Assembly: GCA_905233945.1 (NCBI GenBank)
Contig: CAJOFY010000005.1
Coordinates: forward strand, 14,698 to 78,697
Length of the DNA stretch: 64,000 bases
DNA from: an uncultured bacterium
Lineage (GTDB): Bacteria > UBP6 > UBA1177
Direction: 5' to 3'
The notes beneath the pieces are model-generated. The model made no database searches and was not told where the DNA came from. It worked only from the letters and a program-made list of their open reading frames with translations. Positions 1 to 64,000 of the stretch are shown piece after piece (position 1 is the stretch's first letter; the number at the start of each line of letters is the position of its first letter). The position numbers were made by a program, and so were the translations under genes.

Positions 1-3
1 GTC

Positions 4-2508
4 ATGGGGTTCAATGACATTCTGCTGATAATATACGAAGTCCTGCAGGACGAAAAATCGGCCAGAAAACTTGTGGAAAGTATGGAAAACCGCTATTCGC
101 TGGTCCTTATCGACGAATTTCAGGATACAGATCCTCTCCAGTATTTCATTTTCAGCACCCTTTTCTGCAACGGAAAGCACACGGTTTTTTTCATCGGAGA
201 CCCGAAACAGTCGATATATTCATTCCGGAAGGCCGATATTTTCACATACTTCGAGGCCGCGAATGTTCCGGGCTTGAAAAAATATGAGATGAAAACGAAT
301 TTCCGCTCGTCAAGTGCCGCAGTTCAGGCGACAAACAAAGTTTTCGGCGTCCCAGATTCCTTCGGAGACGACGAACTTATACCGTACGGGGCGGTTACTG
401 CGAAAAACAGCGGTGACAATCCGCTGAAAAAATGCGGAGAACCTTCTCCGGGACTGCTTCTGCGCGAAGTCCCCGACGGCAACAAAGATAAAGTGCGGGA
501 TTTCGTTTCCGGCGATATTTCGGCAAGAATCCGTGAGATGACAGACAAAGACTCGCCTTACAGAATATTCGGAAAAAAAGAGGAAAACGGCGGAGAGTCT
601 GCCGGAAGGGCTGTCGTGCCGTCAGACATAGCCGTTCTTGTCACGACAAACGAATTCGCCATGCAGCTTTGCAAATACCTCGTGAATGACGGGATAGACG
701 CTGTCGTCGAAGCAGATACAGTGAAAGAACTCTATATTTTTGCCACCGGCGAGGCAGAGGCGGTGCAGAAAGTCATGGCGGCTGCGGCAACACAGGGAAT
801 GGCCGAGTTTAAAGCGGTTCTTCTTACTTTTTTCTACAATATGACAGTTGAGGATATTTCCGGAGACGAATCTGCTCTGACTCTGCTTCACGAAGAGTTC
901 CTTGCCGATTTTTCCGAGTGGGAGAAAAAAGGGTTCAGCTACGTTTTCTCGCAGTTCATAGGCAGGCCGTGGGTACTTGGCAATATCGCGCCGGAAGAAA
1001 AACGGAGAGTCCCGATACTGCGTCAGCTGTCGGAACTGATACTCAAATACGAGCTCAAATCAGGTTTTTCGATGTTCCGGACACAGAAATGGTTTGCGGA
1101 AAAAATGAGTTCAAAAAAAGATTGTTCCGAAGAAGATTGTTTCCGTGCCGAAAGCAACAGCAGCAGCGTGAGGATAATGACTCTGCATAAAAGCAAGGGG
1201 CTTGAGTTCAATATCGTCTTTTTTCCGTTTATGACCTCAGATTCTTCCTCGCCGTGGACTTTGCTGCACAAAGCGGATCCTTCAACCGGAGGAAAATACA
1301 CAAGGGAGATGCTTTATGCTTCGGACAAGGCGTCGCGTAGAGCGGGAGAGAAAAGTATAGGCGAGGGTTACGGCGTGAAAGTTCTCAACGATTCGGAACT
1401 CGAGCAGACGCGCGAGATTTATGTCGGTCTGACGCGGGCAAAATACATGACAGTGTTCTATACGAAAAAAGATAAAAAAGGGAAGCGGGAGTTTCTTTCC
1501 TCTTTATCCGTAGACGGCGGCAGCGAAAATTTTGTCAGGATTGACAGTTCCACTGAATCGTATGCATATGCCGCAGACCAGGAACAGGCCGGAGAACAGG
1601 TCACGCCCGTTCTTTATCCGCCGGAAACAGCCGGGCGTCATATAAATGCCGACTGGACACTTTCGAGTTTTAGCGGAATAATTTCGTCCGGCCAGAGTGC
1701 AGGTGAACCGGATGCCGACAGGGACGAGGATGCCGCAAGCGCGGATTCCGCAGCGGCTCCGGATGAACCCCGCAAAGAAGAAGATAGTGTTCCGATGTCG
1801 CTCTTTCCGAGAGGAACAGAGGCCGGAACAACCCTGCATCTTATTTTTGAAAAAGCCGGTTTCGCTTCCGACAACGCCGATCTTGTCAGTTCAGTTCTGA
1901 AAAAGAAGATGAATTTCAGAAAGGATGATTTGAAAAATGCAGCCGATGCCGTAAACCGGTGTCTGGAGAGCGTCTGCACGGTCCCGATGTTCGAGAACGG
2001 CAAAACTCTCAGGAATCTGGATGAGAGCGGGGAAAAGGCCGCAGAAATGGAATTTTACGCCGAGATAAGGAAAGATGCCCGTAAAGGTCAGCTCGCCGCT
2101 GTTATAAAGCGCTGCTACGAGGCCGGCAAAATTTTGTGCGACGAGGTAAAGAAAGGTTTTCTGCACGGTTTCATTGACCTTGTTGCGAAAATTGACGGGA
2201 AATATTACATTATTGACTGGAAATCGAACAACTTGGGCGATCATTTCAGTGATTACAGCCCGGAGAATATCAGAAAAGAGATGAAAAAACACGATTATTA
2301 TCTCCAGTATATGCTTTATCTCGCGGCATTCGACAGGTACATGGAAACATTCGACAAAGAATATTCATACGATAGAGATTTCGGCGGAGTAAGGTATGTT
2401 TTTCTGCGCGGAGTGCAGGAAAACAGCGCGGAAACCGGAATCTATGCGGATAAGCCGGCATTGGAGACTTTAAGGCAGTTTCAGGAACTTTTTGGAGACG
2501 AAGCATGA
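4..2508 (+). CDS. recB: Exodeoxyribonuclease V beta subunit RecB, C-terminal part (gene continues upstream of window)
   Basis: UvrD-like helicase motifs (VLIDEFQDTD, FFIGDPKQSIYSFR) and C-terminal PD-(D/E)xK nuclease motifs GFIDLVAKIDGKYYIIDWKSN and DYYLQYMLY, as in RecB; followed by recD. Confidence 0.8.
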   Translation: MGFNDILLIIYEVLQDEKSARKLVESMENRYSLVLIDEFQDTDPLQYFIFSTLFCNGKHTVFFIGDPKQSIYSFRKADIFTYFEAANVPGLKKYEMKTNFRSSSAAVQATNKVFGVPDSFGDDELIPYGAVTAKNSGDNPLKKCGEPSPGLLLREVPDGNKDKVRDFVSGDISARIREMTDKDSPYRIFGKKEENGGESAGRAVVPSDIAVLVTTNEFAMQLCKYLVNDGIDAVVEADTVKELYIFATGEAEAVQKVMAAAATQGMAEFKAVLLTFFYNMTVEDISGDESALTLLHEEFLADFSEWEKKGFSYVFSQFIGRPWVLGNIAPEEKRRVPILRQLSELILKYELKSGFSMFRTQKWFAEKMSSKKDCSEEDCFRAESNSSSVRIMTLHKSKGLEFNIVFFPFMTSDSSSPWTLLHKADPSTGGKYTREMLYASDKASRRAGEKSIGEGYGVKVLNDSELEQTREIYVGLTRAKYMTVFYTKKDKKGKREFLSSLSVDGGSENFVRIDSSTESYAYAADQEQAGEQVTPVLYPPETAGRHINADWTLSSFSGIISSGQSAGEPDADRDEDAASADSAAAPDEPRKEEDSVPMSLFPRGTEAGTTLHLIFEKAGFASDNADLVSSVLKKKMNFRKDDLKNAADAVNRCLESVCTVPMFENGKTLRNLDESGEKAAEMEFYAEIRKDARKGQLAAVIKRCYEAGKILCDEVKKGFLHGFIDLVAKIDGKYYIIDWKSNNLGDHFSDYSPENIRKEMKKHDYYLQYMLYLAAFDRYMETFDKEYSYDRDFGGVRYVFLRGVQENSAETGIYADKPALETLRQFQELFGDEA

Positions 2509-4301
2509 TTTTCAGCAGAAGAATCGGTCTTCTTGACGACTTGGCGAAGGCAAAGCTCATTTCGGAAACGGATGTGAATGTTGCTGAGTTTTTTGCCGGA
2601 TTTGAAAAAGATCTCACGGAAAGCGAAAGGGAGATTTTTGCCTTTGCTGCGGCGCTTCTCTCAATGCTGACTTCGGCGAACAGCATCTGTCTTGTCGAAA
2701 ACAATGCCGATGATTTCAGGGCCGAGGCTGAAAAGCAGCTGGAAAGAAATGCGTCGCTTCCTGACTGGAAACAGATAACGGAAGTTCTCCGCAGAAGCTA
2801 CTGCTGCACTGAAAACCCTGACTCCGAGAAAAAGCCGCTTGTTTTTACCGGAGAGAGGCTTTATTTCTACAAATACTGGCTTTACGAAAATTCCCTGGCG
2901 GAAGAACTTCTCAAAACAGCGGGAAAAGACGGGTGTTTTGCAGAGGACGCAGATGAAATTGCGCAAAGTTTCAGAGGGCTTTTCGGAGACAACCGGGAAC
3001 AGTTCGAAGCGGCTGAAAAAGCTGTCGGGAAAAATTTCTCGGTAATAACCGGCGGTCCGGGAACAGGAAAGACGACAACTGTGGCGAAACTTCTTGCCGG
3101 AATATTCTCTGTTAAGCAGGATGCAGACATAATTCTTGCCGCGCCGACAGGAAAGGCTGCTTCGAGAATGACCGAGGCTTTAAAAAATGCTGTGGAAAGG
3201 GATGATTTCAAAACAGTCGATTCCACTGTCCGCGACAGAATACTTTCTCTCGAGGGGCAGACGATCCACCGCGTTTTAGGGTGGAAATTCGGCGAATTTA
3301 TAATGAACAGGCTCAATCCTCTTTCAGCGGATCTGATAATCGTCGATGAGGCGAGTATGGTGGATATCGCGCTGTTTTACGCAATGACAGAGGCACTCGG
3401 CAGACGGACATCGCTTATTCTGCTCGGCGACAAGGATCAGCTTGCAAGTGTCGGGGTCGGAAACGTTCTTTCCGATATATGCAGCAACAGCGATCTTCTG
3501 CCGGAAGGAACAGTCTCAGAGCTTAAAACAAGCCACAGATTCAGTGAGGATTCCGGCATCAGAAAGCTCGCGGAAGCGGTCAACGGTGAAAAAAACACGG
3601 CAGATGATATCATAAATATATGCATGGAAGCCCGCGATCTTGATTTCAAGGAGAGAGAAGCGGCGAAAGAAAAGCAAAGCCGCGCGGCGGCAGCGGCAAA
3701 ATTGGCCAAAGCAGCGGCAAAAATCGCCGAAAGTATAAAGGAAAAATATGCATTTCTTTCCGAGCCCTCACTTTCTCCGGATGAAATCCTGAAGAGACTC
3801 AACGATTTTAAAGTTCTGTGTCCCTCAAAAGAGGACTCGTACGGAGTGGAAAAACTCAACAAGGCGATAGAAAAAGCTCTCGGCAAGGACGGTGAAGGCG
3901 CTTTTTACAGCGGACGTCCGGTAATGGTTACGAACAACAACTACTCTCTGAAACTTTTTAACGGAGACTGCGGCGTGATTCTGGGAAAGACGGCATATTT
4001 CAGGATAAACAATGTTCTGGAGTCGTTCCCGGTTTCTGTTCTGCCGCCGGTTGAGACGGTCTATGCGATGACTGTTCACAAAAGCCAGGGAAGCGAATAC
4101 AGATCGGTGCTTATAGTCATGCCGGAAACGGAAATGCCGATTCTGACGAAAGAACTTCTCTATACAGCGATAACGAGGGCAAAAGAATCGGTAACGATTG
4201 TCGCTGACAAAACAATTCTGGAATATACAATGAAAAACCGGGCGTCTAGAAACAGCGGTTTCAGAGATGCTCTGATAAAGGCTAAGGAAAAAAATGAGTG
4301 A
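2505..4301 (+). CDS. recD: Exodeoxyribonuclease V alpha subunit RecD
   Basis: Walker A ITGGPGTGKTT, DEASM, GDKDQLASVGVGNV, MTVHKSQGSEY, YTAITRAK motifs; ATGA overlap with recB stop. Confidence 0.85.
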   Translation: MIFSRRIGLLDDLAKAKLISETDVNVAEFFAGFEKDLTESEREIFAFAAALLSMLTSANSICLVENNADDFRAEAEKQLERNASLPDWKQITEVLRRSYCCTENPDSEKKPLVFTGERLYFYKYWLYENSLAEELLKTAGKDGCFAEDADEIAQSFRGLFGDNREQFEAAEKAVGKNFSVITGGPGTGKTTTVAKLLAGIFSVKQDADIILAAPTGKAASRMTEALKNAVERDDFKTVDSTVRDRILSLEGQTIHRVLGWKFGEFIMNRLNPLSADLIIVDEASMVDIALFYAMTEALGRRTSLILLGDKDQLASVGVGNVLSDICSNSDLLPEGTVSELKTSHRFSEDSGIRKLAEAVNGEKNTADDIINICMEARDLDFKEREAAKEKQSRAAAAAKLAKAAAKIAESIKEKYAFLSEPSLSPDEILKRLNDFKVLCPSKEDSYGVEKLNKAIEKALGKDGEGAFYSGRPVMVTNNNYSLKLFNGDCGVILGKTAYFRINNVLESFPVSVLPPVETVYAMTVHKSQGSEYRSVLIVMPETEMPILTKELLYTAITRAKESVTIVADKTILEYTMKNRASRNSGFRDALIKAKEKNE

Positions 4302-5247
4302 TATTTTCCCCGAAATAGTGCTCAGAAAAGAGTTCGCTGACTTCGCGGAAGATCCGTTTGTCCAGGCACTGGAGTTTGTCCGGGGGAAAAACGGCGGTTT
4401 TAAGCAGAAATATGCTGCGACCGAGGCGGAGAACCTGCTTAAATACAGGGATTTCCGCAAAATATGCGACGCGCTTAACGCCGACGGGATAACACGCTTT
4501 ATCCCCGTTAAGGGAATGTTTGTCTTCAACACGATTTTCGCAAATTATCTCGGACTCAGGCCGATGTCGGACATAGACCTCCTTTTTGCTCCGGAAGAAC
4601 ACAAAAAACTGAAAAATTTTCTCGCAAAACACCCCGAATTTCCGCCAGCCCACGGCGAACATTCGTTTTTTGAGCACAGCAGCGAAGCTTTTTGCGTAAT
4701 ATCCGGCAAAACACTCACCGAACTCCATTCGCAGATAACGACTGTTGCAATTCCCGGCCTGATAGAGGAAATTTTTGAAAATACTGAAGAAACAACCGAC
4801 GCTTCCGGCATGAAAATGCTTGTTCCGAAAATCGAATACGCCCTTATTATCATGCTGATGCACGACTACACAGCGGCAAGTCTGCTTAATTTTTCCGTGA
4901 GACGGCTTCTTGAATTCTACATCGTTCTGAGTCACGCCGACATGGACAAACTAAAAAAAATTGCGGCAAAATTCGATTTTGACAGGGTCCTCGACATGCA
5001 GCTTTTCATGATTTGTACAATGCTTGAAAAAGCTTTTTTCCCGAGAAGCTCGTTCAAAATTCGAGAAGAGTTCGGTTTTATTGAAAAAAACAGACAAGGG
5101 TTTCACGTGAAACATCCGTGGAAAATACACAGCAAAATATTCCACGGAAAGAGCTTGCTGCTCGGAATAAAAAACTCTCTGGGCGCTGTAATCCGCGAAA
5201 CAGATACCGGAATGGAATTTATAAAAATTGTTACAGGAAGAAAATGA
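4294..5247 (+). CDS. Uncharacterised nucleotidyltransferase (NTP_transf_5-like)
   Basis: RPMSDIDLLF motif typical of the uncharacterised nucleotidyltransferase family; overlaps recD stop and next gene start (ATGA). Confidence 0.5.
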   Translation: MSDIFPEIVLRKEFADFAEDPFVQALEFVRGKNGGFKQKYAATEAENLLKYRDFRKICDALNADGITRFIPVKGMFVFNTIFANYLGLRPMSDIDLLFAPEEHKKLKNFLAKHPEFPPAHGEHSFFEHSSEAFCVISGKTLTELHSQITTVAIPGLIEEIFENTEETTDASGMKMLVPKIEYALIIMLMHDYTAASLLNFSVRRLLEFYIVLSHADMDKLKKIAAKFDFDRVLDMQLFMICTMLEKAFFPRSSFKIREEFGFIEKNRQGFHVKHPWKIHSKIFHGKSLLLGIKNSLGAVIRETDTGMEFIKIVTGRK

Positions 5248-8200
5248 AACACTTTTTGGGACTTGATTTGGGCTCGGTGAGCCTTGACTGCGTCATTCTT
5301 GATGAAGAAAAAAATATAGTTTATCAAAGTTACCGCAGGACAAACGGGCGTCCGATGCAGGCTGCGTCCGAACTTTTCAGGGAAATTTCGGAAAAATTCA
5401 CTGAGTTTGAGTTTACAGGTGTCTGCGTCACGGGTTCCGGCAAAGAACTCATCGCGAACCAGCTCGGTTTTGATGTCACGAACGAAATCATCGCCCACGC
5501 AACAGCTGCATGGACGCTTTATCCCGACACAAAGCACATCATCGAAATCGGCGGACAGGATTCAAAGTTCATAACGATCGGCACAGATAAAAACGGCCGG
5601 CATTTTCTCGAAGACCACGCTTTCAACGAGCTCTGCGCTGCCGGAACCGGCGCATTTTTAGATCAGCAGGCGCAAAGGCTGGGGATGACAACGGAAGAAC
5701 TCGGAAATATCGCTTTTGCGGCAAAAAATGTGCCGAGTGTAGCCGGAAGATGCTCCGTTTTCGCGAAATCGGACATGATTCACCTGCAGCAGAAAGGGGT
5801 TCCGAAGGATGAAATCGCGGCGGGACTCTGCTTTTCACTGGCAAGGAACTATCTTTCAGCTTTATGCCGCGGCAAACTGCCCCATCCTCCGATACTTTTC
5901 CAGGGAGGAGTCGCCGCAAACAAAGGTGTGGCGCGCGCATTCCGCGAAATTCTGGGACTCAATGAAAACGAGCTGAAAATTCCGGAACAATTCGGTGAAA
6001 TGGGAGCGATAGGAGCGGCACTCATCGCTTCGGAAAGCACTCCGAAAAAATTTATGCTTTCAGAAATAACAAAAAATTTTTCAGTAACTTTTGATTTTAT
6101 TGAAGAGAGCGATCTGGAACCTTTAAAAGCCGGAGAAATTCCGCAAAACCTAGAAGAGACGCGGCTTTCAGAGGATTTGTCGGAACTTTTTCTTGGCATC
6201 GATGTCGGTTCAGTCAGCACAAAAGGGGCACTTATCGACAAAAACAGAAATGTTCTCGCCAGCGCATACCTTCCGACTGCCGGAAAACCGCTTGAAGCAG
6301 TTGAAAAAGTTGTTGCAGAAATTACTGCGAAAGCTCCTGCTCATGCACCTTTCGCGGCAGTTGCAGCAACCGGTTCGGGAAGAGTTTTAGCCGCAAAATA
6401 TTTGAAGACAAATCTTACGATCGACGAGATTTCGGCGCAGTCAGTTTCATGCGGATACTTTTTCCCCGAATGTGACACGATCATTGAAATCGGCGGGCAG
6501 GATTCAAAATTCATAAAAATGGAGAAGGGCGCGATAAGCAATTTCAAGATGAACAGAGCCTGTGCCGCGGGAACCGGATCGTTTCTTGAAGAGCAGTCGA
6601 ACCGTCTTAAAATCAGTATAAAAGATGAGTTTGCAGACCTCGCTTTTAAATCACTTCATCCTGTAAAATTAGGAAGCAGATGCACCGTTTTCATGGATTC
6701 CGATTTGGTTCATCACCTGCAGAGAGGCGCGAAAACAGAGGATCTGTGCGCCGGGCTTGCTTATGCGACATGCGAAAACTACATCGAAAAAGTGGCAGGT
6801 TCTTCGAGATTCGGCAAAAACATAGTTTTTCAGGGCGGAGTCGCAAAAAACAGGGCGGTCGGAGCCGTTTTCGAAAAACTTCTTAAAACAAAAATCAAAA
6901 TCCACCCCTATCCTGAAATTTCCGGAGCGATAGGAGCGGCATTCTTCGCTATGGAAGAGTATCTTTCACCCAAAAAAGAAGAAAACAAGGCTGAGCCTGT
7001 AAACGGTTTCAAAATCCGCGACGAACTTCTTCTTTCATACCTCAGGGAATACGATGAAAATCCGCAGACCCCGGACTGCAAAGGGGTTATAGCGATGCCG
7101 TTCGCTCTCAATCTGAAGGAATTTCTCCCTTTCTGGGCGGCGTTTTTCGGCGAACTCAACTACGAGCTTGTTCTTTCGCCCGAAACAAATCCGGAAATTG
7201 TGCAGTCGGGCCTGATTCATGTTCCCGCTGAATTCTGCTATCCGATGAAAGTCCTTTTCGGACACGTCAAAACCCTTTTGGATAAAGGCTATAAGCGGAT
7301 TTTTATCCCTCACATGCAGTTTTTCGCTCCTCCTAAGGGAAAACATCTGCAGTATGCATGTCCTTACACTCAGGCTGCACCTTATGTCATCAAAGAAAAT
7401 CTGAAAAGCGATGCCGAAATTTTGACTTTGAAATATCCGGTCGAAGGAGAAGAAAATTTCTGGATAGAAAGCGCCGCAAAAACTCTCGGACTTACTTTTG
7501 AAGAGGTCGATTCAGCCTTTGTGAAAGCGCGTGCGGCACAGCGCGAGTTCACTAGCAGGTGCATTGAAAAAGGAAAAGAGATTATTGAAAAAATCGAGCG
7601 CGAAAACGGGCGCGGTGTCGTTCTTCTTGGTCGTCCTTACAACACGGGAGACCGTCACATAAACTTGAATATCGCGGAAAGACTCACAAATCTCGGTATT
7701 TCAGTGATTCCAGCAGACTTTCTTCCGCTTGAAACCGAGGAACTTCCGCACATCTGGGACAGAGTCCGCTGGGGTTACGGCAGAAAACTTGTGAAGGCAG
7801 CGCGTATTCTCAAAAAACACAGAAATCTGGGGGGAGTAATCGTCACAAATTTCGGCTGCGGACCTGACGCTTTCATCGACCAGTATCTTGAATACGAGCT
7901 TTCCGACACGCCGCACCTTGTTCTCGAATTTGACGACCACCGCGCCGAAGCCGGCCTTGTGACGAGACTTGAAGCGTTCTCGCGCAATTTTAAAATCACA
8001 GATAAAGAACGCTTTGTTGTTGAGGGAAACGATCCTGGAAAGCCGAAAATTCCGCTCCGCGAATACACTTACTACATTCCGAGTTTCATGGATCACGCCC
8101 TGGCGATAAGCGGTGCGCTCAAGGCAAGCGGCTGCAAAGTCGTCCTTCTGCCGCCGACAGACGACGAAAGCTGGGAACTCGGGCTCAAATACGCTTACGG

Positions 8201-9242
8201 CAGAGAGTGCCACCCCTTCATTTCGTTTGTGGGAGACTTGCTCAAAGCGGCGAAACGGCCTGATTTCGTACCCGAAAAAGCTTGCTATTTCGGTCCGTCG
8301 TATTTCGGCGCGTGTCTTCTTCCGCAGTATATCATCGCGATGCACCTCGTTCTGAAACGCCTGGGACTCGGTGAAGTCACGATCATGAATATCACTGACG
8401 AAACCAACATGAAGGAGCTCGGACCTAAGTATCTTGCGAGAATGGCTCTCGGGATCTATGCGATAGACCGCTTTTTCAAGTGGAAAACGGAGATTACTCC
8501 TTACGAAGCAGAGAGCGGCGAAATCGAAAAAGTTTACCGCGATGTTCTTGCAGGAATCGAGAAAGGGCTTGAAACGGGCGGATTTTTCAAAGCAGTGAAA
8601 CGCGGCGTTAAGGCGATGAAATCGATAAAACTGACTCCTAATAACGGCACAAAACCCAAAATCGGTGTTGTCGGGGACGTTTACACCAGAATAAACACAC
8701 ACTCAAACGGAAAACTCTTTGAAAATCTCAAGAACATGGGCTTTGAAGTGTGGCCGTCGTGCTCGATGATCGATCTCACCTTCATGGCGCTTGAACTCAA
8801 ATCGGACGACTTCCTGCGTGAAGGCAAAAAGGTGAAAAGTTTCCTTGCGAAAGGGACTTTCCCCGCAGTAAAAATGTGCCGTCACCTGATCGACAGGTAT
8901 TTCCCAAACACGATCAGAACTCCGCAGGAGCGCGACCTCAATTTCATCAAAAAGACTGTCGGAAAACATATCGACATCACTATCGACCGCGCTTTGACAC
9001 TGAATTTAAGCCGTATCGGAGAACTTCACGAAGCCGCGTCCGACGGCATTTTGAATGTCATGTGCCACAACTGTATGCTGGGAACCGTCACCGAATCTCT
9101 CACCTCGACCTTGAGAAAGGAAACCGACGATACACCCATATGCACACTTGTCTACGAAGGCCTGAAGTCGACCCACAACAAAAACCGCCTCGAAGCATTC
9201 GCCCATCAGGTGAAACAGCAGAAACAACTAAAAAATCCCTAG
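5245..9242 (+). CDS. Putative CoA-substrate-specific enzyme activase: two tandem BadF/BadG/BcrA/BcrD (HgdC-like) ATPase domains + DUF2229-like C-terminal domain
   Basis: Two repeats of LGLDLGSVS/LGIDVGSVS, EIGGQDSKFI, CAAGTG(A/S)FL, GRCSVF/SRCTVF, QGGVA(A/K)N motifs; start chosen at 5245 (canonical ATPase N-terminus, ATGA coupling) rather than in-frame ATG at 5118. Confidence 0.75.
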
Positions 9243-9257
9243 ACTGTTTCTTCTGAC

Positions 9258-9316
9258 ATGTCAGGTCACAAAGGAGACGTGTCAGGTCACAAAGGAGACG
9301 TGTCAGGTCACGTCTC
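9258..9316 (+). repeat. 2.5 tandem copies of 21-bp unit GTGTCAGGTCACAAAGGAGAC (TGTCAGGTCAC core x3)
   Basis: Direct reading of sequence; units phased 21 bp apart immediately upstream of a -35 box. Confidence 0.8.
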
Positions 9317-9325
9317 TACTTTCTT
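9295..9325 (+). terminator. Candidate rho-independent terminator (8-bp stem GAGACGTG/CACGTCTC, 6-nt loop, T-rich tail)
   Basis: Perfect inverted repeat formed by last repeat copy, followed by TACTTTCTT. Confidence 0.45.
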
Positions 9326-9352
9326 GACTTAATTAAAAAATTTTAATAGATT
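9324..9352 (+). promoter_or_regulatory. Sigma70-like promoter TTGACT-N17-TAGATT upstream of OMP gene
   Basis: Consensus-like hexamers with 17-nt AT-rich spacer ~45 nt upstream of ATG 9398. Confidence 0.5.
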
Positions 9353-9397
9353 CTCGCGTTTTAATCATGTTTATTGTGAATTTGTTGGGGCGGATAT

Positions 9398-10996
9398 ATG
9401 AAGTTAGGAAGTAAACTCTTATTTCTATTGGTATTTCTTGCTTTCGGCGGGCTTTGTGCGTCAACTGTCACTGAGACTCTCGGCGCGACATCGACTGTAA
9501 ATCCTTTCAGCTCAAGAATGTTTGCAGGCGGTGCCGAGGCGACTTATTTCAACCCCGCGCTTCTTCCGAAAACGAAAAGAAGTTTCACTCTCAACTTTTT
9601 TTACAGTTACCGCAATCTTGACATAACCCTTTTCGACCGTCCCGAATCGCTCAATATCATAGGCAGTGTTTCGGAAAACTCCGGAATCTACGGTGCGGAT
9701 CAGGTAAACAACGATAAATATGAAACCAATCTTCCATACAAAACCCGTCCGACGGCCGATCTTGACGCACGCGGCAACGATTCATCGAAAGACGGCAGTC
9801 TCTACGGTGCTGTGGGACTTGTTCTCCCGATCTGGAAAGACTATATTGCGCTTGGTCTTTACGGGATGCTCCCGATGGGTTCTTTGATGAAAGAAAAGTC
9901 GTTTTTCGCCGATGAGCGCGAGGCAAATTTCTCGAACTCACTTCATTACGAGCTCTACGACGACAGAATGACCTCCTTCAACATTTCGCTTGCACTTGCC
10001 GGCGGTTACAAGTGGGTTTATGCCGGCGTCGGCCTCAACATCACTGCCGAAGCGAATGTCCAGGCTCCGATTTTCACTCCCGATGCAGGCAAAAACGAGA
10101 ATAAAATCGGAACTTTTGCCGAAATCAAACCGAAACTTGTCCCCCATTTCGGTCTTATCGTGAGACCTTGGGGGCCGATTCAGCTCGGTTTCACGGCGCA
10201 TCTTCCGGCAAAAACAGACATCGATGTCGATACAAAAATCACTTTCTGGTATATCGACCGCGACAAAGAGGCCGAAATCAACAGAAACAGGGTTCATGTC
10301 GCTTACGCTTTTCGACCTCTCGCCCTTTCACCGTCAATTGCAATTGTTGACTACAAATTCGAGAACGAACTTGAGCTGAGCGTAGGTTTCACCGCAATCT
10401 GGCGGCAGTGGTCTAAATACAAAAACCGCTACAATGAAAGCCCTGAATACAATGTTTATTGGGATAATACGATTAAGACGACAGATGAAAACGGCAATGT
10501 TACAGTCGGCGGCTGGGCTTCGGAATATGTCAAAAAATACAAATGGAAAGACAGCTGGGAGTTCACTCTCGGCACAAATTTCAAATACCACGCGATAAAA
10601 ACAGGTCTCGATCTCGGTTACTTCATGTCGCCTGTTCCCAAACAGGACGGCAGAACGAACTATGTCGACAACGACAGAATGAGCATAGCGGCTGGTTTCA
10701 GCTATACTTGGGATCTTCCCGAAAATATGCAGCTTGAGCTCGGCGGCAACTTTCAGGCTCACATAATGCTTGAAAGAACGACGAAAAAGGCTGAAGGCGA
10801 GGCGAATTCGGTCGGTAAGGACGGCAAAACAGTTGACGAGTTCCCAGATTCGGTCTGCGACGGCTTCGGCGACTGTCCGGCAGATACTCCGATAGCGGAA
10901 TCAGAAGGTTTTCAGACAAACAACCCGGGTTATCCGGGATATAAGAGCAGCGGCCAGATTTTTACAGGCGGTTTGTGGCTTACACTTTACTTTTAG
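9398..10996 (+). CDS. Outer-membrane beta-barrel protein (signal peptide, C-terminal aromatic residue)
   Basis: N-terminal signal peptide MKLGSKLLFLLVFLAFGGLCAS; alternating hydrophobic beta-strand pattern; C-terminal ...GGLWLTLYF. Confidence 0.6.
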   Translation: MKLGSKLLFLLVFLAFGGLCASTVTETLGATSTVNPFSSRMFAGGAEATYFNPALLPKTKRSFTLNFFYSYRNLDITLFDRPESLNIIGSVSENSGIYGADQVNNDKYETNLPYKTRPTADLDARGNDSSKDGSLYGAVGLVLPIWKDYIALGLYGMLPMGSLMKEKSFFADEREANFSNSLHYELYDDRMTSFNISLALAGGYKWVYAGVGLNITAEANVQAPIFTPDAGKNENKIGTFAEIKPKLVPHFGLIVRPWGPIQLGFTAHLPAKTDIDVDTKITFWYIDRDKEAEINRNRVHVAYAFRPLALSPSIAIVDYKFENELELSVGFTAIWRQWSKYKNRYNESPEYNVYWDNTIKTTDENGNVTVGGWASEYVKKYKWKDSWEFTLGTNFKYHAIKTGLDLGYFMSPVPKQDGRTNYVDNDRMSIAAGFSYTWDLPENMQLELGGNFQAHIMLERTTKKAEGEANSVGKDGKTVDEFPDSVCDGFGDCPADTPIAESEGFQTNNPGYPGYKSSGQIFTGGLWLTLYF

Positions 10997-11005
10997 GAGG
11001 ATAAC

Positions 11006-12211
11006 ATGAAAAAAATTGCAGTGATTTTAACAGCTTTTGTTATGGCGCTTTTTGTTGTTTCATGCGGCGGCGGCGACAGTGAGACTCCGACGGAGCCGTC
11101 TGGCAACGATACGCCGGATTCCAATACCGAAACTCCGGACGAGGACAAATCTGACAGCGGCAGCACCGAAACACCTGATGCGGCAGCAGATACCGATCCT
11201 GAAACAGATACTGATACAGATTCAAATTCAAACGGTGACGATACTGACACAGAAGAACCGGTCGAAGAAGAAGGCCCGTGTGCAGAAAATCCGTGTGCCG
11301 AAGATGAAACCTGCACGGTTGACGCTACAACAGAAGAAGGCTATATCTGCACATGCATTGAGGGTAAAATCAGGCCGAGCGAAACAGTCTGCGGTTCAAC
11401 ACAGCACGGCAAACTTTATCAGAAATGTGAAAACGGCGACTGGGCAGAAAAATGCACCTGCGATCCCGGCGAATACCCGGAAGTCTGTGGATATTATGCA
11501 CAGAAAATGTGGTTTACCTCAAAATCTAAAGTTTTCACAATCGACCTTGCTGAAGGTTGGACAAGAACATACTTCCACATTGTTCAGGAACAGGAACAGG
11601 ACAAGATCCACATCAAGGCGACATACTGCAACATCAAAATCGACAATTCGATGAGCTCTGTCCTGCAAGTCGTTATGCCGCAGTCCTTCGCGGACGCTCT
11701 GGGAACGGCAGACAAAGAAGCTGTTCTTACAAAAAACGATGACGGCACTTTCGGCTACAAACAGGATATTTTCTGGGAGATCCGCGGAATCGATCCCGCA
11801 TGCTACGGCGACAAACCTGAGGATTACGTTCTTCCGGAAAACTCGAACGATCCTTGTGTTCAGGATTGGGACAACGACGGTCTGCCAGGCATAACCGTCA
11901 CTGCAAAAGGCACAATGAGCGGAACAATGGGTATGGTAGAGAAGTCCTCATCAATAATCCGCGACGGTTACTTTGAAGAAAACGGTGTTTTGAAAGCTTA
12001 TGTTGACTGGACTGACAAGCAGAAAATTCTTTATACGACCAATCAGATGCTCAAAGACGGCTCTGACAACCAGATTAAAGACGAATCCAGCAAATTTGAC
12101 GGTCCGGCGAACTTTATCGAGCAAGTCAAAATCGAAGACGGAAGCGACTGTGCGTTTATCGTTAATAATGCAGGAACGATTTTCTCCCCTGACCCTGTAA
12201 ACCTCAAGTAA
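11006..12211 (+). CDS. Lipoprotein with acidic T/D/E-rich linker and Cys-rich EGF-like module
   Basis: Lipobox VVSC; ~90 aa low-complexity acidic region; CAENPCAEDETCTVD...YICTC Cys pattern; RBS GGAGGA 10 nt after upstream OMP gene. Confidence 0.6.
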   Translation: MKKIAVILTAFVMALFVVSCGGGDSETPTEPSGNDTPDSNTETPDEDKSDSGSTETPDAAADTDPETDTDTDSNSNGDDTDTEEPVEEEGPCAENPCAEDETCTVDATTEEGYICTCIEGKIRPSETVCGSTQHGKLYQKCENGDWAEKCTCDPGEYPEVCGYYAQKMWFTSKSKVFTIDLAEGWTRTYFHIVQEQEQDKIHIKATYCNIKIDNSMSSVLQVVMPQSFADALGTADKEAVLTKNDDGTFGYKQDIFWEIRGIDPACYGDKPEDYVLPENSNDPCVQDWDNDGLPGITVTAKGTMSGTMGMVEKSSSIIRDGYFEENGVLKAYVDWTDKQKILYTTNQMLKDGSDNQIKDESSKFDGPANFIEQVKIEDGSDCAFIVNNAGTIFSPDPVNLK

Positions 12212-12225
12212 GTGACGAAAAATAT

Positions 12226-12253
12226 TTGACAAAAAACATATTATTCATATAGT
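12226..12253 (+). promoter_or_regulatory. Sigma70-like promoter TTGACA-N16-TATAGT; start codon ~8 nt downstream of -10 (possibly leaderless)
   Basis: Near-consensus hexamers directly upstream of ATG 12262. Confidence 0.45.
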
Positions 12254-12261
12254 ATTACGCC

Positions 12262-13185
12262 ATGAGTGATTTTACGATTGAAAAATCATCTTTTCCTATC
12301 CAGCTCGCGAGGCTCGGAAATTCAAGAAATGTTGCAGAATGCAGAGGGGTAATCAAGCGTCTTCTGGAACTTATGAAGCTTGAAGATGCTTATGTCGGCA
12401 AAACATTGGATATTTTTGACGATGTTTACAGTCTTTACTGCGGAAAATTTCCCGGATACAAATCCTGCGACACCGAATATCACGATTTCAGACACGTGGT
12501 TGACGTGACTCTGGCATCAATAAGGATTACCGATTCTTTGATGCTGAGCGGTGAAGAGTTTTCGAAAAACAACATTTTCCTTGTTGCGATTGCGGCGATT
12601 TTCCACGACACGGGCTATATTCCCGAAATCGACGATCCTGTTGAAAACGGCGCTGTTTATACTTCAACGCACGTCAGACGCAGTATGGTTTTTGCAGAAA
12701 AATATATGTCGAAGCGCGGTTACTCCGCTGAAGATATTGAGAAAACCAAAGAGATGATTCTTCTCACCGATCTCAGCGTGAAACTTGCCGACATCAAATT
12801 TTTTGATGCCGAAACCGAAAGATTCGCGAAAATTCTCGCTTCGGCTGACCTTATAGGACAGATGGCCGACAGAATCTATCTCGAAAAACTTCTTTTCCTT
12901 TACCGCGAATTTGAGATGGGAAACATTCCGTTCTACACGTCGGAAGAGGATCTTCTCATGAAAACCATCGGTTTCTTCAAAATCATGGAAGACCGTCTGA
13001 CAAACACTCTTGACGGCGTCAACGCGAAACTTCTTATCCATTTCCAGAAAAGATACGATATCGACGAGGATCTTTACCGCAAAGGGATGAACAACAACCT
13101 TTCGTATCTCACAAAAATACTTGAGGAACACCCCGGACACCACAGAGAGTTCCTCCGCCGCGACAATATGGTGAAAAAGCTCTGA
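12262..13185 (+). CDS. HD-domain phosphohydrolase family protein
   Basis: H..HD..H..D pattern (YHDFRHVVDV, IFHDTGY, THVRR, ADLIGQ). Confidence 0.45.
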   Translation: MSDFTIEKSSFPIQLARLGNSRNVAECRGVIKRLLELMKLEDAYVGKTLDIFDDVYSLYCGKFPGYKSCDTEYHDFRHVVDVTLASIRITDSLMLSGEEFSKNNIFLVAIAAIFHDTGYIPEIDDPVENGAVYTSTHVRRSMVFAEKYMSKRGYSAEDIEKTKEMILLTDLSVKLADIKFFDAETERFAKILASADLIGQMADRIYLEKLLFLYREFEMGNIPFYTSEEDLLMKTIGFFKIMEDRLTNTLDGVNAKLLIHFQKRYDIDEDLYRKGMNNNLSYLTKILEEHPGHHREFLRRDNMVKKL

Positions 13186-13225
13186 TTTTTCCGATATTTA
13201 AACAAATTCAACTTTTGGAGTTGCT

Positions 13226-15088
13226 ATGAAAAAAATCACTTTCCTTCTTCTTTTTGTTTTATTCTGCATCGTTTCATGCTCGTCAAAAAATGAAAAACCT
13301 GTCACTGAAGCAGAAAAAGAAGCTGTGAAACCAGCTGAAAAACCGAAACTGATCACGGACTACATCGGAATCGAAACATCCTATTCCGGTTATCTTATGG
13401 AAAACGGCTCAAAACTTTACATTGCGAGGAAAGGCAACGCAGCCCAGCTCTACCTCGAATCTGCCGACGGGAAAGAGGAAAAGCAGCTCACTTTTCTTGA
13501 TGATGCGGTCGAGGATTATACGCTGAGTCCCGATGAGTCGCAGCTTATTTTTACAGCTGCAAAAGGCGGCAACGAGCAGTATGATTTCTATCTTTACTCT
13601 TTCAAAACGGGAAAATACGAGCCGCTTCTCGCCGACGATGCTGTGCGCTACGAAGATCCAATATGGCTGAACGAAAACGAGATTCTGTATGCTTCAAACG
13701 AGGCCAACGGAAAGGATTTTTACATCTATCACTTTGATATTGCTGCGAAAAAACGGACTTTGCTTGTCGAGAAAAAAGGCTTCAACAATATCAGCGACGC
13801 CATCTCGAAAGACGATTTCCTTTTCTATACCTACGAAAGCAACATGAAAACCGTTCCGTACCGTTTTCAGAACGGTAAGGCGAAAAAAATGAAAGTCTCC
13901 GATGAAAACAAAAAATATATTCCGGTTGCCTATTTCGACGGCGGTATTCTGATGAAGACAAACGAAAAAAATGACATGGAATACCTTGAAATTGTTCTTG
14001 ATTTTGCCAAAAAACCGGTTTTTGAGGACAAATGGGGCGTTGAATCGGTCGTTGTTGACAAAAAAAGCCGCGACGAAGCCGTTTTCTGCACGAACGAGGA
14101 AGGTTACAGCAGGTGTTTCCACTACAAAAAAGGGGAAATCAAGCCGCTTGATTTCGGTAAATCACTGGTCGGCCTGAACTCGCTTAAAAACGGAAAACTG
14201 GTTCTGAAAGTTTCTTCCGAAGGCGCGATCCCTCAACCGCAAGTATTTGATTTAACTGCTGAAACAACGCAGAAATTCGGCTATTTCAATACAAACGGAA
14301 TCGATGTTTCCAAGTTTGCCTCTCCCGAGCTCAGAAAGGTAAAAAGTTTCGACGGAGAGGAAATTCCCTATTTCCTTTATCTGCCGAAAACGGGAAAAGC
14401 GCCTTTTCCGACAATCGTTTACTTTCACGGCGGGCCGGAAGGACAGTTCAGACCTGGTTTCACGACGCAGTTCCAGTACTATCTTTCAAAAGGGATTGCC
14501 GTTGTAGCGCCGAATGTCCGCGGATCATCGGGCTACGGCAGAAGATATATGGATCTTGACAACTACAAACTCCGCATGGATTCTGTGCGTGACGGAGGAG
14601 CGGTTCTGGAAGATCTGGTAAAAAGCGGCATTTCAAAACCGAACGGATTCATTGCAAACGGCGGAAGTTACGGCGGATTCATGACAGTCGCATCAATGGC
14701 GCAGTTTGCCGATGACTACATCTGCGGAATCGACAATGTCGGAGTTGTTGACCTTATAAATTTCCTTGAAAATACATCAAGTTACCGACGTCATCTGCGC
14801 GAAGCCGAATACGGGCCGCTTACCGACAGGGAGTTCCTGGCTTCGATTTCTCCAACAAACATGGTCGATAAAATCAAAGGAGAGCTTTTCGTTTTCCACG
14901 GTGCGAACGATCCGCGTGTCCCGGTGAGTGATGCCTACATTCTGATTGATAAAATGAAAAAAGCGGGCAGAAAAGTGCAGAAGTATATTTTTGAGGATGA
15001 AGGACACGGCTACCGCAAAAAGGCAAACCGCGAAGTCTACTTCCTTAAAAGTGCAGAATTCATTGAAAACTGTGTTAAGAGTAAATAA
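13226..15088 (+). CDS. S9 family serine peptidase (prolyl oligopeptidase/acylaminoacyl-peptidase-like) lipoprotein
   Basis: Lipobox IVSCSS; N-terminal beta-propeller-like region; catalytic triad context GGSYGG, HGANDPRV, EDEGHG. Confidence 0.75.
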   Translation: MKKITFLLLFVLFCIVSCSSKNEKPVTEAEKEAVKPAEKPKLITDYIGIETSYSGYLMENGSKLYIARKGNAAQLYLESADGKEEKQLTFLDDAVEDYTLSPDESQLIFTAAKGGNEQYDFYLYSFKTGKYEPLLADDAVRYEDPIWLNENEILYASNEANGKDFYIYHFDIAAKKRTLLVEKKGFNNISDAISKDDFLFYTYESNMKTVPYRFQNGKAKKMKVSDENKKYIPVAYFDGGILMKTNEKNDMEYLEIVLDFAKKPVFEDKWGVESVVVDKKSRDEAVFCTNEEGYSRCFHYKKGEIKPLDFGKSLVGLNSLKNGKLVLKVSSEGAIPQPQVFDLTAETTQKFGYFNTNGIDVSKFASPELRKVKSFDGEEIPYFLYLPKTGKAPFPTIVYFHGGPEGQFRPGFTTQFQYYLSKGIAVVAPNVRGSSGYGRRYMDLDNYKLRMDSVRDGGAVLEDLVKSGISKPNGFIANGGSYGGFMTVASMAQFADDYICGIDNVGVVDLINFLENTSSYRRHLREAEYGPLTDREFLASISPTNMVDKIKGELFVFHGANDPRVPVSDAYILIDKMKKAGRKVQKYIFEDEGHGYRKKANREVYFLKSAEFIENCVKSK

Positions 15089-15963
15089 TGGATAATATTA
15101 AACTTTTTCACGACTTTCTGCTCCACGAGAAACGCTATTCCATAAAAACAGCAGATTCATACTGTCTTGATATAGAGCTTATGCGGCGTTATTTTGCAGA
15201 ACTTGATCTTGATCTCACCGAACTGTCGAAAGACGATTTGAAAGACTATCTCGGATCGATTTATTCCGAGGTCAAGGCATCGTCGCTCCGGCGTAAAATC
15301 GTGTCGATAAGGCAGTTTTACCTTCTTCTGCATAAACGTAAAATTATTGAGGATAATCCGGCACTTACGCTGACAGGTCCGAAAAAGGACGGAGTCCTTC
15401 CAGGTGCTCTGACGCGTGACGAGATGGCTAAACTTATCGAATACAACTATCCGCAGAACCTCAAAGGGCTGCGCGACCGTGCGATAATCGAGATGCTTTA
15501 CAGCAGCGGAGTCCGTGTGGGCGAGCTTGTTTCACTAAAAATCAAGGATATGGATTTTAAGGGAAAAACGGTCAATGTCCTTGGAAAAGGCAAAAAGGAG
15601 AGACTGCTTCCTGTAACGAGCCAGGCCCTTGATTCTATTGAGAATTATCTTATGAAACGACCGACCGGCAAAGATAAGGATTCAATAATTTTCTGCAATC
15701 TGAAAGGGGGGCAGCTGACCGAGCGCGGCGTGCAGTTTATCATCGATACTCTTGCAAGAAACTGCGGAATTTACCGCAAAATCACTCCCCACATGCTGCG
15801 TCACAGTTTTGCGACCCATTTTTTGGAAAACGGTATGAATCTAAGATACCTGCAGGCTCTTCTGGGGCACAGCAACCTTTCTACGACAGAAATCTACACT
15901 CACCTTTCGATTGAGGAACTCACAAAAGTTTACCGCAAGGCGCATCCAGGCTCGAAGAGCTGA
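15088..15963 (+). CDS. Tyrosine site-specific recombinase, XerC/XerD family
   Basis: Core-binding N-terminal domain; catalytic region LRHSFATHFLENGMNLRYLQALLGHSNLSTTEIYTH with active-site Tyr. Confidence 0.8.
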   Translation: MDNIKLFHDFLLHEKRYSIKTADSYCLDIELMRRYFAELDLDLTELSKDDLKDYLGSIYSEVKASSLRRKIVSIRQFYLLLHKRKIIEDNPALTLTGPKKDGVLPGALTRDEMAKLIEYNYPQNLKGLRDRAIIEMLYSSGVRVGELVSLKIKDMDFKGKTVNVLGKGKKERLLPVTSQALDSIENYLMKRPTGKDKDSIIFCNLKGGQLTERGVQFIIDTLARNCGIYRKITPHMLRHSFATHFLENGMNLRYLQALLGHSNLSTTEIYTHLSIEELTKVYRKAHPGSKS

Positions 15964-15972
15964 AAAATTCAA

Positions 15973-16875
15973 TTATTTTATCAGACTAAATTCAAAATCG
16001 GCGAAAAATGTCGGGACAAACTTGCCTTCGGTAAAACCGGAATCCTTGAGTACGCTGTAGTTCATCCCGATTCCTGCTCCAAGAGCAAACCAGCTGAAAA
16101 TAGTGTAACTTCCTCCCGCTTCGATTCCCAATGACCAGTCGTTGAAATTGGAATTTGCGGTATTGTCCCAGATTTTTTTGTAACCGAGCCCCGCTTTCAG
16201 TGCGAAATCGCTTATTTTGTAAAATCCTCCGGCAGTGATGCCCAGCGAATATGCACGCTGCTGGGAAATGCTGTAGTCTGTTCCTACCGAAAGAGTTGAA
16301 TAGAGGTTGGCGTAGTTCACGCGGATTCCGGTATTCAGCATCGGGTCGAACTCTGTATCGTGCTGCGTCTGGAGAATAAGATCGACTGAAAGTGATGATG
16401 AGTCATCTTCTTTAATGATTTCAGGCTCTTTGTCGGCTTTTACAACTTTTTTATCCTCTCTTTTCTCCTCTTTTCCATAAATTGGATAATCGTACCTGGG
16501 AGTTGTTCCGTAGTATTCGCCCCAGTTTTTTGAAGCTGGATTGTATTCCTCTTTCTGCGGCTCATCTTCCTTTGGTTTCGCTTCAAAAACTTCTGTTTCA
16601 GCCTCTTCGGGCCCGGTTTTGTCACTTATTTCATGTACTTTTTCTGGAATTTTCTTTGTTTTTTCCTCTTTCCCGGCACTTTTTTCAGCTGGTTCGGTTT
16701 CTTTTTCCTCTTTTTCTGGTTCTTCTGCCAGATCGGCGAAAACAGCCTTTTCCCAGCCAGGCGCACTTTCTCCTTCGCTTATTTCGACAGTCAGTTCAAA
16801 AGGCTTTTCCTCTTCTGGAAAAACAGTAAATGAAATTAAAAAAAGACTAATAAAAACAAATAATTGAAATTTCAA
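15973..16875 (-). CDS. Putative outer-membrane beta-barrel domain protein with K/E-rich N-terminal region
   Basis: Signal peptide; ~140 aa charged K/E/P-rich low-complexity segment; C-terminal amphipathic beta-strand pattern (GLGYKKIW..., GGSYTIFSWFALGAGIGMNYS). Confidence 0.45.
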   Translation of the reverse strand: MKFQLFVFISLFLISFTVFPEEEKPFELTVEISEGESAPGWEKAVFADLAEEPEKEEKETEPAEKSAGKEEKTKKIPEKVHEISDKTGPEEAETEVFEAKPKEDEPQKEEYNPASKNWGEYYGTTPRYDYPIYGKEEKREDKKVVKADKEPEIIKEDDSSSLSVDLILQTQHDTEFDPMLNTGIRVNYANLYSTLSVGTDYSISQQRAYSLGITAGGFYKISDFALKAGLGYKKIWDNTANSNFNDWSLGIEAGGSYTIFSWFALGAGIGMNYSVLKDSGFTEGKFVPTFFADFEFSLIK

Positions 16876-16881
16876 AGCATC

Positions 16882-17493
16882 TTAGTTCAAAGGTGACGGA
16901 GCAAAAATGAACATCGAAACTTTAGTCTCATTTTTCTGCGCGTCAAGAACTATTTTGTGCTTGTGCGAATAGTTTGAATATTCAGCCGTTGTTCTGATTT
17001 CCATTCTGCCATTTTTTTCGATCTTAACGACAAAAGGTATTGAATTTGTTCCTTTTTTCAGATTGCCACTCCACTCGTGGCGGCGTGTGTTTCTGATTGT
17101 TTCATTCGATGAAAGAAACGAGACTCCTTCGTCAAGTTCGATGGAAAACTTAACATTTTCAAGGTCTTGAGCCGCATCGTAGAGAAGGTTTATTGTCACT
17201 GGATTACCTGTTGCAACAACTGATTCCGAAATTTTTTCACCATTTTTGGTTTCTTCGGGAGTGAAAAATAAAACTGCAAGAATAATCACGAAAACTGCAG
17301 CAATTGCCGAAAGAGGTTTTAAAAACGCGATGAATCTGGCGTGTCTTTTTTTGACTGAGGCAGCTTTTTCAAGCCGTGAATTGATTCTTTCACGGAACTC
17401 ATCCGTGATTTCATCGTCTGATTTTCTGTAAGATTTCAATAACTTGCCGTATTCTTCCGGTAGTTCGGCAAAGTTCGGTTTTTCCTTTTCCAT
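16882..17493 (-). CDS. Single-pass membrane protein (cytoplasmic N-terminus, periplasmic C-terminal domain), function unknown
   Basis: One hydrophobic helix LKPLSAIAAVFVIILAVLFF; likely co-transcribed with the downstream OMP-like gene (7-nt gap). Confidence 0.4.
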   Translation of the reverse strand: MEKEKPNFAELPEEYGKLLKSYRKSDDEITDEFRERINSRLEKAASVKKRHARFIAFLKPLSAIAAVFVIILAVLFFTPEETKNGEKISESVVATGNPVTINLLYDAAQDLENVKFSIELDEGVSFLSSNETIRNTRRHEWSGNLKKGTNSIPFVVKIEKNGRMEIRTTAEYSNYSHKHKIVLDAQKNETKVSMFIFAPSPLN

Positions 17494-17581
17494 AATGACC
17501 TCAATTAAACAACATCAATACGACTTGAAATATTATTTTTGGTTACACATTAGCGGAAAAATGGCAAAATTTTTGCAGGAA

Positions 17582-18868
17582 TCACCAAAAAAGATGGCAG
17601 AAAGCGACTGCCGCCATAATTCCGGCGAAATCGGCGCAAAGTGCCGCAGGAAGGGCATGCCTGCTGTTTTTGATACTTACTGCACCGAAATAGAGGGCTA
17701 AAACGTAGAAAGTTGTTTCAGTCGAACCCTGCATAACCGAAACAAGGAAAGAAAGGAACGAATCAGGATCGTTCTCGACGATGCTGCTCATTATTCCAAA
17801 GGCTCCGCTGCCCGAAAGAGGCCTCATAAGTGCCATCGGAAGAGCTTCTGCGGGCATTCCGACAAGACTTGTGAGGGGGTTTAGGAGATTGATCATTATC
17901 TCCATCGCGCCGCTTGCCTTGAACATTCCGACTGCCGCGAAAATCGCGACCATGAAAGGAATTATTCTGACTGCGGTGTTAAAGCCTTCCTTCGCGCCGA
18001 TGCAGAGGGTTTCATAAATTTTCACGTTCCGCAGATAACCGAAAAGAAGTATCACTGTGATAATGAGCGGAATAAGCCAGTCTGAAACTGTTTTAACGAT
18101 GCTCGTAAATGAAAGCGCGTTTTTGTCTGTTGTTACGATTTGGTAAACCATCCCGGAAAAAATCGCTGAAATGAAAAGAAATGCTGCGATTTTCTGCTTC
18201 AGACTTGCCTTAACTTTCGGTTTTTCTTCAGATTTTGTTGTGACTTCGGTGACTTCTTCTGTTGTCGCACAGTCAGGAGTTGTCCTCTGTAAGAGTTTTG
18301 ACATGATTATGGCGACTGTCGTTGAAACGATTGTCGCAAGAAGTGTAGGAATCAGTATTGAAGCTGGGTCTTTCGCTCCTGCTGAGGCACGGATCGTTAT
18401 TACGCCGAGCGGAAGCAGAGTTACACTTGAAGTGTTTATCGCGAGGAAAAGACACATCGCGTTTGTAGCGCGCCCTTTTTTTCCGTTCAGTTTGTCGAGT
18501 TCCTGCATCGCGTTGATTCCGAAAGGGGTCGCAGCGTTTCCCATTCCGAGCATGTTTGCCGACATATTCATCACGATTGCACCTATTGCGGGGTGGTTTT
18601 TCGGAATTTCGGGAAAAAGTTTTGACATTACTGGGGCTACGATTTTAGCAATCAGATTAAGCGCTCCAGCTTCTTCAAGAATTTTCATCATCCCGAGCCA
18701 GAAAGCCATTGCACCGATAAGACCTATCGCCAGTTTGACAGCTGCTTTGGATTCTTCGAAAAGGGCAAGAGAAAGGTCGCTCATTTTGCCAAGCCATGCT
18801 GCCGAGGCGATAGAAATTAAGATTATAGAAATCCAGATAATGTTTATCGGGGAAGCTTTTTCTTTCAT
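17582..18868 (-). CDS. Nucleoside-recognition (Gate) domain membrane protein, SpmA/SpmB / YjiH-like
   Basis: Polytopic membrane protein with duplicated Gate-domain pattern (GMGNAATPFGINAMQEL...); ~428 aa. Confidence 0.55.
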   Translation of the reverse strand: MKEKASPINIIWISIILISIASAAWLGKMSDLSLALFEESKAAVKLAIGLIGAMAFWLGMMKILEEAGALNLIAKIVAPVMSKLFPEIPKNHPAIGAIVMNMSANMLGMGNAATPFGINAMQELDKLNGKKGRATNAMCLFLAINTSSVTLLPLGVITIRASAGAKDPASILIPTLLATIVSTTVAIIMSKLLQRTTPDCATTEEVTEVTTKSEEKPKVKASLKQKIAAFLFISAIFSGMVYQIVTTDKNALSFTSIVKTVSDWLIPLIITVILLFGYLRNVKIYETLCIGAKEGFNTAVRIIPFMVAIFAAVGMFKASGAMEIMINLLNPLTSLVGMPAEALPMALMRPLSGSGAFGIMSSIVENDPDSFLSFLVSVMQGSTETTFYVLALYFGAVSIKNSRHALPAALCADFAGIMAAVAFCHLFW

Positions 18869-18878
18869 TTTTTCAGTA

Positions 18879-21224
18879 TTATTCGTCAGAGTTCAGCATC
18901 AAAATGCGTTTGCCGCGGCCGCATTCATCAGGAGCGGTCTGGTTCTGCGAGAAAGCCGTAGGATCTATTTCGCCGATTTGGTCAAAGAAATCAACGACCG
19001 CATCACGCAGCGAAACCGATGTGTCAAGGCGTGTCGTATTGGCTTCGAGCATGTAGAATCCGCTGCCGCCGCGACCCATGTAATCGTTTGTCGCCATCTT
19101 GAAAAGCATGTTGGGAAGAAGAACTTTGTAGTCTTTGATGACATCGGTGTCACCGATTTTGAGGCACTTCGTCAAAGCGAAGGAGCTGGATTCTCCGAGT
19201 TCTTCCAAGAGCTTCTGGCTCGGATTGCAGTTGAGTTCGACACTCATCCCGGCAACCTGAACCTGTGTTTTGCAGCCGCGTGACGCTGATTTTCTCGCAA
19301 CAAAGTCAAAAAGGGTCTTCAGTTCGTTTCCGCTCAGATACATTGTGGTGATCGAGTTTTCGAACGGGAAGACTTCATAAAGTTTTTCAAGGGATATCTC
19401 ACCTGTCGGAATGTCTGCCCTGATACCCATCGAGTTCGTTACGCAGAACTGAGCTCTTACAAGTTCGTGGTTCATCATGGCAGTCGTTACGATATTTCCG
19501 AGCGGACTGTCGCCGTTGGCCGGGTCGTTTCTGACAATCGTCGAAATTGCATATCCGACTTTTTTCTGGATATACTGCGAGTAGTCAAGTCCCTGTACAT
19601 AAGGTCTCAGCATATTTATGAAATCGCCGTTTTCGGCAACTTTTTCAGTAATCGGGATCGTCCGGTATTTGTGCCATACAATGTGCCTGTTCTGCACGGC
19701 AATCTCAAGTTCGCCTATGACTTTGAGGTTTACGCCGCTGTGGATCACGATGACATCTCTTCCGTCAGGTCCTTTGAGAACTTTCGGCGGATCAAGGACA
19801 ACGTGATGGTGACCGCCGAGAATGAGGTCTACGCCTTTGACGTTTTCCGCGATTCTGTAGTCGCCGTCAAGTCCCTGGTGAGAAAGGACAACGACTATAT
19901 CGACAAGCGGACGCAGACTGTTGACGTAACTCTGCGTCGTTTCAATCGGGTCGAGGAAGTTGAATCCGACGCTGCCGCCTACCTGGTAGCCCGAGTTGAT
20001 CGAGCTGTCGTTTGCGACTCCGACAATACCGATGGTCAGACCGCCCGCCATCGCAATCAGATACGGCGAGGAAATATCCATCAGTCCTTTGTGACCGTCA
20101 TAGTCAAAAAGATAGTTCGAGGCAAGAAGCGGGAATCCGCCCGACTTTCTGTAAGCCGAGACAAGTCCTCCGGTGCCGTTGTCGAACTCGTGGTTTCCGA
20201 TAACCATCGCATCGACTCCGAGTTTCTGCATCGAAAGCATCTCAACGTCGCCTTTGTAGAGGTTGAATTCGGGAGCGCCCTGGAAAGTGTCGCCGCTGTC
20301 AAGGTAGAGCACCGGAACGCCGTCACGCTCGTGTTTGGCCCTGATTTCGTCAATAATGGTTTTTGCTCTTGCGATTCCGCCTGTATTGATTAGGCCGGGG
20401 CGGTAGTCGGAGTAGTCGCATTTTCCGTCGCGGTTGATGTCTTCGCTGTTCGCTTCAGCTTCGGTCATTGCCTTATTGTATGCGCTGTCACTGTCGTAAT
20501 TCTTGCGCAAAATCAGTTTTCCGTCTTTACCGCGCCAGGTTTGTCTCAGCGAATCGTAAGGATAATCGCAATTCCCGTTGTGGTTGCGGTCAAAAACAAG
20601 GGCGCAGTCGTAGGTGTCGCACAAGCCGTCGAAGTTCAGGTCCTCGTGTTTGTCACAGCTGCCGTTGCCGTTTTTGTCCCAGCAGGTGAGGTAAGTGCCC
20701 GACTCAAAACAGTCGCCGGAACTGCATCCGTAGTGCTCGTCAATATCCTCGTCAGGGTCACAGATGTTGTTTTTGTTCTTGTCCCAGCATCTCTGGCAGT
20801 CAAGAATATCGCATCTGCCGTCCTCGTTGATGTCTTCGATTACAAGCCCTTTTGCTATCGAATCTGCGGCGTAGTAGCCTTTTTCTTTGAGCTCGTCCTT
20901 TGTGTAGTAGACATATTTTCCGCTTTCATAGACCTGATATTTTCCGGTGGCTTCATTGTATGCACCGTTGCAGTATGAGCCGGCGCCGCTGTAGTCAAGA
21001 TCCCAGCACGGCGGATTTTTCGACTGAAGCCCCATGTTTCTGTCGAACATATTCGGTTCCATCCAGAACGGAAGATACTTTCCGTGGGTATCGGTCGTGT
21101 GGATGAAAACCATTTTCCGCGGGATTCCATCGTCAACCGGGGTTCCGCCGTTGCTGCTGTCAAAGCATGATGTCAGAAGAAAGCATGAAAAAAAAAAGGA
21201 AGCAAAAATTCTGAAAGATTTCAT
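18879..21224 (-). CDS. Bifunctional metallophosphatase/5'-nucleotidase lipoprotein with Cys/Asp-rich Ca-binding-like insertion
   Basis: Lipobox LLTSC; IHTTDTHG and GNHEFD metallophosphatase motifs; C-terminal 5'-nucleotidase substrate-binding domain; ~230-aa insert with repeated DxDxDGxCD motifs. Confidence 0.75.
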   Translation of the reverse strand: MKSFRIFASFFFSCFLLTSCFDSSNGGTPVDDGIPRKMVFIHTTDTHGKYLPFWMEPNMFDRNMGLQSKNPPCWDLDYSGAGSYCNGAYNEATGKYQVYESGKYVYYTKDELKEKGYYAADSIAKGLVIEDINEDGRCDILDCQRCWDKNKNNICDPDEDIDEHYGCSSGDCFESGTYLTCWDKNGNGSCDKHEDLNFDGLCDTYDCALVFDRNHNGNCDYPYDSLRQTWRGKDGKLILRKNYDSDSAYNKAMTEAEANSEDINRDGKCDYSDYRPGLINTGGIARAKTIIDEIRAKHERDGVPVLYLDSGDTFQGAPEFNLYKGDVEMLSMQKLGVDAMVIGNHEFDNGTGGLVSAYRKSGGFPLLASNYLFDYDGHKGLMDISSPYLIAMAGGLTIGIVGVANDSSINSGYQVGGSVGFNFLDPIETTQSYVNSLRPLVDIVVVLSHQGLDGDYRIAENVKGVDLILGGHHHVVLDPPKVLKGPDGRDVIVIHSGVNLKVIGELEIAVQNRHIVWHKYRTIPITEKVAENGDFINMLRPYVQGLDYSQYIQKKVGYAISTIVRNDPANGDSPLGNIVTTAMMNHELVRAQFCVTNSMGIRADIPTGEISLEKLYEVFPFENSITTMYLSGNELKTLFDFVARKSASRGCKTQVQVAGMSVELNCNPSQKLLEELGESSSFALTKCLKIGDTDVIKDYKVLLPNMLFKMATNDYMGRGGSGFYMLEANTTRLDTSVSLRDAVVDFFDQIGEIDPTAFSQNQTAPDECGRGKRILMLNSDE

Positions 21225-21239
21225 AGAATCCTCAAAAAG

Positions 21240-22853
21240 TTATTTTTTTACAATGTCATTTGCGTCAATAACGTAGAATCCGTTGCTGCCGAAAATTGTG
21301 TCGTAAATTCCGGTAACGCTTACTTTGTCGCCTGTTGCGAGAGCCGGAAGTTTAACTGTTCCGAAATTCTCGGCGATAAGTGCGTCTTCACCGACTTTTT
21401 CCTTGAAAGTTACTTTTGTGTAGTTTTTGCCTTCCGGTGTTTCGACAGAGTCAACCGTAAGTGTATCGGTTACTTTGATGAGTGTTCCTTTGTCTTTGTC
21501 TGAAAGAGCTGTGTAAGCCTTTTCGAGAGCAGCCGGAACGGTTCCTGTTCCTGTTTTGGTGATTGAACCGGCGTTTTTTGCGTTTTTGACTTCCCACTGG
21601 TTGCCGTAGAAATCAACCTGGCCTTCGATCGTGACTTTGTCGCCTTTTGCCGGAGCTGTATCGGCAGTTACCTGATAAATGTAAAGACCGCTGTAATCGC
21701 CTCTGTTGCCGTCGGAGACATAGAGAGTGTATCCGGTTCCGCCGTCGCTGAACGATTTGGAAATAACCGGGCTTATTACAATCGCGTTTTCGATTCTGAC
21801 GAGATCTTTCTTTTCTTTCGTGCCGCTCTGAATTTCTTTGACTGTTGTCGGTGCAACAGTGTCGCCAGTGTCGGCGTCGGTGTCGTCGTGACCTGTATCG
21901 GAATCAGCGGAGTCGCCTCCAACAAAGTCATCAGCAGATCTTGGAGCAAGTCTGAACGCTTCGAATTCATACACAAGAATACCGGTGATGGAATCGAATT
22001 TTGTGCCTTTCGAGCGGTCGCCTTCGTAGTAGAAAAGGGTTTTTGTGACTACAAGGCTGTTGTCAAGTTCGAAATTGCCGTGACCGATGTATTTGTTTGT
22101 AATTTCGACATCTTCAACCTGAATGAGAACGCCTTCGTATTTTTCTGCATCCGGGCCGTGGTTTGCAGTCGGTGCATATGTGTCATAACCGTTGTCATCC
22201 TTGCCGGAAACTTCAAAAGGAGTTGCAACTGATGCCGGTTCTACGACAGCAGGTTCCGGGAGAGGACAGGTGCCGAGCTTTTTAATGTCGCTGGCTTCGA
22301 TTTGTGAATTGTCGTAATATTCTTTATAAATTCCCTTTACTTCAAGTTTGTCGCCGACTTTGTATTCATCAACAGGTGCGGTAGCTTTGATGAAAACGTA
22401 AATACCGGTATAGGGTTTCGCTTCCGGAATAAGCTCTGAAACATAAACACCTTTGATTGCCGTGTTATTGAACTCTTCGTCCTGATCGTAGAAAATTCCG
22501 GTAACAACACACTGAGTTGTCACTTCGGCTTGTTCGGAGATTTCGCCTTTCTGGATTTTTTCGATTGTGTCATCAAAGTCTGCGTAGCAGTCTGCGGAAT
22601 TCGAGTCATCGTCGGGCGTAGTGACGTCTTTGTCATCGTCGGGCGTAGTGACATCTTCGTCGCCGTCGGTCTGAGTGTCGCCCGTGTCACCGTCTGTCTT
22701 ATCATCGACTGTGTCAGTGGTGTTGTCCGGGCATTCATTCCCGCAGCATTCTTCATCCGGATTGCACTCCTTGCCGCCGTCACCGCCTCCACCGCATGAA
22801 ATGCTGAAGAGGGCGAGAACCAACGCAAAAAACAAAACTGAAAATTTTTTCAT
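21240..22853 (-). CDS. Lipoprotein with tandem OB-fold (tRNA_anti-like / YhcR-ExeM-type) nucleic-acid-binding domains
   Basis: Lipobox FSISC + acidic linker; three segments with GV(V/Y)T..FY.QD..GIYV...GDK(L/V).V.G...EY.G pattern; alternative start 22865. Confidence 0.55.
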   Translation of the reverse strand: MKKFSVLFFALVLALFSISCGGGGDGGKECNPDEECCGNECPDNTTDTVDDKTDGDTGDTQTDGDEDVTTPDDDKDVTTPDDDSNSADCYADFDDTIEKIQKGEISEQAEVTTQCVVTGIFYDQDEEFNNTAIKGVYVSELIPEAKPYTGIYVFIKATAPVDEYKVGDKLEVKGIYKEYYDNSQIEASDIKKLGTCPLPEPAVVEPASVATPFEVSGKDDNGYDTYAPTANHGPDAEKYEGVLIQVEDVEITNKYIGHGNFELDNSLVVTKTLFYYEGDRSKGTKFDSITGILVYEFEAFRLAPRSADDFVGGDSADSDTGHDDTDADTGDTVAPTTVKEIQSGTKEKKDLVRIENAIVISPVISKSFSDGGTGYTLYVSDGNRGDYSGLYIYQVTADTAPAKGDKVTIEGQVDFYGNQWEVKNAKNAGSITKTGTGTVPAALEKAYTALSDKDKGTLIKVTDTLTVDSVETPEGKNYTKVTFKEKVGEDALIAENFGTVKLPALATGDKVSVTGIYDTIFGSNGFYVIDANDIVKK

Positions 22854-22955
22854 CTCAAACTCCATAAAAAATTATTAAAGTGTAATGAACTCTGAAGAAA
22901 ACGAAAGAGTATATACAGAATAAAATTTTTTAAAAGGAAAAAAATTGCTGTTCCG

Positions 22956-23561
22956 CTATTTTTTAAGGAGTTCCGATGCGATTTTTTCGAGGGTGATTTT
23001 TGTCACTTCGATTCCGTAGCTTGTGTCGATGATGTGGGTCGCGAAAGGTTTTTTTTCTTCAAAACCCATCTGGCTTTTTATCCTTTTTTCAGCCTCTTCA
23101 CGGCTGATGCTGTCGCGCGTCATCAGGCGGGAAAGCTGGATTTCGGGTTTGCACCAGGTGAGCATGACTGTGTCGAAATATTTGTTCCAGCCGGCTTCGA
23201 TGAGGATTGCGGCTTCAAGGATTACAGGCGCTTTCTGAGACAAATCATCAATTATTTCAAAAGTTTTCTTTAAAATTGCCGGATGTGTGATTTCGTTCAG
23301 TTTTAAAAGGGCTTCTTTGTCGGAAAAAACGATTTTTCCGAGGGCTCTGCGGTCGATCTGTCCGCCTGAAACGACTTTGTCGCCGAAATTTTTTCTTATT
23401 TTTTCAACTGTTTCCGCCATCTGAATGACTTCATGTCCTACGGCGTCGGCTGAAACGACTTCAAATCCCAAATTTTTGCGGAAATAGTCGAGAACGACCG
23501 TTTTTCCTGTCGCAATCGAGCCTGTCAGCGCGGCGACGACCTTATTTCTTTTCGTTTCCAT
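22956..23561 (-). CDS. coaE: Dephospho-CoA kinase
   Basis: P-loop LTGSIATGKTVV, overall CoaE length/architecture. Confidence 0.8.
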   Translation of the reverse strand: METKRNKVVAALTGSIATGKTVVLDYFRKNLGFEVVSADAVGHEVIQMAETVEKIRKNFGDKVVSGGQIDRRALGKIVFSDKEALLKLNEITHPAILKKTFEIIDDLSQKAPVILEAAILIEAGWNKYFDTVMLTWCKPEIQLSRLMTRDSISREEAEKRIKSQMGFEEKKPFATHIIDTSYGIEVTKITLEKIASELLKK

Positions 23562-23835
23562 CTCGTTCTTTCAGGCTGACGCGGATGTAGTAGGGCGGTT
23601 CGCCTTCGACCTCGCTGATTTTGATAAGCTGTTTGTCCTTGAGTTTCATCGGCATTTTGTAGGTTACGACTTTTCCGTTAGGCATCTGCACGGTCTGCGG
23701 GACACCTTCCCGGACTTCGTCGACATAAATAACCTGATCGATGACGAGCGCATTTTCCGGCAGTTTCGGCTCGACTTCGCAACCTGCCATAAACATTAAG
23801 AAAAAAGCTGATAAAACAATGAAAAGCAGACGCAT
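23542..23835 (-). CDS. Small lipoprotein, unknown function
   Basis: Start chosen at MRLLFIV (RBS GGAGGAAAAAATG) with lipobox MAGC; overlaps coaE start. Confidence 0.4.
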   Translation of the reverse strand: MRLLFIVLSAFFLMFMAGCEVEPKLPENALVIDQVIYVDEVREGVPQTVQMPNGKVVTYKMPMKLKDKQLIKISEVEGEPPYYIRVSLKERDGNEKK

Positions 23836-23961
23836 TTTTTCCTCCACGTCAAAAAAACAACGCGGCATTATAATCCATTTAAAAATAATTGTGATTTTTT
23901 ATGAAATACCTATAATTACCCGCTTGAATCGTTTTGGTTTATTGTTAATTTGGAGGTTCAA

Positions 23962-26592
23962 ATGAAAAAATTTTTGGTTGCTTTCGCTCTCCTGCTGTTC
24001 GCTGTGACAGTTTCGGCAGAGCAGAAAAATCAGTTCGCGTCCGCTTCGGTCAAGAAGATTGACGGCGTCACCGCGATGGTTTCAAAGCTCGACATTCCGG
24101 TTAAAACGGATGCCGGTTCTTTGAAAAATTTTGTTAAAAACGATTTCTACAAGGCTTTCAACATCGGAAAAAATGTTGAGCCCGAGCTTCTCCGTGCAGT
24201 CAAAATCGGAGATGTTTCGATTTACAAGTTCGTTCCTTTCTACAAAGGAATCAAAGTCGAAGGCGTTTACACCGTTCTCACAGTCAGAGACGGAAAAATC
24301 GACAGAATCAACAACGGTTTGTCGGATATTGACATCGACATAACAAAGATGATTCCCGAGAAAGACGCTCTCAAATCGGCTATGGCAGTAAGAAACATCA
24401 AAACCATGCCGAAAAACTACACTGCCGAGAAAATCATCACCCGCCATTTCGGCAAGTTTGTTCCGGCTTACAAAATCAGATTTGCTCCGGCGAATCTTGC
24501 AGACAGCCGCTATCACATTGTCAACGCGCTGACCGGCAGAGTTATCAAATCGAGCCACGCGACATTCTTCGCTAAAAAAGATGATCCTGTAGCTCCGGAC
24601 GATCCGGCTGACAGCGATGAATCAGATACCGGTGACATTGCTCCGGATCCTGCTGATTCAGGCGATACCGGAGAGCCGGTTGAAACAGAGTTCGTCTGCG
24701 ACGGAACAGAAGAAGATGTCGCGAAAATCTGGAAGTTCAATCCGTTGATCACTCCGGAACTTGAGGAAGTCACGCTTCCGTGGGTTGCTCCGTGGGACGA
24801 CAGCGAGCTTAAAGAGCAGGGACTTGCAGGTTCTCTCATCACTTTGAAGGATGAAAAGGGAATCAGAAGAATCAAATCCTACAACTGCCCCGACGACGAC
24901 ACCAAAATCGAGATCGATCCTGCATCAATGGGTATCAATCTTGGAATGACGTTCAATGTCCACGTCTGCCATCCGATGCCTCTTGCAAACAAATGCGAGA
25001 AAAAGAATTTCATCTATGACGACTGCGAAGGCGGCCACGTTTTCTCGAAAGAGAGCATAAAACTTGATAAAATCGACAGATGTGCCGAAATTTCGATGTA
25101 TTATCATGCTTCGAAAATTTATGACTATATCGGTAAGATTTACTCCACAATCGATTCCGAAAATGAATTCTATCTTCAGCACAACGACAAAGACAAACCC
25201 CTTAATGTCATCAGCAACTTCACGATGCCTGAACTTTCCATGGAGAATTTCCAGGCTCTTATGACCGGTGAAAACGATCTTGCTCCGTTTGACAACGCGT
25301 TCTTTACCGAAGAACAGCCGATGATGACGATGCTTCTTGAACAATTCGACGTAAACGGCGACCTTCTTGTTTTCGGACAGGGAACTAAGGCTGACCTTGG
25401 TTACGACGGCGATGTCGTTTACCACGAATTTGGTCACGCGACGATCTATACAACCGGAATCACCGGTCTTGAGTTTACCGACAAATACGGCATGACGGTT
25501 GAGCCCGGTGCTCTTCACGAAGGTATGGCTGACACGTTTGCTTTCATTATGACAGACAACTCCTGCACGGGTGAATATGCTTCCAAGGGTTTCGCTGACG
25601 CCGGTGCAGCTTCCCAGATGGATAAAGAAGGCGATGTTTACTGCATGAGAAGTGCTCTCAACAAGAACAAGGTTTTCGAGAATTTTGTCGGCGAAGTTCA
25701 CTTCGACGGTCAGCCGCTTCTCGCTTCAAACTGGGACATTTATCAGCTCATCAAAGGAGATGATAAGGAAACTCAGGAACACCGCGACAATTTAATGAAA
25801 CTTATCCTCAAAACCCTCTACTCGATAGGCGATGCAAATGTTTCTTACAAACTCTGGGCTGAAACTTTGATGGCTGAAGTCGAAAAGGACGACAACTTCA
25901 AAGGTAAGGCTGCGGAAATCAAAAAGATTCTTGAAGAGAGGAATTTCTTCGAAGAAGTCAGGGCACGCAGCGTAAACGAGCCGATCAAAGATACAATGTA
26001 TATTCCTGCAGGCGGCAACAATTCTTCTGATTCCGATGAAGACGACCCGATGGGAGGCCTCATGGGCGCAGGCGGCGGAATTGCAGTTGACGACGACGGA
26101 AAAACGGTTCAGGTCGGTCCCGCTTACATTCAGTATTACTTCGATGTTCCGGCTGATGCCCCGAAAGATGCTCTTAAACTTAAAGCTTCGGTTGCGGCAG
26201 ACAGTTCAAGTTCGATGCTTGGCGGTTTCGGCGGCGGCGGAACACCGACACTTCAGATTTATTACAGAAAAGGCGCTCCGATAGAATACACCGAGGCTGC
26301 AGAAGCGGCGAAAGTCGCAAAAGACGGCAAAGCAACAGGCGATTCTTCAAAAGGCTGGTTTATTCCCGATGTCGAGAAAGGTGCGAGATACTACATTCAG
26401 TTTATAAACACTTCCGCAAGCTCTGCTACGGTCGGTGCTATTTCGGTCGAATCCTCCGACGCACCGGTTGAGGAGGACACTGCTGACGGAGATGCCGGAG
26501 AGTCTCCTGACGACGAAATGACCTATGACGACGATAATAAAGAAGACGGCGGCAAAAAGAAAAGCTCCGGCGGCTGCTCGCTTACCCTTTAA
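23962..26592 (+). CDS. Secreted thermolysin-like (M4/M36, clan MA(E)) zinc metalloprotease with Gly-rich C-terminal region
   Basis: Signal peptide; HEFGH zinc motif with third ligand in GALHEGMADTF (NExxSD-like); start 23962 (MKKF, RBS GGAGG) preferred over 23950. Confidence 0.65.
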   Translation: MKKFLVAFALLLFAVTVSAEQKNQFASASVKKIDGVTAMVSKLDIPVKTDAGSLKNFVKNDFYKAFNIGKNVEPELLRAVKIGDVSIYKFVPFYKGIKVEGVYTVLTVRDGKIDRINNGLSDIDIDITKMIPEKDALKSAMAVRNIKTMPKNYTAEKIITRHFGKFVPAYKIRFAPANLADSRYHIVNALTGRVIKSSHATFFAKKDDPVAPDDPADSDESDTGDIAPDPADSGDTGEPVETEFVCDGTEEDVAKIWKFNPLITPELEEVTLPWVAPWDDSELKEQGLAGSLITLKDEKGIRRIKSYNCPDDDTKIEIDPASMGINLGMTFNVHVCHPMPLANKCEKKNFIYDDCEGGHVFSKESIKLDKIDRCAEISMYYHASKIYDYIGKIYSTIDSENEFYLQHNDKDKPLNVISNFTMPELSMENFQALMTGENDLAPFDNAFFTEEQPMMTMLLEQFDVNGDLLVFGQGTKADLGYDGDVVYHEFGHATIYTTGITGLEFTDKYGMTVEPGALHEGMADTFAFIMTDNSCTGEYASKGFADAGAASQMDKEGDVYCMRSALNKNKVFENFVGEVHFDGQPLLASNWDIYQLIKGDDKETQEHRDNLMKLILKTLYSIGDANVSYKLWAETLMAEVEKDDNFKGKAAEIKKILEERNFFEEVRARSVNEPIKDTMYIPAGGNNSSDSDEDDPMGGLMGAGGGIAVDDDGKTVQVGPAYIQYYFDVPADAPKDALKLKASVAADSSSSMLGGFGGGGTPTLQIYYRKGAPIEYTEAAEAAKVAKDGKATGDSSKGWFIPDVEKGARYYIQFINTSASSATVGAISVESSDAPVEEDTADGDAGESPDDEMTYDDDNKEDGGKKKSSGGCSLTL

Positions 26593-26698
26593 TTCAGTAA
26601 TCTGAAAATTTTCTAATCTATTTTCCTGACAAACATTTCCAAATAACAAATTGTCCAATTTAAACACTTGAAATCAAAAAGGAATTTCTTGAAATGCC

Positions 26699-26726
26699 TT
26701 GACAAATAAAGAGTTTTGAGTATAAT
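26699..26726 (+). promoter_or_regulatory. Consensus sigma70 promoter TTGACA-N16-TATAAT upstream of carD
   Basis: Perfect -35 and -10 hexamers; followed by CCTCCG...CGGAGG inverted repeat containing the RBS. Confidence 0.6.
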
Positions 26727-26762
26727 ACCTCCGTTTTTGTTCTTACTTTTTCGGAGGTTTTT

Positions 26763-27287
26763 ATGGATCAGTTCAAACCCGGGGATCTTGCTGTTTATCC
26801 CAATTACGGAGTAGGAAAAGTCGTTACCGTCGAATCGAGAATGATGGGGGATTCCGAGGTTTCCTGTTATGTTGTCAATATTCTGGCCGACAGTTCGAAA
26901 GTCGTTATAGTTCCGGTCGATTCGGTGGAGCAGATGGGGCTCAGGAATTTGATAAGCGAAAGCGAGGTTCCTGCCGTTTACAACTGTTTCCGATACAAAA
27001 ATCTTGATCTTCTCAAAATGAACTGGAACAGGCGTTACAGATCGCTTCAGGACAAGATGAAAACCGGTAAAGTGACCGATGTCGCGACTGTAATTTCGGA
27101 TCTTATGTTCCTGAAGAAAAGAAAAGGTCTGAGTTACGGTGAGGAACGCCTGCTCAGCGATGCCGAGGATATTCTTGCAACGGAGCTTTCCATCATTGAA
27201 AACCTTCCGAAAGAGGAAATCGTCAACAAAATCCACGACAGTTTCAAATCAAAATCTAATACGAACACTCAGACAGAAAGTAAATGA
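26763..27287 (+). CDS. carD: CarD/CdnL family RNA-polymerase-binding transcription factor
   Basis: N-terminal FKPGDLAVYPNYGVGKV TRCF-like RNAP-interacting domain. Confidence 0.75.
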   Translation: MDQFKPGDLAVYPNYGVGKVVTVESRMMGDSEVSCYVVNILADSSKVVIVPVDSVEQMGLRNLISESEVPAVYNCFRYKNLDLLKMNWNRRYRSLQDKMKTGKVTDVATVISDLMFLKKRKGLSYGEERLLSDAEDILATELSIIENLPKEEIVNKIHDSFKSKSNTNTQTESK

Positions 27288-27634
27288 TTTCAGTCCTTCC
27301 GGACACTTTGGTCACAGGTATCGACAGGTGGTTTCTGGAAAAACTGCTTGAATTCGATTTTTTCTGGTATGCAAATCCTTTCGAGCATTCGAAATCAAAA
27401 GGTTTTATTATTCCGCGCAGGGATTTTTCCCTGAAAATTCCTGTGAAACTGGTCGTTGATTTAAGCGAAACCGAAACCGGGACACTTTTTTCGTTTGATC
27501 CGGCAAATACTGTCTTTTATTCGGAAGAGTGGCGCGGAAACGCTTCGGTTGCAGCGTCTTTTGTCAGGAATATTGTCAATTTTTCCGACAGTAAAGCCGA
27601 TTTTGTGAAAAAAGATTATAAAATCGTACTTTAG
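27284..27634 (+). CDS. Hypothetical protein, translationally coupled to carD
   Basis: ATGA overlap with carD stop; no recognisable motifs. Confidence 0.35.
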   Translation: MISVLPDTLVTGIDRWFLEKLLEFDFFWYANPFEHSKSKGFIIPRRDFSLKIPVKLVVDLSETETGTLFSFDPANTVFYSEEWRGNASVAASFVRNIVNFSDSKADFVKKDYKIVL

Positions 27635-27709
27635 CCCCGGTTCGCGCAAAAGAAAACTGGACATAGACGAGTATCTTAAATAAATTCGCGCGTTTTAGGA
27701 GGAGGTGTC

Positions 27710-29710
27710 ATGTCGGAAAAAAATATAAAATTTGTTTTTACCGGAGGCGGAAGCGGCGGCCATGTCAGCCCTGCGCTTGCAGTTGCGGCGGAACTCAAAA
27801 AAACTCTGCCGGATTCGGAAATCACATACATCGGAGTCAGGAACAAAGCTGAAGGTCTGATGGTGCCCAAGGCGGGACTTCCGCTCAAATTCGTGAAAAG
27901 CCAGCCTCTTCCGCAGGGGAAGTCGCCGGTCGCGCTTTTCAAATTCTTTCTCACGATGTTTTCAGGTCTTCTGAAGGCATCTCTGATCCTGCTTAAAATC
28001 AGGCCGGCTGCGGTTTTCGCAACAGGCGGTTTTGTCAGCGCGCCTACTGTTTTTGCCGCATGGCTGCTGCGGAAAGCGACTTTCGGACTCTTCAAAACAA
28101 AAATAATAATCCATGAATCGAACGTCGATCTCGGAAAAATGAACAAAGCCGCGGCGAAAGCAGCCGACGAGGTTGCAGTTTCATTTTCGGAAACGATAAA
28201 AAATCTGCCGAAACACAAAGGATTTTTTTCGGGTTATCCTGTCAGAAGCTCGATTGCGGCGATGGATAAAGGAGATGCGCGGCGCGAACTCGGAATTCCG
28301 GAGAACGCTTTTGTCATTTTTGCTTTCGGCGGCTCGCAGGGATCGCGCACAATAAACCGTGTTCTGGCAAATTCTGCGAAAAAACTTCTTGAAAATAAGG
28401 ATATTTACATAATCAACGGTGCCGGAAAGCCTTTCGGAAAAACTTATGAATACCACGGTTTCAACGATGTTTCCGAAATTCTGGCAAAGCAGGGTCTTTC
28501 GGAAGAAGAGAAAAAACGCTATATTCTCCGCGATTTCATCGACAACATGGGACTTTACTACTCTGCCTCTGATCTCCTCGTAATCAGGGCTGGAGCAGGT
28601 TCTGTCGTCGAAGCGTGCAGCAAAGGAAAGCCGATGCTCATCATCCCGATAAGCAACATCGGGAACGACCACCAGATAGGAAACGCCCGTTTCATCGAAC
28701 GCGCCGGCGCCGCAGCTGTAATTTATGAAAAGACCGATCCTCTGAACGGAATAGACATCGCTTTCGCCGACGGAAAAGAGTTCTGCGAAACGGTTTCGGC
28801 GCTTCGCAATGATGCGGAAAGACTCGAAAAAATGGCTGAAGCGGCGAAAAACATTTTCCCGGGGAATCCGGCTGAAATCATCGTCGGCCACATTCTCCAT
28901 CTCTGCGGACTCGGTGAAAAACCTGCTGAAATCAAGGGGGCGGAGTTCCTTAACGACCGTGTTCTGGGCTTGAATTCGACCAGCCTTGAAAAATTTCTCA
29001 AAAAAGTGAAATCGGGGGCGGAAAAACCGCTTGAACCTGACGAAATCAAGCTGATAAAAAACAAAATCGACATGCTTTTTTCTTCGCCGAACCCCGTTAT
29101 CAAAGCGCGTGCATGCCGTTCTTCCGGAATTATGGGATACGCCGAAGCAACTCCCCTCATAATCAAATATGCTGCTGACAAAAACAGTGCGCCGTTTCTC
29201 AGCAGGGATGCTTTTGCCGCGTTGAACGATCTTGCATCAGTCTGCGAAGAAAAGGAGAAGGATAAAATTTTTGGCGCGATGCTGGAAGGTTTTGCCAGCT
29301 CATACTACGAAACCCGTTTTTCGGCAGAAAAATGTGTTTCTGTCTTTGCAAAACGCTTCGGACTGAGTGAAGATGAGCGCGAAAAACTGCTTGCCGCACT
29401 CTTCAAAAACATGTACGACCGCTGTTTCGAGGTGAGAATCGAAGCTGTTCTTGCTGCGGCGCAGATTGCTGAAGATTCCGGAAAGCTGCTGGAAAATTTT
29501 GCTCATCTTTACTTTGATGCGGTCTGGAAAGTGAGAAGCGCGCTTTTCCAGGCCTTTGAAATCCTCATCAGAAGAGGCGTGCTCGACAAGCAGAAGGCGG
29601 CGGTTGAGGCCGACAAGGTTCTCATAACAAGCAACGGCTACACAACCGAATACGAGCTGAAAAAGCACTACAATTCGGTCGTTGAACTTATTCAGGAGAA
29701 AAAACAATGA
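27710..29710 (+). CDS. murG: MurG (undecaprenyl-PP-MurNAc-pentapeptide GlcNAc transferase) with ~300-aa alpha-helical C-terminal extension
   Basis: N-terminal FTGGGSGGHVSPALAVAAEL and GT-B C-domain motifs (first ~370 aa); extension is helical/repeat-like (HEAT/ARM-like guess). Confidence 0.7.
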   Translation: MSEKNIKFVFTGGGSGGHVSPALAVAAELKKTLPDSEITYIGVRNKAEGLMVPKAGLPLKFVKSQPLPQGKSPVALFKFFLTMFSGLLKASLILLKIRPAAVFATGGFVSAPTVFAAWLLRKATFGLFKTKIIIHESNVDLGKMNKAAAKAADEVAVSFSETIKNLPKHKGFFSGYPVRSSIAAMDKGDARRELGIPENAFVIFAFGGSQGSRTINRVLANSAKKLLENKDIYIINGAGKPFGKTYEYHGFNDVSEILAKQGLSEEEKKRYILRDFIDNMGLYYSASDLLVIRAGAGSVVEACSKGKPMLIIPISNIGNDHQIGNARFIERAGAAAVIYEKTDPLNGIDIAFADGKEFCETVSALRNDAERLEKMAEAAKNIFPGNPAEIIVGHILHLCGLGEKPAEIKGAEFLNDRVLGLNSTSLEKFLKKVKSGAEKPLEPDEIKLIKNKIDMLFSSPNPVIKARACRSSGIMGYAEATPLIIKYAADKNSAPFLSRDAFAALNDLASVCEEKEKDKIFGAMLEGFASSYYETRFSAEKCVSVFAKRFGLSEDEREKLLAALFKNMYDRCFEVRIEAVLAAAQIAEDSGKLLENFAHLYFDAVWKVRSALFQAFEILIRRGVLDKQKAAVEADKVLITSNGYTTEYELKKHYNSVVELIQEKKQ

Positions 29711-30801
29711 TATACACGGTTTTCAAATCGGTTTTCACGACAGGCGGACTTGCGGTTTTCAAATATCTGTCGTCAAGAACCCTGATTGCTTTCGTTACGG
29801 CGTTTTTTATCTCGCTGATTATAGGAAGACCGCTGATAAATGCGCTTTACAGGCACGGTTTCCGGTCGTTTGAACGTTCATACGGCGAAATAAATTCACA
29901 GAAAAAAACCGGAACTCCGATGATGGGGGGGATTCTGATTTTCATAACCGGAATCGGCAGCGCGCTGCTCTGGTGTGACCTTGCGAATCCGTTTATCTGG
30001 GCTTTGCTTGCAAGCGCGGTGTGGTTTGCGGTTTTCGGTGCGATTGACGATTACAAAAAAATCAAAGGAAAAGATGCCGACGAAGGACTTTCGCGTTTTT
30101 CAAAATACGTTATACAGATACTTTTCGGTGTTCTTCTCGCGGTTTTCGTCCTTCAGCCCGACATTTCGCCGCTTCCGGCTGAGGTGGCAAACTCCTTCCA
30201 GTTTCCGTTTTTCAAAGGTTTTATCTTCAGCTCGACAGTTCTTACCTTTCTGTGGATAGTTTTTATCATTGTCTACTCGGCGAATGCAGTCAACTTCGCC
30301 GACGGCATGGACGGTCTCACGATCGTTCCTTCAGTTTTTGTTTTTATTGTGCTGGGTGTTTTTGCGTACATCATAGGCAACAAGATTCAGGCGCAGCATC
30401 TGCTTTATGAATACATTCCGGGAAGCGGTGAAATCGCTGTTTTCTGCGGCGCGGTAGTCGGTGCCGGAATCGGATTTCTCTGGTTCAACTCCCATCCTGC
30501 CGAAGTTTTCATGGGGGACATGGGAAGTCTTTTCCTTGGCGGAACGATGGGAACGGCAGCCGTTTTAATCAGGCAGGAAGTGGTTTTTATCATTGCTGGA
30601 GCGATTTTTGTTATTGAAATCACATCGACTTTTGTTCAGGAGAACATTGGTTTCAAGATGCACCGCAGAATCCTTTACCGCGCGCCGCTGCATCACCACT
30701 ATCAGCATCAGGGCATGGCAGAAGCGAAGATTGTCACAAGGTTCTGGATAGTAAGCGCCATCATGGCGGCACTTGCTCTTATCACCATTAAATTCAGGTA
30801 G
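29707..30801 (+). CDS. mraY: Phospho-N-acetylmuramoyl-pentapeptide transferase MraY
   Basis: KKTGTPMMGG, DDYKK, NAVNFADGMDGL, PLHHHY motifs; ATGA overlap with murG. Confidence 0.8.
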   Translation: MIYTVFKSVFTTGGLAVFKYLSSRTLIAFVTAFFISLIIGRPLINALYRHGFRSFERSYGEINSQKKTGTPMMGGILIFITGIGSALLWCDLANPFIWALLASAVWFAVFGAIDDYKKIKGKDADEGLSRFSKYVIQILFGVLLAVFVLQPDISPLPAEVANSFQFPFFKGFIFSSTVLTFLWIVFIIVYSANAVNFADGMDGLTIVPSVFVFIVLGVFAYIIGNKIQAQHLLYEYIPGSGEIAVFCGAVVGAGIGFLWFNSHPAEVFMGDMGSLFLGGTMGTAAVLIRQEVVFIIAGAIFVIEITSTFVQENIGFKMHRRILYRAPLHHHYQHQGMAEAKIVTRFWIVSAIMAALALITIKFR

Positions 30802-30803
30802 TT

Positions 30804-31220
30804 ATGGCAAAAAAACAGGAAATGTACTTCAACGGCGACGACTGTAAGTTCTGCAACGGAATGTGCTGCCGCTACGTCACGATCGATATTGAAAAGGAAC
30901 CACGTTCCGAAGACCGTTTTGACGAAATAATATGGTGGCTTTTCAATCCGAACATAAAAATCCTGAAAAACGGCCGCGAGTGGTCGATTCTCGTTATGGG
31001 AAAGTGCGAAAATCTGGACGAATCTAATCTCTGCCGCATTTACGAGGCGCGCCCCGACCTCTGCCGCGAATATCCGCCGGAAGAGGAAGGCTGCCACTTC
31101 GACAGCATCAGAAGACTCGAAGGAACGATTTTTAATACCGCCGAAGAACTGTTGAACTATCTTGCTTTTGACCGCAAAAAAGAGTGGGCGGAAAAGCGGC
31201 TGGAAAAGATGAGAAAATGA
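30804..31220 (+). CDS. YkgJ-family Fe-S/zinc-chelating (CxxCxxCC) protein
   Basis: CKFCNGMCCRY and LCRIYEARPDLCREYP motifs typical of UPF0153/YkgJ. Confidence 0.6.
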   Translation: MAKKQEMYFNGDDCKFCNGMCCRYVTIDIEKEPRSEDRFDEIIWWLFNPNIKILKNGREWSILVMGKCENLDESNLCRIYEARPDLCREYPPEEEGCHFDSIRRLEGTIFNTAEELLNYLAFDRKKEWAEKRLEKMRK

Positions 31221-31690
31221 AAAAGCCCGAAAAAACCAATGTCATGCGTGTTCTGGAGAGCAAAAAAATCTCCTACACCGCGCATGAATACGAGCCTGAC
31301 GCCACTTTGACAGGCGTTCAGATCGCCGCGATCTTAGGCGAAGATACGTCCAATGTTTTCAAAACGCTCGTCACCCAGGGAAAAAGCGGCCAGCACTATG
31401 TTTTTGTGATCCCCGTCCATGCCGAGCTTGACCTCAAAAAAGCGGCGAAAGCATCAGGCGAAAAATCGATCGAAATGATAAAACAGAAAGAGCTTCTGCC
31501 GCTCACCGGCTATATCCACGGCGGCTGCTCGCCTATCGGAATGAAAAAACAGTTCCCGACATTCCTGCACATAACCGCGGAAAATCTCGAAAAAATCTAT
31601 GTCAGCGCAGGAAAAGTCGGCTTTCAGGTCGAGCTTTCGCCCAAAGACCTCATCAGTGTCAGCCGCTGCACGCCGGCGGATATCGTGTGA
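31217..31690 (+). CDS. ybaK: Cys-tRNA(Pro)/Cys-tRNA(Cys) deacylase YbaK
   Basis: KTLV...GK, GYIHGGCSPIG motifs; start at MKKPEK preferred over 31184. Confidence 0.7.
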   Translation: MKKPEKTNVMRVLESKKISYTAHEYEPDATLTGVQIAAILGEDTSNVFKTLVTQGKSGQHYVFVIPVHAELDLKKAAKASGEKSIEMIKQKELLPLTGYIHGGCSPIGMKKQFPTFLHITAENLEKIYVSAGKVGFQVELSPKDLISVSRCTPADIV

Positions 31691-31808
31691 AGTTTTCACA
31701 AAATTCCGGCTGTTTTTGACAGATTTTTCACAAAATTCCAGAATTTCAATTACATCATTTTCCGAAAAATGAGGTAGTTAACTTGATTTATGAGGCGGTT
31801 GAAACGGA

Positions 31809-31883
31809 TTTTTCGTCCAAAAAAATTGATTTTCGTCCAAAAATCGACAAAATTGGACGAAAAATGTATACGTTGGACGAAAA
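31809..31883. repeat. Palindromic repeat cluster: 2 direct TTTTCGTCCAA + 2 inverted TTGGACGAAAA copies upstream of fic
   Basis: Direct reading; copies at 31810, 31831 (direct) and 31853, 31873 (inverted), ~21-bp phasing; overlaps fic promoter/RBS region. Confidence 0.8.
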
Positions 31884-31894
31884 CGGAGGAGTTT

Positions 31895-32953
31895 ATGAGA
31901 AATTTTGATTACAGCCAACTGTCAGAAAAAAAATGGAACTCGGATATTTTGAATCTTGTTGCCAAAATACACGAATGCAAGGGAAAGCAGGATCTGTTTA
32001 TCCGTCAGAAACCGGTGGAACTTAACCGTCTGGTGGAAATCGCCAAAATACAAAGCACGGAAGCGTCCAATAAAATCGAGGGGATCGTCACGACAAGCAC
32101 CCGTATGAAACAGCTGTTTGAAGAAAAAACTACTCCGCGAAACCGCGACGAAGACGAAATTATGGGATACCGCGATGTTTTGAACACGATCCACGAAAGC
32201 AACGAGCATATTCCGGTGCGTCCTTCCTATATTCTTCAGCTTCACCGTGATCTGTTGAAAAGAGCGGGATTTTCTTTCGGAGGACACTTTAAAAATGTCC
32301 AGAATTATATCAACGAGATGAGACCGGACGGCACTGTCGTCACCAGATTCACTCCGATTGCGCCTTATGATACGCCGGAGGCGGTCGAAAAACTGTGCAA
32401 CGCATACGAACAGGCAATCGCAAATGAAAAAATAGATTCCCTGATTCTGATTCCGGTCTTCATCTGCGATTTTCTATGCATCCACCCGTTCAATGACGGC
32501 AACGGCAGAATGAGCCGACTTCTCACTCTGCTTCTTCTCTATAAATGCGGTTACAATGTAGGAAAATACATAAGTATCGAAAAACAGATAGAAAAGACAA
32601 AGGATTTGTATTATGACGCGCTTGAGGAAGCTGACAAAGAGTGGCATGAAAACAAAAATGATCCGACACCGTTCATAAAATATATGCTTCAGGTGATTTT
32701 AGCCTGCTACATCGAGTTTGAAGACCGTGTCGGAATGATGCGCGGCAGCAGTACAAGCAAAGCTTATGACATCGTCAGACAGTATGTTGAAGAAAAAATC
32801 GGGAAATTTACAGGTGCGGATGTTGTTTCGCACTGCCCGGGCATAAGCAGATCGTCAGCTCTTGCAGCTTTGAAGAAACTTACGGAAGAAGGTTTTGTTA
32901 TCCGGGAAGGTATAGGCAAAAGTACATTTTATGTCCGTGCTGACAGTAAATGA
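31895..32953 (+). CDS. fic: Fic-family protein (AMPylator/Doc-like) with C-terminal winged-helix domain
   Basis: HPFNDGNGRMSR Fic motif; C-terminal wHTH-like segment; start at MRNFDY (RBS GGAGGAG) preferred over 31790. Confidence 0.8.
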   Translation: MRNFDYSQLSEKKWNSDILNLVAKIHECKGKQDLFIRQKPVELNRLVEIAKIQSTEASNKIEGIVTTSTRMKQLFEEKTTPRNRDEDEIMGYRDVLNTIHESNEHIPVRPSYILQLHRDLLKRAGFSFGGHFKNVQNYINEMRPDGTVVTRFTPIAPYDTPEAVEKLCNAYEQAIANEKIDSLILIPVFICDFLCIHPFNDGNGRMSRLLTLLLLYKCGYNVGKYISIEKQIEKTKDLYYDALEEADKEWHENKNDPTPFIKYMLQVILACYIEFEDRVGMMRGSSTSKAYDIVRQYVEEKIGKFTGADVVSHCPGISRSSALAALKKLTEEGFVIREGIGKSTFYVRADSK

Positions 32954-33007
32954 TTTTCGTCCAAAAATCGATAAAATCGGACGAAAAACAGAGCAGTTGG
33001 ATGAAAA
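32954..33007. repeat. Second copy of TTTTCGTCCAA...(T/C)GGA(C/T)GAAAA palindromic repeat set downstream of fic
   Basis: TTTTCGTCCAA at 32954, TCGGACGAAAAA at 32976, TTGGATGAAAAG at 32996. Confidence 0.75.
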
Positions 33008-33040
33008 GTCATTTTTCTATGACAAAATAGAGCTATTGTG

Positions 33041-33068
33041 TTGACAATAAACGAATATTGTGTATATT
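33041..33068 (+). promoter_or_regulatory. Sigma70-like promoter TTGACA-N16-TATATT for dinJ-yafQ
   Basis: Consensus -35 and near-consensus -10, ~25 nt upstream of ATG 33093. Confidence 0.5.
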
Positions 33069-33092
33069 CTAACCGAAAAACGGAGGTAAAAA

Positions 33093-33365
33093 ATGACTGC
33101 AACAAATTTAAACATCAGGACTGACAAAGCCGTAAAGGAAGAAGCTGACAGGATTTTTTCCGAACTCGGACTTAACATGACAACCGCAATCAACATGTTT
33201 CTGCGGACAACAATCCGTGAACACGGGATCCCGTTCGCGCTGAAGCTGAACGAACCGAACGATGTTACAGTAGCCGCTATCGAGGAAGGCAGACGCATCG
33301 CAGCCGACAGCAGCGTTAAAGGCTATTCCAGCATGGATGAACTGAGAGCGGCATTGGAAGCATGA
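33093..33365 (+). CDS. dinJ: DinJ/RelB-family antitoxin
   Basis: NIRTDKAVKEEADRIFSELGLNMTTAINMFLR ribbon-helix-helix antitoxin signature. Confidence 0.75.
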   Translation: MTATNLNIRTDKAVKEEADRIFSELGLNMTTAINMFLRTTIREHGIPFALKLNEPNDVTVAAIEEGRRIAADSSVKGYSSMDELRAALEA

Positions 33366-33640
33366 AATACGAAGTCAAATTCACGAACCAGTTCAAGAAA
33401 GATCTGAAACTGGCGAAAAAACAGAACAGGAATTTGGATAAACTCTTCGAAGTCGTGAATATTCTTGCCGAAGGCGGCACACTTGATGCGAAATACCGTT
33501 ACCACGAACTTTCAGGCAACTACAAAGGAACACGGGAGTGCCACATCGAACCTGACTGGCTTTTGATATACGAAATCCAAAACGAAGTTCTCGTTCTTGT
33601 CCTTTATCGCGCAGGGACACATTCGGAGCTGTTCAAGTAA
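33362..33640 (+). CDS. yafQ: YafQ-family type II toxin (RelE/ParE superfamily mRNA interferase)
   Basis: Overlaps dinJ (ATGA); YHELSGNYKGTRECHIEPDWLLIY motif. Confidence 0.75.
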   Translation: MKYEVKFTNQFKKDLKLAKKQNRNLDKLFEVVNILAEGGTLDAKYRYHELSGNYKGTRECHIEPDWLLIYEIQNEVLVLVLYRAGTHSELFK

Positions 33641-33680
33641 ATGGACTTGCGGCAAAAATACAAAGTAGCAGGAGAAAAAC

Positions 33681-34340
33681 ATGACAAACAGACAAACACC
33701 CAGTCCTGACGAGGCTTTCCCGAATCCGAAGATTCCAAGTCTCTGCTATATCAAGAATGTTGTGAAAAATCCGAATGTCATTGTCGGGGATTTTACTTAT
33801 TACGACGATGTGAACGGTGCTGCCCAGTTCGAGAAACATGTCACGCATCACTACGATTTTATCGGCGACAAACTGATCATCGGCAAGTTCTGCGCCATAG
33901 CAAAGGGTGTCGAGTTTGTGATGAACGGTGCCAACCACAGAATGGGCTGCGTGACCACCTATCCGTTTTACATAATGGGCGGAAAGTGGGGGAACGCGCT
34001 TGCGCCGGTAACGGAAGAACTGCCGCTCAAAGGCGACACTGTCGTCGGAAATGATGTCTGGATCGGCCAGAATGCAACGGTGATGCCGGGTGTTCATATA
34101 GGTGACGGAGCGATTATCGGAGCAAATTCGGTCGTGGCTTCGGATATTCCGCCTTACACTGTTGCAGCAGGCAACCCGTGCCGGGTCGTAAAGAAACGCT
34201 TTGACGACGAGCTGACTGAACTGCTGCTTGAGTTCAAATGGTGGGATAAAAGCATAGAGGAAATAGATGATCTTATGCCTCTGCTTTCCTGCGGCGATCT
34301 GGAAAAGGTCAGAAACGAGCTGAAGGCAAGAATGAAATGA
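33681..34340 (+). CDS. Vat-family xenobiotic/streptogramin A O-acetyltransferase (hexapeptide-repeat)
   Basis: MNGANHRMGCVTTYPF motif and left-handed beta-helix hexapeptide repeats; 219 aa as for Vat/SatA. Confidence 0.65.
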   Translation: MTNRQTPSPDEAFPNPKIPSLCYIKNVVKNPNVIVGDFTYYDDVNGAAQFEKHVTHHYDFIGDKLIIGKFCAIAKGVEFVMNGANHRMGCVTTYPFYIMGGKWGNALAPVTEELPLKGDTVVGNDVWIGQNATVMPGVHIGDGAIIGANSVVASDIPPYTVAAGNPCRVVKKRFDDELTELLLEFKWWDKSIEEIDDLMPLLSCGDLEKVRNELKARMK

Positions 34341-35104
34341 ACCAGTCAGATATTCTGAAAATAGCGATGGCGCAGTCGGCGATAGACTGCTCATGCAGGC
34401 CTGTTGATTTTTTGAGTGATAAAAATGTTGTGGTTGAGTCTTTTCCTGCCAAGGCGGTGCGCCGCTATCTGAAGCTGCCGCATATCTGCGATATCGTTTC
34501 ATACGGTTCGAACGCGGTCGTTTCCTGCAAAAAGGAATTGATGCACGATCTTGAAAATTTCGTCAATACTACGCCTCTCTTTGCCTGTTTCGAGACTCCG
34601 GCAATCTATAAACTGAACGGTATTCTCGAGCCTTTTGACGCGAAAGTCTGCTTTATGGCTGAATATTTTCTTCCCGATATCGAGAAGATCTTTGTAACGG
34701 AACTGCCATGCCAGTTTGAAACGCGGATCCTGCACAAAGAGGATTTTTCGGAACTTTATCTTCCGCAATGGAGTAACGCTCTGTGCAAAGACCGGAAACA
34801 TCTTGATGTTCTTGCTGTCGGAGCTTACGACGGCGGCAGACTTATCGGTCTGGCGGGCTGTTCCGCCGACTGCGACACGATGTGGCAGATAGGGATCGAT
34901 GTTCTGCCCAAGTACAGAAACCGCGGGATCGGTTCCGCGCTCACAAATCAACTGGCGAGAGCCGCTTTTGAAGAGGGTAAAGTGCCTTTTTACTGCGCCG
35001 CATGGTCGAATCTGGGCTCGGTCAGAACCGCGATCCGCAGCGGATTCATTCCAGGCTGGGTCGAAGTGAGCGCAAAAAGCAACGGGTTTATACAGCAACG
35101 GTAA
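34337..35104 (+). CDS. GNAT-family N-acetyltransferase
   Basis: C-terminal GIDVLPKYRNRGIGSALTNQLA acetyl-CoA binding motif; ATGA overlap with upstream gene. Confidence 0.5.
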   Translation: MNQSDILKIAMAQSAIDCSCRPVDFLSDKNVVVESFPAKAVRRYLKLPHICDIVSYGSNAVVSCKKELMHDLENFVNTTPLFACFETPAIYKLNGILEPFDAKVCFMAEYFLPDIEKIFVTELPCQFETRILHKEDFSELYLPQWSNALCKDRKHLDVLAVGAYDGGRLIGLAGCSADCDTMWQIGIDVLPKYRNRGIGSALTNQLARAAFEEGKVPFYCAAWSNLGSVRTAIRSGFIPGWVEVSAKSNGFIQQR

Positions 35105-35160
35105 ATCTTGTTTTTTTTAGCGATTTTCCTTAAAGTTTCGCGTTTTTTGCAGGTGGTTTA

Positions 35161-35883
35161 ATGCAAACTCTTGTTTATATCGCAAATACTGAATCTCTGA
35201 AGGAAAACGGGCTTTACAATGCTGCCTTTGACGCCGTCTCGGCAGAGCGCAAAGATAAAGTTCTCCGTTACCGTTTTCTGAAGGACAGAGTGCTTTCGCT
35301 GGGTGCCGAGGTGCTTTTGAGAAAGGCTTTAAGGGAATGCGGGATTGAAATTCCGGAAATTCATTACGGTTTTGAAATAAACGGAAAGCCTTTTCTCAAA
35401 GGGGTCGAAGGATTTGATTTCAATATTTCGCATTCCGAAGATTTTGTAATGGTCGCCCTTTCCGGGAACGAGACCGGCTGCGACATCGAGAAAATCACTG
35501 AGATCGATCTTGAAATTGCAAAAAAATTCTTTTTCCGTGAAGAGTATGAAAATATCGCGGTTCTTCCGGCTTCAGAAGAAAGGAACGAACTTTTTTTCCG
35601 CTACTGGACGCTGAAAGAGAGTTTTATGAAGGCGACGGGGCTCGGAATGAGGCTTCCGCTCGACTCGTTCCAAATACTTATCGGTAATGACGGAAAAACC
35701 GGTGTGCGGCAGAGCGTTGATACAAAAAATTACAATTTCACCGAAATCGATGCTTTTCCGGGATATAAATGTGCCGTCTGCACGGCAGGAAATGCAGCAG
35801 AAACTGATGTGAAAATAGTGGATTTCAGAGAAATTTTAAATGGAGGAAACAATGGCGGTACAGAAGATCACAAAGGGAACTGA
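35161..35883 (+). CDS. 4'-phosphopantetheinyl transferase, Sfp type
   Basis: FNISHS, GCDIE, WTLKESFMKATG motifs. Confidence 0.75.
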   Translation: MQTLVYIANTESLKENGLYNAAFDAVSAERKDKVLRYRFLKDRVLSLGAEVLLRKALRECGIEIPEIHYGFEINGKPFLKGVEGFDFNISHSEDFVMVALSGNETGCDIEKITEIDLEIAKKFFFREEYENIAVLPASEERNELFFRYWTLKESFMKATGLGMRLPLDSFQILIGNDGKTGVRQSVDTKNYNFTEIDAFPGYKCAVCTAGNAAETDVKIVDFREILNGGNNGGTEDHKGN

Positions 35884-36145
35884 AGTAACTTTGAAAGTCG
35901 ACGGCTGGCTTGACACGCAGTCCTCGCCGGAACTCGAAAAGGCTGTTTCAGAGCTTGAAAGCAATGTCGGATCACTTGTTCTTGACCTTGAAAAACTTGA
36001 ATACATCTCCTCCGCAGGGCTTCGCCAGATAGTCGCTGCGCACAAAAAGATGAACGGAAAACTCACTCTCAGGCATGTTCAACCCGACATTATGAGCGTG
36101 CTCAGCATGGCAGGATTTGACAAAAGACTCCATATCGAAGCATGA
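35852..36145 (+). CDS. STAS-domain anti-sigma-factor antagonist (SpoIIAA/RsbV-like)
   Basis: STAS fold pattern with conserved phosphorylatable Ser (YISSAGLRQI); start at MAVQK after GGAGGA. Confidence 0.65.
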   Translation: MAVQKITKGTEVTLKVDGWLDTQSSPELEKAVSELESNVGSLVLDLEKLEYISSAGLRQIVAAHKKMNGKLTLRHVQPDIMSVLSMAGFDKRLHIEA

Positions 36146-38091
36146 AACACTCCATCCAGAAAGAGATAATCGTAGTACTTGCGCTGGAGCTGATCGCGGT
36201 CATTGCCGCATGCGCACTCGTCACCTACCGCAATTTCTATTCGTCGGCACTCAAAACTTCCCGCGACGATTCCAGAAACGCGGCAAAGGCTGCCGGAACA
36301 ATAATCTCGGAATACGGACTTGATGCCGTGACTGATCCGGAGAACAAAGAACTTTACGGCAAAATACGCCGCAGACTGAGAGCGATATGCAAAGCTTTCG
36401 AACTTGATTATCTTTACATCTACACGATCGAAGGAAACGACGAGTGTCACTACATCATGGCCGTTGCCTCAAAAGACGAAAATGACCGCATCGCGGCGGA
36501 ACGGCTGGGGCTCGGCACGATAAGAGACTGTCATCCGCTCCATGCTCAGGAACAGGCTGCGATAAAGGGGGAAATAAGCGACGAACTCTTGATCCTCAGA
36601 AACGAATTCGGCGGGGATATGACCTGGATAGTCCCGTTTTTCGATAATAACGGCAAAGCCAGGGCTTTGATCGGCGCTGATGATGCTCTATATCTGTACA
36701 ATGCAGGGATCACCAGACATTTCTTTGTGGCACTGATCCCGATCTCGCTGCTCATCTTTATCGCCCACATGGTGCTTTTCTTTATAATCCACCGCAGGAT
36801 AGTGACCCCCGTGAAAACAATCGCAAACCGTATGCGGACTTTCGATCCGTCGCATGAGGAAGAACCTTTGCAGGTAAATTCGCAGGACGAGATGAGATCC
36901 ATTGCCGAAGCTTTTGAAAAAATGTCGCACGACATTCACCTCTACATCGAAAACATAGCTTCAATCACCTCGGAGCGCGAGCAGTCCAGAGCACAGCTTG
37001 ATGTTGCAAGGAAAATACAGTACGGCATGGTTCCAGCTTCCTTCAGTGAAAACAGAAACGGTGTCGATGTTTCCGCACTGATGCAGCCGGCAAAAGAGGT
37101 CGGCGGTGATTTTTACGACGCTTTTACCCTCGAAAACGGCAACTACTGCGCTCTGATCGGCGATGTTTCAGGCAAAGGAGTCGGCGGCGCACTGTTCATG
37201 GCACTTACGAAGTCGATACTTCGCGACAGAATGAAACAGATCATGGATCCAGCGGCAGTTCTCAACAAAGTCAACGACGATCTCTGCGCCCAGAATCCGG
37301 AAGGGATGTTCGCAACTGTCTTCGTGCTTGTGATCGATCCGAAAACGGGAGTCGTCACCTATGCCAACGCCGGTCACAATGCGCCCCTGCTGATATCGGG
37401 CGGCGAAGTCTCGTTTCTGAATCCAGAACCCGGGATCGCGCTCGGTCTTTTTGAAGACGCAGGCATCAGAAACGGAAATCTGACTTTGAAAAAAGGCGAA
37501 GGATTCCTGCTTTATACCGACGGAGTGACCGAAGCCGTGAACACGGAAAAAGCTTTCTACGGCGCGGAAAGACTTCTTTCTCTTTTGAAGAATAACACTC
37601 CGAAAGAGAGTTCTGCTGCTGTAAACGCTGTCAAAAACTCGGTTGAGGAGTTTTTCACCGGCTGCGATCAGTTCGACGACATAACCGTTCTTTCGCTTTT
37701 CTTCCGCAGCGGAGAAACGGTCTGTGAACTCAAGCCTGCACTCGAAGATTTCAGGATCGTGAAACAGACTGTAACGGAGAAATGTCCCGGCAGTCCCAAC
37801 GCTAAAAAAGCACTTCTTGCGTGCGAAGAAGCATTCGTGAATATAGTCAGCTATTCCGGCGCATCATACATTAAATTCTCGTGTTCAGCAGGCGGCGGCA
37901 TTCTCACCGTCACCCTGAAGGATAACGGCATTCGCTTCGACCCCTTTGCCGGCGAAAGTTCCGCAGAAAAGGATTTCGAATCTTTCGACAAAGGCGGCAT
38001 GGGTATCAGCCTGATAAAGCAGATAGCCGAAAAAACCGAGTGGAGATTCGAAAACGGAAACAATGTTCTGACATTGACTTTCAAGATATAA
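36142..38091 (+). CDS. Membrane sensor protein with fused PP2C/SpoIIE-type phosphatase and C-terminal HATPase_c (RsbW/SpoIIAB-like kinase) domain
   Basis: Two TM segments bracketing ~170-aa extracytoplasmic domain; PP2C motifs GGDFYD, IGDVSGKGVGGAL, YTDGVTEA; C-terminal GGMGISLIKQIAEKTEW ATP-lid; ATGA overlap with STAS gene. Confidence 0.65.
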   Translation: MKHSIQKEIIVVLALELIAVIAACALVTYRNFYSSALKTSRDDSRNAAKAAGTIISEYGLDAVTDPENKELYGKIRRRLRAICKAFELDYLYIYTIEGNDECHYIMAVASKDENDRIAAERLGLGTIRDCHPLHAQEQAAIKGEISDELLILRNEFGGDMTWIVPFFDNNGKARALIGADDALYLYNAGITRHFFVALIPISLLIFIAHMVLFFIIHRRIVTPVKTIANRMRTFDPSHEEEPLQVNSQDEMRSIAEAFEKMSHDIHLYIENIASITSEREQSRAQLDVARKIQYGMVPASFSENRNGVDVSALMQPAKEVGGDFYDAFTLENGNYCALIGDVSGKGVGGALFMALTKSILRDRMKQIMDPAAVLNKVNDDLCAQNPEGMFATVFVLVIDPKTGVVTYANAGHNAPLLISGGEVSFLNPEPGIALGLFEDAGIRNGNLTLKKGEGFLLYTDGVTEAVNTEKAFYGAERLLSLLKNNTPKESSAAVNAVKNSVEEFFTGCDQFDDITVLSLFFRSGETVCELKPALEDFRIVKQTVTEKCPGSPNAKKALLACEEAFVNIVSYSGASYIKFSCSAGGGILTVTLKDNGIRFDPFAGESSAEKDFESFDKGGMGISLIKQIAEKTEWRFENGNNVLTLTFKI

Positions 38092-38292
38092 GATAAGACC
38101 TCATCCCTGACCCTTCTCCAGTGTGGCGAAGGGAACCTTATCTTGGCTCCCACTTCTCGCCTCTCACTCAGGGAGAGGTGGCAGCCGAAGGCTGACGGAG
38201 AGGGCTTCCGTCATGTTGAGCAAAGCGAAACATCTCTGACCTTGAACGGAAACGGGAATTATTTTGGTGAGTTATCTTGCGGCGGTGTTGGC

Positions 38293-38318
38293 AATTGTGC
38301 AGAACATTCTGCACAATT
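38293..38318. repeat. Perfect 12-2-12 palindrome AATTGTGCAGAA-CA-TTCTGCACAATT
   Basis: Direct reading of sequence. Confidence 0.9.
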
Positions 38319-38374
38319 TAGTTACCTCGGAAATAATCGAACGAACTTCTTCAAATGATTTCTGAATCAAGATT

Positions 38375-38425
38375 TTCATTTATATTTCCTCGCAGCATTT
38401 ATGGTGGTCATTGTGGTTGGCTCCG
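38375..38425 (-). repeat. Conserved ~50-bp gene-leader repeat, copy 1 (minus strand ...CAATGACCACCATAAATGCTGCGAGGAAATATAAATG)
   Basis: Near-identical to copies at 39463 and 40555; contains SD GGAGGA/GAGGA and ATG of a minus-strand ORF (here only 32 codons). Confidence 0.8.
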
Positions 38426-38426
38426 T

Positions 38427-38729
38427 CTATTTTTTACATTCATTCGCTATTTCTGCCGCTATATTATTCAGCATAACACAATCATTGCGGCTGATATGCC
38501 GTTTGCTGGCATCATATTCCCATGGACTGAGGATAAGCAGCTCTCCTGCAGCACAAGCATCGAAGAGGTTATCCTGCGGTTTGTAATATTCACGAAAACC
38601 ATTGTCCGCCAAATATATGAACGGCAGTTTTTCTTTCAGCAGAACTTCCATCACCTGCCGCTCCTGCGGTGAAATGAACGGAGAGACCATAACGGTACCG
38701 TTGCGGGCGGTAACAACACATCCGTTCAT
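38427..38729 (-). CDS. Hypothetical protein / possible gene fragment downstream of RAYT
   Basis: No SD; in the same frame as upstream RAYT gene separated by one TAA and 10 codons. Confidence 0.3.
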   Translation of the reverse strand: MNGCVVTARNGTVMVSPFISPQERQVMEVLLKEKLPFIYLADNGFREYYKPQDNLFDACAAGELLILSPWEYDASKRHISRNDCVMLNNIAAEIANECKK

Positions 38730-38759
38730 GTAGTCACGAAGCTGTTGATTATCGCCACG

Positions 38760-39467
38760 TTAAGCAGCCTCGACCATTGTACGGCAGACATGCACTGGAG
38801 CAAAATGCCCAGCTTGCAGCAGTGACACATTGCCGACTCCGGAATAAGTTCTGCCGGCTATCTCTATGCCGGTTTGCACGCGGAAAAAGCCGGGACGCAG
38901 CCGTTTTGTGGCGAGACGCTGAGGATTCATCCTGATATAGCGGAACATTGTTTGCAGCTGTCCGCGGCGTGACAGCGGGCGGACAAAAGGCATTGCTGTG
39001 AAAACGGGATCCACATCTAACTTTTGTTTATCCCGAATACCATTCGGGTTATTTTCATTGTCATCATCATTTTGTCCATTACCTCGAATATTATTCGTGT
39101 GAATCGACAAACTATACTGTCGCCCGATTTTCTTTGCCCCTTGCCAGAAACCGCGCACAGCTGTCATAATGCCTTTTGGCATGGGCTGTGTAACATAGAG
39201 TATTGTGTGTAGATGATCCGGCATAAGGCAATATTGCAAAGTACGGATTTCAGGATGAAAATCGGAAATTTTGAACATAATACTGATTATTTGTTTTCCT
39301 AACTCTGTAGATTCCACTCTTGCTTGTGCAGGGTCATTTTCTGGAATAACAAGTGAGCCTAAGAGTGGCTCGCGGCTCGGAATCACCATCGTAACATGGT
39401 AAATACCGATTCCTTTCCATGCCGTGCCGGGCTTTTGCCAGTGCCATCTGTCAGGCTCATTTTCCAT
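38760..39467 (-). CDS. REP-associated tyrosine transposase-like (IS200-like Y1 HUH transposase, RAYT)
   Basis: IYHVT, PDHLHTIL (HuH) and RYIRMNPQR (catalytic Tyr) motifs; preceded by conserved leader repeat. Confidence 0.6.
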   Translation of the reverse strand: MENEPDRWHWQKPGTAWKGIGIYHVTMVIPSREPLLGSLVIPENDPAQARVESTELGKQIISIMFKISDFHPEIRTLQYCLMPDHLHTILYVTQPMPKGIMTAVRGFWQGAKKIGRQYSLSIHTNNIRGNGQNDDDNENNPNGIRDKQKLDVDPVFTAMPFVRPLSRRGQLQTMFRYIRMNPQRLATKRLRPGFFRVQTGIEIAGRTYSGVGNVSLLQAGHFAPVHVCRTMVEAA

Positions 39468-39512
39468 TTATATTTCCTCCAAGCATTTATGGTGGTCATT
39501 GGTTTTGCTCCG
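39463..39512 (-). repeat. Conserved gene-leader repeat, copy 2
   Basis: TTCCATTTATATTTCCTCCAAGCATTTATGGTGGTCATTGGTTTTGCTCCG. Confidence 0.8.
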
Positions 39513-39527
39513 TTTTCATCTCGTAAT

Positions 39528-40559
39528 TTAAATTTTTTCTTCCAATATTCCGCTAACCAATTTGCGCAGTTCCTCACGGTTTGGCAAATACAGTTCATAT
39601 TTTGAGACAAACAGATTGCTGTCCATTCCATAAGTTGTATACTCAACAAGCAGTTCATCTTTGTTGTGACTCAGAATAATTCCTATAGGCGGATTGTCGT
39701 TCGGTTCGTTTTCTTCCTTTGCAAAATAGCCCATATACATGTTCATTTGCCCGATATCTTCGTGTTTTACTGAATTTTTCTTTAAATCAATCAGCACAAA
39801 GCACTTCAAAATCCGGTGATAAAAAACCAAATCCACATGATAATGAACATTGTTTATTGTAATCGGATACTGCCGTCCGATGAACGCGAACCCTTTACCG
39901 AGTTCAAGCAGAAAGGTTTGAAGATTGTCAATAATCCGCTGTTCCAGATCACTTTCGGAATAACGCTCCATTTCAGGAAGTCCAAGAAATTCAAGCGTGT
40001 ATGTGTCTTTTACGACATCCATTGGTTTTTGAATTTCAATGCCTGTTTTTGCCAGTTCAAGAATTCCTTCCTTGTCTTTGCTTGCCGCAAGTCTCAAAAA
40101 CAGACCGGAATCCATCTGGCGGCGGAGGGAACGGACATCCCAGTTTTCTTTCACACATTCTTTTTCGTAAAAACTACGTTCAAGATCATCGTCTATTGTT
40201 ATTAACTCGCAGATATGGCTCCATGTTAATTTGTCAGAAGTCTGACAAAGTGGATATAGCAGGTAAAACTTCCGCATATTATTGAGATTTGGGCGGCTGT
40301 AACCTCTTCCCAAACGCATTGTCAGAATTTTAGCAAGATTTGTCAGCATTGAAGTTCCGTATTTAGCCTTTTTTCCACCGTCCTGCTCGAACTCGACAAT
40401 GTGATGTCCAACAGACCAATAAGTCTTGACCATGACGGCACTTATATTAAGTGCAAGACACGATTTTGTGAGATTCACTTCGTCAACAATAGTATTGGCA
40501 AGAACATTCAGTCTTTCATTTGTTTGAATTTCATCGTTTTTTACAAGTTCTTTATTCAT
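39528..40559 (-). CDS. YhcG-family PD-(D/E)xK nuclease (DUF1016)
   Basis: N-terminal GRGYSRPNLNNMRKFYLLYP (DUF1016_N-like) and C-terminal D...LIDLK PD-(D/E)xK motif. Confidence 0.65.
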   Translation of the reverse strand: MNKELVKNDEIQTNERLNVLANTIVDEVNLTKSCLALNISAVMVKTYWSVGHHIVEFEQDGGKKAKYGTSMLTNLAKILTMRLGRGYSRPNLNNMRKFYLLYPLCQTSDKLTWSHICELITIDDDLERSFYEKECVKENWDVRSLRRQMDSGLFLRLAASKDKEGILELAKTGIEIQKPMDVVKDTYTLEFLGLPEMERYSESDLEQRIIDNLQTFLLELGKGFAFIGRQYPITINNVHYHVDLVFYHRILKCFVLIDLKKNSVKHEDIGQMNMYMGYFAKEENEPNDNPPIGIILSHNKDELLVEYTTYGMDSNLFVSKYELYLPNREELRKLVSGILEEKI

Positions 40560-40606
40560 TTATATTTCCTCCAAGCATTCATGGTGGTCATTGGGGTTTG
40601 CTTACT
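40555..40606 (-). repeat. Conserved gene-leader repeat, copy 3
   Basis: TTCATTTATATTTCCTCCAAGCATTCATGGTGGTCATTGGGGTTTGC. Confidence 0.8.
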
Positions 40607-42041
40607 CTCTTTCTTTTACCAGTGAATAAGTTCTGTTCTTGTTCGCACCGTTGGCAACAATTTTTCCCTCTTCAACAAGTTCGGAAAGATAATCCTTTGT
40701 TCTCGATAGTTTAAGCCCGATATACAGCGAAATATCCTGTGTTTTGGCCTCGGTGTTATCTTTTAGATATTCCAGAATCTTATCTTTAAATTTTATCGCC
40801 GATTTATCGCCGATTTTAGTATTTATCACCGATTTATCGCCGACTTCAGTATTTATCGCCGATTTATCGCCGATTTTGGTGTAAGAGGGACGATAAAAAT
40901 TCACCCGCAGCATATCGCCGATTTCTAAGAACTCAGGTCTTTTGACGCCGTATTCATCACATTGAGAAAAAATGCGCTTAAATCCGGTTCCCCAGCCTTC
41001 AACAACATCTATTTTTTCTAAAGTGCGTGCAAGCGTCCTGTTTCTGACAGAAGAGCGGCCTGACAAGGCTTCTTCCAGTGTCAAAGAACCATATATGCTG
41101 CCGGGAGAAGAAATCTCGACTCTGTCGTCATAAACTGCGACCTGAACACTGGAACTCATCTGGTAGTTGCGGTGGATCACAGCATTTATGATAAGCTCGC
41201 GGATGGCTTTAGGCGGAAGTTCGTATCTTTCTTTGCGGACAATACCGTCTATTTCCACAGCCATGCTGAGATAGTTCAAAACGAATTTATATGCGCCGTC
41301 TATCTGCTCGCAAAGCGGTCCTTCATATTCCTTTTTATCAAGAAAATCGACGCGTTCCGTCCCTCTGAATCTTGCACACTGAATGCGTGAAGTATAGTCA
41401 TGTTTTCCCAGAAGAATAGCGTAAGCATTTGTCGCGATATCCTGCTTGATGCTGGTGAAAAGATTCAAGTTTTTCAATTCGTTCTTTGTGATTTTTCTCT
41501 CGGCGCGTTCCGAAAAATCCTTGCAGAGATATTTGATATCAGAAGCTTCAACTTTCAGTGAAGTAAACGGCAGTTCGTCATAATAAACATGGCGGCCACG
41601 GTTTGAAAGTTCATCCAAAGCCGTCCAGTCAGCATTGCGAGTCGTCGCTCCGCGCCTGATATAAGTTCCGTTTTCCTTACCCTGCGATTTCACATAATAC
41701 GGCGTGGCGTTTCCCGGAAAAACAGTTACAACAAGAAGCTGTGCGTTTTCGATGTTTTCAGCCGTTATGTCGAACATGATCTGCGGCTCGCATGTGTGGG
41801 CGATAGTGTCGGCAATACTGTCTTTCAGCTCGAACAGATCAATACTTTTCGGAATTCCGACAAATTCCCGCTTGTCATTCACGCCGATCACGAACTTGCC
41901 GCCAGCTCCGTTCGCAAAAGCGACAATTGTTTTCACCCATTTCCGCGCATCCTGCGGAAGTTCCTGCTTAAATTCAAGAGTTCGGCTCTCGCCGGATTTT
42001 ATTTCATCGAGTAAGGTCATTGTGTTTTGCTCCATTTTCAA
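40602..42041 (-). CDS. Schlafen-like AlbA_2 (divergent AAA) + HATPase_c_4 ATP-binding protein with C-terminal wHTH, paralog 1
   Basis: N-terminal ESRTLEFKQELP...IVAFANGAGGKFVIGV AlbA_2 signature; central ELIINAVIHRNY histidine-kinase-like ATPase; 3x10-aa tandem peptide repeat before wHTH. Confidence 0.65.
   Translation of the reverse strand: MKMEQNTMTLLDEIKSGESRTLEFKQELPQDARKWVKTIVAFANGAGGKFVIGVNDKREFVGIPKSIDLFELKDSIADTIAHTCEPQIMFDITAENIENAQLLVVTVFPGNATPYYVKSQGKENGTYIRRGATTRNADWTALDELSNRGRHVYYDELPFTSLKVEASDIKYLCKDFSERAERKITKNELKNLNLFTSIKQDIATNAYAILLGKHDYTSRIQCARFRGTERVDFLDKKEYEGPLCEQIDGAYKFVLNYLSMAVEIDGIVRKERYELPPKAIRELIINAVIHRNYQMSSSVQVAVYDDRVEISSPGSIYGSLTLEEALSGRSSVRNRTLARTLEKIDVVEGWGTGFKRIFSQCDEYGVKRPEFLEIGDMLRVNFYRPSYTKIGDKSAINTEVGDKSVINTKIGDKSAIKFKDKILEYLKDNTEAKTQDISLYIGLKLSRTKDYLSELVEEGKIVANGANKNRTYSLVKERE
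40793..40882 (-). repeat. 3 x 30-bp in-frame tandem repeat (KIGDKSAINT units) inside paralog 1
   Basis: TTTATCGCCGATTTATCGCCGATTTTAGTA x3 with minor variation. Confidence 0.85.
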
Positions 42042-42202
42042 ACAATCTCAGCAAAATTTACTGTATTTCCCCAAAAAATCAAATTGAATTTTGCGGTATT
42101 TCGACTTGATTTTAGAGAATCATTCTCAAACGAAGGATTTGTGAAAATATAAATGAAATCTTTGTCTTTGCTGTCCATTTTCAACCCGCACTTAAAACAT
42201 TT

Positions 42203-45200
42203 TTACTTCTTGAACTCCAAATATTCCGCGTATTTTTGCGCCATAAGATTTTTGATGTAACTTTCCATATACGCATAATCGGGCTTACCTGCGGAATCTA
42301 CAGGAAGAATAAGCTGATAAGAAGACAACCTGCTTTGTGTTATAGAATGAGCATGACCGAATCTGTCTGCTTGTTGAGAAATAATTTTACTTAAAAAAAT
42401 AAGTTGAAATTTATTCAACACCTGTTTGTGATATAAAATCGTAACATGAGAATCAACTGCCATAAAAGCGGGTTGATAATAAGCAAGTCCAGCTCCTCCA
42501 TCTCCATCATTATTTAAAGATATGCAGTTTCCTTCAAAATGTTTCTTGGAGTTTTGTGAAACAAACGCTTTTAAGCCATTATTTATTTTTTTGGCAGAGA
42601 TTAAAGGAATTTTACCTTCCTCAAGGACATTCATATTATTTTGATTTCCTTTTTTAAACATAAACAAGTTTGTTATTGGAAACGCCTTCCATTCCTTATC
42701 CTCAAGTTTTTCTATTTTGGGATTTACTTTTCCTTGGGTAGTCTTGAGGCATTCACTCAGCCGTTTTGTGGCAAAGCCCCGATATTCTTTAATTTTATGA
42801 TCTTCAAGTTCTTTTATATATGATTCCATGAAATTGTAGTCTATTTCACCTTTTGAATTTACAGGGAGGATGATATTCTGTGCTCTCATACGGTTTTCAT
42901 TGAATTTATACGCATATAAAAATTTAGATTTTTGTTGCAGGATATTTGTTTTCATAAATAACAAGGAAAATTTATTATCTTTCCAGTTTCTTAGATGAAA
43001 TCTTTTCACGTCATCTGAAAAAATGCATTCATAAGGATGATAGAAGTTCTCAACAACACTGCCGTTATAATTTACGCCAAGAACATTTTTATCAAGGGAC
43101 TTATTTTCATTTGACACGAAATTGGTGATCCCATTGTTTGAATCAGAGGCTCCGATAAAAGGTCTTTCTCCTTGTTTCATCTCTGATGCCACAAGGCGTT
43201 TTCCCGCTTTTATCTCAAAAATATCAGTAAGTTTCGATTCTTTCCAATCTCGACTTGTCAGTTCTTTTTTAAAGTTTTTTTTTACGTTTTCCGAATTATT
43301 ATCGTCTTCAAAAAGATATTTTCTACCTTGCATGATCATTGAAAACTCAAAAGTAAGGTAATCTCCGACAGTCTTTTCAAAATCCTTGTCGGTAGGAATC
43401 TCGTCATTGAAATAATAAAAACTGTGCAGCCATTCATCTTCCGCTGTGATTGCCGTTTTTACGCAGAACTTCGTCGGAGCTTCAATGCGGTTAAACCACA
43501 CATCAAGCAAATGCTGCCTTTTGTCTTTTGCGCTCTCTGTCTCCAAAAGCCCGATATGCGGAGACACCTTAAAGCCGTCATCCTCAAAATTCACGAATTT
43601 GCATATCTTCTCTTTGTCATGCGGTACCCCAGCTGTAAAAACAGCAATGCACGGAATTACGCCGATTCCATAAAAGGTATCTTTCTGAAGCATAATCGTT
43701 CCTTCGAGCGTGTGCTTTTTCAAAATCGAATTTTTTATCTGCTGTTCTTCCTTTGATTTTCCGGTCATTGAACTTTGAGGAACTATCACGGCACATCTTG
43801 AATTTGGAAGAAGTGAATCCAAAAGATGTTCCGTAAAAGCAATTTCATAAAGACTCGGATCTTTTTTTGTTCCCTGAGAATAAGGCGGATTCAACATTCC
43901 GACTGTTGCTCTGAAGTCTGTCTGAAGCTGTTTCGGATTTTTAGCAAGAAAATCATCACAGTGCAAATTGCTTTTGCCGTCGCCTCGAAGAATCATGTTT
44001 GTTGTCGCTACAGTGAACATATCCGGACGAAGCTCTATTCCGAACAATTGATTTTTACGGATATGCTGTTGTTCACTTTCTTTTGTACTTTGCGAAAGCA
44101 TTTTATGAAGCGCAGCGACAAGAAAACCGCCTGTTCCGCAGCACGGGTCAAAAATTCTGTCGGTAGTTTTCAAATCAAGCAAATCGCAGAAAAGTTCCGT
44201 AATATGGCGTGGAGTAAGAACTATTCCTAAAGTTTGACCACTACCACCGGAATAGCGCATAAACTCGCCGTAAAAACGACCAAGATAATCCTCAGCCGAT
44301 TTTGTATATTTGATTGACTTATAAAGTTTTTCGTCCAGAAACTTTGCAAAGAATTTCAGCGGAGTTTCGCCAAGAGTCGCATTTTTTTCGTTTAACTTTG
44401 TACTGTCTTTTATGATTGCGAACTGCGAAAGAATTTTATCGATTTTTGTTATCGGCGATAAATCCGTTCTTTTGAAACTTGATTCAATCGCATTGTAAAT
44501 TTTCTGTCCGTCGGTTACGAAAGAGTCTCCGTTTAGTGAATCTATGCTGAAATTTCCATGGTCACGCTCACGCAAAGCAAGAAGAATTCCCGAAACAACA
44601 AGCGGTTTTTCTTCATCTTTCATATTACCGTAGTTTCTCAAATGCTCGTGCAATACTTTTGCATCCGCCAAGATCTCTTCCAGTTCTTTTTCTTTGTCGC
44701 TCGATTCCTTCAAGACATCGCAAAGATAATACTCGTCGATATTTTTTTCATTAAACGAAATAAAAGATTCAACATCTTCAAGCTGGTCAAACAGATTTTG
44801 CCTGTCATCAACAAAAAGCGGAGTAATCCGATGATTTTTTTCATTTCCGGAAACTCCTAAAGCAAAAACTTTTTTATAAGTCGTATTCTGAATCAAATGT
44901 TTCGCATAGAACAACGCGCCGTTCACGGCAAACTCAACAACATCTTTAGTCTCAAGGCTGATAAGTTTATTTGAATCGTATTTCACATGATTTTCGAGTT
45001 TCGGCTTATCTTCAATTACAATAATAAAATCTTTTACAACGCCCACATATTCAGGAAAACCGACTTTGCCAGTGCCGCGTTTTGACGCTGTTTTTAAAGC
45101 CTCATCAATTTCTTTTATTTCGCTTCCCTGTGCATCTAATTCTATTCCGGCTTCTTTCAGTAAATCGTGAACCCACAAATCGGTTTTAACTTCTTTTTTT

Positions 45201-45205
45201 GCCAT
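42203..45205 (-). CDS. Single-chain restriction-modification protein: N-terminal putative PD-ExK nuclease + HsdM-like N6-adenine methyltransferase + two HsdS-type target-recognition domains (Type IIB/IIG-like)
   Basis: MTase motifs LGIVLTPRHITELFCDLL, FDPCCGTGGFL, MLNPPYS; two TRDs each followed by conserved helix (DYNFMESYIKEL / DYAYMESYIKNL); N-terminal FPEYVGVVKDFIIVIEDK possible nuclease motif. Confidence 0.7.
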   Translation of the reverse strand: MAKKEVKTDLWVHDLLKEAGIELDAQGSEIKEIDEALKTASKRGTGKVGFPEYVGVVKDFIIVIEDKPKLENHVKYDSNKLISLETKDVVEFAVNGALFYAKHLIQNTTYKKVFALGVSGNEKNHRITPLFVDDRQNLFDQLEDVESFISFNEKNIDEYYLCDVLKESSDKEKELEEILADAKVLHEHLRNYGNMKDEEKPLVVSGILLALRERDHGNFSIDSLNGDSFVTDGQKIYNAIESSFKRTDLSPITKIDKILSQFAIIKDSTKLNEKNATLGETPLKFFAKFLDEKLYKSIKYTKSAEDYLGRFYGEFMRYSGGSGQTLGIVLTPRHITELFCDLLDLKTTDRIFDPCCGTGGFLVAALHKMLSQSTKESEQQHIRKNQLFGIELRPDMFTVATTNMILRGDGKSNLHCDDFLAKNPKQLQTDFRATVGMLNPPYSQGTKKDPSLYEIAFTEHLLDSLLPNSRCAVIVPQSSMTGKSKEEQQIKNSILKKHTLEGTIMLQKDTFYGIGVIPCIAVFTAGVPHDKEKICKFVNFEDDGFKVSPHIGLLETESAKDKRQHLLDVWFNRIEAPTKFCVKTAITAEDEWLHSFYYFNDEIPTDKDFEKTVGDYLTFEFSMIMQGRKYLFEDDNNSENVKKNFKKELTSRDWKESKLTDIFEIKAGKRLVASEMKQGERPFIGASDSNNGITNFVSNENKSLDKNVLGVNYNGSVVENFYHPYECIFSDDVKRFHLRNWKDNKFSLLFMKTNILQQKSKFLYAYKFNENRMRAQNIILPVNSKGEIDYNFMESYIKELEDHKIKEYRGFATKRLSECLKTTQGKVNPKIEKLEDKEWKAFPITNLFMFKKGNQNNMNVLEEGKIPLISAKKINNGLKAFVSQNSKKHFEGNCISLNNDGDGGAGLAYYQPAFMAVDSHVTILYHKQVLNKFQLIFLSKIISQQADRFGHAHSITQSRLSSYQLILPVDSAGKPDYAYMESYIKNLMAQKYAEYLEFKK

Positions 45206-45304
45206 GCTAAACTCTCCTTGACAACCAAAACCTGCTGGTTGCTATGTACTATAAAAAATCCCCTTTCTTATTTCAATAGCGTAAATATCTAATTTTATTG
45301 AATG

Positions 45305-45360
45305 ATTTTGAAATTTGGATGTTAGACAATCTTGACTCGGAGAATGAGAAAATGCGTTGT
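45305..45360. repeat. Intergenic repeat R1 copy A (TTGAAATTTGGATGTTAGACAATCTTGACTCGGAGAATGAGAAAATGCG)
   Basis: ~85% identical to 46940-47000. Confidence 0.7.
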
Positions 45361-45411
45361 TAATGTACTGATATTTTTAACGACAAATAATAAATCGTAA
45401 AAACATAAGCT

Positions 45412-46866
45412 TCAGATCTTTTTGTTTAGAATATATGTTCTATTGCGGTTTGCACCTTTTGCTATAATTTTACCGGATTCAACAAGGTCATATAGATAGA
45501 ATTTTGTCTGCGTAGCCTTCAAACCGAGCATTTCGCTGAGTTCTTTCAAAGCGCACTCTTCGTGGTTTTCCAAATATTCGAGGATAAGTGATTTAGCGTT
45601 CCTTTTTGTCGTCGGTTTATCGTCGGTTTCTGGTTTTGTCGTCGGTTTATCGTCGGTTTTTGGTTTTGTCGTCGGTTTATCGTCGGTTTTTCGGTAAATA
45701 TTCGTGCGGATTGCAATTTCCATATCAATAAATTCAGGCTCGGCAAGACCGGAATCTTTAAGCGAATCTATAATTCGCGGAATTCCTGTTCCCCATTGCT
45801 CTATCAAGCGCATATAATGAAAAGCATTGGCTATAGCCTCGTTGCGGACTTTGGAAAACCCCTGTTTCATACGTTCAATTGTTATTCCTTTAGGCAGTCC
45901 GCCGGGAGAAGTGATTTCAAGCCGGTCATCAAAAATCGCAATCTGAATATGGGATACTTCAAGATAACTGCGGTGAAGAACAGCATTTATGATCAATTCG
46001 CGAATCGCTGTCGGAGGAATTTCATAGACATCCTGCCTGAAAAGCCCTTTTATTTCAGCACCAAGATGGATGTTGCGCAGAACAAAACTGTAAGCATCTT
46101 CAATCTGCTGCTGAATCGGACCAGTAAACTCCCGTCGGTCAACAAACACACTTCTGTCGGTTCCTTTAAAAACCGCACACTGTATTTTCGCGCACCACAA
46201 CGAATTTTTTGAAAGCAGATCAAAAGCATTCGTCCTGCAAAGCCTGCCGTTGTTTTCATATAAAAGTTGCCACGAAAGCAGATTGTTCTTTGTCAGCGGT
46301 TTAATATTCCGCCTCTGTTCGTCAGTTTTGCAGTTTTTAATTGCTGTCGCTTTCAAAGAATTGCAAAAAGATCGAAGTTCTTTTTCCAAAACAAACTTTT
46401 CACGCTGAACCGTTCTATCAAAACCCGTGTTTGAACCTTCAAACATCAGAGCTCTAATGGTGTCTCTGTCAGCAAGCCGCGTAGTTGCGGAAAGACGCAC
46501 GAAACAACCGTTTTCAAGCCCCAAAGACTTTATGTAGTAAGGCGTGTGCTCACCCGGATAAATTTGTGCGACAATAACCGTTTTATTCTGTAAAGTCTGC
46601 AAAGAAACATCACACATAATCTGCGGCATACAGTTGTCGTAAATCATATTGGAAACAGAATCGGCCGTTTTAAAAAGATTATCACTCTCTATCCCGACAA
46701 CATCATGCGTCTCATCATCTATTCCGAAAATAATCCGCCCTCCGTGCCCGTTTGCAAAAGCGACAACTGTTTTCAAAAATTTTATATGGTCATCCGGAAT
46801 CTGCCGCTTGTATTCCAGAGTGTTTGATTCAGGTTCTATTTTTGAAAAAATTTGATTTTTGATCAT
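45412..46866 (-). CDS. Schlafen-like AlbA_2 + HATPase_c_4 ATP-binding protein with C-terminal wHTH, paralog 2
   Basis: Same architecture as 40602..42041 (~35% identity); 3x10-aa tandem repeat TDDKPTTKP(K/E). Confidence 0.65.
   Translation of the reverse strand: MIKNQIFSKIEPESNTLEYKRQIPDDHIKFLKTVVAFANGHGGRIIFGIDDETHDVVGIESDNLFKTADSVSNMIYDNCMPQIMCDVSLQTLQNKTVIVAQIYPGEHTPYYIKSLGLENGCFVRLSATTRLADRDTIRALMFEGSNTGFDRTVQREKFVLEKELRSFCNSLKATAIKNCKTDEQRRNIKPLTKNNLLSWQLLYENNGRLCRTNAFDLLSKNSLWCAKIQCAVFKGTDRSVFVDRREFTGPIQQQIEDAYSFVLRNIHLGAEIKGLFRQDVYEIPPTAIRELIINAVLHRSYLEVSHIQIAIFDDRLEITSPGGLPKGITIERMKQGFSKVRNEAIANAFHYMRLIEQWGTGIPRIIDSLKDSGLAEPEFIDMEIAIRTNIYRKTDDKPTTKPKTDDKPTTKPETDDKPTTKRNAKSLILEYLENHEECALKELSEMLGLKATQTKFYLYDLVESGKIIAKGANRNRTYILNKKI
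45605..45692 (-). repeat. 3 x 30-bp in-frame tandem repeat (TDDKPTTKPx units) inside paralog 2
   Basis: GGTTTTGTCGTCGGTTTATCGTCGGTTTTT x3. Confidence 0.85.
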
Positions 46867-46879
46867 ATTTAGCTCCTCA

Positions 46880-47000
46880 AAAAAACAAAAACTCGAATAT
46901 TATAATAAATATTTTTGAAAATTGAAGAAAAATTTATCAATTTTGAAATTTAAATGTTAGACAATGTTGAGTCGGAAAATAATGAAATGCGATCTGCGAT
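46880..47000. repeat. Intergenic repeats R2 copy A (46880-46945) and R1 copy B (46940-47000)
   Basis: R2 copy A ~95% identical to 47797-47860; both precede minus-strand gene starts and contain TTCAAT-N16-TATAAT promoter-like elements on minus strand. Confidence 0.7.
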
Positions 47001-47083
47001 TGCGGAAAAACTTATTTTATTGAGCGGATTTTTATGAATTAATTTTGGTTGTGTTTAACTGTGTTTATATTTGCAGGAAAAAA

Positions 47084-47371
47084 TCAGTTGTTCTGCGGAA
47101 GGAATTCGATCTTGAGTTTCATTCCCATTCCGGTGGCAAGACGTTGCAGTGTTCTGAGTGAGGGATTGGCGTTGCCTTTTTCTATTCTGCTGATGTCGCC
47201 TTGTGCGATACCGGTGCGTTCGGAAAGTTCCTTCTGGGTGAGTCCCGATTGCTTGCGGGCATCGATAATCGCCTGAATTACGGCGTGTTCCGGCTGAAGA
47301 AGCTCGTATTCCGCCTTAAAATCGGGGTTTTTTAGCTGTTCTTTGAGGAAATCGTTAAATTTTTCGCCCAT
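47084..47371 (-). CDS. higA: HigA-family antitoxin (XRE HTH)
   Basis: LTQKELSERTGIAQGDISRIEKG helix-turn-helix; downstream of toxin gene with overlap. Confidence 0.75.
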   Translation of the reverse strand: MGEKFNDFLKEQLKNPDFKAEYELLQPEHAVIQAIIDARKQSGLTQKELSERTGIAQGDISRIEKGNANPSLRTLQRLATGMGMKLKIEFLPQNN

Positions 47372-47726
47372 TTTTATCTCCGTTTCTACGCAAATAATCA
47401 GCTCTGTATTTTTTCGCTCGTTCTATTTCGGCGGCCGGAGTTTTCTGCGTTTTTTTGATAAAACCGTGAGTCAGAACAATCCGCCGGTCAACATAAAAGA
47501 AATAGAAAACTCGCATTGCATTTGTTTCAGCCTGGGCTCTCAGCTCAAAAATCCCGTCCGACAAATATTTGGAATACGGCTCTCTCAAATCGTATCCGTT
47601 ATCCTGCAATATCGAGATCATGTCCGCCATTTTTGCCCTCATTTTGACACCCAGAGAAAGAAGAAAATCTTTTGCCGGCTTGTCACCATTCTCTTTCTCA
47701 TAAAATTCAACTTCAAAATTTGTCAC
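47355..47726 (-). CDS. higB: HigB/Gp49-like RelE/ParE-superfamily toxin
   Basis: Gp49/DUF891-like sequence (FELRAQ...RVFYFF...RIVLTHGFIKKTQKTP); toxin-first arrangement. Confidence 0.65.
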   Translation of the reverse strand: MTNFEVEFYEKENGDKPAKDFLLSLGVKMRAKMADMISILQDNGYDLREPYSKYLSDGIFELRAQAETNAMRVFYFFYVDRRIVLTHGFIKKTQKTPAAEIERAKKYRADYLRRNGDKNGRKI

Positions 47727-47796
47727 TGAACCACTACAAAAAATATTTTATGTGATTTATCCTATTTTGTCAATCTCGATTTTCACATCTTATAAA

Positions 47797-47860
47797 AAAA
47801 CAAAAACTCAAATATTGTAATAAATATTTTTGAAAATTGAAGAAAAATTTATCGATAATT
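47797..47860. repeat. Intergenic repeat R2 copy B upstream of higB
   Basis: AAAAACAAAAACTCAAATATTGTAATAAATATTTTTGAAAATTGAAGAAAAATTTATCGAT. Confidence 0.7.
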
Positions 47861-47932
47861 TATCAACAGCAAACATAATATTCATTGAATGATTCGCAAA
47901 CCGATTTTTACAAATCAGCTGAAAACAAACGA

Positions 47933-47960
47933 TTGAAAACATTTGATTTTGTGATATAAA
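47933..47960 (+). promoter_or_regulatory. Sigma70-like promoter TTGAAA-N16-TATAAA upstream of NRPS gene
   Basis: Hexamers ~65 nt upstream of ATG 48024; RBS AGAGGAG. Confidence 0.45.
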
Positions 47961-48023
47961 CAGCGGTTTTTTAAGGAGTTGCATATAGCAGCACCTGTTG
48001 ATGTATGAAGAGAGGAGTATCAG

Positions 48024-58211: not shown

Positions 58212-60569
58212 ATGAAAAAACTTTTTTTCTTTCTGGTTGCAATTTTTTCCGTGAATATTTTTGCAGATACTGTCGATATCGATATTCCTGAAGCCGTTTT
58301 TGCCGAAAGGAACGGTTCCGTCGTTCCGAAAATCGAGGGCTTCGAGCTCGACGGAACGGGCGAGGAGGTCGTTCTTCCTTTCAAAAAGATGGTTTTCGGT
58401 AGCGAAATCGTCAAGGTCGAGATTCTCAAAAAACATAAAATAGTCCTGGAAGCACCGTTGAAAAAGGGAGGCGCGCTTTACAGGCTGACCGATATGCACA
58501 AAGTGGATAAGGCGGCTTTCAAAAGGAATATTCCATCTCTTTCCAAGTTCACGTTCAATCACTCCTCCACTTACAAAAGAAAAGCCCGCCAGTTTTCGTT
58601 TGACTTTTATCCGCTGATTCCTGCCGGTGAAAAGGAAGTTGTGAAAATTGACAGAATCAGGGTTACGACAAAAGGAACATCACTTTTTTCCATGCGCGGG
58701 ACGAAAGGCGGAAATTCTCTTCTCATTCTTACCACCGAATACTTTCTTGCCGGTTCACAGGAGATCGACAATTACATCAAGGCAAAGAGGGAGTCCGGCT
58801 TCCGGGTCGATATTGCGACTGAAATGACATACGGCGGCGGAGATCTCAAAGGAATCAAGCGTGTCGAAAAAATCCGTGAATATCTTCGCAGTGTTTACCA
58901 GAATTATGATTTTCTCCTCATAATCGCAGGAACAGACCCGAACGGGGACGAGGTTCCTATGGTCGTGACGAAGCCTGATACTGCGGAAGACCCGAGCTAT
59001 GAGCAGGTGCCTACCGATATTTTCTATGCCGAGCTCACTGAAGATATGGACGGCGACGGAAACGGCGTCTATGGTGAACGCTACGATGATATCCGCTATG
59101 CTTTCGAGCTTGTTGTGGGGAGAATTCCGATTTACGGCAGAAATATAACGATCGCTGATAAAATACTTGCGAGAACCGTCAAATTCATCAGGGAAAAACC
59201 GTCTGAATCAGAAATCAGACGCAGGATTCTCTTTCCGACGACAATTTCATACTACGAAAAACAGGACAACCAGTACGGAATCCCGAAAATGGACGGTGCG
59301 TACATCGCGGAATATCTGCGCTATTATTCGATAAGAAATCCGTTCACTTCCAAGGTCCTTGTCGAGAAAGCGGGTATAGACCCGTCAGAATTTACTGAAG
59401 AAGAGGGGCTTGACGACAACTCGATGCTGAAAAACATGAACGAGGGAAACGGAATAGTTTTCTGGCAGGCGCACGGAATGCCGACTTATTCTGTAAGAAC
59501 CATCTGGAGATCAGACAGCAACAGCAACGGCATTCCCGAAACATACAGATACGAGCTGTACAGCGACACTTTTGTCAGCAACGAGATCGTTGATAAGATA
59601 AGTGCTGAAAATTTCTTTGTTTTTCAGGGAAGCTGTCTCAACGGAACGATAGAGATCGGAAACAGTCTTGCATATAATGTTCTCAGAAAGACGGCTGTCG
59701 GCGTTGTCGGTGCGTCTCAGGTTTCGTACGGTGCGATTTACAGCGACTACGATTTGGCGATGCAGGATATTTTTGCATACGGGACTGTCTTTACCGATGC
59801 TGCAGTGAACAACGAAATTCCGGCAAAAGTCTTCTTCGAGACCAAAGAGATGTGGTCTGACTCTTCTGTTCTGCTCACAATAAAACTCGAAACGAATTAT
59901 CTCGGCGATCCTTCCCTGAAACTTAACATCAAGACGTGCGGAAACGACAGCGACTGCGATGATTCGCTTTTCTGCAACGGAAAGGAAATCTGTGTCGAAG
60001 GTTTCTGCGAAAAAGAGGAAAACTCCGTCCCTTGTCTTGAAAGTGCTGCTGAAGCCTGCAGTGAAAACAAATGCGACGAAGCGTCAAAATCGTGCACTGT
60101 TTCCAGAAAGCCCGACGGTTCTTTCTGCGGTTCTTCGGAAAACAAGTGCGTAGGCGGAAGGCAGTGCTTCGGCGGAGAATGCATTGACATGAATCTCAAA
60201 GACTGTTCCGAACTCGATTCTGAGTGTTCGACCGGAGCGTGCGAACCTGAAACAGGCGAATGCGTCAGAGTTTCAGCAAACGAAGGGGCGTCGTGCAGCA
60301 CAGGGAAATTCTGCGTAAAGAACGAGGTCTGCACAAACGGTTTCTGCCAGGGAGAGGCACCCGATCTTCCTGAAGCGGAAAAGTGCAGTAAAACCGAGTG
60401 CAGCGAATCCGACGGTTTTATAACAGTGTCCGATATTTCGCAGAACTGGGATGACTGCACGACCAGTGACGGAAGAAAAGGTTACTGCGACTACGGTTCA
60501 TGCACGCCGAAAAAGCAGCAGGATAAAGCTGCATCATCCTCTTCCGGCTGTTCCGCGACGGTTCTCTGA
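58212..60569 (+). CDS. Secreted peptidase C25 (gingipain-like, clan CD) family protein with C-terminal Cys-rich EGF-like region
   Basis: Signal peptide; C25-like YDFLLIIAGTDPNG...VVGRIP; candidate catalytic His/Cys in AHG and QGSCLNG; ~180-aa Cys-rich tail. Confidence 0.6.
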   Translation: MKKLFFFLVAIFSVNIFADTVDIDIPEAVFAERNGSVVPKIEGFELDGTGEEVVLPFKKMVFGSEIVKVEILKKHKIVLEAPLKKGGALYRLTDMHKVDKAAFKRNIPSLSKFTFNHSSTYKRKARQFSFDFYPLIPAGEKEVVKIDRIRVTTKGTSLFSMRGTKGGNSLLILTTEYFLAGSQEIDNYIKAKRESGFRVDIATEMTYGGGDLKGIKRVEKIREYLRSVYQNYDFLLIIAGTDPNGDEVPMVVTKPDTAEDPSYEQVPTDIFYAELTEDMDGDGNGVYGERYDDIRYAFELVVGRIPIYGRNITIADKILARTVKFIREKPSESEIRRRILFPTTISYYEKQDNQYGIPKMDGAYIAEYLRYYSIRNPFTSKVLVEKAGIDPSEFTEEEGLDDNSMLKNMNEGNGIVFWQAHGMPTYSVRTIWRSDSNSNGIPETYRYELYSDTFVSNEIVDKISAENFFVFQGSCLNGTIEIGNSLAYNVLRKTAVGVVGASQVSYGAIYSDYDLAMQDIFAYGTVFTDAAVNNEIPAKVFFETKEMWSDSSVLLTIKLETNYLGDPSLKLNIKTCGNDSDCDDSLFCNGKEICVEGFCEKEENSVPCLESAAEACSENKCDEASKSCTVSRKPDGSFCGSSENKCVGGRQCFGGECIDMNLKDCSELDSECSTGACEPETGECVRVSANEGASCSTGKFCVKNEVCTNGFCQGEAPDLPEAEKCSKTECSESDGFITVSDISQNWDDCTTSDGRKGYCDYGSCTPKKQQDKAASSSSGCSATVL

Positions 60570-60591
60570 TATCCGTCCGTAAACAAAAATC

Positions 60592-60619
60592 TTGCCTTTT
60601 TAACTTTTTTCACTATACT
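60592..60619 (+). promoter_or_regulatory. Sigma70-like promoter TTGCCT-N16-TATACT for rpsF operon, followed by 7-bp-stem leader hairpin (60638-60664)
   Basis: Hexamers ~85 nt upstream of rpsF ATG; TTGAACA...TGTTCAA inverted repeat in leader. Confidence 0.45.
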
Positions 60620-60701
60620 CTCCGCGCTAATTGTTTTTTGAACAGTGGAAATCTCCTTGTTCAACAGTTAAGATTGGACTTTACACCCATAAGGAGGAAT
60701 T

Positions 60702-61187
60702 ATGGAAAGAAAACACTATGAGCTTACTGCTATCCTCAAGCCGGAAGGCGGCCCGGAAGCAATCAGGCAATTTGCTGAGCGTGTAGACGCTATCGTCAAC
60801 GATTTCGGCGGCAAAATCATCTCCCTTCATTCCTGGGGCGAAAGAAAACTCGCTTACGAAATCAAAAAGAACCTTAAAGGACATTACCTGCTTTTCGACA
60901 TCGTCGGAAACGGCAAAATGGTTGAAGAAGTTGAAAGAAACTTCAACATTTGGGAATACGTTCTCAAGTTCATGTCCGTAAAAGTCGAAAAAGTCGAGAA
61001 TCTCGACGAAATGGTCGAATCAGCGAAAGGAATCGCGTCCCTTTTCGACAAACAGGAGAAGAAACCCGCTTCCGAACAGGCTTATGAAGAAGGAAGAAAC
61101 GGTTTCGAAGATACAAGAAAATACAATGAAGAGCTTCAGAAATCACTGAGCAGTGCCGGTGAGGAAGAAGAAGACGTAACACTTTAA
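60702..61187 (+). CDS. rpsF: 30S ribosomal protein S6 (with acidic C-terminal tail)
   Basis: HYELTAILKP...ISLHSWGERKLAYEI S6 signature. Confidence 0.9.
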   Translation: MERKHYELTAILKPEGGPEAIRQFAERVDAIVNDFGGKIISLHSWGERKLAYEIKKNLKGHYLLFDIVGNGKMVEEVERNFNIWEYVLKFMSVKVEKVENLDEMVESAKGIASLFDKQEKKPASEQAYEEGRNGFEDTRKYNEELQKSLSSAGEEEEDVTL

Positions 61188-61202
61188 TTTAAGGAGAAAA
61201 TC

Positions 61203-61427
61203 ATGGCTTCATACAAAAAAAGAAAAGTCTGCCGCTTCTGCCTTCACACCGAAGTTGAACCGGATTACAAAAATGTAGATCTTCTTCTCAACTACATCAC
61301 CGAGAGAGGCAAAATAATCCCGAGAAGAATCAGCGGCGTATGCGCGAAACACCAGAGAGAGCTTTCAAGAGAGATCAAAAGAGCAAGATCCATCGCGCTT
61401 CTTCCTTACACCGTAACCGGAAGATAG
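61203..61427 (+). CDS. rpsR: 30S ribosomal protein S18
   Basis: CRFC...[32 protein letters not shown]. Confidence 0.9.
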
Positions 61428-61436
61428 GAGGGTAAA

Positions 61437-61916
61437 ATGAACGTTATACTTGCGAAAGATGTTGAAAAACTCGGCAAAGCAGGCGAAGTCGTAAAAGTAA
61501 AAGACGGCTATGCACGCAACTACCTCATTCCGCAGGGATTTGCACTTGTTGCAAACGAAAAGAGCGTTAAACAGCTTGAGTTCAACAAAAGAATGATCGA
61601 TAAGAAAATCAACGCTGAACTTGCTAAGGCTAACGACCTCGCTTCGAAACTTGCTGCATGCGAAATCAAAATCAGCAAGAAAGTCGGTGACGAAGGCAAA
61701 CTTTTCGGCAGCGTAACAAGCAGAGAAATCGGCGACGCGCTTAAAGAAAAAGGCTTTGAAATCGATCACAGAGACCTCGTTCTTGACACCAACATCAAGA
61801 AAAGCGGCGTCTATGAAGTCGAAGTCAAGCTTTTCAGAGAAGTCCGCGGCGTTTTCAAACTTTTTGTAGTTTCTGAAGACAGCGAAGAAGTTCCGGCTCA
61901 GCCCGCTGCTGAATAA
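61437..61916 (+). CDS. rplI: 50S ribosomal protein L9
   Basis: MNVILAKDVEKLGKAGEVVKVKDGYARNYLIPQGFA. Confidence 0.9.
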   Translation: MNVILAKDVEKLGKAGEVVKVKDGYARNYLIPQGFALVANEKSVKQLEFNKRMIDKKINAELAKANDLASKLAACEIKISKKVGDEGKLFGSVTSREIGDALKEKGFEIDHRDLVLDTNIKKSGVYEVEVKLFREVRGVFKLFVVSEDSEEVPAQPAAE

Positions 61917-61964
61917 GAACCATTTTATTTCTTTGACATTCTTACTTAACGAAAGGTTTTTTCC

Positions 61965-63380
61965 ATGGAAGATTCAATCATAAGGATTCTCCCCTCAAAT
62001 GTCGATATCGAGGCAGCGCTTCTCGGATGTCTCCTCAACGACGGCAAACTTTACGGCGACATTGAAGGTTTCGGCCTTCTTCCGGAAGATTTCTCGCAGG
62101 ATCGTCACTCGGCTGTATTCAGGGCGATCAAGTCGATTTTTGAATCGCGGAGAACCCCCGATGTCCTGACAGTAATTGATGAATTTTCCAAGATACCGAA
62201 TCCGCCTGAATCATCCTTCGTTTTCGATCTGGCGAAAAATGCGCCGATATATTCGGGCGAAACTCTTGAGCAATATTGTTCGAAAATTCTGGAAAAGTCG
62301 CTGCACCGTTCGCTGATAGGCATCTGCTCGAAAACGATAGATGAATCATACAGCCAGAAAATCGATTTTGACGAGCTTTCCGACAAAACCACGAATGAGA
62401 TCATATCGCTCAGCAACCGCAGACACACAAATTCTGTCGTACCTTTCAAGACTCTGATGAAAGATCTGCTTGTCAGGATACAGGAACAGTCGAGCAAAGG
62501 TTCGTCTCTTCTCGGAATTTCGTCAGGTTATCCGCAGCTTGACGCTATGTGCAGCGGTCTTAAACCCGGTGACATGGTGATTATTGCAGGGCGTCCCGGC
62601 ATGGGAAAGACAGGTTTTGCAATCAATATCGCCCTGGCGATAGCGAAACAGAACCTAAACGTCCTCTTCTTCTCGCTTGAAATGCCGGCACAGCAGATTC
62701 TTAACAGGTTTGTTAGTATTGAATGCAGCATAAATTCAAAAAGTCTCCTTAATGCCAAATTCGATCCCGAAGAATCGAAAAGGCTCTGGGGAAATTTCGA
62801 CACTGTCGCCAATCTGCCGATTTTCATCGACGAATCATCTTCGCTTACTATTCAGGAGCTTCGTGCCAAAGCGAAAAAATGCGACGCAGATTGCCGGCAA
62901 ATAGTCAATGAGAACAGAACGACGCCCAACAAACTCGACTGCATATTCATCGACTATCTCCAGCTTATGGATTGCAATGTTTTTAAAGAAGACAAGGTCC
63001 GTCAGGTCGAATACAACTCCAAAAACATCAAAAAACTGGCAAAAGATCTGGGAATTCCGATCATCGCGATGGCTCAGCTCAACCGGAAAATCGAGGAACG
63101 CCGCGGAGGAAGGACTGAAATCAGCAGCAACAAGCCGATGCTCAGCGACCTCAAGGACTCTGGTTCGATAGAGCAGGACGCAGATATGGTCATGTTCATC
63201 CACAGGGAAGACGCCTACAAGAAGAAAGACGAGGAAAAAAACAACGAAGCCGACATTTTTGTTGAGAAAAACAGGCACGGCCCTACCGGCAGAGTCAAAT
63301 TCCGTTTTGTTCCTCACTATATGAAATTTGTCCAGCTTGATTCACTGGCCGACAGTTACGAACACGCAGATGAGTCCTGA
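61965..63380 (+). CDS. dnaB: Replicative DNA helicase DnaB
   Basis: Walker A IIAGRPGMGKTGFAINIA, DnaB N-terminal domain, RecA-like C-terminal domain with IIAMAQLNR. Confidence 0.9.
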   Translation: MEDSIIRILPSNVDIEAALLGCLLNDGKLYGDIEGFGLLPEDFSQDRHSAVFRAIKSIFESRRTPDVLTVIDEFSKIPNPPESSFVFDLAKNAPIYSGETLEQYCSKILEKSLHRSLIGICSKTIDESYSQKIDFDELSDKTTNEIISLSNRRHTNSVVPFKTLMKDLLVRIQEQSSKGSSLLGISSGYPQLDAMCSGLKPGDMVIIAGRPGMGKTGFAINIALAIAKQNLNVLFFSLEMPAQQILNRFVSIECSINSKSLLNAKFDPEESKRLWGNFDTVANLPIFIDESSSLTIQELRAKAKKCDADCRQIVNENRTTPNKLDCIFIDYLQLMDCNVFKEDKVRQVEYNSKNIKKLAKDLGIPIIAMAQLNRKIEERRGGRTEISSNKPMLSDLKDSGSIEQDADMVMFIHREDAYKKKDEEKNNEADIFVEKNRHGPTGRVKFRFVPHYMKFVQLDSLADSYEHADES

Positions 63381-64000
63381 AAAAAAGAAAAAACTTCTCA
63401 TTCAGGCATTTTTCAGATTCTGCCTGATTTTCGGATTTATTGCCGGTTTTTTCCTCTATCAAAGTCTCAAAGAAGGCGATTTCAGCAGCGCCTCGCTTAA
63501 AGCTGACTCGATAAAAGAAAAATTTAAAAACTTTTTTTTAAGTGCCGGCGGAACTACTTTTGAATTCAAACCCGAGGCTGTTCTCGACAAAAAAATCAGA
63601 GAAACCGGAAAAATCACCTATAAATCGGGAAAAATCCAGACTTTTGAAAACAACTACACCTCTCACGAAAAACGGACTTTTTCAAATAATATCCTGACTC
63701 TTGAAGGAAAAACAGATGGTGAATTCGACCCGGTTTTAAAGCCTCTGATGAAAGACGGTACCTATTCGCAGAAAATCGACACTTCAGCTTTGTTCTGCCC
63801 TGAGAATTTTGTTCCGCACTATCCGTCAGCTCTCCGCAGTTACATCTATTTTATGCCGAGAACTCCGCTTTTCGACGGGAAGACTTGGGAAGTGACTTCA
63901 TGCGGCGGAAAATTTTTATGTTCTTACTTGGCTTCCATGAAAGAGAATGAAAACAAAATCGATTTAGGCTGCAGCGGCTCCATCGGAAAGACTCAGACAA
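63370..64000 (+). CDS. Hypothetical membrane-anchored protein, 3' end outside window
   Basis: ATG overlapping dnaB stop in +1 frame; N-terminal TM helix LIQAFFRFCLIFGFIAGFFLY; open to end of window. Confidence 0.4.
   Translation, partial: MSPEKKKKLLIQAFFRFCLIFGFIAGFFLYQSLKEGDFSSASLKADSIKEKFKNFFLSAGGTTFEFKPEAVLDKKIRETGKITYKSGKIQTFENNYTSHEKRTFSNNILTLEGKTDGEFDPVLKPLMKDGTYSQKIDTSALFCPENFVPHYPSALRSYIYFMPRTPLFDGKTWEVTSCGGKFLCSYLASMKENENKIDLGCSGSIGKTQT

Follow-up and report, generated by a model that had tools for sequence, protein, structure and literature searches.

A probable variable defence island at a chromosomal hotspot of rumen Spirochaetales, with diverged genes separated by a Schlafen-derived leader

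Positions 38092-47905 of the window, by which we mean the whole 64,000-nt stretch analysed, probably hold an anti-phage defence island of variable content. The chromosomal hotspot that it occupies is flanked by a STAS/SpoIIE partner-switching operon and by an NRPS. The host is a rumen Spirochaetales lineage. A defence island as such is of a known kind, and this one adds one more hotspot to those described, here in rumen spirochaetes, which have been little studied. What is unusual is the way in which the genes are linked: copies of one conserved leader, itself derived from the start of a Schlafen gene, stand between defence genes that are unrelated or diverged long ago. The gene families and their motifs, the variability of the locus, near-identical modules in diverged genomes and the origin of the leader are shown by the sequences; that each module is active in defence is inferred.

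Boundaries and variability of the island

38092-47905, all genes on the minus strand: island (~9.8 kb), between the SpoIIE-type phosphatase gene and the NRPS
38092..38264, no strand assigned: left junction, GC-rich with short hairpins, immediately after the phosphatase stop codon
47745..47905, minus strand: right edge, with the higBA promoter and D3 copy 2; homology to L002 from 47906

An accessory defence island at 38092-47900 had been proposed in the initial annotation, and comparison with the related genome L002 agreed with these limits. Homology was lost at window position 38154 and returned definitively at 47906; it was also briefly back at 38141-38416, over a conserved stub and leader (see below). 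Every ORF named in that annotation was verified to lie on the minus strand.

Four related genomes (L002-L005) shared the flanking DNA at 87-94% identity, and their phosphatases were 90-94% identical in amino acid sequence. The right flank (NRPS) was confirmed in L002 only. The contents after the phosphatase differed in each. The L002 island is only ~3.9 kb and, as read from the sequence, holds Abi_2 fragments, a DUF1016_N fragment, an ORF6N-like gene and a small two-gene pair that we take to be a toxin-antitoxin pair. L003 carries YhcG, DUF2326 with HNH-CTD11 (PDC-M68) and a split IIG-like restriction-modification (RM) system. L004 carries two YhcG genes, a Schlafen gene, an Avs4-like protein of 1482 aa and a IIG fragment, and L005 an HUH-DprA gene with a Type I RM system. 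We interpreted the locus as a variable defence hotspot because four relatives with such similar flanks hold different defence genes there.

The composition of the block also differed from that of its surroundings. The GC content was 0.398, against 0.465 on the left side and 0.483 on the right. GC3 was 0.34 in the RM gene, against 0.57-0.59 in the flanking genes. It lay between 0.34 and 0.47 in five of the seven island genes, and was 0.55 in HigA. Recognised defence systems cluster here, as in a defence island (two or more together): a Type IIG RM enzyme, a Gp49/HTH_3 pair, the PADLOC candidate PDC-S02 and two Schlafens. Pieces of the left junction reappeared in L002-L005 in varying number and order, and one of them (38097-38136) was 100% identical to L003 12047-12086. 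The left-junction segment had no further copy elsewhere in the window.

The low GC, the transposase-like HUH gene and the toxin-antitoxin pair might suggest that a single insertion placed a mobile element (integrative island, transposon or prophage remnant), as one discrete unit, between phosphatase and NRPS. On the other hand, no integrase was detected, no repeat pair bounds the block, and the window holds no tRNA gene and no Rfam match above threshold. Megablast gave no match to plasmid or phage records, and HUH-DprA was absent from IMG/VR. The relatives showed piecewise replacement rather than one unit present or absent. We consider a single insertion extremely improbable.

The variable hotspot resembles the core defence hotspots of Pseudomonas aeruginosa (PMC10250203) and the defence islands catalogued in E. 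coli (PMC10121019) in its conserved flanks, variable cargo, atypical composition and mixture of RM, toxin-antitoxin and Abi-type genes. It differs from them in three respects: there is no integrase or prophage context, the cargo is separated by a leader module from a Schlafen 5' end, and one conserved promoter module (D4) stands before different RM types.

Restriction enzyme, YhcG nuclease and toxin-antitoxin pair

39528..40559, minus strand: YhcG/DUF1016 PD-(D/E)xK nuclease, PADLOC candidate PDC-S02
42203..45205, minus strand: single-chain R-M-S enzyme (Type IIG), 1000 aa
47084..47371, minus strand: HigA-like antitoxin, HTH_3/HTH_37 (HTH_3 51.9 bits)
47355..47726, minus strand: HigB-like toxin, Gp49 of the RelE-ParE superfamily (6e-25, 87.6 bits)
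47773-47745, minus strand: predicted higBA promoter, TTGACA-17-TAAAAT

The assignments made for these genes in the initial annotation all held. The R-M-S protein contains N6_Mtase and two Methylase_S stretches. It matched REase_MTase_IIG of PADLOC over residues 2-636 (2.5e-160) and Specificity_II over residues 610-803. Its N-terminus carries a PE...EDK nuclease motif, followed by methyltransferase motifs (DPCCGTGGF, NPPY) and a pair of target-recognition domains, so that nuclease, methyltransferase and specificity reside in one polypeptide. It appears to resemble Type IIB enzymes, and we take it to be of the AloI/CjeI-like Type IIG/IIB kind. It has in common with these a PD-(D/E)xK-type nuclease, the motifs of a gamma-class N6-adenine methyltransferase and two C-terminal target-recognition domains, and the IIG model of PADLOC matches at full length, but the protein is only about 50% identical to its nearest annotated plasmid homologues. 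The enzyme would methylate a bipartite host site and cut unmethylated incoming DNA.

YhcG matched YhcG_C at 1.5e-57 (194.3 bits), DUF1016_N at 2.5e-37 (128.5 bits) and PDC-S02 of PADLOC at 1e-129. Its anti-phage role is that of a PADLOC candidate ('guilt by embedding'). YhcG was 99.3% identical in nucleotide sequence between the window and L003, with flanks at 92.1%. For YhcG together with Schlafen #1 the identity to L004 was 98.7%, with flanks at 86.9%. The two genes are thus about 99% identical across genomes whose flanks have diverged by 8-13%. They are co-inherited as a two-gene unit.

The toxin gene of HigBA comes first and overlaps the antitoxin gene by 17 nt. The pair has its own predicted sigma-70-type promoter. 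In general the modules of the island, all on the minus strand, would act independently.

Two Schlafen-GHKL proteins

40602..42020, minus strand: Schlafen(AlbA_2)-GHKL(HATPase_c_4)-wHTH #1 (wHTH putative), 472 aa, start codon ATG at 42020, Shine-Dalgarno sequence GGAG
40791-40880, minus strand: linker repeats of Schlafen #1, three 10-aa units
42021..42202, minus strand: promoter and 5'UTR region of Schlafen #1
45412..46866, minus strand: Schlafen-GHKL-wHTH #2 (wHTH putative), 484 aa
45604-45693, minus strand: linker repeats of Schlafen #2, three 10-aa units

The two AlbA_2 ATPases are paralogues, as originally proposed, with 40% identity. SLFN_AlbA_2 and HATPase_c_4 were found in both at E values of 1e-23 to 1e-28. 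The scores were 90.2 and 83.8 bits for AlbA_2 (PF04326; gathering cut-off 25.3), and 84.9 and 97.9 bits for the GHKL domain HATPase_c_4 (PF13749; cut-off 26). The catalytic Ex4ExK motif is intact as ESRTLEFK in #1 and ESNTLEYK in #2, in line with the pSlfn motif Ex4(E/D)xK defined in PMC13056530. A C-terminal HTH is putative: the FaeA profile gave 21.0 for #1 and 20.1 for #2 (cut-off 20.7), and HTH_24 scored below its cut-off in both. The linker repeats correspond to a 30-nt tandem repeat of three units inside each gene.

The initial annotation had called the association of such ATPases with RM functionally uncharacterised; the ATPase family itself is not an uncharacterised one. By their AlbA_2 and GHKL domains and putative HTH the two proteins match the Schlafen-HisKinase-HTH architecture, described as 'HisKinase-HTH' in PMC13056530 (19.2% of pSlfns) and as the Schlafen-GHKL 'Schlatpase' supradomain in bioRxiv 10.64898/2026.05.29.728809. 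Schlafen-GHKL-HTH is the architecture found most often among bacterial Schlafens (34% plus 19% of pSlfns). Other members of the families in these two studies defend against phages by cleaving tRNA. For the exact architecture seen here, defence is unproven, because in the phage panel of PMC13056530 only DUF262 and Ig-like fusions protected, HisKinase fusions being among those picked. The island proteins have in common with pSlfns and Schlatpases the AlbA_2 domain with Ex4ExK, the GHKL domain, the putative HTH and the location in a defence island. They differ in that the proven defenders are of other architectures (DUF262, Ig-like and pAgo fusions), and in that two diverged paralogues occur in one island, each with three linker repeats. 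By analogy with characterised bacterial Schlafens, they would be metal-dependent tRNA nucleases that are activated by infection and halt translation, with the GHKL ATPase controlling oligomerisation.

The initial annotation had also suggested a functional pairing of the ATPases with the RM enzyme. As such partners, the Schlafens would be PrrC-like back-up tRNases that act upon inhibition of restriction, or regulators of expression through the HTH, for which the putative C-terminal wHTH in both could be cited. They sit on either side of the RM gene on the same strand. A protein identical to Schlafen #2 was found on the independent contig L023, in the same order HigA, Schlafen, RM. A Poribacteria operon is reported in which the Schlatpase module is either joined to a Type I S subunit in one protein or encoded separately next to an RM system (bioRxiv 10.64898/2026.05.29.728809). 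There is also the precedent of PrrC-EcoprrI, where an anticodon nuclease resides within a Type I RM system (cited in bioRxiv 10.1101/2024.01.29.577857), likewise a tRNA-cleaving effector (here by analogy) coded beside a restriction system. However, the nuclease fold differs from that of PrrC, and the Schlafen-RM linkage was not conserved in relatives. Schlafen #1 is co-inherited with YhcG rather than with RM, and adjoins the Avs4-like gene in L004. On contig L032 the Schlafen genes follow RelA_SpoT and NACHT genes. All four of the more distant homologue contexts (44-55% identity) lacked a called RM-Pfam gene within 5-6 kb. The upstream intergenic modules are separate (D4 for the RM gene, D3 plus D4 for Schlafen #2), and PMC13056530 treats pSlfns as single-gene sensor-effectors. 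We regard a functional pairing with the RM enzyme as unlikely, and Schlafens that act on their own as the better reading.

An interrupted HUH-DprA gene

38427..39467, minus strand: HUH(Y1)-DprA-like fusion gene, a frame of 346 codons

This gene, which would be the fifth module of the island, had been described as a RAYT-like transposase. The resemblance was one of fold and motifs only. In the family (119 sequences) M82, P83, H85, Y177 and N181 are invariant, and conservation of D84 and H87 is at least 90%. The window copy retains all of these HUH and Tyr motif residues, and the protein has the HUH/Y1 fold. On the other hand, Pfam, including Y1_Tnp, gave nothing at E<=10, and NCBIfam REP_Tyr_transpos gave 20.1 bits against a cut-off of 80. 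REP partners were also missing: dispersed hairpin copies of the REPtron kind were absent from the window, and the one strong hairpin (38293-38318) is single at each locus, including loci without the HUH-DprA gene.

A TAA in frame at 38760-38762 breaks the gene at a codon for which homologues keep a conserved Glu; all the aligned homologues are uninterrupted at this position. An invariant Arg is replaced by Cys. We interpreted the window copy as probably either a pseudogene or one gene divided in two.

TnpA-Y1/REP-associated tyrosine transposases are classified in PMC6006769, the searched parts of which mention no fusion to a DprA-like Rossmann domain such as is found here. The island gene differs from these transposases also in scoring below the Pfam and NCBIfam thresholds and in lacking flanking or dispersed REP hairpins. 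Its family is large (438 clusters at 50% identity, E<=1e-30) and unannotated. It combines a single-strand nuclease of the HUH type with a single-strand DNA-binding domain like that of DprA; its role could be in recombination, defence or counter-defence. No evidence was seen that HUH-DprA moves the island. Family members are recurrently found beside YhcG and Schlafen relics, a frequent adjacency that also sets them apart from TnpA-Y1/RAYT.

Leader, stub and promoter modules

38375-38435, minus strand: leader copy 1, in front of the stub
39463-39523, minus strand: leader copy 2, in front of the HUH-DprA gene
40555-40615, minus strand: leader copy 3, including the 42-nt spacer from the Schlafen #1 stop codon to the YhcG start codon
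38265..38379, minus strand: stub, 5' remnant of a second YhcG paralogue, about 16 codons (M-x-I-x-x-QKSFEEVRSII)
45254..45356, minus strand: D4 copy 1, promoter module upstream of the RM gene
46940-47004, minus strand: D4 copy 2, abutting D3 copy 1
46879-46941, minus strand: D3 copy 1, directly upstream of Schlafen #2
47794-47856, minus strand: D3 copy 2, within the right-edge segment

The three repeat families reported in the initial annotation were real. The leader has three copies in the window, where its 35-nt core was found three times against 0 expected by chance. D3 has two copies (95% identical), as has D4 (85% identical). The leader had been taken for a duplicated promoter. The duplication stood, but not the simple promoter: the leader is the junction of a Schlafen 5' end with the upstream region of the HUH-DprA gene. 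In L005 the promoter/5'UTR segment and the first 27 codons of Schlafen #1 precede HUH-DprA.

The leader is short in the window (~37-60 nt). Elsewhere it also takes a long form of ~125 nt that keeps the first ~27 codons of the Schlafen gene. On related contigs either form precedes YhcG paralogues, Schlafen genes and HUH-DprA, and the core is conserved in 11 copies that precede different genes. It was seen only before these three families (at least four types of YhcG and at least three of Schlafen), in at least five genomic contexts. In the array of contig L037 the leaders are 80-89% identical, and the YhcG paralogues behind them 26-33% identical. Leader copy 2 is preceded by the ~15-nt end of a Fic-like_C gene, which has been deleted here but persists in L003 and L004.

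The island is a mosaic, in which genes or gene pairs are set apart by conserved non-coding modules, namely the 37-nt leader core, D3 and D4. Assembly by recombination of cassettes had been proposed; the mosaic with conserved junction and promoter modules was confirmed, and from the sequence patterns we infer the recombination. Cassettes would be swapped, lost and gained through homologous recombination or gene conversion at the modules, together with horizontal transfer among related strains. The leader and D4 provide a concrete sequence-level handle on the exchange of defence cassettes within a hotspot.

In integron cassette arrays, too, a short conserved repeat lies between genes that are unrelated or highly diverged. 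The orphan toxin cassettes of CDI/Rhs loci each hold a fragment of the conserved region of the main gene, which permits recombination. The island resembles both in its spacing of unrelated or diverged genes by a short conserved repeat. It differs from integrons in having no integrase or attC-like structure, and from CDI/Rhs in what comes behind the Schlafen fragment: a stop codon, then a new Shine-Dalgarno sequence and an unrelated gene in full, so that no protein domains can be swapped through the fragment.

The leader might instead be a site-specific recombination or attachment site, with HUH(Y1)-DprA as a single-strand DNA recombinase that captures and shuffles Schlafen, YhcG and HUH-DprA cassettes as in an integron. 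Such a leader cassette system would be a previously undescribed integron analogue dedicated to defence genes. It would fit the restriction of the leader to three gene families, its conservation far beyond that of the genes behind it, and the HUH and Tyr motifs kept invariant in the HUH-DprA family. The homology between the Schlafen coding sequence and the leader also stops right after a small potential hairpin, and HUH/Y1 enzymes cleave next to hairpins (PMC6006769). However, this hairpin is a stem of just 5 bp, with 80% pairing and practically no covariation, and folding of the short leader was not significant (z about 0). No recombinase such as IntI was found among the island ORFs. The islands of L002-L004 are equally variable, and the ~10 kb of sequence available after the phosphatase there contains no HUH-DprA. 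HUH-DprA occurs alone, without a leader array, in L015, L019 and L039, and the window copy carries a stop codon. Plain homologous recombination explains the same pattern, and we find a dedicated recombinase quite unlikely.

The window comes from a metagenome scaffold, and the triplicated leader might have arisen during assembly, if sequences from co-occurring strains were merged into a chimera through the repeat. Leader copy 2 has a 46-nt exact stretch in common with contig L030, and the junction YhcG-leader-HUH is known from the window alone. Against this, leader arrays are independently present in L032, L037 and L038, and the remaining junctions were confirmed in L003, L004, L005, L023, L031 and L033. 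The 5' end of the window HUH gene is only 71% identical to that of L005, and therefore no known donor strain accounts for it. A chimera is very unlikely, and we retained the leader-linked mosaic.

D4 precedes an RM gene in the window, in L003 and in L005, each of a different type, and L002 also carries the module. We read D3 copy 1, from its sequence TTCAAT-16-TATAAT, as the promoter of Schlafen #2.

The stub was found in L002-L005 and L031, and its N-terminus matches the intact 376-aa YhcG of L037. It does not code for protein, because the L005 stub has an early stop. Leader and stub together are a conserved left-end landmark of the hotspot. The strong hairpin that follows the stub (38293-38318; -17.7 kcal/mol, z -4.1) has a conserved stem and a variable loop.

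Gene content and composition of the island

Every sizeable ORF between the left-flank phosphatase and the right-flank NRPS lay on the minus strand. The genes were assigned as follows.

36142-38091, plus: HAMP-SpoIIE-HATPase_c_2 phosphatase, left flank
38427-39467, minus: HUH-DprA gene, a single 346-codon frame
39528-40559, minus: YhcG/DUF1016 (PADLOC candidate PDC-S02, 1e-129)
40602-42020, minus: Schlafen #1, SLFN_AlbA_2 + HATPase_c_4 + weak wHTH (Pfam, PADLOC)
42203-45205, minus: single-chain RM protein, 1000 aa (PADLOC Type IIG model over residues 2-636)
45412-46866, minus: Schlafen #2, SLFN_AlbA_2 + HATPase_c_4 + weak wHTH (Pfam, PADLOC)
47084-47371, minus: HTH_3 antitoxin (Pfam, PADLOC)
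47355-47726, minus: Gp49/RelE-fold toxin (Pfam, PADLOC)
48024-55298, plus: NRPS, 2424 aa, right flank

The RM protein contained two target-recognition domains and the motifs PE..EDK, DPCCGTGGF and NPPY. The toxin gene preceded the antitoxin gene with a 17-nt overlap, the same toxin-first order and overlap as in HigBA. The Pfam and PADLOC searches supported the YhcG, AlbA_2, R-M-S and HigBA assignments of the initial annotation, which had proposed a defense island of about 10 kb. The GC content of the island (38092-47905) was 0.398, versus 0.465 on the left and 0.483 on the right. GC3 was as low as 0.34 (RM gene), versus 0.57-0.59 in the flanking genes. This skew in GC and codon usage agreed with the proposal.

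The source annotation also placed a 46-aa ORF at 42038-42178 (minus) in the promoter region of Schlafen #1, overlapping an alternative TTG start; nothing was found in support of it being a real gene. To the left of the island (35161-38091), genes for a PPTase (AASDHPPT_N/ACPS, 35161-35883) and a STAS protein accompanied the SpoIIE-type phosphatase. To its right (48024-57515) lay the NRPS, with a terminal reductase domain, and then a 737-aa ORF. The island looks as if it interrupts a single biosynthetic neighborhood. The same two flanks surrounded a far shorter cargo in L002, one of the relatives described below.

A variable hotspot in related genomes

The window was identical to a scaffold from a rumen metagenome in ENA. 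With the phosphatase as query, a single scan of the GTDB species genomes recovered four close relatives (90-94% amino acid identity), labeled as two uncultured Spirochaetales, one reindeer MAG and one UBA1177. Their flanking DNA was 87-94% identical to that of the window, and the cargo was different in every one.

L002, only about 3.9 kb: Abi_2 fragments, a small, toxin-antitoxin-like gene pair, a DUF1016_N fragment and an ORF6N-like gene (read from sequence, without a domain scan), followed by the NRPS flank
L003: Fic-like_C fragment, YhcG, DUF2326 + HNH-CTD11 (PDC-M68 / ABC-3C-like), split IIG-like RM
L004: two YhcG genes, a Schlafen gene, an Avs4-like 1482-aa protein, a IIG fragment
L005: intact HUH-DprA gene and a Type I RM

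Differing cargo between such similar flanks upheld the proposed island. Its right boundary was also confirmed, with L002 homology restarting at window 47906. No tRNA gene was present in the 64-kb window, and no integrase was detected among the island ORFs. Megablast of the island against plasmid and phage records gave no match, and an Rfam scan of the island (E<=1) gave a chance-level match only.

In L004, the 1482-aa protein (16784-21232, minus) matched the PADLOC Avs4 model over its first ~245 residues (1e-61); a Pfam search of it gave no match. Its gene lay directly upstream of a near-identical Schlafen #1-YhcG unit. Downstream of YhcG was a small Fic-like_C ORF in L003 (12438-12920) and L004 (13829-14299), of which the window retained just the last ~15 nt (about 39500-39527). 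This ORF may be a 3' relic of a Schlafen-GHKL-type gene, because in some Schlafen-GHKL homologues the wHTH is replaced by Fic-like_C.

GC-rich units with short hairpins, such as CCTCTCACTCAGGGAGAGG and CAGCCGAAGGCTG, occupied window 38092-38264, with no further copies in the window. Such units were seen in L002 (11951-12010, 13340-13470, 14180-14300), L003 (11975-12280) and L004 (11960-12240, 13440-13690), both at the hotspot's left edge and between cassettes, in varying number and order.

Cassette exchange and shared promoter modules

YhcG of the window was 99.3% identical to that of L003, versus 92.1% for the L003 flanks. YhcG together with Schlafen #1 (2.5 kb) was 98.7% identical to L004, versus 86.9% for the L004 flanks. 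The YhcG-Schlafen #1 unit was thus near-identical while its flanks were more diverged, and therefore moved between lineages recently.

The initial annotation had described three repeat families in the intergenic regions, and all three were present. D4, a promoter module with two copies in the island, preceded a different RM system in each of three genomes, namely the single-chain RM gene (window), another IIG-like RM (L003) and hsdM (L005), and L002 had the module too. D3, the other such module, had one copy directly upstream of Schlafen #2 and a second upstream of the higBA promoter. We read its sequence as a putative TTCAAT-16-TATAAT promoter.

The first codons of higA (47351-47374) were the reverse complement, at 81-83%, of a 24-26-nt D3 segment (47833-47856, 46918-46943). 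Lying in inverse orientation to the higA start, the segments form inverted repeats around two units, higB plus its promoter and higA. They may represent an operator, or chance in AT-rich DNA.

Schlafen genes and their linkage to RM

Schlafen #1 and #2 were 40% identical, and both carried the Ex4ExK motif (ESRTLEFK, ESNTLEYK). The initial annotation had called the pairing of AlbA_2 ATPases with RM functionally uncharacterized; the ATPase family itself has now been described (PMC13056530; bioRxiv 10.64898/2026.05.29.728809). The commonest bacterial Schlafen architectures are Slfn-HisKinase (34%) and Slfn-HisKinase-HTH (19.2%), and tRNA cleavage and phage defense have been shown for other Schlafen fusions (PMC13056530). 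The AlbA_2 and GHKL pair has been named 'Schlatpase'; a pAgo-Schlatpase fusion undergoes ATP-driven tetramerization and cleaves tRNA, and a stand-alone Schlatpase beside an RM system has been noted (bioRxiv 10.64898/2026.05.29.728809).

A partnership of the ATPases with RM had also been suggested. In its favor, Schlafen #2 was again beside the same RM gene on one independent contig. On the other hand, Schlafen #1 co-traveled with YhcG in the clade and adjoined the Avs4-like gene in L004, and none of four more distant Schlafen homologue contexts had called genes with RM Pfam domains within 5-6 kb. Linkage was not conserved in the contexts sampled, and a functional partnership was not supported.

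In both proteins, the linker between the GHKL and wHTH domains consisted of three 10-aa repeats. These explain the three tandem 30-nt units of each gene (40791-40880 and 45604-45693, encoding IGDKSAINT.. and TDDKPTTKP..). Length variation among Schlafen homologues may reflect the repeat number.

The HUH-DprA gene

Searches of the HUH-DprA gene against Pfam (E<=10) and PDB sequences gave no match, and the assignment of its fold relied on structure prediction. More than 3,300 homologues were found, and none of the 120 matches listed had a precomputed Pfam domain. A profile search against clusters at 50% identity gave 438 at E<=1e-30, rising to 1418 at E<=1e-10; a search of IMG/VR found no member. 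The gene mostly stood alone in varied surroundings, which included AbiJ, Fic, MmeI-type RM, GrpB and, repeatedly, YhcG.

By its motifs DHLH, WQ and RY-x3-NP, the gene matches class 2 in the TnpA-Y1 classification (PMC6006769); text searches of that paper turned up no DprA fusion. The window frame was interrupted by TAA (38760-38762) at a conserved Glu, where the aligned homologues were uninterrupted, and an invariant Arg was replaced by Cys. Judging from this frame, the gene is probably inactivated or split. The 'RAYT-like transposase' of the initial annotation therefore stood only in part: the gene is RAYT-like in fold and motifs, but it fell below the RAYT sequence thresholds and was not accompanied by REPs.

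The WQ helix was separated from the core strand that follows by a low-complexity insert of variable length with IRDN(E/K)RS-like repeat units (columns ~145-235 of alignment A1, window ~39000-39130). The repeat number varied widely among homologues. The insert recalls the REP insertions reported for TnpA-Y1 subclass 2.4 (PMC6006769).

The leader

The third repeat family, the leader, had a 35-nt core, CAATGACCACCATRAATGCTTGGAGGAAATATAAATG, which occurred three times, in the island only, with 0 expected by chance. It included the Shine-Dalgarno sequence and start codon of the next gene, and stood before YhcG, the HUH-DprA gene and a 38-codon stub. The data are metagenome assemblies, in which the YhcG-leader-HUH junction is unconfirmed.

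The leader was chimeric. Its 5' half, GGAGCAAAACCAATGACC, corresponded to the start of Schlafen #1, from the Shine-Dalgarno sequence through the spacer to the second codon, and comparison with contig L010 and L005 identified its 3' half as the native upstream sequence of HUH-DprA. RNA folding of the three window leaders gave z about 0, and a structured leader RNA was therefore rejected. A short upstream ORF (MTTINAWRKYK*) had lost its stop codon in copy 2 and in L002, though the other two window copies kept it; this ORF was also rejected.

In each of the four relatives, one leader copy stood ahead of the stub and its hairpin, always in that position. The first 16 codons of the stub matched an intact 376-aa YhcG of contig L037, and the L005 stub had an early stop. 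The stub is the dead 5' vestige of a different YhcG paralogue. The strong hairpin behind it (-17.7 kcal/mol, z -4.1) was ruled out as a dispersed REP because there was a single copy per locus.

Long leaders and leader distribution

In three contexts (L005/L031/L033; L010/L011; L012-L014), HUH-DprA was immediately preceded by long forms that kept about 27 Schlafen codons, MTLLDEIKSGESRTLEFKQELPQDARK. On contigs L037 and L038, a long leader of ~125 nt preceded five consecutive genes, namely HUH-DprA, two YhcG paralogues and two DUF1016_N fragments, and a partial copy preceded a sixth. The idea that the Schlafen remnant before HUH-DprA arose from one ancestral accident was dropped, as L037 has the module before five or six different genes. 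These leaders were mutually 80-89% identical (first copy 72-74%), versus 26-33% for the YhcG proteins behind them. Leaders and genes therefore did not diverge together.

In the L037 array (4862-9871; L038 likewise), both YhcG paralogues were full and each leader held a Schlafen N-terminal mini-ORF. As a leader peptide, the mini-ORF was rejected: one L037 copy had a frameshift or early stop, and most between-copy differences were judged amino-acid-changing. It looks like a relic. A 5-bp hairpin where the Schlafen and leader sequences diverge was 80% paired, without real covariation.

A site-specific cassette system acting at the leader is conceivable, but we consider it improbable. Most likely, the island would consist of innate-immunity modules that act independently of one another and have been reshuffled through homologous recombination or gene conversion at the conserved leader and promoter modules, as well as through transfer among related strains. 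Two of its features are out of the ordinary: its cassettes are linked by leaders, and one of its genes belongs to the HUH-DprA family.

When metagenomes were scanned for the short leader, only four contigs were recovered, all with the same families (Schlafen, YhcG/DUF1016, HUH-DprA). L031 and L033 had the L005-type arrangement, and L030 had the leader before a DUF1016-type gene. L032 had two leaders before two Schlafen paralogues, in a different island beside dnaE. This second, unrelated defense island (L032 3327-14321), beside the DNA polymerase III alpha gene, contained an AlbA_2 fragment, a Type II methyltransferase, a 1335-aa ResIII-Eco57I enzyme (helicase), NA-iREase2-NACHT and RelA_SpoT, followed by the two leader-preceded paralogues.

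Follow-up and report, generated by a model that had tools for sequence, protein, structure and literature searches.

Why should three consecutive genes that are unrelated to one another all begin with the same sequence of about fifty nucleotides? The question is raised by the window, the whole 64-kb stretch of DNA analysed here, in which a leader of 45-50 nt occurs in three direct copies, all on the minus strand, in the order AlbA_2 - L - YhcG - L - HUH/DprA gene - L - stub (L for leader). The first-pass annotation had described a ~50-bp leader ahead of three consecutive minus-strand genes, in copies ~1090 bp apart that each supply a strong SD sequence and the start codon, and our analysis bears out all of this. 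When the window is searched with the core pattern AATGACCACCATAAATGCTTGGAGGAAATATAAATG, allowing up to 3 mismatches, exactly 3 matches are obtained, all on the minus strand, with 2 mismatches at 38377-38412, 0 at 39465-39500 and 1 at 40557-40592; the pattern was matched in 0 of 100 shuffled controls, and no copy is expected by chance. The core is 92-97% identical among the copies, a repeat search of the window recovered the leader family, its copies spaced 1088 and 1092 nt apart, and in every copy GGAGG is followed by 8 nt and then by the ATG of an ORF. One detail is corrected: the small ORF behind the last copy, given earlier as 32 codons, is counted at 35. A Logan contig (L021, ERR3525319), possibly from the same sample as the window, carries the same arrangement with all three copies at 100% identity over 2431 nt, which makes an error peculiar to the window assembly unlikely.

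Since a Type IIG restriction-methyltransferase is present (Table 1), we regard the gene neighbourhood as a restriction/defence island. Its GC content is 39.6%, against 46.5-48.4% in the flanks, and its ORFs (TA pair, AlbA_2, type IIG RM, AlbA_2, YhcG, HUH/DprA) include neither an integrase or recombinase gene nor a canonical transposase. Other island genes, too, are bracketed by direct repeats of their own, among them the toxin-antitoxin pair, which lies between 63-nt repeats that are 95% identical (46879-46941 and 47794-47856). AlbA_2 #2, whose 472-aa protein gave no match in an exact-protein look-up, sits between a partial fourth copy of the leader and leader copy 1. Just downstream of a promoter-like sequence lies this partial copy; the promoter-like sequence, TTGGCA-16-TGnTAAGAT, was read manually in L006 and is conserved in L003, L025 and the window, and a promoter scan did not list the region upstream of AlbA_2 #2. 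The stub ORF after the last leader recurs in L001-L004, L007, L008 and L015, and the stem of its internal hairpin is kept between loci while the loop varies.

Table 1 Features of the leader array and of the surrounding island in the window
Feature	Positions	Strand	Remarks
Stub ORF, 35 codons	38272..38379	(-)	MKILIQKSFEEVRSIISE...; follows last leader
Hairpin inside stub	38293..38318	(-)	Perfect 10-bp stem, AATTGTGCAG-loop-CTGCACAATT; z = -3.4
Leader copy 3	38377..38426	(-)	ACGGAGCCAACCACAATGACCACCATAAATGCTGCGAGGAAATATAA + stub ATG; directly after HUH/DprA-like gene TAG
HUH (IS200/IS605 TnpA/RAYT-fold) + DprA/ShosA-like fusion gene	38427..39467	(-)	Between leader copies 2 and 3
Leader copy 2	39465..39513	(-)	ACGGAGCAAAACCAATGACCACCATAAATGCTTGGAGGAAATATAA + ATG of HUH/DprA-like gene
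YhcG/DUF1016 PD-(D/E)XK nuclease gene	39528..40559	(-)	PADLOC candidate PDC-S02; between leader copies 1 and 2
Leader copy 1	40557..40601	(-)	GCAAACCCCAATGACCACCATGAATGCTTGGAGGAAATATAA + YhcG ATG; directly after AlbA_2 #2 TAA
AlbA_2 #2	40602..42020	(-)	Schlafen AlbA_2 + HATPase_c_4 + wHTH, 472 aa from ATGACC
Partial fourth copy, module (a) only	42015..42033	(-)	GGAGCAAAACACAATGACC = SD + start codon ATGACC of AlbA_2 #2
Type IIG restriction-methyltransferase with specificity domains	42203..45205	(-)	
AlbA_2 #1 paralogue	45412..46866	(-)	Between other direct repeats, 45305-45356 and 46940-46991
Gp49 (HigB-like)/HTH toxin-antitoxin pair	47084..47726	(-)	

The leader is not confined to this array. 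A search of relatives, as suggested with the first-pass annotation, revealed it at no fewer than 13 other loci, spread over several MAGs: 7 loci are from species-representative genomes and 6 are genuine metagenome loci, the latter remaining from 13 metagenome matches after 7 (L009, L010, L012-L014, L016, L018) had been discarded as chance by HMM scoring. Together with further copies gathered through gene-based look-ups, this amounts to 32 leader copies in 23 distinct 80-nt contexts from rumen/gut assemblies, with one or two leaders per related locus and at most three (L021). No copies were found in the viral contigs, plasmids and phages searched. The genes behind the leader comprise three kinds of DUF1016/YhcG, three kinds of AlbA_2 (Schlafen-like), the HUH-transposase-like gene and the conserved 35-codon stub; besides the HUH/DprA gene and the stub, the types that can be named are YhcG-343, a second DUF1016 type (L011) and AlbA_2 of 495 and 543/355 aa. 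Wherever a gene follows, the leader stands directly 5' of its start codon in the sense orientation. The leaders of L005 and L017 lie at other chromosomal sites, near genes that have the look of housekeeping genes.

The sequence of the leader is composite, and can be divided into three modules. Module (a), ACGGAGCAAAACCAATGACC, makes up the 5' third and consists of the SD sequence and the first two codons of an AlbA_2-type gene, and also forms the start of a small upstream ORF (the mini-ORF); as GGAGCAAAACCAATGACC it matches the SD and start of AlbA_2 in L003 exactly, and those in L043 and at 42015-42033 of the window almost exactly. Module (b), ACCATRAATGCTT, is a short filler, of which CATAAATGCT(G) matches the codons of the LIINAV motif of AlbA_2, collinearly and with the reading frame kept; the filler may thus be a piece from inside that AlbA_2 gene, on a match of only 10-11 nt with a roughly estimated chance probability of ~0.01-0.1. 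Module (c), GGAGGAAATATAAATG, makes up the 3' third, where it provides the following gene with its ribosome-binding site and start, and is found without (a) and (b) before the HUH gene in L006 and L025, and before AlbA_2-543 in L008. In six loci (L043, L008, L022, L037, L003, L025) the leader position is occupied by longer 5' remnants of AlbA_2, which we estimate from the sequences at roughly 35, 80-100 and 130-150 nt. In L043, a 98% identical YhcG gene stands behind such a remnant, with a different ribosome-binding site, and 3' remnants of AlbA_2-543 follow YhcG in L001, L002 and L043.

Where the window is homologous to related loci, the homology sets in or breaks off at one or other end of the leader. 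Homology to L002 begins at 40602 and that to L019 ends at 40554; L005 and L017 share with the window only 40544-40602, and with L001, L002, L007 and L008 the shared sequence is limited to 39461-39529, resuming from 38426 onward. These last four loci have one leader each, and also differ from the window by the AlbA_2-543 remnant and by their upstream genes; the single leader of each has the left flank of window copy 2 and the right flank, the stub, of window copy 3. At the left end of the leader, ACGGAGC is joined to at least 4 different upstream flanks at the same nucleotide, which could also mean a site-specific process; L043, however, shows this junction to be simply the distance from stop to SD that is normal for AlbA_2 genes in tandem. 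The right-hand junction shifts into codons 2-4. A single AlbA_2-495 gene body occurs with two alternative sets of first codons, ATGAATAAAGAC and ATGGAAAAAGAC, placing the junction inside codons 2-3. First codons are also shared between different genes (YhcG-343 and AlbA_2-495 both begin MNK, the HUH gene and the DUF1016 gene of L011 both begin MENE), which is only suggestive of junctions within coding regions, since A-rich N-termini are common. The first-pass annotation had offered a recombination junction as one of its alternatives, and the comparison bears this alternative out: homology breaks at the leader ends, and the same leader joins many different pairs of genes.

The reading that we favour, with a probability of roughly 0.6, is that in the leader the vestige of a gene start has become joined to a ribosome-binding site, and that it acts both as translation initiation region and as recombination junction for the modules of the defence island. 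The ~49-nt sequence would then be a junction module of composite and vestigial nature, in a restriction/defence island that rumen spirochaetes exchange horizontally, left over from an AlbA_2 gene after deletion of nearly all of its coding sequence. We infer from sequence comparison that the remnant then spread between modules of the island by recombining at (a) and (c), short sequences that are native to many of these modules, and that successive module gains produced the array seen in the window. Compared with loci of the L001/L002 type, the window would have gained the HUH gene and one leader, i.e. an insertion with a ~49-bp target duplication. Judged by its sequence, each copy would give its cistron, on a polycistronic transcript, a strong and unstructured region for translation initiation, a role that the absence of a stable fold suits (z between -1.6 and +1.0), and the direct repeats would offer homology for the gain, loss and exchange of modules, while the mini-ORF would be a fossil of the AlbA_2 start codon rather than a selected peptide. 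Modules (a) and (c), at ~20 and ~16 nt, are short for RecA-dependent exchange, and among the loci compared we saw no excision product or circular intermediate, and no pair of loci, identical in their flanks, that would show the state before and after in clean form.

Alternatively, the leader could be a cis-regulatory element, a shared 5' UTR or intercistronic site through which one trans-acting factor, be it a small RNA, the wHTH borne by AlbA_2 proteins, or termination and reinitiation at the mini-ORF, controls all cistrons of the island. The 36-nt core is conserved at 90% or more at nearly every position across the 23 contexts, beyond what an SD sequence needs; 'head' copies (L006, L011, L025) start within a few nucleotides of the predicted transcription start, a conserved promoter-like sequence lying upstream; and the adjoining AlbA_2 proteins bear a DNA-binding wHTH. 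The conservation of the core, for which CAATGACCACCAT may stand, is in part ascertainment, because the scans that built the collection required the core, and copies retrieved through their genes vary more, with 2-3 substitutions in module (b) (CACAAGT, CAAAGAT) and with ATGCCC instead of ATGACC. Moreover, the flanking sequence is conserved to a similar degree (87-99%), and the identity of the leader may therefore only reflect recent common origin. It also counts against a regulatory site that elsewhere the HUH gene and AlbA_2-543 carry module (c) only, and that the YhcG gene of L043 has a different ribosome-binding site.

The mini-ORF had been put forward in the first-pass annotation as a leader peptide whose TGA overlaps the main ATG, permitting translational coupling. 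The 11-codon frame with this ATGA stop-start overlap, a point in favour of regulation, is indeed present in copies 1 and 3, but not in copy 2, where ATG is followed by G (ATGG) and the mini-ORF continues for 38 codons into the HUH/DprA-like gene, out of frame. Overlap arises only where the next gene begins with ATGA, and is absent from most copies. Depending on the copy, the mini-ORF has 8, 11, 13, 14, 16, 29 or 38 codons (8 being a manual reading in L005/L017), in one copy TTG stands where the ATG should be, its own SD is missing in several copies, and all five substitutions tallied in it change the amino acid. With a length that varies this widely and substitutions that all alter the peptide, a leader-peptide role is unlikely. 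RNA structure prediction, also suggested at that stage, gave nothing beyond shuffled controls (z = -1.6, +0.3, +1.0 and -0.4), and an Rfam scan of the whole window found no family at gathering score. Folding the leader as DNA, on both strands, gave no hairpin either (-1.7 and -2.2 kcal/mol; z = +0.26 and -0.34). All in all, we consider a cis-regulatory element unlikely, and the lack of predicted RNA or DNA structure, Rfam match or hairpin argues that the leader is neither REP-like nor attC-like.

This last point bears on the gene between leader copies 2 and 3, which the first-pass annotation had called a RAYT. Its ORF starts at 39467 and is interrupted in frame by TAA at 38760-38762, a codon that reads GAA in homologues; the window copy is a probable pseudogene. 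The protein has no Pfam match, and its match to the NCBIfam family NF047646 (REP_Tyr_transpos) is weak (E 4e-5, 23 bits, against a family cut-off of 80). PDB sequence searches with the protein and with its family profile returned nothing useful, and only a fold search was informative: the structural model combines an N-terminal IS200/IS605-like fold with a C-terminal DprA/ShosA-like domain. Taken together, the protein has the superfamily resemblance to a RAYT without being a member of the RAYT family, and the identification as a canonical RAYT does not stand. In more distant genomes (L022-L024, L030-L036) none of the homologous genes has the leader, and in L022-L024 an AlbA_2 5' remnant lies upstream. 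The family to which the HUH+DprA-like protein belongs is large, widespread, unnamed and under-studied.

Could such a protein, acting on single-stranded DNA, or a host Xer-type recombinase, use the leader as an att-like site of a cassette-capture system, in which a gene and one leader move as a unit in the manner of integron cassettes or pdif modules? Both ends of the leader are discrete and joined to many different flanks, direct copies bracket every module, several loci with the leader also have an HUH-fold gene, and a manual reading reveals a weak 8-8-8 inverted arrangement, CCAATGAC-N8-ATGCTTGG, with 5 of 8 positions complementary. However, HUH enzymes and attC recombination need a hairpin, which the leader lacks, the island has no integrase or recombinase gene, and the HUH gene of the window is interrupted by a stop codon. 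The HUH gene is missing from most leader loci, as is the leader from HUH homologues of other taxa. A fixed att site would also not predict the partial versions, i.e. (a) only, (c) only and the graded AlbA_2 remnants, which fit decay by deletion, nor a right-hand junction that wanders into codons 2-4. We thus regard an att-like site as decidedly improbable. Slimmer still are the prospects of a broader proposal, in which the leader is either a dedicated cassette-junction site, served by integrase-less capture with the HUH+DprA-like protein or Xer in trans, or an operator or RNA site for the AlbA_2 wHTH. In its cassette-junction form, AlbA_2/Schlafen-like, DUF1016 and HUH-DprA genes would be stacked behind one promoter, each with a ready-made ribosome-binding site.

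A small mobile repeat of the REP or MITE kind, mobilised by the adjacent RAYT, is very hard to maintain. It would draw on the Y1-fold gene between copies 2 and 3 and on the NCBIfam match, the 23 bits of which fall far under the 80-bit cut-off. The REP-like element of the first-pass annotation is contradicted by the missing hairpin, by copies that flank the HUH gene in direct rather than inverted orientation, and by a copy number of 3 in 64 kb and of one or two, at most three, per retrieved locus. A leader that is always in sense and immediately 5' of a start codon is unexpected for a repeat that inserts at random, and most leader loci lack the HUH gene just as most homologues of that gene lack the leader. 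Purely local tandem duplication of one gene start, which could account for copies ~1090 nt apart with 92-97% identical cores, is barely credible, and in effect refuted, as the three downstream genes are unrelated and the same leader precedes other genes at other chromosomal sites in other genomes and metagenome loci.

If the leader is, as we favour, a vestigial gene start that became a junction, it would provide a small-scale picture of how a defence island is assembled, with unrelated genes stacked by recombination at a tiny junction, which would be the ghost of a displaced gene and would also give newcomers a strong ribosome-binding site. For annotation it counsels caution, in that 'leaders' that are identical and have a neat mini-ORF upstream can be scars of recombination and not regulatory devices. 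It also draws attention to an under-studied hypervariable site, adjoining a SpoIIE-type phosphatase gene, in rumen spirochaetes. We would see in this an instructive but fairly ordinary case of genome evolution, and no new class of system.

Several known systems share individual features with the array. Like integron cassettes, it consists of promoterless genes in the same orientation, with a repeat of ~50 nt between them; in contrast to integrons there is no intI tyrosine recombinase gene among the island ORFs, and in contrast to attC the leader has no R''/L''-L'/R' inverted-repeat structure and no fold, and lies 5' of each gene, including the SD and ATG. An attC/integron reading was rejected, with RYYYAAC...GTTRRRY boxes on neither strand (manual reading), no fold and no intI. 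A RAYT is a single-domain Y1 HUH transposase, and REPs are short imperfect palindromes, inverted around the RAYT and dispersed in many copies. The resemblance of our locus to REP/BIME elements is that an HUH Y1-fold gene adjoins short repeats; these are non-palindromic, in direct orientation and low in copy number, and the HUH + DprA-like fusion has ~345 aa, compared with ~150-180 aa in a RAYT. With translational-coupling uORFs, copies 1 and 3 share an 11-codon ORF whose TGA overlaps the main ATG; here, however, the overlap is set by the first base of the downstream second codon, and the peptide is not conserved.

Closer parallels exist among systems built by recombination. Mosaic phage genomes have short conserved boundary (linker) sequences, as outlined in work cited in PMC3029335, and on that outline the leader resembles them as a short conserved gene-boundary sequence at which homology between differing genomes starts and stops; it differs in being chromosomal, with no matches in viral contigs or phage records, and in that a single type of linker is used several times in one operon. 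Sequential displacement arrays, formed by anchor-based, homology-facilitated illegitimate recombination, are described for T6SS orphan immunity and Rhs/CDI orphan arrays (PMC5361080). There, many alleles have a conserved 5' anchor, a newcomer takes over part of the gene in residence and moves older genes further downstream, the modules being separated by vestiges of the displaced gene (PMC5361080). The AlbA_2-543 3' remnants after YhcG (L001, L002, L043) and the AlbA_2 5' remnants fit this picture, whereas the modules here are unrelated defence-type genes and not effector/immunity pairs, and the vestige is only 49 nt long and bears the SD of the next gene; for our locus, we infer the mechanism from sequence. 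Finally, restriction-modification systems are known from insertions with target duplications of 46 bp and longer (PMC2853133; Nobusato/Furuta/Kobayashi), including one of 46 bp on either side of a type I RM system into which, in turn, a regulator gene and an ATP-binding-protein gene have been inserted (PMC2853133). As in these insertions, direct repeats of more than 30 bp bracket island genes without a transposase or integrase, here 45-50 nt long and around YhcG and around the HUH gene. The single-copy loci L001, L002 and L008 align with both window copies of the ~49-bp repeat, and differ from the window in other ways too. The difference is that here the same 'target' is reused repeatedly, giving rise to an array, that the leader recurs at other sites in other genomes and before other genes, and that it doubles as the ribosome-binding site of the inserted gene while probably being itself the remnant of a gene.

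The 36-nt core of the leader, AATGACCACCATAAATGCTTGGAGGAAATATAAATG, matched the 64 kb only three times in a pattern scan, always on the minus strand (a count per window, the host genome being covered over these 64 kb only), and in 0 of 100 dinucleotide shuffles of the window; a repeat search also picked out this family, its members lying 1088 and 1092 nt apart. All three copies are present in L021, a Logan contig assembled from run ERR3525319, within 2431 nt that match the window at 100% identity, which makes an error specific to the window's assembly unlikely; the two possibly come from the same sample. The three leaders noticed by the first-pass annotation before three consecutive genes are thus real and reproducible. 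The 3' ends of the copies are the start codons of three consecutive minus-strand ORFs, and every copy provides GGAGG, 8 nt and ATG in an unstructured, A-rich context. Given this arrangement and the finding by site scan of no terminator-like or strong promoter-like site between the cistrons, the simplest reading is that the three genes would be translated independently from one polycistronic RNA.

Features of the leader family, the island and its flanks (window coordinates; full leader extents are our placement)
Feature	Position	Strand	Remark
Core, copy 1	40557-40592	-	1 mismatch
Core, copy 2	39465-39500	-	0 mismatches
Core, copy 3	38377-38412	-	2 mismatches
Full leaders, copies 1, 2, 3	40557-40601, 39465-39513, 38377-38426	-	45-50 nt
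Low-GC island	38.3-47.9 kb		39.6% GC; flanks 46.5-48.4%
Island 1, Gp49/HTH toxin-antitoxin pair		-	
Island 2, AlbA_2 #1		-	Schlafen AlbA_2 + HATPase_c_4 + wHTH
Island 3, type IIG restriction-methyltransferase	42203-45205	-	1000 aa, specificity domains
Island 4, AlbA_2 #2		-	
Island 5, leader copy 1, then YhcG/DUF1016		-	PADLOC candidate PDC-S02
Island 6, leader copy 2, then 'RAYT' gene		-	
In-frame TAA in 'RAYT' gene	38760-38762		
Island 7, leader copy 3, then 35-codon stub	stub 38272-38379	-	
Stub hairpin	38293-38318		perfect 10-bp stem, no T-tract
Direct repeats	46879-46941 / 47794-47856		63 nt, 95% identity; bracket toxin-antitoxin pair
Direct repeats	45305-45356 / 46940-46991		52 nt, 85% identity; bracket AlbA_2 #1
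AlbA_2 tandem repeats	40791-40880, 45604-45693		three 30-nt units each, in frame
GC-rich elements	38100-38270	-	between stub and SpoIIE gene
SpoIIE-type phosphatase gene	36142-38091	+	convergent, adjoins island
Direct repeats	31824-31902 / 32948-33026	+	79 nt, 76% identity; bracket 387-aa ORF
2424-aa ORF	48024-55298	+	adjoins island; internal repeats 49777/52807, 50700/53748

All genes of the island lie on the minus strand, and no recombinase gene was found among its ORFs. The flank on the SpoIIE side is 90-94% identical to contigs of the rumen 'Spirochaetales' MAGs RUG11946 and RUG12558 and of MAG UBA1177, which carry different island genes at the same site; this combination argues that, in rumen spirochaetes, the site is a hypervariable position for defence islands. 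Since the toxin-antitoxin pair and AlbA_2 #1 have repeat pairs of their own, nearly every island module is flanked by duplicated upstream sequence. The 52-nt repeat is present too in the related loci L015 and L020.

The restriction-methyltransferase, 635 residues of which match a type IIG model (E 2.5e-160), also carries two type I-like Methylase_S specificity domains and is a predicted single-polypeptide R-M-S enzyme. The tandem repeats of both AlbA_2 genes lie between HATPase_c_4 and wHTH and encode IGDKSAINTE-like and KPTTKPKTDD-like units; in related loci, some deletion junctions carry their sequence CGGCGATAA. Outside the island, the sequence of the 2424-aa ORF, with internal repeats about 3.0 kb apart, suggests an NRPS-like protein with repeated adenylation-type modules, and the 79-nt repeat, in which TTTTCGTCCAA / TTGGACGAAAA motifs abound, may serve two neighbouring genes as a common upstream operator.

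RNA structure in the leader, a point raised by the first-pass annotation, is ruled out by the blank Rfam search and by folds near those of shuffles (z-scores -1.6 to +1.0). The suggestion of a REP-like element fares no better: single-stranded DNA folds of the leader equal those of shuffles, which, as far as sequence can tell, rules out a REP-like or attC-like hairpin site. The GC-rich elements beside the SpoIIE gene (...GGTCAGAGATGTTTCGCTTTGCTCAACATGACGGAAGCC..., then CCTCTCCGTCAGCCTTCGGCTGCCACCTCTCCC...) resemble REP elements more than the leader does; L001-L004 and L007 have them at the corresponding place, in varying number and order.

If the leader had arisen by purely local tandem duplication of one gene start, the motif would occur only here. 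Among species-representative genomes, a pattern scan with the degenerate core found seven loci, all in rumen MAGs from reindeer, cattle and yak, with two separate loci in UBA1177; the metagenome scan gave 13 matches, six being genuine full leaders by profile HMM scoring and the other seven chance matches to the core. The pattern scan of viral contigs found no leader, and plasmid and phage collections gave no match to a 62-nt leader query. Protein look-ups (YhcG, HUH) yielded further copies, bringing the total to 32, which represent 23 distinct 80-nt contexts; because the collection scans demanded an exact core, diverged copies are missed and conservation figures inflated. The gene 3' of the leader is YhcG-343, a second DUF1016 type (L011), an AlbA_2 gene of 495 aa (L005, L017, L019, L038-39) or 543/355 aa (L006, L019), the HUH/DprA ('RAYT') gene (window, L037, L040) or the stub; on its 5' side stands the stop codon of YhcG, the HUH gene or either of two AlbA_2 types, or else a promoter-like region or a DUF2326 gene. 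These varied genes on both sides refute a local duplication.

A leader peptide was also proposed, encoded by a mini-ORF whose TGA overlaps the main ATG. The overlap holds where the next gene begins ATGA, and only there; the peptide is not conserved. Its length ranges from 8 (L005/L017) to 38 codons, one copy starts with TTG, several lack an SD for the mini-ORF, and 5/5 tallied differences change the amino acid, which together make a leader-peptide role unlikely.

The leader is instead divisible into modules (a), ACGGAGCAAAACCAATGACC, (b), ACCAT(G/A)AATGCTT, and (c), GGAGGAAATATAAATG. Module (a) is how an AlbA_2 gene begins, with its SD and start codon: in L003, GGAGCAAAACCAATGACC runs directly into TTACTCGATGAAATAAAATCCGGCGAGAGC (MTLLDEIKSGES...), and the start of AlbA_2 #2 (42015-42033) matches this type, as does an internal copy in L043. 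These three occurrences argue that the mini-ORF ATG is the AlbA_2 start codon, and the GGAG 8 nt upstream the AlbA_2 SD. Module (b) is found in the leader only; its variant CATAAATGCTG matches, collinearly and in frame, the codons for the conserved ...LIINAV... motif in three AlbA_2 genes; over just 10-11 nt, this is suggestive of derivation from them. Copies retrieved by routes other than the DNA pattern have 2-3 changes in (b), and one reads ATGCCC for ATGACC; the module does not appear strongly constrained. In L006 and L025, module (c) stands without (a) and (b) right before the HUH gene, and in L008 it stands alone before AlbA_2-543.

Longer AlbA_2 5' remnants (INTERMEDIATE forms), joined to a ribosome-binding site that leads into another gene, occupy the leader position in related loci, with lengths estimated by us from printed sequences at about 35 nt (L043, 5' of a YhcG 98% identical to the window's), 80-100 nt (L008, L022, L037, L043) and 130-150 nt (L003, L006/L025). 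The L003 remnant holds a scrap of the ...KIDVVEGWG... region and that of L006/L025 part of the GDKS repeats, and AlbA_2-543 C-terminal remnants follow YhcG in L001, L002 and L043. The leader would be the smallest in this series of decayed AlbA_2 genes. Recurrent remnants of about 80-100 nt upstream of various genes (L003, L008, L022, L037, L043) encode M[TSP]LL..KSG...LEFK.ELPQ.A.K, a few codons and a stop, with nearly the same end codon throughout, sequence-diverged versions included. In L043, two DUF1016 genes are preceded by that locus's own repeat, 'leader-2' (CGGCGATAATTTGGAGGTAAGATAGATGGAAAAAGAA).

The recombination junction offered as an alternative in the first-pass annotation is borne out by BLAST, in which blocks common to the window and other loci start or stop at the leader. 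Homology to L002 (99.3%) starts exactly at 40602, that to L019 (97.8%) runs to 40554 and diverges beyond, and that to L005 and L017 is limited to 40544-40602. Around copy 2, L001, L002, L007 and L008 share only 39461-39529, homology resuming from 38426 onward (copy 3 and stub). The single leader of L001/L002 has the left flank of copy 2 (AAATTACGAGAT...) and the right flank of copy 3 (the stub); in a reconstructed order, the window would, relative to them, have gained the HUH gene and one leader copy and lost an AlbA_2-543 remnant. One AlbA_2-495 body has two alternative first codons, ATGAATAAAGAC and ATGGAAAAAGAC, and a junction therefore lies inside codons 2-3.

The 'RAYT' label of the minus-strand gene at 38427-39467 is upheld in part. 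Pfam gave no match for the product, and its sole family match, NCBIfam REP_Tyr_transpos, is partial at 23 bits against a cut-off of 80. An 84% identical homologue, as modelled by AlphaFold (mean pLDDT 82.5), gave fold-search matches to structures of IS200/IS605 TnpA and of RAYTs (E about 1e-4 to 1e-3, target TM 0.55-0.67), and separate ones to DprA and ShosA. Guided by sequence motifs and the weak NCBIfam match, we place a putative TnpA fold in the N-terminal half and a DprA/ShosA-like one in the C-terminal half; this placement is our own, as the search output gives no aligned residue ranges. The 3314 homologues, all unnamed, include spirochaete and Paludibacteraceae members at 60-70% identity; the leader is absent from homologues elsewhere, and the gene from most leader loci. 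The window's copy has an in-frame stop. The stub is conserved after the last leader in at least eight loci, its hairpin kept between loci with a varying loop (AATGTT, TTTCAGA, TTTTCGA).

We therefore favour, at a probability of roughly 0.6, the reading that the leader is the vestige of an AlbA_2 start, joined to a ribosome-binding site, and that shuffled defence-island modules use it both as their junction and as their translation start. The repeats were most likely created by repeated recombination within the island, which may have proceeded by one or more of homologous exchange via modules (a) and (c), which are short and shared, homology-facilitated illegitimate recombination, and insertion with long target duplication; existing repeats would then offer homology for module gain, loss or swap, the order of events being a reconstruction. 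Published parallels are RM insertions with flanking direct repeats of at least 46 bp (PMC2853133), which likewise have direct repeats around genes and no mobility gene, together with RM loci with DUF1016 genes lodged inside (PMC9881135), sequential displacement arrays (PMC5361080) and boundary sequences in mosaic phages (PMC3029335). The leader arrangement is a variation on this known repeat-flanked RM-island architecture.

Follow-up and report, generated by a model that had tools for sequence, protein, structure and literature searches.

Phased motif arrays within the coding sequence of two Schlatpase-HTH genes in a bacterial defence island

The window, meaning the whole 64,000-nucleotide stretch that was analysed, contains a low-GC defence island in which two Schlafen-like paralogs, A and B, flank a type IIG restriction-modification (RM) enzyme, accompanied by a YhcG nuclease and a toxin-antitoxin-like pair. 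The following features were assigned.

38760–39467 (−): 235-aa ORF, called as a gene in the L002 locus; downstream island edge
39528–40559 (−): YhcG/DUF1016 PD-(D/E)XK nuclease (Pfam YhcG_C 1.5e-57, DUF1016_N 2.5e-37; PADLOC PDC-S02 candidate 1e-129)
40602–42020 (−): paralog A, Schlatpase-HTH protein, 472 aa (Pfam, catalytic motifs, AF2, identical protein P0276)
40620–40805 (−): predicted winged helix of A, residues 406–467 (AF2 secondary structure, weak Pfam HTH_24/FaeA)
40626–40649 (−): wing of A, GANKNRTY
40671–40709 (−): recognition helix of A, LSRTKDYLSELVE
40791–40877 (−): A array, 3 × 30 bp, unit TCGGCGATAAA TCGGCGATAAA plus an 8-bp spacer (Tandem Repeats Finder, TRF)
42203–45205 (−): single-chain RM enzyme, 1000 aa (Pfam, PADLOC, PDB HsdM relatives)
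45412–46866 (−): paralog B, Schlatpase-HTH protein, 484 aa (Pfam, intact catalytic motifs; cluster P0121 100% identical)
45427–45600 (−): predicted winged helix of B (alignment with A, weak Pfam HTH matches)
45433–45456 (−): wing of B, GANRNRTY
45478–45516 (−): recognition helix of B, ATQTKFYLYDLVE
45604–45691 (−): B array, 3 × 30 bp (TRF)
47084–47726 (−): overlapping Gp49 (HigB-like, 47355–47726, via the identical locus L002) and HTH_3 (47084–47371, Pfam 7.7e-14) pair, marking the upstream edge of the island

A preliminary description had given the ORFs at 40602–42041 (−) and 45412–46866 (−) an AlbA_2, HATPase_c_4 and C-terminal winged helix-turn-helix (wHTH) architecture, which Pfam confirmed. 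SLFN_AlbA_2 (PF04326) matched A at 1.9e-25 and B at 1.7e-23, and HATPase_c_4 (PF13749) matched at 3.9e-24 and 3.4e-28, respectively; the C-terminal winged-helix family matches (HTH_24/FaeA) were weak in both. The mechanical ORF of A opens at a TTG (42041), and the probable start is the ATG at 42020, giving the 472-aa form identical to P0276. The two proteins are 40% identical over their full length and share the domain order SLFN/AlbA_2, GHKL ATPase (PF13749), disordered linker, and winged helix. The Ex4(E/D)xK catalytic motif is present as ESRTLEFK (residues 11–18) in A and ESNTLEYK (residues 13–20) in B, and E11, E16, and K18 are invariant in an alignment of 33 homologs. The GHKL boxes ExxxNAxxH, DDRxEIxSPG, and WGTG occur in both proteins and are invariant in the homolog alignment; in A, the N box, DDRVEISSPG, and WGTG are intact. 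The AF2 model of A has a mean pLDDT of 85.6. Its repeat residues 381–407 showed pLDDT < 50 and no secondary structure, and residues 406–467 formed three helices and a beta wing (block-mean pLDDT ~79–88).

A and B are almost certainly intact members of the prokaryotic Schlafen Schlatpase-HTH (pSlfn 'HisKinase-HTH') class, with which they share the AlbA_2 Ex4(E/D)xK nuclease, the PF13749 ATPase, a short C-terminal HTH, and an RM/defence neighbourhood. Prokaryotic Schlafens were only recently shown to be antiviral tRNases. Earlier publications describe this protein family and its tie to RM and defence islands; relatives are reported there to be ATP-dependent, oligomerising tRNA nucleases in phage defence (bioRxiv 10.64898/2026.05.29.728809; PMC13056530), with 60,692 Schlatpase proteins in the published count, tails that are mostly HTH, and two HisKinase-fused Schlafens that gave no defence in E. 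coli in the published panel. The SLFN + GHKL supradomain is also common to the SLFN-pAgo RzAgo, A, and B, and the PADLOC pAgo and Aga models match A and B via this module. RzAgo is reported to be active as a tRNase in the form of an ATP-driven tetramer and to have an inactive filament state as well (bioRxiv 10.64898/2026.05.29.728809). Its sensor is described there as an RNA-guided Argonaute core, whereas the sole extra domain of A and B is the 60-residue winged helix after the repeat linker.

The middle gene encodes an RM enzyme, as previously described (Pfam, PADLOC). It comprises an N-terminal nuclease region, a gamma-type N6-adenine methyltransferase, and two target-recognition domains (Pfam N6_Mtase 2.2e-33 and two Methylase_S; PADLOC REase_MTase_IIG 2.5e-160 over residues 2–636, and Specificity_II 3.8e-74). 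It matches single-chain type IIB/IIG systems over its whole length and, by its predicted domains, is a type IIG enzyme with fused specificity and a type IIB-like layout. The YhcG gene lies 42 bp downstream of A and is co-conserved with it in related genomes, the A–YhcG block being 98.8% identical in L006 and 96% in L007. In the closest genomes this pair adjoins other RM-type enzymes, and paralog B and the window's RM gene are absent. The reported bracketing of an RM gene by two paralogs holds in the window and is a feature of this haplotype only. The wider association with RM and defence stood, since eight of eight related contexts were defence-associated and six contained RM, with L099 in addition. 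Pfam and PADLOC searches of the 235-aa ORF gave no match.

Both arrays lie between the last ATPase-domain strand (NFYR in A, NIYR in B) and the winged helix, where in-frame 30-bp repeats had been noted. TRF returned a period of 30 with 2.9 copies and no indels in each, at 89% matches in A and 98% in B. In frame, the units read KIGDKSAINT/EVGDKSVINT/KIGDKSAIK in A and three times KTDDKPTTKP in B. TRF also detected an 11-bp sub-period in both arrays, which is their important feature. Each 30-bp unit contains two 9-mers 11 bp apart, and these are kin between the paralogs, as had been claimed for the DNA units (GGCGATAAA in A vs GACGAYAAA in B). The 9-mers of A, at 40863–71, 40852–60, 40833–41, 40822–30 (the GGTGATAAA variant), 40803–11, and 40792–800, are translated as G-D-K and x-A/V-I-N/K. 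In B, GACGATAAA (45676–84, 45646–54, 45616–24), translated D-D-K, alternates at 11/19 bp with GACGACAAA (45665–73, 45635–43, 45605–13), translated xP-T-T-K. Two frames are used per unit (GDK/xAIN in A; DDK/PTTK in B), and each array has a direct-repeat layout of six same-orientation cores in 11/19-bp steps. Across the window, GGCGATAAA was observed 8 times vs 0.75 expected, with 5 of the 8 inside the A array, and GRCGAYAAA 23 times vs 3.8 expected.

Conservation was assessed in 14 non-redundant A-type orthologs from Treponema, Fibrobacter, Bacteroidales, and unclassified MAGs (core identity 59–99%). GDK was spelled GGC-GAT-AAA in 48 of 49 cases, where core codon usage predicts 0.11, and A-I-N/K was spelled GCG-ATA in 38 of 38 (0.043 expected). 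The base preceding GCG-ATA was G in all 38, while the residue it belongs to varied (S, T, V, M, A). Outside the linker of the same genes, orthologs share the codon in only ~50% of identical-residue columns. The motif is mostly spaced 11 bp apart, so that its copies fall in more than one codon phase when translated. The frames used are exactly the stop-free ones: the third frame of GGCGATAAA would give CGA-TAA, and GCATCGGAGAA, which is stop-free, is translated in all three. These patterns suggest that the phased motif is very probably constrained at the nucleotide level, in any frame; in the best reading, the linker peptide is a by-product or a passive tether.

To place the arrays in the family, we gathered 77 non-redundant homologs via conserved N-terminal patterns and defined an array as at least three exact copies of a linker 8-mer. 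The repeat linker proved to be conserved, a point the preliminary description had left to be checked: 66/77 homologs carry the array, 41/77 in at least two phases, and 11/77 genes keep the wHTH with fewer than three linker motif copies. Single-phase 12-bp repeats account for 25/77 and could be ordinary peptide repeats. The arrays break assemblies as well, and two 12-bp ones end their contigs. Among 250 spacings, 97 were 11 bp (the commonest), 67 were 12 bp, and 29 were 19 bp; 177 fell within 10–13 bp, and 62% were not multiples of 3. In 123 diverse representatives, all 26 strict peptide repeats fall in the pre-wHTH linker. Relatives of 25–27% identity on Runella, Emticicia, and Aliarcobacter plasmids also carry arrays, those of Runella and Emticicia with the TCGGAGAA core common to Lachnospiraceae and that of Aliarcobacter with ACTAGGG. 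The available text of the Schlafen papers (bioRxiv 10.64898/2026.05.29.728809; Nat Microbiol 2026, PMC13056530) describes flexible linkers, and coding repeats or DNA motif arrays, the feature of the genes here, were not found in it. Judged from these sequences, the window's 3 × 30-bp repeats are a local instance of a family hallmark, a motif array encoding the pre-wHTH disordered linker, and this family-wide feature is apparently undescribed.

We tentatively propose that the array acts in cis as a nucleic-acid element and, most likely, supplies head-to-tail direct-repeat sites for the gene's own predicted wHTH. The candidate target of the winged helix would be TCGGCGATAAATCGGCGATAAA, or the form of it with GA. 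Winged helices of the PhoB/OmpR type read pho boxes, and WH Rep proteins read plasmid iterons, as head-to-tail direct repeats of a short core ~11 (or 22) bp apart, and in both systems the site and the protein co-evolve. Pho boxes and iterons lie in promoters or origins, whereas the candidate array lies inside its reader's own coding sequence and is translated. Like the PhoB/OmpR-type winged helices on 11-bp direct repeats, the winged helix encoded directly downstream would bind the array, and motif and reader would form one module, moving, duplicating, and evolving together. Binding might autoregulate the gene or tether or silence a latent nuclease, and a change in copy number would add or remove sites and, as a passive effect, lengthen or shorten the tether.

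Several observations bear on this proposal. The array and wHTH are duplicated together as one unit in P0122/L097 and in L017. The recognition helix also varies with the motif: SRTK occurs with GGCGATAAA (GG) in 17 genes, including L093 and L096 with a B-like wHTH background, TQTK with GACGATAAA (GA) in 4 genes, STTK with GCCGATAAA (GC), and DRTR with AACGATAAA (AA). The pairing of Arg with G and Gln with A fits the classical readout preference. Shared ancestry could also explain this co-variation, because the features are physically linked and the independent events few. In A and B, the 11 + 19 bp steps depart from perfect helical phasing. The array is intragenic, and neither the promoters nor the rest of the loci showed extra motif copies (51 observed vs 32 expected in 1.05 Mb), so there is no evident role as a classical operator.

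A further-reaching form of the proposal, which we regard as doubtful, is a translated 'self-operator', an iteron-like array in its own ORF, cognate to its own wHTH, at which the protein would be held or regulated until infection releases it. If true, array and reader would be one specificity module, evolving and moving together, and the scheme could cover much of the Schlatpase class as a new wiring of a toxin-like immune effector. We know of no trigger or control mechanism for Schlatpase-HTH proteins (GHKL ATPase + HTH), the most abundant prokaryotic Schlafen class, and the ~11-bp-phased motif upstream of the HTH segment yields a specific hypothesis, cheap to test, about what the HTH recognises. 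As a 'coding VNTR' in which selection seemingly acts on the nucleic acid and not on the peptide, the array also bears on how repeat ORFs are read in genome scans.

The arrays had been interpreted as coding VNTRs in which slippage varies the linker length and may thereby alter target recognition. Tuning of the reach or recognition of the wHTH in this way would be a form of contingency comparable with the TAEL repeat number in HsdS of EcoR124I/II. Their behaviour as VNTRs was upheld by the copy-number check: among alleles at least 90% identical, A-type genes carried 1, 2.4, 3, 3.4, or 4.4 units and B-type genes 2 or 3, and length differences within 90%-identity clusters were exact 30-bp (or 12-bp) blocks, all in frame. 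A metagenome scan returned the window's own allele alone. The near-identity of the repeats as DNA (98% in B) and the predicted disorder of the linker (pLDDT < 50), whose length is hence free to change, also suit this explanation. It leaves unexplained, however, that the 9-mer, and not the peptide or length, is conserved across phyla and frames. In HsdS of EcoR124I and EcoR124II, TAEL tetrapeptide (12-bp) repeats separate two DNA-recognition domains as a rigid spacer and change the sequence that is recognised. The likeness to our genes lies in a short in-frame coding repeat, an RM-associated gene, and a copy number that differs between alleles; in contrast, the A/B repeat is predicted to be disordered, connects the enzyme core with a single wHTH, and is conserved at the DNA level. 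The coiled-coil spacer of HsdS has a defined geometry, which a disordered tether lacks. A rigid spacer of the HsdS type does not fit the pLDDT < 50 and the absence of secondary structure in a segment joining the ATPase core to a single wHTH, and the linker-length explanation as a whole appears unlikely.

Alternatively, the arrays may have no function. A permissive disordered linker would then collect slippage products, 11/12-bp units would arise and vanish rapidly and so shift copies between frames, and concerted evolution together with weak selection on the peptide of each frame would freeze every nucleotide of the motif. Selection on peptides in two or three frames combined with concerted evolution could mimic nucleotide constraint, because 11/12-bp turnover switches frames, and we reasoned that each GGCGATAAA position is non-synonymous in one of the two usable frames. 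The array architecture of the orthologs varies widely (spacings of 10, 11, 12, 14, 19, 20, and 23 bp), and the two phases of paralog B now differ (GAT vs GAC), homogenised at the 30-bp period, both in keeping with neutral turnover. This account nevertheless needs purifying selection on short disordered peptides in two or three frames simultaneously, and it does not explain the strong 11–12-bp spacing preference, the TCGGAGAA core kept in Firmicutes and Bacteroidota, or the Arg/Gln changes matching G/A changes. We consider it improbable; neutral arrays would still be a useful marker.

An element acting in the mRNA, through structure, inter-domain ribosome pausing, or autogenous binding by the nascent protein, is very unlikely. 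A frame-independent coding-strand motif suits RNA equally, some arrays contain GGAG-like cores, and the FYR codons of some orthologs spell TTTATCGCC, complementary to the 9-mer. However, folding was no stabler than that of shuffles (z = −1.24 and +0.05), an Rfam search gave no match, A and B of the window and L009/L010 have an imperfect upstream complement or none at all, and GGCGAUAAA is not Shine-Dalgarno-like.

Lastly, ON/OFF phase variation, in which gain or loss of one 11-bp unit would shift the frame, truncate the protein before the wHTH, and switch the nuclease between a tethered or regulated form and a free one, could draw on the perfect 11-bp tandem units (two per 30-bp unit here, up to nine consecutive in Lachnospiraceae) and on homogenisation at the 11-bp level (e.g. 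L076), but it is disfavoured to the point of being extremely improbable, as no frameshift at the array was found in ~84 genes retrieved by N-terminal patterns independently of the C-terminus, all within-cluster length variants are in frame, the only truncated genes (L036 and L043) merely lack the wHTH region, and the frameshift of P0284 sits in an A-run outside the array.

The preliminary description placed two AlbA_2 ATPase paralogs, each with three in-frame 30-bp repeats, on either side of a restriction-modification (RM) gene. Pfam, Tandem Repeats Finder and translation confirmed the paralogs and their repeats as written. Paralog A, the RM gene and paralog B are co-oriented on the minus strand of an island with the following features:

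39528-40559 (-): YhcG/DUF1016 nuclease, downstream of A; PADLOC candidate defence gene PDC-S02
Beyond YhcG, downstream of A: 235-aa ORF, function unassigned
40602-42041 (-): paralog A ORF; translation most likely begins at the ATG at 42020, giving a 472-aa protein recorded elsewhere as P0276
42203-45205 (-): RM enzyme (middle gene), 1000 aa
45412-46866 (-): paralog B, 484 aa
47084-47726 (-): overlapping Gp49 (HigB-like) and HTH_3 genes, upstream of B at the island edge

The Gp49/HTH_3 pair is toxin-antitoxin-like, and in PADLOC its HTH is also similar to RM controller proteins and to CapH. A 46-aa ORF lies between the RM gene and A (42045-42185, minus strand); it is called at 9843-9983 in L002, a locus identical to the window, with no family hit on record. 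The GC content was 35-38% over 42-48 kb versus 46-50% around it, these genes having 37-44%. The closest genome matches were reindeer and goat MAGs (97-99% identity), and the source is an uncultured rumen or gut bacterium.

A and B are 40% identical end to end. Pfam assigned strong SLFN_AlbA_2 and HATPase_c_4 matches and weak winged-helix matches to both. NCBIfam had no named family for either. The Schlafen nuclease motif Ex4ExK is intact (A residues 11-18, B residues 13-20), and both proteins contain the GHKL ATP-binding boxes ExxxNAxxH, DDRxEIxSPG and WGTG. In an AlphaFold2 model of A built with 33 homologs (mean pLDDT 85.6), pLDDT fell below 50 only at residues 381-407, exactly the repeats, which are followed by a confident three-helix winged helix (wHTH) with the recognition helix LSRTKDYLSELVE. 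The middle gene matched REase_MTase_IIG (2.5e-160) and Specificity_II (3.8e-74) in PADLOC, and N6_Mtase plus two Methylase_S domains in Pfam; it encodes a single-chain restriction-methylase-specificity enzyme.

The architecture of A and B has been published. A preprint (bioRxiv 10.64898/2026.05.29.728809) describes the Schlatpase supradomain (SLFN plus PF13749 GHKL) with a C-terminal HTH, counts the GHKL domain in 58.6% of 103,533 prokaryotic SLFN proteins, most tails being HTH, and reports that ATP binding yields a tetramer, the active tRNase, and that the module is exchanged with type I RM specificity subunits. In a second study (Nat Microbiol 2026, PMC13056530), 19.2% of prokaryotic Schlafens are classed as HisKinase-HTH fusions; of these fusions, 69.6% have a defence gene no more than 10 kb away, and defence is shown for fusion classes other than HisKinase-HTH. 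[quoted passage not shown] Since these 2025-2026 papers already contain both the protein family and its association with RM and defence, neither is new; A and B add members to a known family.

Tandem Repeats Finder detected a period of 30 bp repeated 2.9 times in each paralog, at 40792-40877 in A (89% matches) and 45604-45691 in B (98% matches), without indels, and reported an 11-bp sub-period in both arrays. The translated units are KIGDKSAINT-type (A) and TDDKPTTKPK-type (B) decapeptides. A metagenome scan with a frame-agnostic DNA pattern returned the window's own allele alone, and the allele spectrum was taken from protein clusters instead. Within 90%-identity clusters, unit number differed: 3 or 2 units in the B-type cluster (484 versus 473/474 aa), 1, 2.4, 3, 3.4 or 4.4 in the A-type cluster (455 to 489 aa), and 2 or 3 in two sister clusters. 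At the DNA level, length variants differed by exact 30-bp blocks or by a 12-bp GGCGATAAAnnn insertion. These differences support, on a population and evolutionary scale, the proposal that the repeats are VNTRs. In two related loci, arrays with nine or more copies of ACTACCCAAAAG (TTQK) run to the contig end (L045, ~9237; L048, 6455). Because linker arrays break short-read assemblies, MAGs may understate copy numbers. In one B-type allele from a Treponema MAG (P0284, 429 aa), a frameshift within the A-run that directly follows the third repeat truncates the protein (…TDDKPTIKKRCKNAYP, then stop); either misassembly or homopolymer variation could account for it.

Each 30-bp unit contains two copies of a 9-mer, 11 bp apart, in a GG form in A and a GA form in B. 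The unit of A consists of TCGGCGATAAA-TCGGCGATAAA plus 8 bp, the 9-mer being read as G-D-K and, 11 bp on, as x-A-I-N; its third frame holds TAA and is never used. We compared 14 non-redundant A-type orthologs from Treponema, Fibrobacter, Bacteroidales and unclassified MAGs, with core identities of 59-99%. Among them, GDK was encoded by GGC-GAT-AAA in 48 of 49 cases, against a fraction of 0.11 predicted from core codon usage, and A-I-N/K began with GCG-ATA in all 38 cases (0.043 predicted). The base preceding GCG-ATA was G in 38/38, though the residue to which it belongs varies (S, T, V, M, A). Outside the linker, the codon at identical-residue columns was common to the same orthologs in just 50% (G 34%, A 34%). 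The short spacers between 9-mers differ among A-type orthologs. The 9-mers of B are GACGATAAA (D-D-K) and GACGACAAA (P-T-T-K), and its 76%-identical ortholog carries GACGATAAA in both phases. By these codon comparisons, the conserved entity appears to be the nucleotides and not the peptide. Quasi-palindrome correction against the FYR codons (TTTATCGCC) was rejected: the complement is imperfect or absent in A and B of the window and in two related loci (L009, L010), where the 9-mers are still perfect.

Tuning of linker length, in which copy-number change of the repeats alters the linker, fits the copy-number variation but leaves the frame-independent nucleotide conservation unexplained, and we regard it as unlikely. 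The mechanism in the preliminary description, slipped-strand variation of linker length that may alter target recognition, has only partial support.

The repeat linker is a hallmark of the family. The linkers of the top matches to A and B showed the same repeat pattern. Among 123 full-length representatives (33-58% identical to A), 26 carried a strict tandem peptide repeat, all 26 at the same linker site, 59-91 residues from the C-terminus, with unrelated sequences and periods of 4, 7, 8, 10 or 14 residues. For the DNA, 80 genome loci were fetched by conserved N-terminal peptide patterns, a sample therefore blind to the C-terminus, and linkers were defined with a core HMM; together with other related loci, they gave 77 non-redundant genes. 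An 8-mer in at least three exact copies occupied two or more codon phases in 41 linkers and a single phase in 25, the other 11 having fewer than three copies. The 250 spacings between successive copies were most often 11 bp (97), 12 bp (67) or 19 bp (29), and 154 (62%) were not multiples of 3. Many Lachnospiraceae genes contain pure 11-bp arrays, such as six to nine copies of GCATCGGAGAA read in all three frames (ASEKHRRSIGE), with unit variants spread at the 11-bp level. Arrays also occur in plasmid-borne relatives with 25-27% identity: ATGTCGGAGAA(A) x3 at 11- and 12-bp spacing in Runella, TCGGAGAAAA and TACGGTGAAAAC units in Emticicia, and ACTAGGGTAAAA x3 in Aliarcobacter. Two cores cross phylum boundaries: Firmicutes and Bacteroidota have TCGGAGAA in common, Fibrobacter and Aliarcobacter have ACTAGGG, and the wHTH type is the same in each case. 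The same family, again with arrays in the linker (MVDKTVDKMTDKPK, period 42 bp; TTQK), occurs in two archaeal gut methanogens, a Methanomassiliicoccus (L023) and a Methanomethylophilaceae member (L068), indicating inter-domain transfer in the gut/rumen community.

The motif tracked the recognition helix of the adjoining winged helix, in few independent events and with the two physically linked:

Recognition helix, linker motif and number of genes
GLKxSRTK: GGCGATAAA, 17 genes, among them those of L093 and L096, with a wHTH that is B-like in other respects
GLKxTQTK: GACGATAAA, 4 genes
STTK: GCCGATAAA, 1 gene (L031)
DRTR: AACGATAAA, 1 gene (L067)

The pairing of Arg-to-Gln with G-to-A agrees in direction with the classical readout preference. 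PhoB/OmpR-type winged helices bind 11-bp direct repeats in a head-to-tail arrangement. The array and wHTH were also duplicated as one block in two loci (P0122/L097, 7001-8698; L017, 1831-3519), giving proteins of 565-567 aa. Because the motif tracks the helix and PhoB/OmpR types bind 11-bp direct repeats, we tentatively favor, as the most likely reading, putative binding of the wHTH to the DNA that encodes its own linker (TCGGCGATAAATCGGCGATAAA or its GA-core counterpart). Such binding might serve autoregulation, might tether or silence a latent nuclease, or might have another effect.

A neutral model would require selection on the peptide in two or three frames, along with turnover that switches the frame. 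This is logically possible, since each position of the 9-mer is non-synonymous in one frame. The 11-bp preference, the deep core conservation and the helix co-variation are not accounted for by this model, which seems to us improbable. An RNA-level role of the motif is more doubtful still; RNA structure was rejected as the main explanation on the fold z-scores at the arrays (-1.24 and +0.05) and an empty Rfam search. Frameshift phase variation is very improbable, no out-of-frame (phase-OFF) array allele occurring in ~84 genes.

Extra copies of the motif, as expected of a regulon or promoter operator, did not exceed chance in the window and were not enriched in 1.05 Mb of related loci (51 observed, 32 expected). 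Consensus scans for internal promoters and terminators were at chance level, with none at the arrays. Two 9-mers 11 bp apart occurred in just six viral contigs, about chance by a rough estimate, and none of these lay in a Schlafen gene. One viral contig (L088, IMG/VR 3300025735_000233, ~12170-12215) has two copies of GTGGCGATAAA and two degenerate copies at 11-bp spacing, apparently in non-coding DNA; the array looks iteron-type, with a core as in the motif of A.

As far as could be found, the phased, frame-independent DNA motif array in linker-coding DNA is new; the available parts of the Schlafen papers cited and a targeted full-text search gave no mention of linker repeats. For the largest class of prokaryotic Schlafens, the array suggests a directly testable candidate for what the HTH binds.

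The bracketing of the RM gene by the paralogs held for the window haplotype and for L002, from another sample (100% identical). It did not extend to the closest genomes, L006 and L007, which rule out a fixed A-RM-B architecture: their A + YhcG block, 96-98.8% identical to that of the window, lacks paralog B and the type IIG gene and is preceded by an Eco57I-type enzyme and a 1482-aa protein (L006) or by unannotated ORFs of 1345 and 845 aa (L007). Other relatives lie in further contexts:

L003: three Schlatpase paralogs in a row, beside ResIII-Eco57I
L005: beside GmrSD and an EcoRI-type methylase
L093, L094 and L099: inside type I RM operons
L096: beside an nSTAND NTPase
L097: beside AbiTii

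From these differing contexts, the association is with RM/defence hot-spots generally and not with the RM enzyme of the window in particular. The array is unlikely to be the recognition site of the neighboring RM enzyme because RM systems of quite different kinds occur beside the same motif.

The three L003 paralogs (8448-14577; 479, 489 and 565 aa) have a YhcG gene between them. The linker repeats of the 479-aa and 489-aa paralogs differ (SDLK x4 with a 12-bp period; GGCGATAAA x9), and the top A-type 8-mer, CGGCGATA x3, recurs ~3.6 kb downstream, apparently inside the 565-aa gene. YhcG/DUF1016 is kept immediately downstream of A-type genes (98.8% identical block), at 39528-40559 (-) in the window, 9462-10487 and, as a second copy, 11379-12416 in L006, and 11579-12739 in L003; SLFN and DUF1016 fragments lie side by side in L093. 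A-type Schlatpase and YhcG may form a two-gene system.

Adjoining the defence island, 48024-55298 (+) encodes a 2424-aa non-ribosomal peptide synthetase with two Condensation/AMP-binding/PP-binding modules and a terminal reductase-like domain; a 4'-phosphopantetheinyl transferase lies at 35161-35883. A SpoIIE-type phosphatase with HAMP and HATPase_c_2 domains (36142-38091, plus strand) is immediately preceded by a small STAS-domain ORF (~35850-36145, annotated from L002), and the two look like a partner-switching module bordering the island.

Follow-up and report, generated by a model that had tools for sequence, protein, structure and literature searches.

Known Type IIB systems

BcgI of Bacillus coagulans, the archetypal Type IIB restriction-modification (R-M) enzyme and a member of the 'RM + S, Type I-like' group together with BaeI and Bve1B23I, is the nearest described system to the gene presented here. 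It is an A2B enzyme made of two polypeptides, of which BcgI.RM has 637 aa (PMC11997821, Table S2). Its Glu53 sits in a PD...EXK motif, and the E53A mutation abolishes cleavage (PMC3592470). In AloI, PpiI, TstI, CjeI, CjePI and HsoII, by comparison, one chain carries everything in the order R-M-TRD1-CR1-TRD2-CR2 (TRD, target-recognition domain; CR, conserved region), and the AloI-type proteins, with 1251-1303 aa, have an extra 'knob' domain predicted in their RM part (PMC11997821). The operation of single-chain AloI/CjeI-type enzymes with one RM module and two TRDs (1RM:2TRD) has been called 'a mystery' (PMC3874165), which TstI solves by forming a homotetramer that bridges two sites (PMC4027205). 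HaeIV (953 aa) has a single TRD and a symmetric target, GAYN5RTC. Among Type IIB enzymes, a solved structure exists for BsaXI alone (cryo-EM; 8w0p, 8w2p and 8w2q), whose PD-(D/E)xK residues D90, E105 and K107 are essential.

Two further precedents concern expression. The BcgI-like systems of H. pylori, HP1471/HP1472 and JHP1364/JHP1365 (Hpy99XXII), have been reported inactive because a stop codon follows RM and S lacks a start codon (PMC3936762). Outside R-M systems, dnaX of T. thermophilus (tau/gamma) carries an A9 on which transcriptional slippage gives about 50% short product, and long A runs seem to be tolerated in some AT-rich spirochaetes, e.g., Borrelia (PMC1088944).

The gene and its domains

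The gene lies on the minus strand of a 64-kb window, that is, the whole 64,000-nucleotide stretch of uncultured bacterial DNA that was analysed. Its ORF runs from ATG to stop with exactly 1000 codons (1000 aa plus stop), confirming the 1000-aa polypeptide of a preliminary description in which the strand was unstated. A Shine-Dalgarno sequence, AAGGAGAG, stands 6 nt ahead of the ATG at 45205, and the start at this position is credible. The ORF is placed in a low-GC island amid defence-type genes, and the genes adjoining it are unrelated to it. By using each protein module in tblastn, no second hsdR, hsdM or hsdS copy was detected in the window (E<0.1), where the absence of a separate hsdR or hsdS claimed earlier therefore holds. 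Searches with Pfam and NCBIfam detected no ATP-dependent translocase or helicase domain, and the R, H, M and S modules fill the whole length of the protein. In Pfam, N6_Mtase matched residues 304-584 (E 2e-33) and Methylase_S matched twice over residues 652-1000 (E 3e-33). These domain E-values are far beyond chance. The predicted features, all on the minus strand, are the following:

42203-45205, minus strand: whole ORF, single-chain R-M-S Type IIB (BcgI-lineage) enzyme, from ORF call, Pfam and profiles
45212-45276, minus strand: promoter-like TTGAAA-17-TATAGT (45276-45248) with the Shine-Dalgarno sequence (~45219-45212), consensus matches only
44786-45205, minus strand: N-terminal alpha/beta nuclease domain of PD-(D/E)xK type, residues 1-140, from AF2 topology and profiles
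45005-45055, minus strand: putative catalytic motif P51-E52...E65-D66-K67, from conservation and BcgI precedent
44306-44785, minus strand: helical connector or HsdM-N-like domain, residues 141-300, all-helical in the model
43307-44305, minus strand: gamma-class N6-adenine methyltransferase (MTase) with C-terminal helical tail, residues 301-633, from Pfam, model, Foldseek and HMM
44123-44152, minus strand: MTase motif I, FDPCCGTGGF, from sequence
43880-43891, minus strand: MTase motif IV, NPPY, from sequence
43250-43306, minus strand: RM-S linker of 19 residues, 634-652, from orthologue comparison
42866-43249, minus strand: TRD1, residues 653-~780, Pfam Methylase_S, hypervariable among orthologues
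42701-42865, minus strand: central conserved region CR1, residues ~781-835, with a long helix at 790-820, from orthologues and model
42302-42700, minus strand: TRD2, residues 836-~968, from Pfam, 33% identical to TRD1
42206-42301, minus strand: distal conserved region CR2, residues 969-1000, with a helix at 977-999, from orthologues and model

The preliminary description had proposed a single-chain nuclease-MTase-2xTRD enzyme of Type IIB/IIG without HsdR, a proposal now supported by the fold, the profiles and the conserved motif residues. Its N6-adenine MTase and two HsdS-type TRDs correspond to the Pfam matches, and its motifs were all found: GFPEYVGVVKDFIIVIEDK at residues 49-67, FDPCCGTGGFL at 352-362 and NPPY at 439-442.

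The assignment to the BcgI lineage derives from profiles and relatives. The PADLOC REase_MTase_IIG profile PDLC03602 matched residues 2-636 with its positions 2-634 of 637 (E 2.5e-160), while the Specificity_II profile PDLC03591 (341 positions) matched the S module (E 3.8e-74). Stand-alone alpha subunits of 633-645 aa, with which the RM part is colinear and without insertion, are 60-73% identical over 99-100% of query residues 1-640, and a 60%-identical fragment carries the UniRef name 'Restriction enzyme BgcI subunit alpha'. At one stand-alone alpha locus (L008) the S gene begins 2 nt past the RM stop, and TRD1 of the query is 57% identical to TRD2 of the S subunit encoded there. To judge from these sequences, an ancestral alpha subunit (nuclease plus m6A methylase, ~637 aa) and an HsdS-like beta subunit (~341-354 aa) are joined here in one chain. 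It is thus supported, at the level of sequence and fold, that the gene product is a self-contained Type IIB R-M enzyme of BcgI lineage, which is a known kind.

The query resembles BcgIA in its PD...ExK nuclease, connector, gamma m6A MTase, helical tail and length, as compared through the profile rather than by direct alignment with BcgIA or BcgIB, and it resembles BcgIB in the size of the S module and in its two TRDs; both systems are free of an ATPase. Unlike BcgI, it has alpha and beta in one ORF, i.e., one RM to one S with two TRDs, and the junction bears a conserved A9 run. The AloI/PpiI/TstI-like layout suggested earlier holds for the one-chain order R-M-TRD1-CR1-TRD2-CR2, whereas the nearest kin, by profile and by alpha-subunit identity, is the two-subunit BcgI type. 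Compared by description, the query is without the insert of the AloI-type proteins. The earlier observation that it is ~250 aa shorter is accurate (AloI 1262 aa and TstI 1251 aa), because the chain consists of a BcgIA-sized part (637 aa), a BcgIB-sized S module (341-position profile) and a linker.

Members of this common family are found in three architectures, namely split, RM+1TRD and RM+2TRD. The RM+1TRD fusions (812-830 aa) follow the same 1RM:1TRD logic as HaeIV and, by this analogy, would act as dimers. HaeIV has one TRD whereas the query has two different ones, and the one-TRD relatives of the query are without the A9 run.

Predicted nuclease domain and structural models

The N-terminal ~140 residues are supported as a nuclease domain, beyond a mere HsdM N-domain, by the motif, by the predicted topology and by RM fusions that match in profile and in fold. 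The AlphaFold model of the RM part (640 residues; pLDDT 86.7, pTM 0.80) shows residues 1-~140 as a separate alpha/beta domain, followed by an HsdM-like helical domain at ~150-300. In this model the possible PD-ExK motif of the preliminary description falls into a PD-(D/E)xK topology distinct from an HsdM N-domain, as E52 opens one strand and E65-x-K67 closes the next. P51, E52, E65, D66 and K67 are invariant among 121 close homologues, and E65 and K67 remain so in 25-36 diverse relatives with 28-73% identity. The invariant E52, in P-E, stands at almost the same position as Glu53 of BcgI, compared by position rather than by alignment to BcgIA. Three PADLOC REase_MTase_IIG profiles begin at residues 2, 15 and 31, and the weak Pfam matches of family members are all to PD-(D/E)xK families (HSDR_N_2, Hjc, VRR_NUC and PDDEXK_4). 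When the N-terminal domain itself was searched by profile against Pfam and PDB sequences, nothing significant was returned.

In Foldseek searches with the RM model, HsdM structures aligned over ~460-535 columns only, and the nuclease-methylase fusions BsaXI, BpuSI and DrdV over 612-709. The BsaXI RM chain aligned over 612-661 columns at a low identity of 16-18%, with D90, E105 and K107 colinear in position with E52, E65 and K67 of the query. BsaXI RM was likewise matched in an HMM search, beginning in the connector and extending across the MTase (E 3.6e-22; query 173 equals BsaXI 209). Unlike the query, BsaXI keeps S (476 aa) as a subunit of its own, and its RM subunit, at 916 aa, includes knob and paddle elements.

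The MTase tail includes a modelled helix at residues 606-625. The RM-S linker varies among orthologues in sequence and length, its slippery core excepted. The full-length model is poor (mean pLDDT 54.9), with only the S part reasonably confident; that part matches HsdS structures (383-471 columns) and BsaXI S. As TRD1 and TRD2 are only 33% identical, an asymmetric bipartite target is expected.

A conserved A9 run at the RM/S junction

Two features mark the point at which the RM and S parts are fused:

43271-43284, minus strand: invariant 14-mer TAAAAAAAAACTTT (sense strand), from the orthologue codon alignment
43275-43283, minus strand: A9 run (T9 on the plus strand), gene nt 1923-1931, codons V640-K-K-N-F645, from sequence

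The preliminary description had missed this homopolymer at the fusion point. An A10 version of the gene would end in ...VKKKL* (645 aa, stop after 2 codons) and an A8 version in ...VKKTLKKN* (648 aa, stop after 5 codons), both of them RM-only proteins, and in L100 and L181 the alternative-frame stops are likewise close to the run.

A codon alignment was made with 14 fused orthologues whose RM identity is 78-99%. Across these, only 32 of the 421 conserved degenerate codons (7.6%) are codon-invariant, and yet the 14-mer, which falls in the least conserved segment of the gene, is the longest invariant nucleotide stretch in ~3 kb and the only one of at least 11 nt. The run includes the minor Asn codon AAC (22% usage) beside the preferred codons AAA (80%) and TTT (77%), and it is the only A/T run of at least 9 in every one of the 14 aligned genes. 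In the window as a whole, A/T runs of at least 9 are depleted, with 2 observed vs. 7.9 expected.

The run is also found across a wider sample, since all of the ~26 two-TRD fusions whose DNA was read have an A9 or A10. At the protein level, KKNF is present in the linker of 111 of 112 two-TRD proteins, and the single exception reads GTA AAA AAA AAG, which is still an A9, with a TGA in the -1 frame two codons on. Even a distant two-TRD fusion (45% identity) with a different linker has an A10 at the same boundary. By contrast with the two-TRD proteins, the KKNF signature is found in 0 of 16 one-TRD fusions and in 0 of 97 split alpha subunits. Where DNA was read, no A/T run of at least 8 was seen at the junction of one-TRD loci, at either split plasmid locus or at 67 of 68 split viral loci, the remaining one having an A9 ~90 nt downstream; one split genome locus, L055, has an intergenic A8. 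The A9-bearing two-TRD fusions form approximately one clade plus one distant sequence, and therefore the correlation with architecture does not represent many independent events. No conserved frameshift stimulators were found around the run. Considering its conservation, the slippery run appears to be kept at the junction by selection. Taken as a whole, we consider it very probable that the gene encodes a single-chain, BcgI-lineage Type IIB enzyme with a putatively slippery A9 run at the RM/S junction.

Proposed mechanism

By inference from BcgI, BsaXI and TstI, the two unlike TRDs would read an asymmetric bipartite sequence, and the methylase, with SAM, would mark one adenine per half-site. 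Where the DNA is unmethylated, the nuclease would use Mg2+ to make double-strand cuts that flank the site at a constant distance to each side, and would need neither ATP nor translocation.

Each chain offers one RM module for two TRDs, and therefore a second RM module must come from elsewhere. Slippage on the A9 run could provide it, by yielding an RM-only protein of 645-648 aa beside the full-length RMS, and RM plus RMS would rebuild the (RM)2S stoichiometry of BcgI. The likeliest route would be transcriptional slippage, as in Thermus dnaX; an alternative would be -1 ribosomal frameshifting on A_AAA_AAC. E. coli dnaX undergoes a -1 frameshift on A AAA AAG. Extended to the family, our tentative proposal, which may well be wrong, is that two-TRD BcgI-type enzymes are expressed as two proteins per ORF: the polymerase, or the ribosome on A_AAA_AAC or A_AAA_AAG, would slip on A9/A10 in a fixed fraction of events, so that RMS and an RM-only form would assemble as (RM)(RMS), i.e., R2M2S1.

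The likeness to T. thermophilus dnaX lies in a sense-strand A9 at a domain boundary followed by alternative-frame stops on its 3' side, and in the predicted outcome of a full-length and a C-terminally truncated protein in one complex; dnaX belongs to an unrelated protein family, and slippage in the query is a reading that we infer from conservation alone. A synthetic, codon-optimised gene gave TstI that was active as a homotetramer (PMC4027205), and therefore a single-chain Type IIB enzyme need not strictly have an RM-only partner. In H. pylori the homopolymer is a poly-G inside S and RM and S are split in the genome, unlike the A9 at the fused junction of the query. By analogy, the BcgI-like junction there may be a solution, from the opposite direction, to one and the same problem of expression.

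Alternative explanations

Conservation of the A9 run is directly observed, and from it a mechanism, slippage or phase variation, can be proposed. Phase variation would make the run a contingency locus at the DNA level, in which replication slippage between A9 and A8 or A10 acts as a reversible switch with no recoding at the RNA level. The ON state would be the RMS fusion; in the OFF state only RM would be made, S would go untranslated, and both restriction and modification would be lost. H. pylori provides documented cases of Type IIG and BcgI-like systems that vary in phase through homopolymers (PMC3936762), and conservation of the run at the nucleotide level is equally expected for a selected tract. 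One of nine metagenome contigs does carry an A10, in which the reading frame of S is otherwise undamaged and no start codon lies near, although this lone allele may be an artefact of assembly or sequencing. Classic contingency loci show a wide scatter of tract lengths and usually have longer tracts. The present run departs from them, as ~25 of ~26 natural sequences are in the fused (ON) frame and the main clade has exactly A9. Moreover, any site would serve to switch the gene, which leaves unexplained why the tract stands at the domain boundary and is restricted to two-TRD fusions. This switch is, in our estimate, rather unlikely.

It is more improbable that the A9 is now functionless, a scar of the frameshift or stop-loss event that fused an A-rich RM-S intergenic region, held by shared ancestry and codon bias in an enzyme that works as a TstI-like homo-oligomer. 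The junctions of split relatives are indeed A-rich, with genes that abut or overlap and with the intergenic A8 of L055; AAA and TTT are preferred codons; the fused clade is largely monophyletic; and the TstI homotetramer works without a short form (PMC4027205). On the other hand, synonymous sites elsewhere are near saturation (the 7.6% given above), whereas five consecutive codons are invariant in 14 of 14 orthologues, including the minor AAC and a fixed xTA for Val/Ile. Further contigs keep A9/A10 in an otherwise free linker (one with AAG for AAC, one with A10), the single amino-acid exception retains the A9, the 45%-identical lineage retains its A10 despite a different linker, and long A/T runs are otherwise depleted in the genome.

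An orphan M-S fusion methyltransferase, whose non-catalytic N-domain would leave a bipartite methylation without cutting, is very improbable. Relatives are publicly annotated as no more than 'N-6 DNA methylase' or 'restriction endonuclease subunit S', and the N-domain has no significant sequence match in Pfam or PDB. Against this, P-E...E-D-K is invariant in the close family and the ExK core down to ~30% identity, the predicted topology sets these residues as in PD-(D/E)xK nucleases, the REase-MTase profile matches end to end, the BsaXI, BpuSI and DrdV fold matches span the N-domain, BcgI has a catalytic Glu53 in a presumably homologous motif, and the gene lies in a low-GC island among defence-type genes. 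The MTase and S modules of the protein do resemble those of Type I systems, both in sequence and in fold. It is hardly credible, even so, that the protein supplies M and S to such a system, in which a separate HsdR with an SF2 motor performs ATP-dependent distant cleavage and would here be encoded elsewhere in the genome, given that the protein has its own predicted nuclease domain, that no hsdR was found in the window or beside relatives with inspected gene tables, and that PADLOC Type IIG/IIB profiles scored 533 bits vs. 132 bits for Type I M profiles.

Implications

The enzyme itself is ordinary, being one more putative Type IIB R-M-S fusion and mainly a candidate for a new specificity, in a family that passes freely between split, one-TRD and two-TRD gene layouts. 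The interest of the gene resides in its junction, where truncation at the run would regenerate a BcgIA-like subunit, and the run is found only in the architecture that has a stoichiometry problem. If the two-protein proposal is true, the 1RM:2TRD puzzle of single-chain Type IIB enzymes would be answered by dnaX-like recoding, which might also account for BcgI-like loci with a start-less S gene. If slippage is real, codon-optimising such genes would strip a functional element, a warning to annotators and enzyme engineers alike. Real slippage would also mean that a defence system puts programmed transcriptional slippage or frameshifting to a new use, and that one gene has a simple means to set its subunit ratios.

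Domain organisation and family

The open reading frame proposed in the preliminary description is present, running from ATG to stop over 1000 codons at 42203-45205, on the minus strand. Its ATG is preceded by AAGGAGAG and a sigma-70-like TTGAAA-17-TATAGT site, and all the motifs quoted from the protein were located, namely GFPEYVGVVKDFIIVIEDK (residues 49-67), FDPCCGTGGFL (352-362) and NPPY (439-442). Pfam placed N6_Mtase at residues 304-584 (E 2e-33) and two Methylase_S domains across 652-1000 (E 3e-33), NCBIfam gave no specific match to the protein, and the PDB sequence matches were all Type I HsdM proteins spanning only residues ~294-542. The previously unassigned N-terminus was resolved by the PADLOC profiles. 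Positions 2-634 of the 637-position 'REase_MTase_IIG' profile were matched by residues 2-636 (E 2.5e-160), while the 341-position 'Specificity_II' profile matched twice in the C-terminus (E 3.8e-74); BcgI.RM is 637 aa long (PMC11997821, Table S2).

A database search recovered more than 7000 relatives, the best of which share the ~1000-aa architecture, and three gene architectures occur inside one close family. The search with the nuclease-methyltransferase (RM) profile recovered stand-alone alpha subunits of 633-645 aa (60-73% identical across 99-100% of residues 1-640) and RM fusions to one target-recognition domain (TRD), of 812-829 aa, besides the fusions to two. At a split locus (L008), the S gene (354 aa, Methylase_S) starts 2 nt past the RM stop, and TRD2 of its product shares 57% identity with TRD1 of the query. 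The names carried by relatives are mostly generic, apart from the UniRef name 'Restriction enzyme BgcI subunit alpha' on a 227-aa fragment 60% identical to the N-terminal domain. Conservation runs at 75-96% in RM and 25-40% in the TRDs, with CR1 and CR2 intermediate, which reads as the classic restriction-modification (R-M) pattern.

The C-terminal 350 residues form a complete TRD1-CR1-TRD2-CR2 unit. The full-length AlphaFold model, built with 49 close homologues, was poor (pLDDT 54.9, RM part below 50), and its S part alone was used, which matches the HsdS structures 1ydx, 1yf2, EcoKI S and BsaXI S across 383-471 columns. Identity between TRD1 and TRD2 is as low as 33%, from which the target would be expected to be bipartite and asymmetric.

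Taken as sequence, the protein is a BcgIA-like part, a linker and a BcgIB-like part, and the gene very probably codes for an R-M-S enzyme of BcgI type with this domain layout. R and M share one chain, the S module has two TRDs and a motor domain is absent; the BcgI feature of two polypeptides in an A2B assembly is not seen at gene level. The enzyme would be one more single-chain Type IIB R-M-S protein, an already known kind, and as such is predicted to cleave on both sides of its site and to place m6A on both half-sites, the biochemical traits that define the type. The earlier comparison with AloI, PpiI and TstI was right as regards the single-chain R-M-S organisation, and the protein is indeed ~250 aa below AloI (1262 aa) and TstI (1251 aa). 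However, it is a compact BcgI-lineage version, in contrast to the knob-bearing AloI/CjeI group of 1250-1300 aa, and the shortfall follows from its BcgIA-linker-BcgIB composition, which lacks the extra 'knob' domain carried by AloI and TstI (PMC11997821).

The predicted N-terminal nuclease domain

A PD-(D/E)xK fold had been suggested for the N-terminus and was sought in a second AlphaFold model, of residues 1-640, built from a more diverse alignment (pLDDT 86.7, pTM 0.80). In this model residues 1-140 form an alpha/beta domain in which P51-E52 precedes a strand (53-57) and E65-D66-K67 lies at the end of another (60-67), followed by a long helix and two strands, an arrangement that, as modelled, is that of PD-(D/E)xK. 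Residues ~150-300 are helical and HsdM-N-like, and are followed by the Rossmann methyltransferase and a terminal helix (606-625). Foldseek with the 640-residue query aligned HsdM structures across 460-535 columns, and BsaXI RM (8w0p, 8w2p), BpuSI (3s1s) and DrdV (7lo5) across 612-709 columns; by sequence profile, the match to BsaXI RM starts from residue 173 (E 3.6e-22).

All 121 close homologues keep P51, E52, E65, D66 and K67 unchanged, and K42, E65 and K67 are still invariant in relatives as low as ~30% identity. The PD...EXK motif of BcgI includes Glu53, whose replacement in E53A destroys cleavage (PMC3592470), and D90, E105 and K107 of BsaXI are essential. The conservation thus supports a catalytic role for these residues. 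When a profile of the N-terminal 150 residues was run on PDB sequences, only noise came back (E>0.07), and Pfam gave only sub-threshold matches to 25 N-terminal domains, of which all the sensible ones were PD-(D/E)xK families. Model topology, fold matches and residue conservation argue against the scenario of a mere HsdM N-domain, and the predicted domain is probably active as a nuclease, a claim made with somewhat less confidence than the domain layout.

A conserved A9 run at the RM|S junction

The gene carries a sole long homopolymer, nine A's on the sense strand at gene nt 1923-1931 (window 43275-43283; codons V640-K-K-N), which coincides exactly with the position of the RM stop and S start in split systems. 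One added A would give a protein ending ...VKKKL* (645 aa) and one lost A a protein ending ...VKKTLKKN* (648 aa), both RM-only, BcgIA-sized and retaining the C-terminal tail helix.

The sequence (G/A)TA AAA AAA AAC TTT is found in 14/14 genome-derived two-TRD orthologues, while the flanking linker varies in sequence and length. In a ~3-kb codon alignment of these 14 (RM identity 78-99%), the junction 14-mer is the longest invariant nucleotide run, and no other reaches 11 nt. The codon is invariant in 32 of the 421 columns with an invariant degenerate amino acid, and invariant nucleotide columns make up 23% of the segment holding the 14-mer versus 50% of the RM part. Codon usage is 80% AAA for Lys, 22% AAC for Asn, 31% GTA for Val and 29% ATA for Ile, and A9 is the only A/T run of at least 9 in each of the aligned genes. 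Purifying selection acts on the run at the nucleotide level; its place is the domain boundary, and only the architecture with one RM and two TRDs has it.

KKNF stands in the linker of 111/112 two-TRD proteins, and in none of 16 genuine one-TRD fusions or 97 split alpha subunits. The exception, protein P0068, reads GTA AAA AAA AAG TTT GA, which is still A9 and contains the classic A_AAA_AAG heptamer, with a TGA in the -1 frame two codons on. A distant two-TRD fusion (P0131, at locus L100), with 45% N-terminal-region identity and an unrelated linker, has an in-frame A10 at this boundary. The gene for it has no other run of at least 8, and a frame change in either direction would give a product of 638 or 641 aa. 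No conserved hairpin downstream, or SD-like sequence upstream, of the run was seen in the 14 orthologues.

A/T runs of at least 9 are scarce in the window, with 2 observed versus ~7.9 expected under a first-order Markov model. The other one (21188-21197), T10 when read on the coding (minus) strand, encodes FFF in the signal peptide (MKSFRIFASFFFSCFLLTSC...) of a predicted lipoprotein (ORF 18879-21224), and is possibly a slippage or phase-variation site of its own.

Distribution of the architectures

Relatives occur in 194 genomes of a scan with one genome per species. The nearest (88-91%) come from rumen Spirochaetales and Treponema MAGs, and the complete genome of Treponema ruminis RU1 (CP031518) holds a fused copy (L037), 73% identical. 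Two-TRD fusions are concentrated in this Treponema-like clade, plus the one distant sequence. Most hits in Firmicutes, Alphaproteobacteria and Bacteroidota are split RM and S genes, abutting or overlapping where the junctions were read. IMG/VR viral contigs gave 68 split loci, 2 one-TRD fusions and no two-TRD fusion, and both full-length plasmid matches inspected were split; viral and plasmid loci serve as negative controls only.

One-TRD relatives (L012, L013, L005-L007) are among those closest to the RM module of the window (RM 90-92% identical), and have a linker similar to the stretch that connects CR1 to TRD2 in two-TRD proteins. They have the appearance of recent internal deletions in which the A9 run, TRD1 and CR1 were lost together.

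Genomic neighbourhood

G+C is 35-38% in the region of the ORF versus ~46% for the window, and across ~38000-48000 it is 35-44% versus 45-51% on either side. Only genes of defence or regulator type lie in this segment, which is bounded by a SpoIIE/HAMP phosphatase gene on one side and an NRPS on the other. It is probably a horizontally acquired defence island, where the R-M gene is placed on account of its low G+C.

Defence-type genes near the R-M gene
40602-42041 and 45412-46866, minus strand: Schlafen/AlbA_2 with HATPase_c_4 ('RecG-like C-terminal') and winged HTH, flanking the R-M gene
39528-40559, minus strand: DUF1016_N with YhcG_C, a nuclease of PD-(D/E)xK type within this low-GC segment, assigned by PADLOC to candidate defence family PDC-S02 (E 1e-129)

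The two flanking genes (479 and 484 aa) are paralogous, with 40% identity. Each has three tandem 30-nt repeats coding for TDDKPTTKP-like units (40791-40880; 45604-45693), and both match weakly the PADLOC Argonaute-associated and PDC-S50 models. A DUF1016 homologue (L005 4687-5718; L006 1-214) lies directly upstream of the 90%-identical one-TRD relative, so the pairing recurs in other contigs.

Several repeats were noted. One of ~61 nt (72-84% identical; 38375-38435, 39463-39523 and 40555-40615, spaced by ~1090 nt) covers the RBS/start region of consecutive minus-strand genes, with a partial inverted copy (42132-42157) just past the R-M stop codon; it could represent a leader common to these genes, the edge of a cassette or a REP-like element. 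Beside it, a 235-aa ORF (38760-39467) without a Pfam match has an HxH-type motif, 'PDHLHTIL', that recalls RAYT/IS200-like transposases. A 52-nt element (85% identical; 45305-45356 and 46940-46991) precedes both the R-M gene and the Schlafen-like gene upstream of it, and a 63-nt element (95% identical; 46879-46941 and 47794-47856) brackets a small HTH_3 gene region (47084-47371). These two pairs point to duplication of promoters or operators, perhaps ones that serve the HTH_3 protein; divergent HTH_3 genes are likewise present upstream of fused relatives (L002-L004, L181). The NRPS (48024-55298 and 55302-57515, plus strand; 2424 aa, two-module, A-C-A-PCP ending in a reductase domain), whose start is ~3 kb away from the R-M gene, has no relation to the R-M finding. 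Rfam gave no match in 37.5-48.1 kb.

As the preliminary description held, the window has no separate hsdR or hsdS; tblastn with each module over its whole length found no second R, M or S copy. A shufflon was considered and rejected, as neither silent hsdS cassettes nor inverted repeats were found.

What the run may do

BcgI works as A2B and Type I methyltransferases as M2S, assemblies in which the C-terminal tails of both M copies form a bundle with CR1 and CR2. Single-chain AloI/CjeI-type enzymes are one RM short per site, which has been called 'a mystery' (PMC3874165); TstI manages by forming a homotetramer, whose second cuts are sluggish (PMC4027205). The A9 run could be a device that gives an RM-only protein alongside RMS. 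In Thermus thermophilus dnaX, transcriptional slippage at an A9 with a nearby stop gives ~50% truncated product, and E. coli dnaX reaches the same outcome through -1 frameshifting (PMC1088944). The RM|S run shares the anatomy of the T. thermophilus run, and may slip likewise.

This dnaX-like anatomy sets the order of the readings. Slippage at the RNA level, yielding both RM and RMS, comes first and is put forward tentatively. Transcriptional slippage is the favoured route, since only the run itself is conserved, and stimulated -1 programmed frameshifting is less likely given the lack of a conserved hairpin or SD-like element.

Phase variation at the DNA level, in which the run length itself would change, comes next and seems rather unlikely. 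A metagenome pattern scan allowing A8-A11 found A9 in 8 contigs and A10 in one (L092; ERZ842401 contig, 161-2131 and 2289-3206), nine contigs being too few for A8/A10 allele frequencies. In the A10 contig the RM ORF ends just past the run and the S frame is intact, with its earliest possible start ~160 nt downstream; the allele is a phase-OFF variant, or else the assembly is wrong here. That the run is a non-functional scar of the fusion is improbable, set beside the purifying selection on its nucleotides.

For a junction tract in Type IIB enzymes, no description was found in the searchable literature (TDE0911; slippage or frameshifting in R-M), which is not proof of novelty; what appears new is that an enzyme of an otherwise known kind has a conserved slippery run where its two parts are fused. 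The BcgI-like loci of H. pylori, in which RM ends at a stop and S lacks a start codon, were scored inactive (PMC3936762). Speculatively, these loci may follow the same expression logic from the split side.
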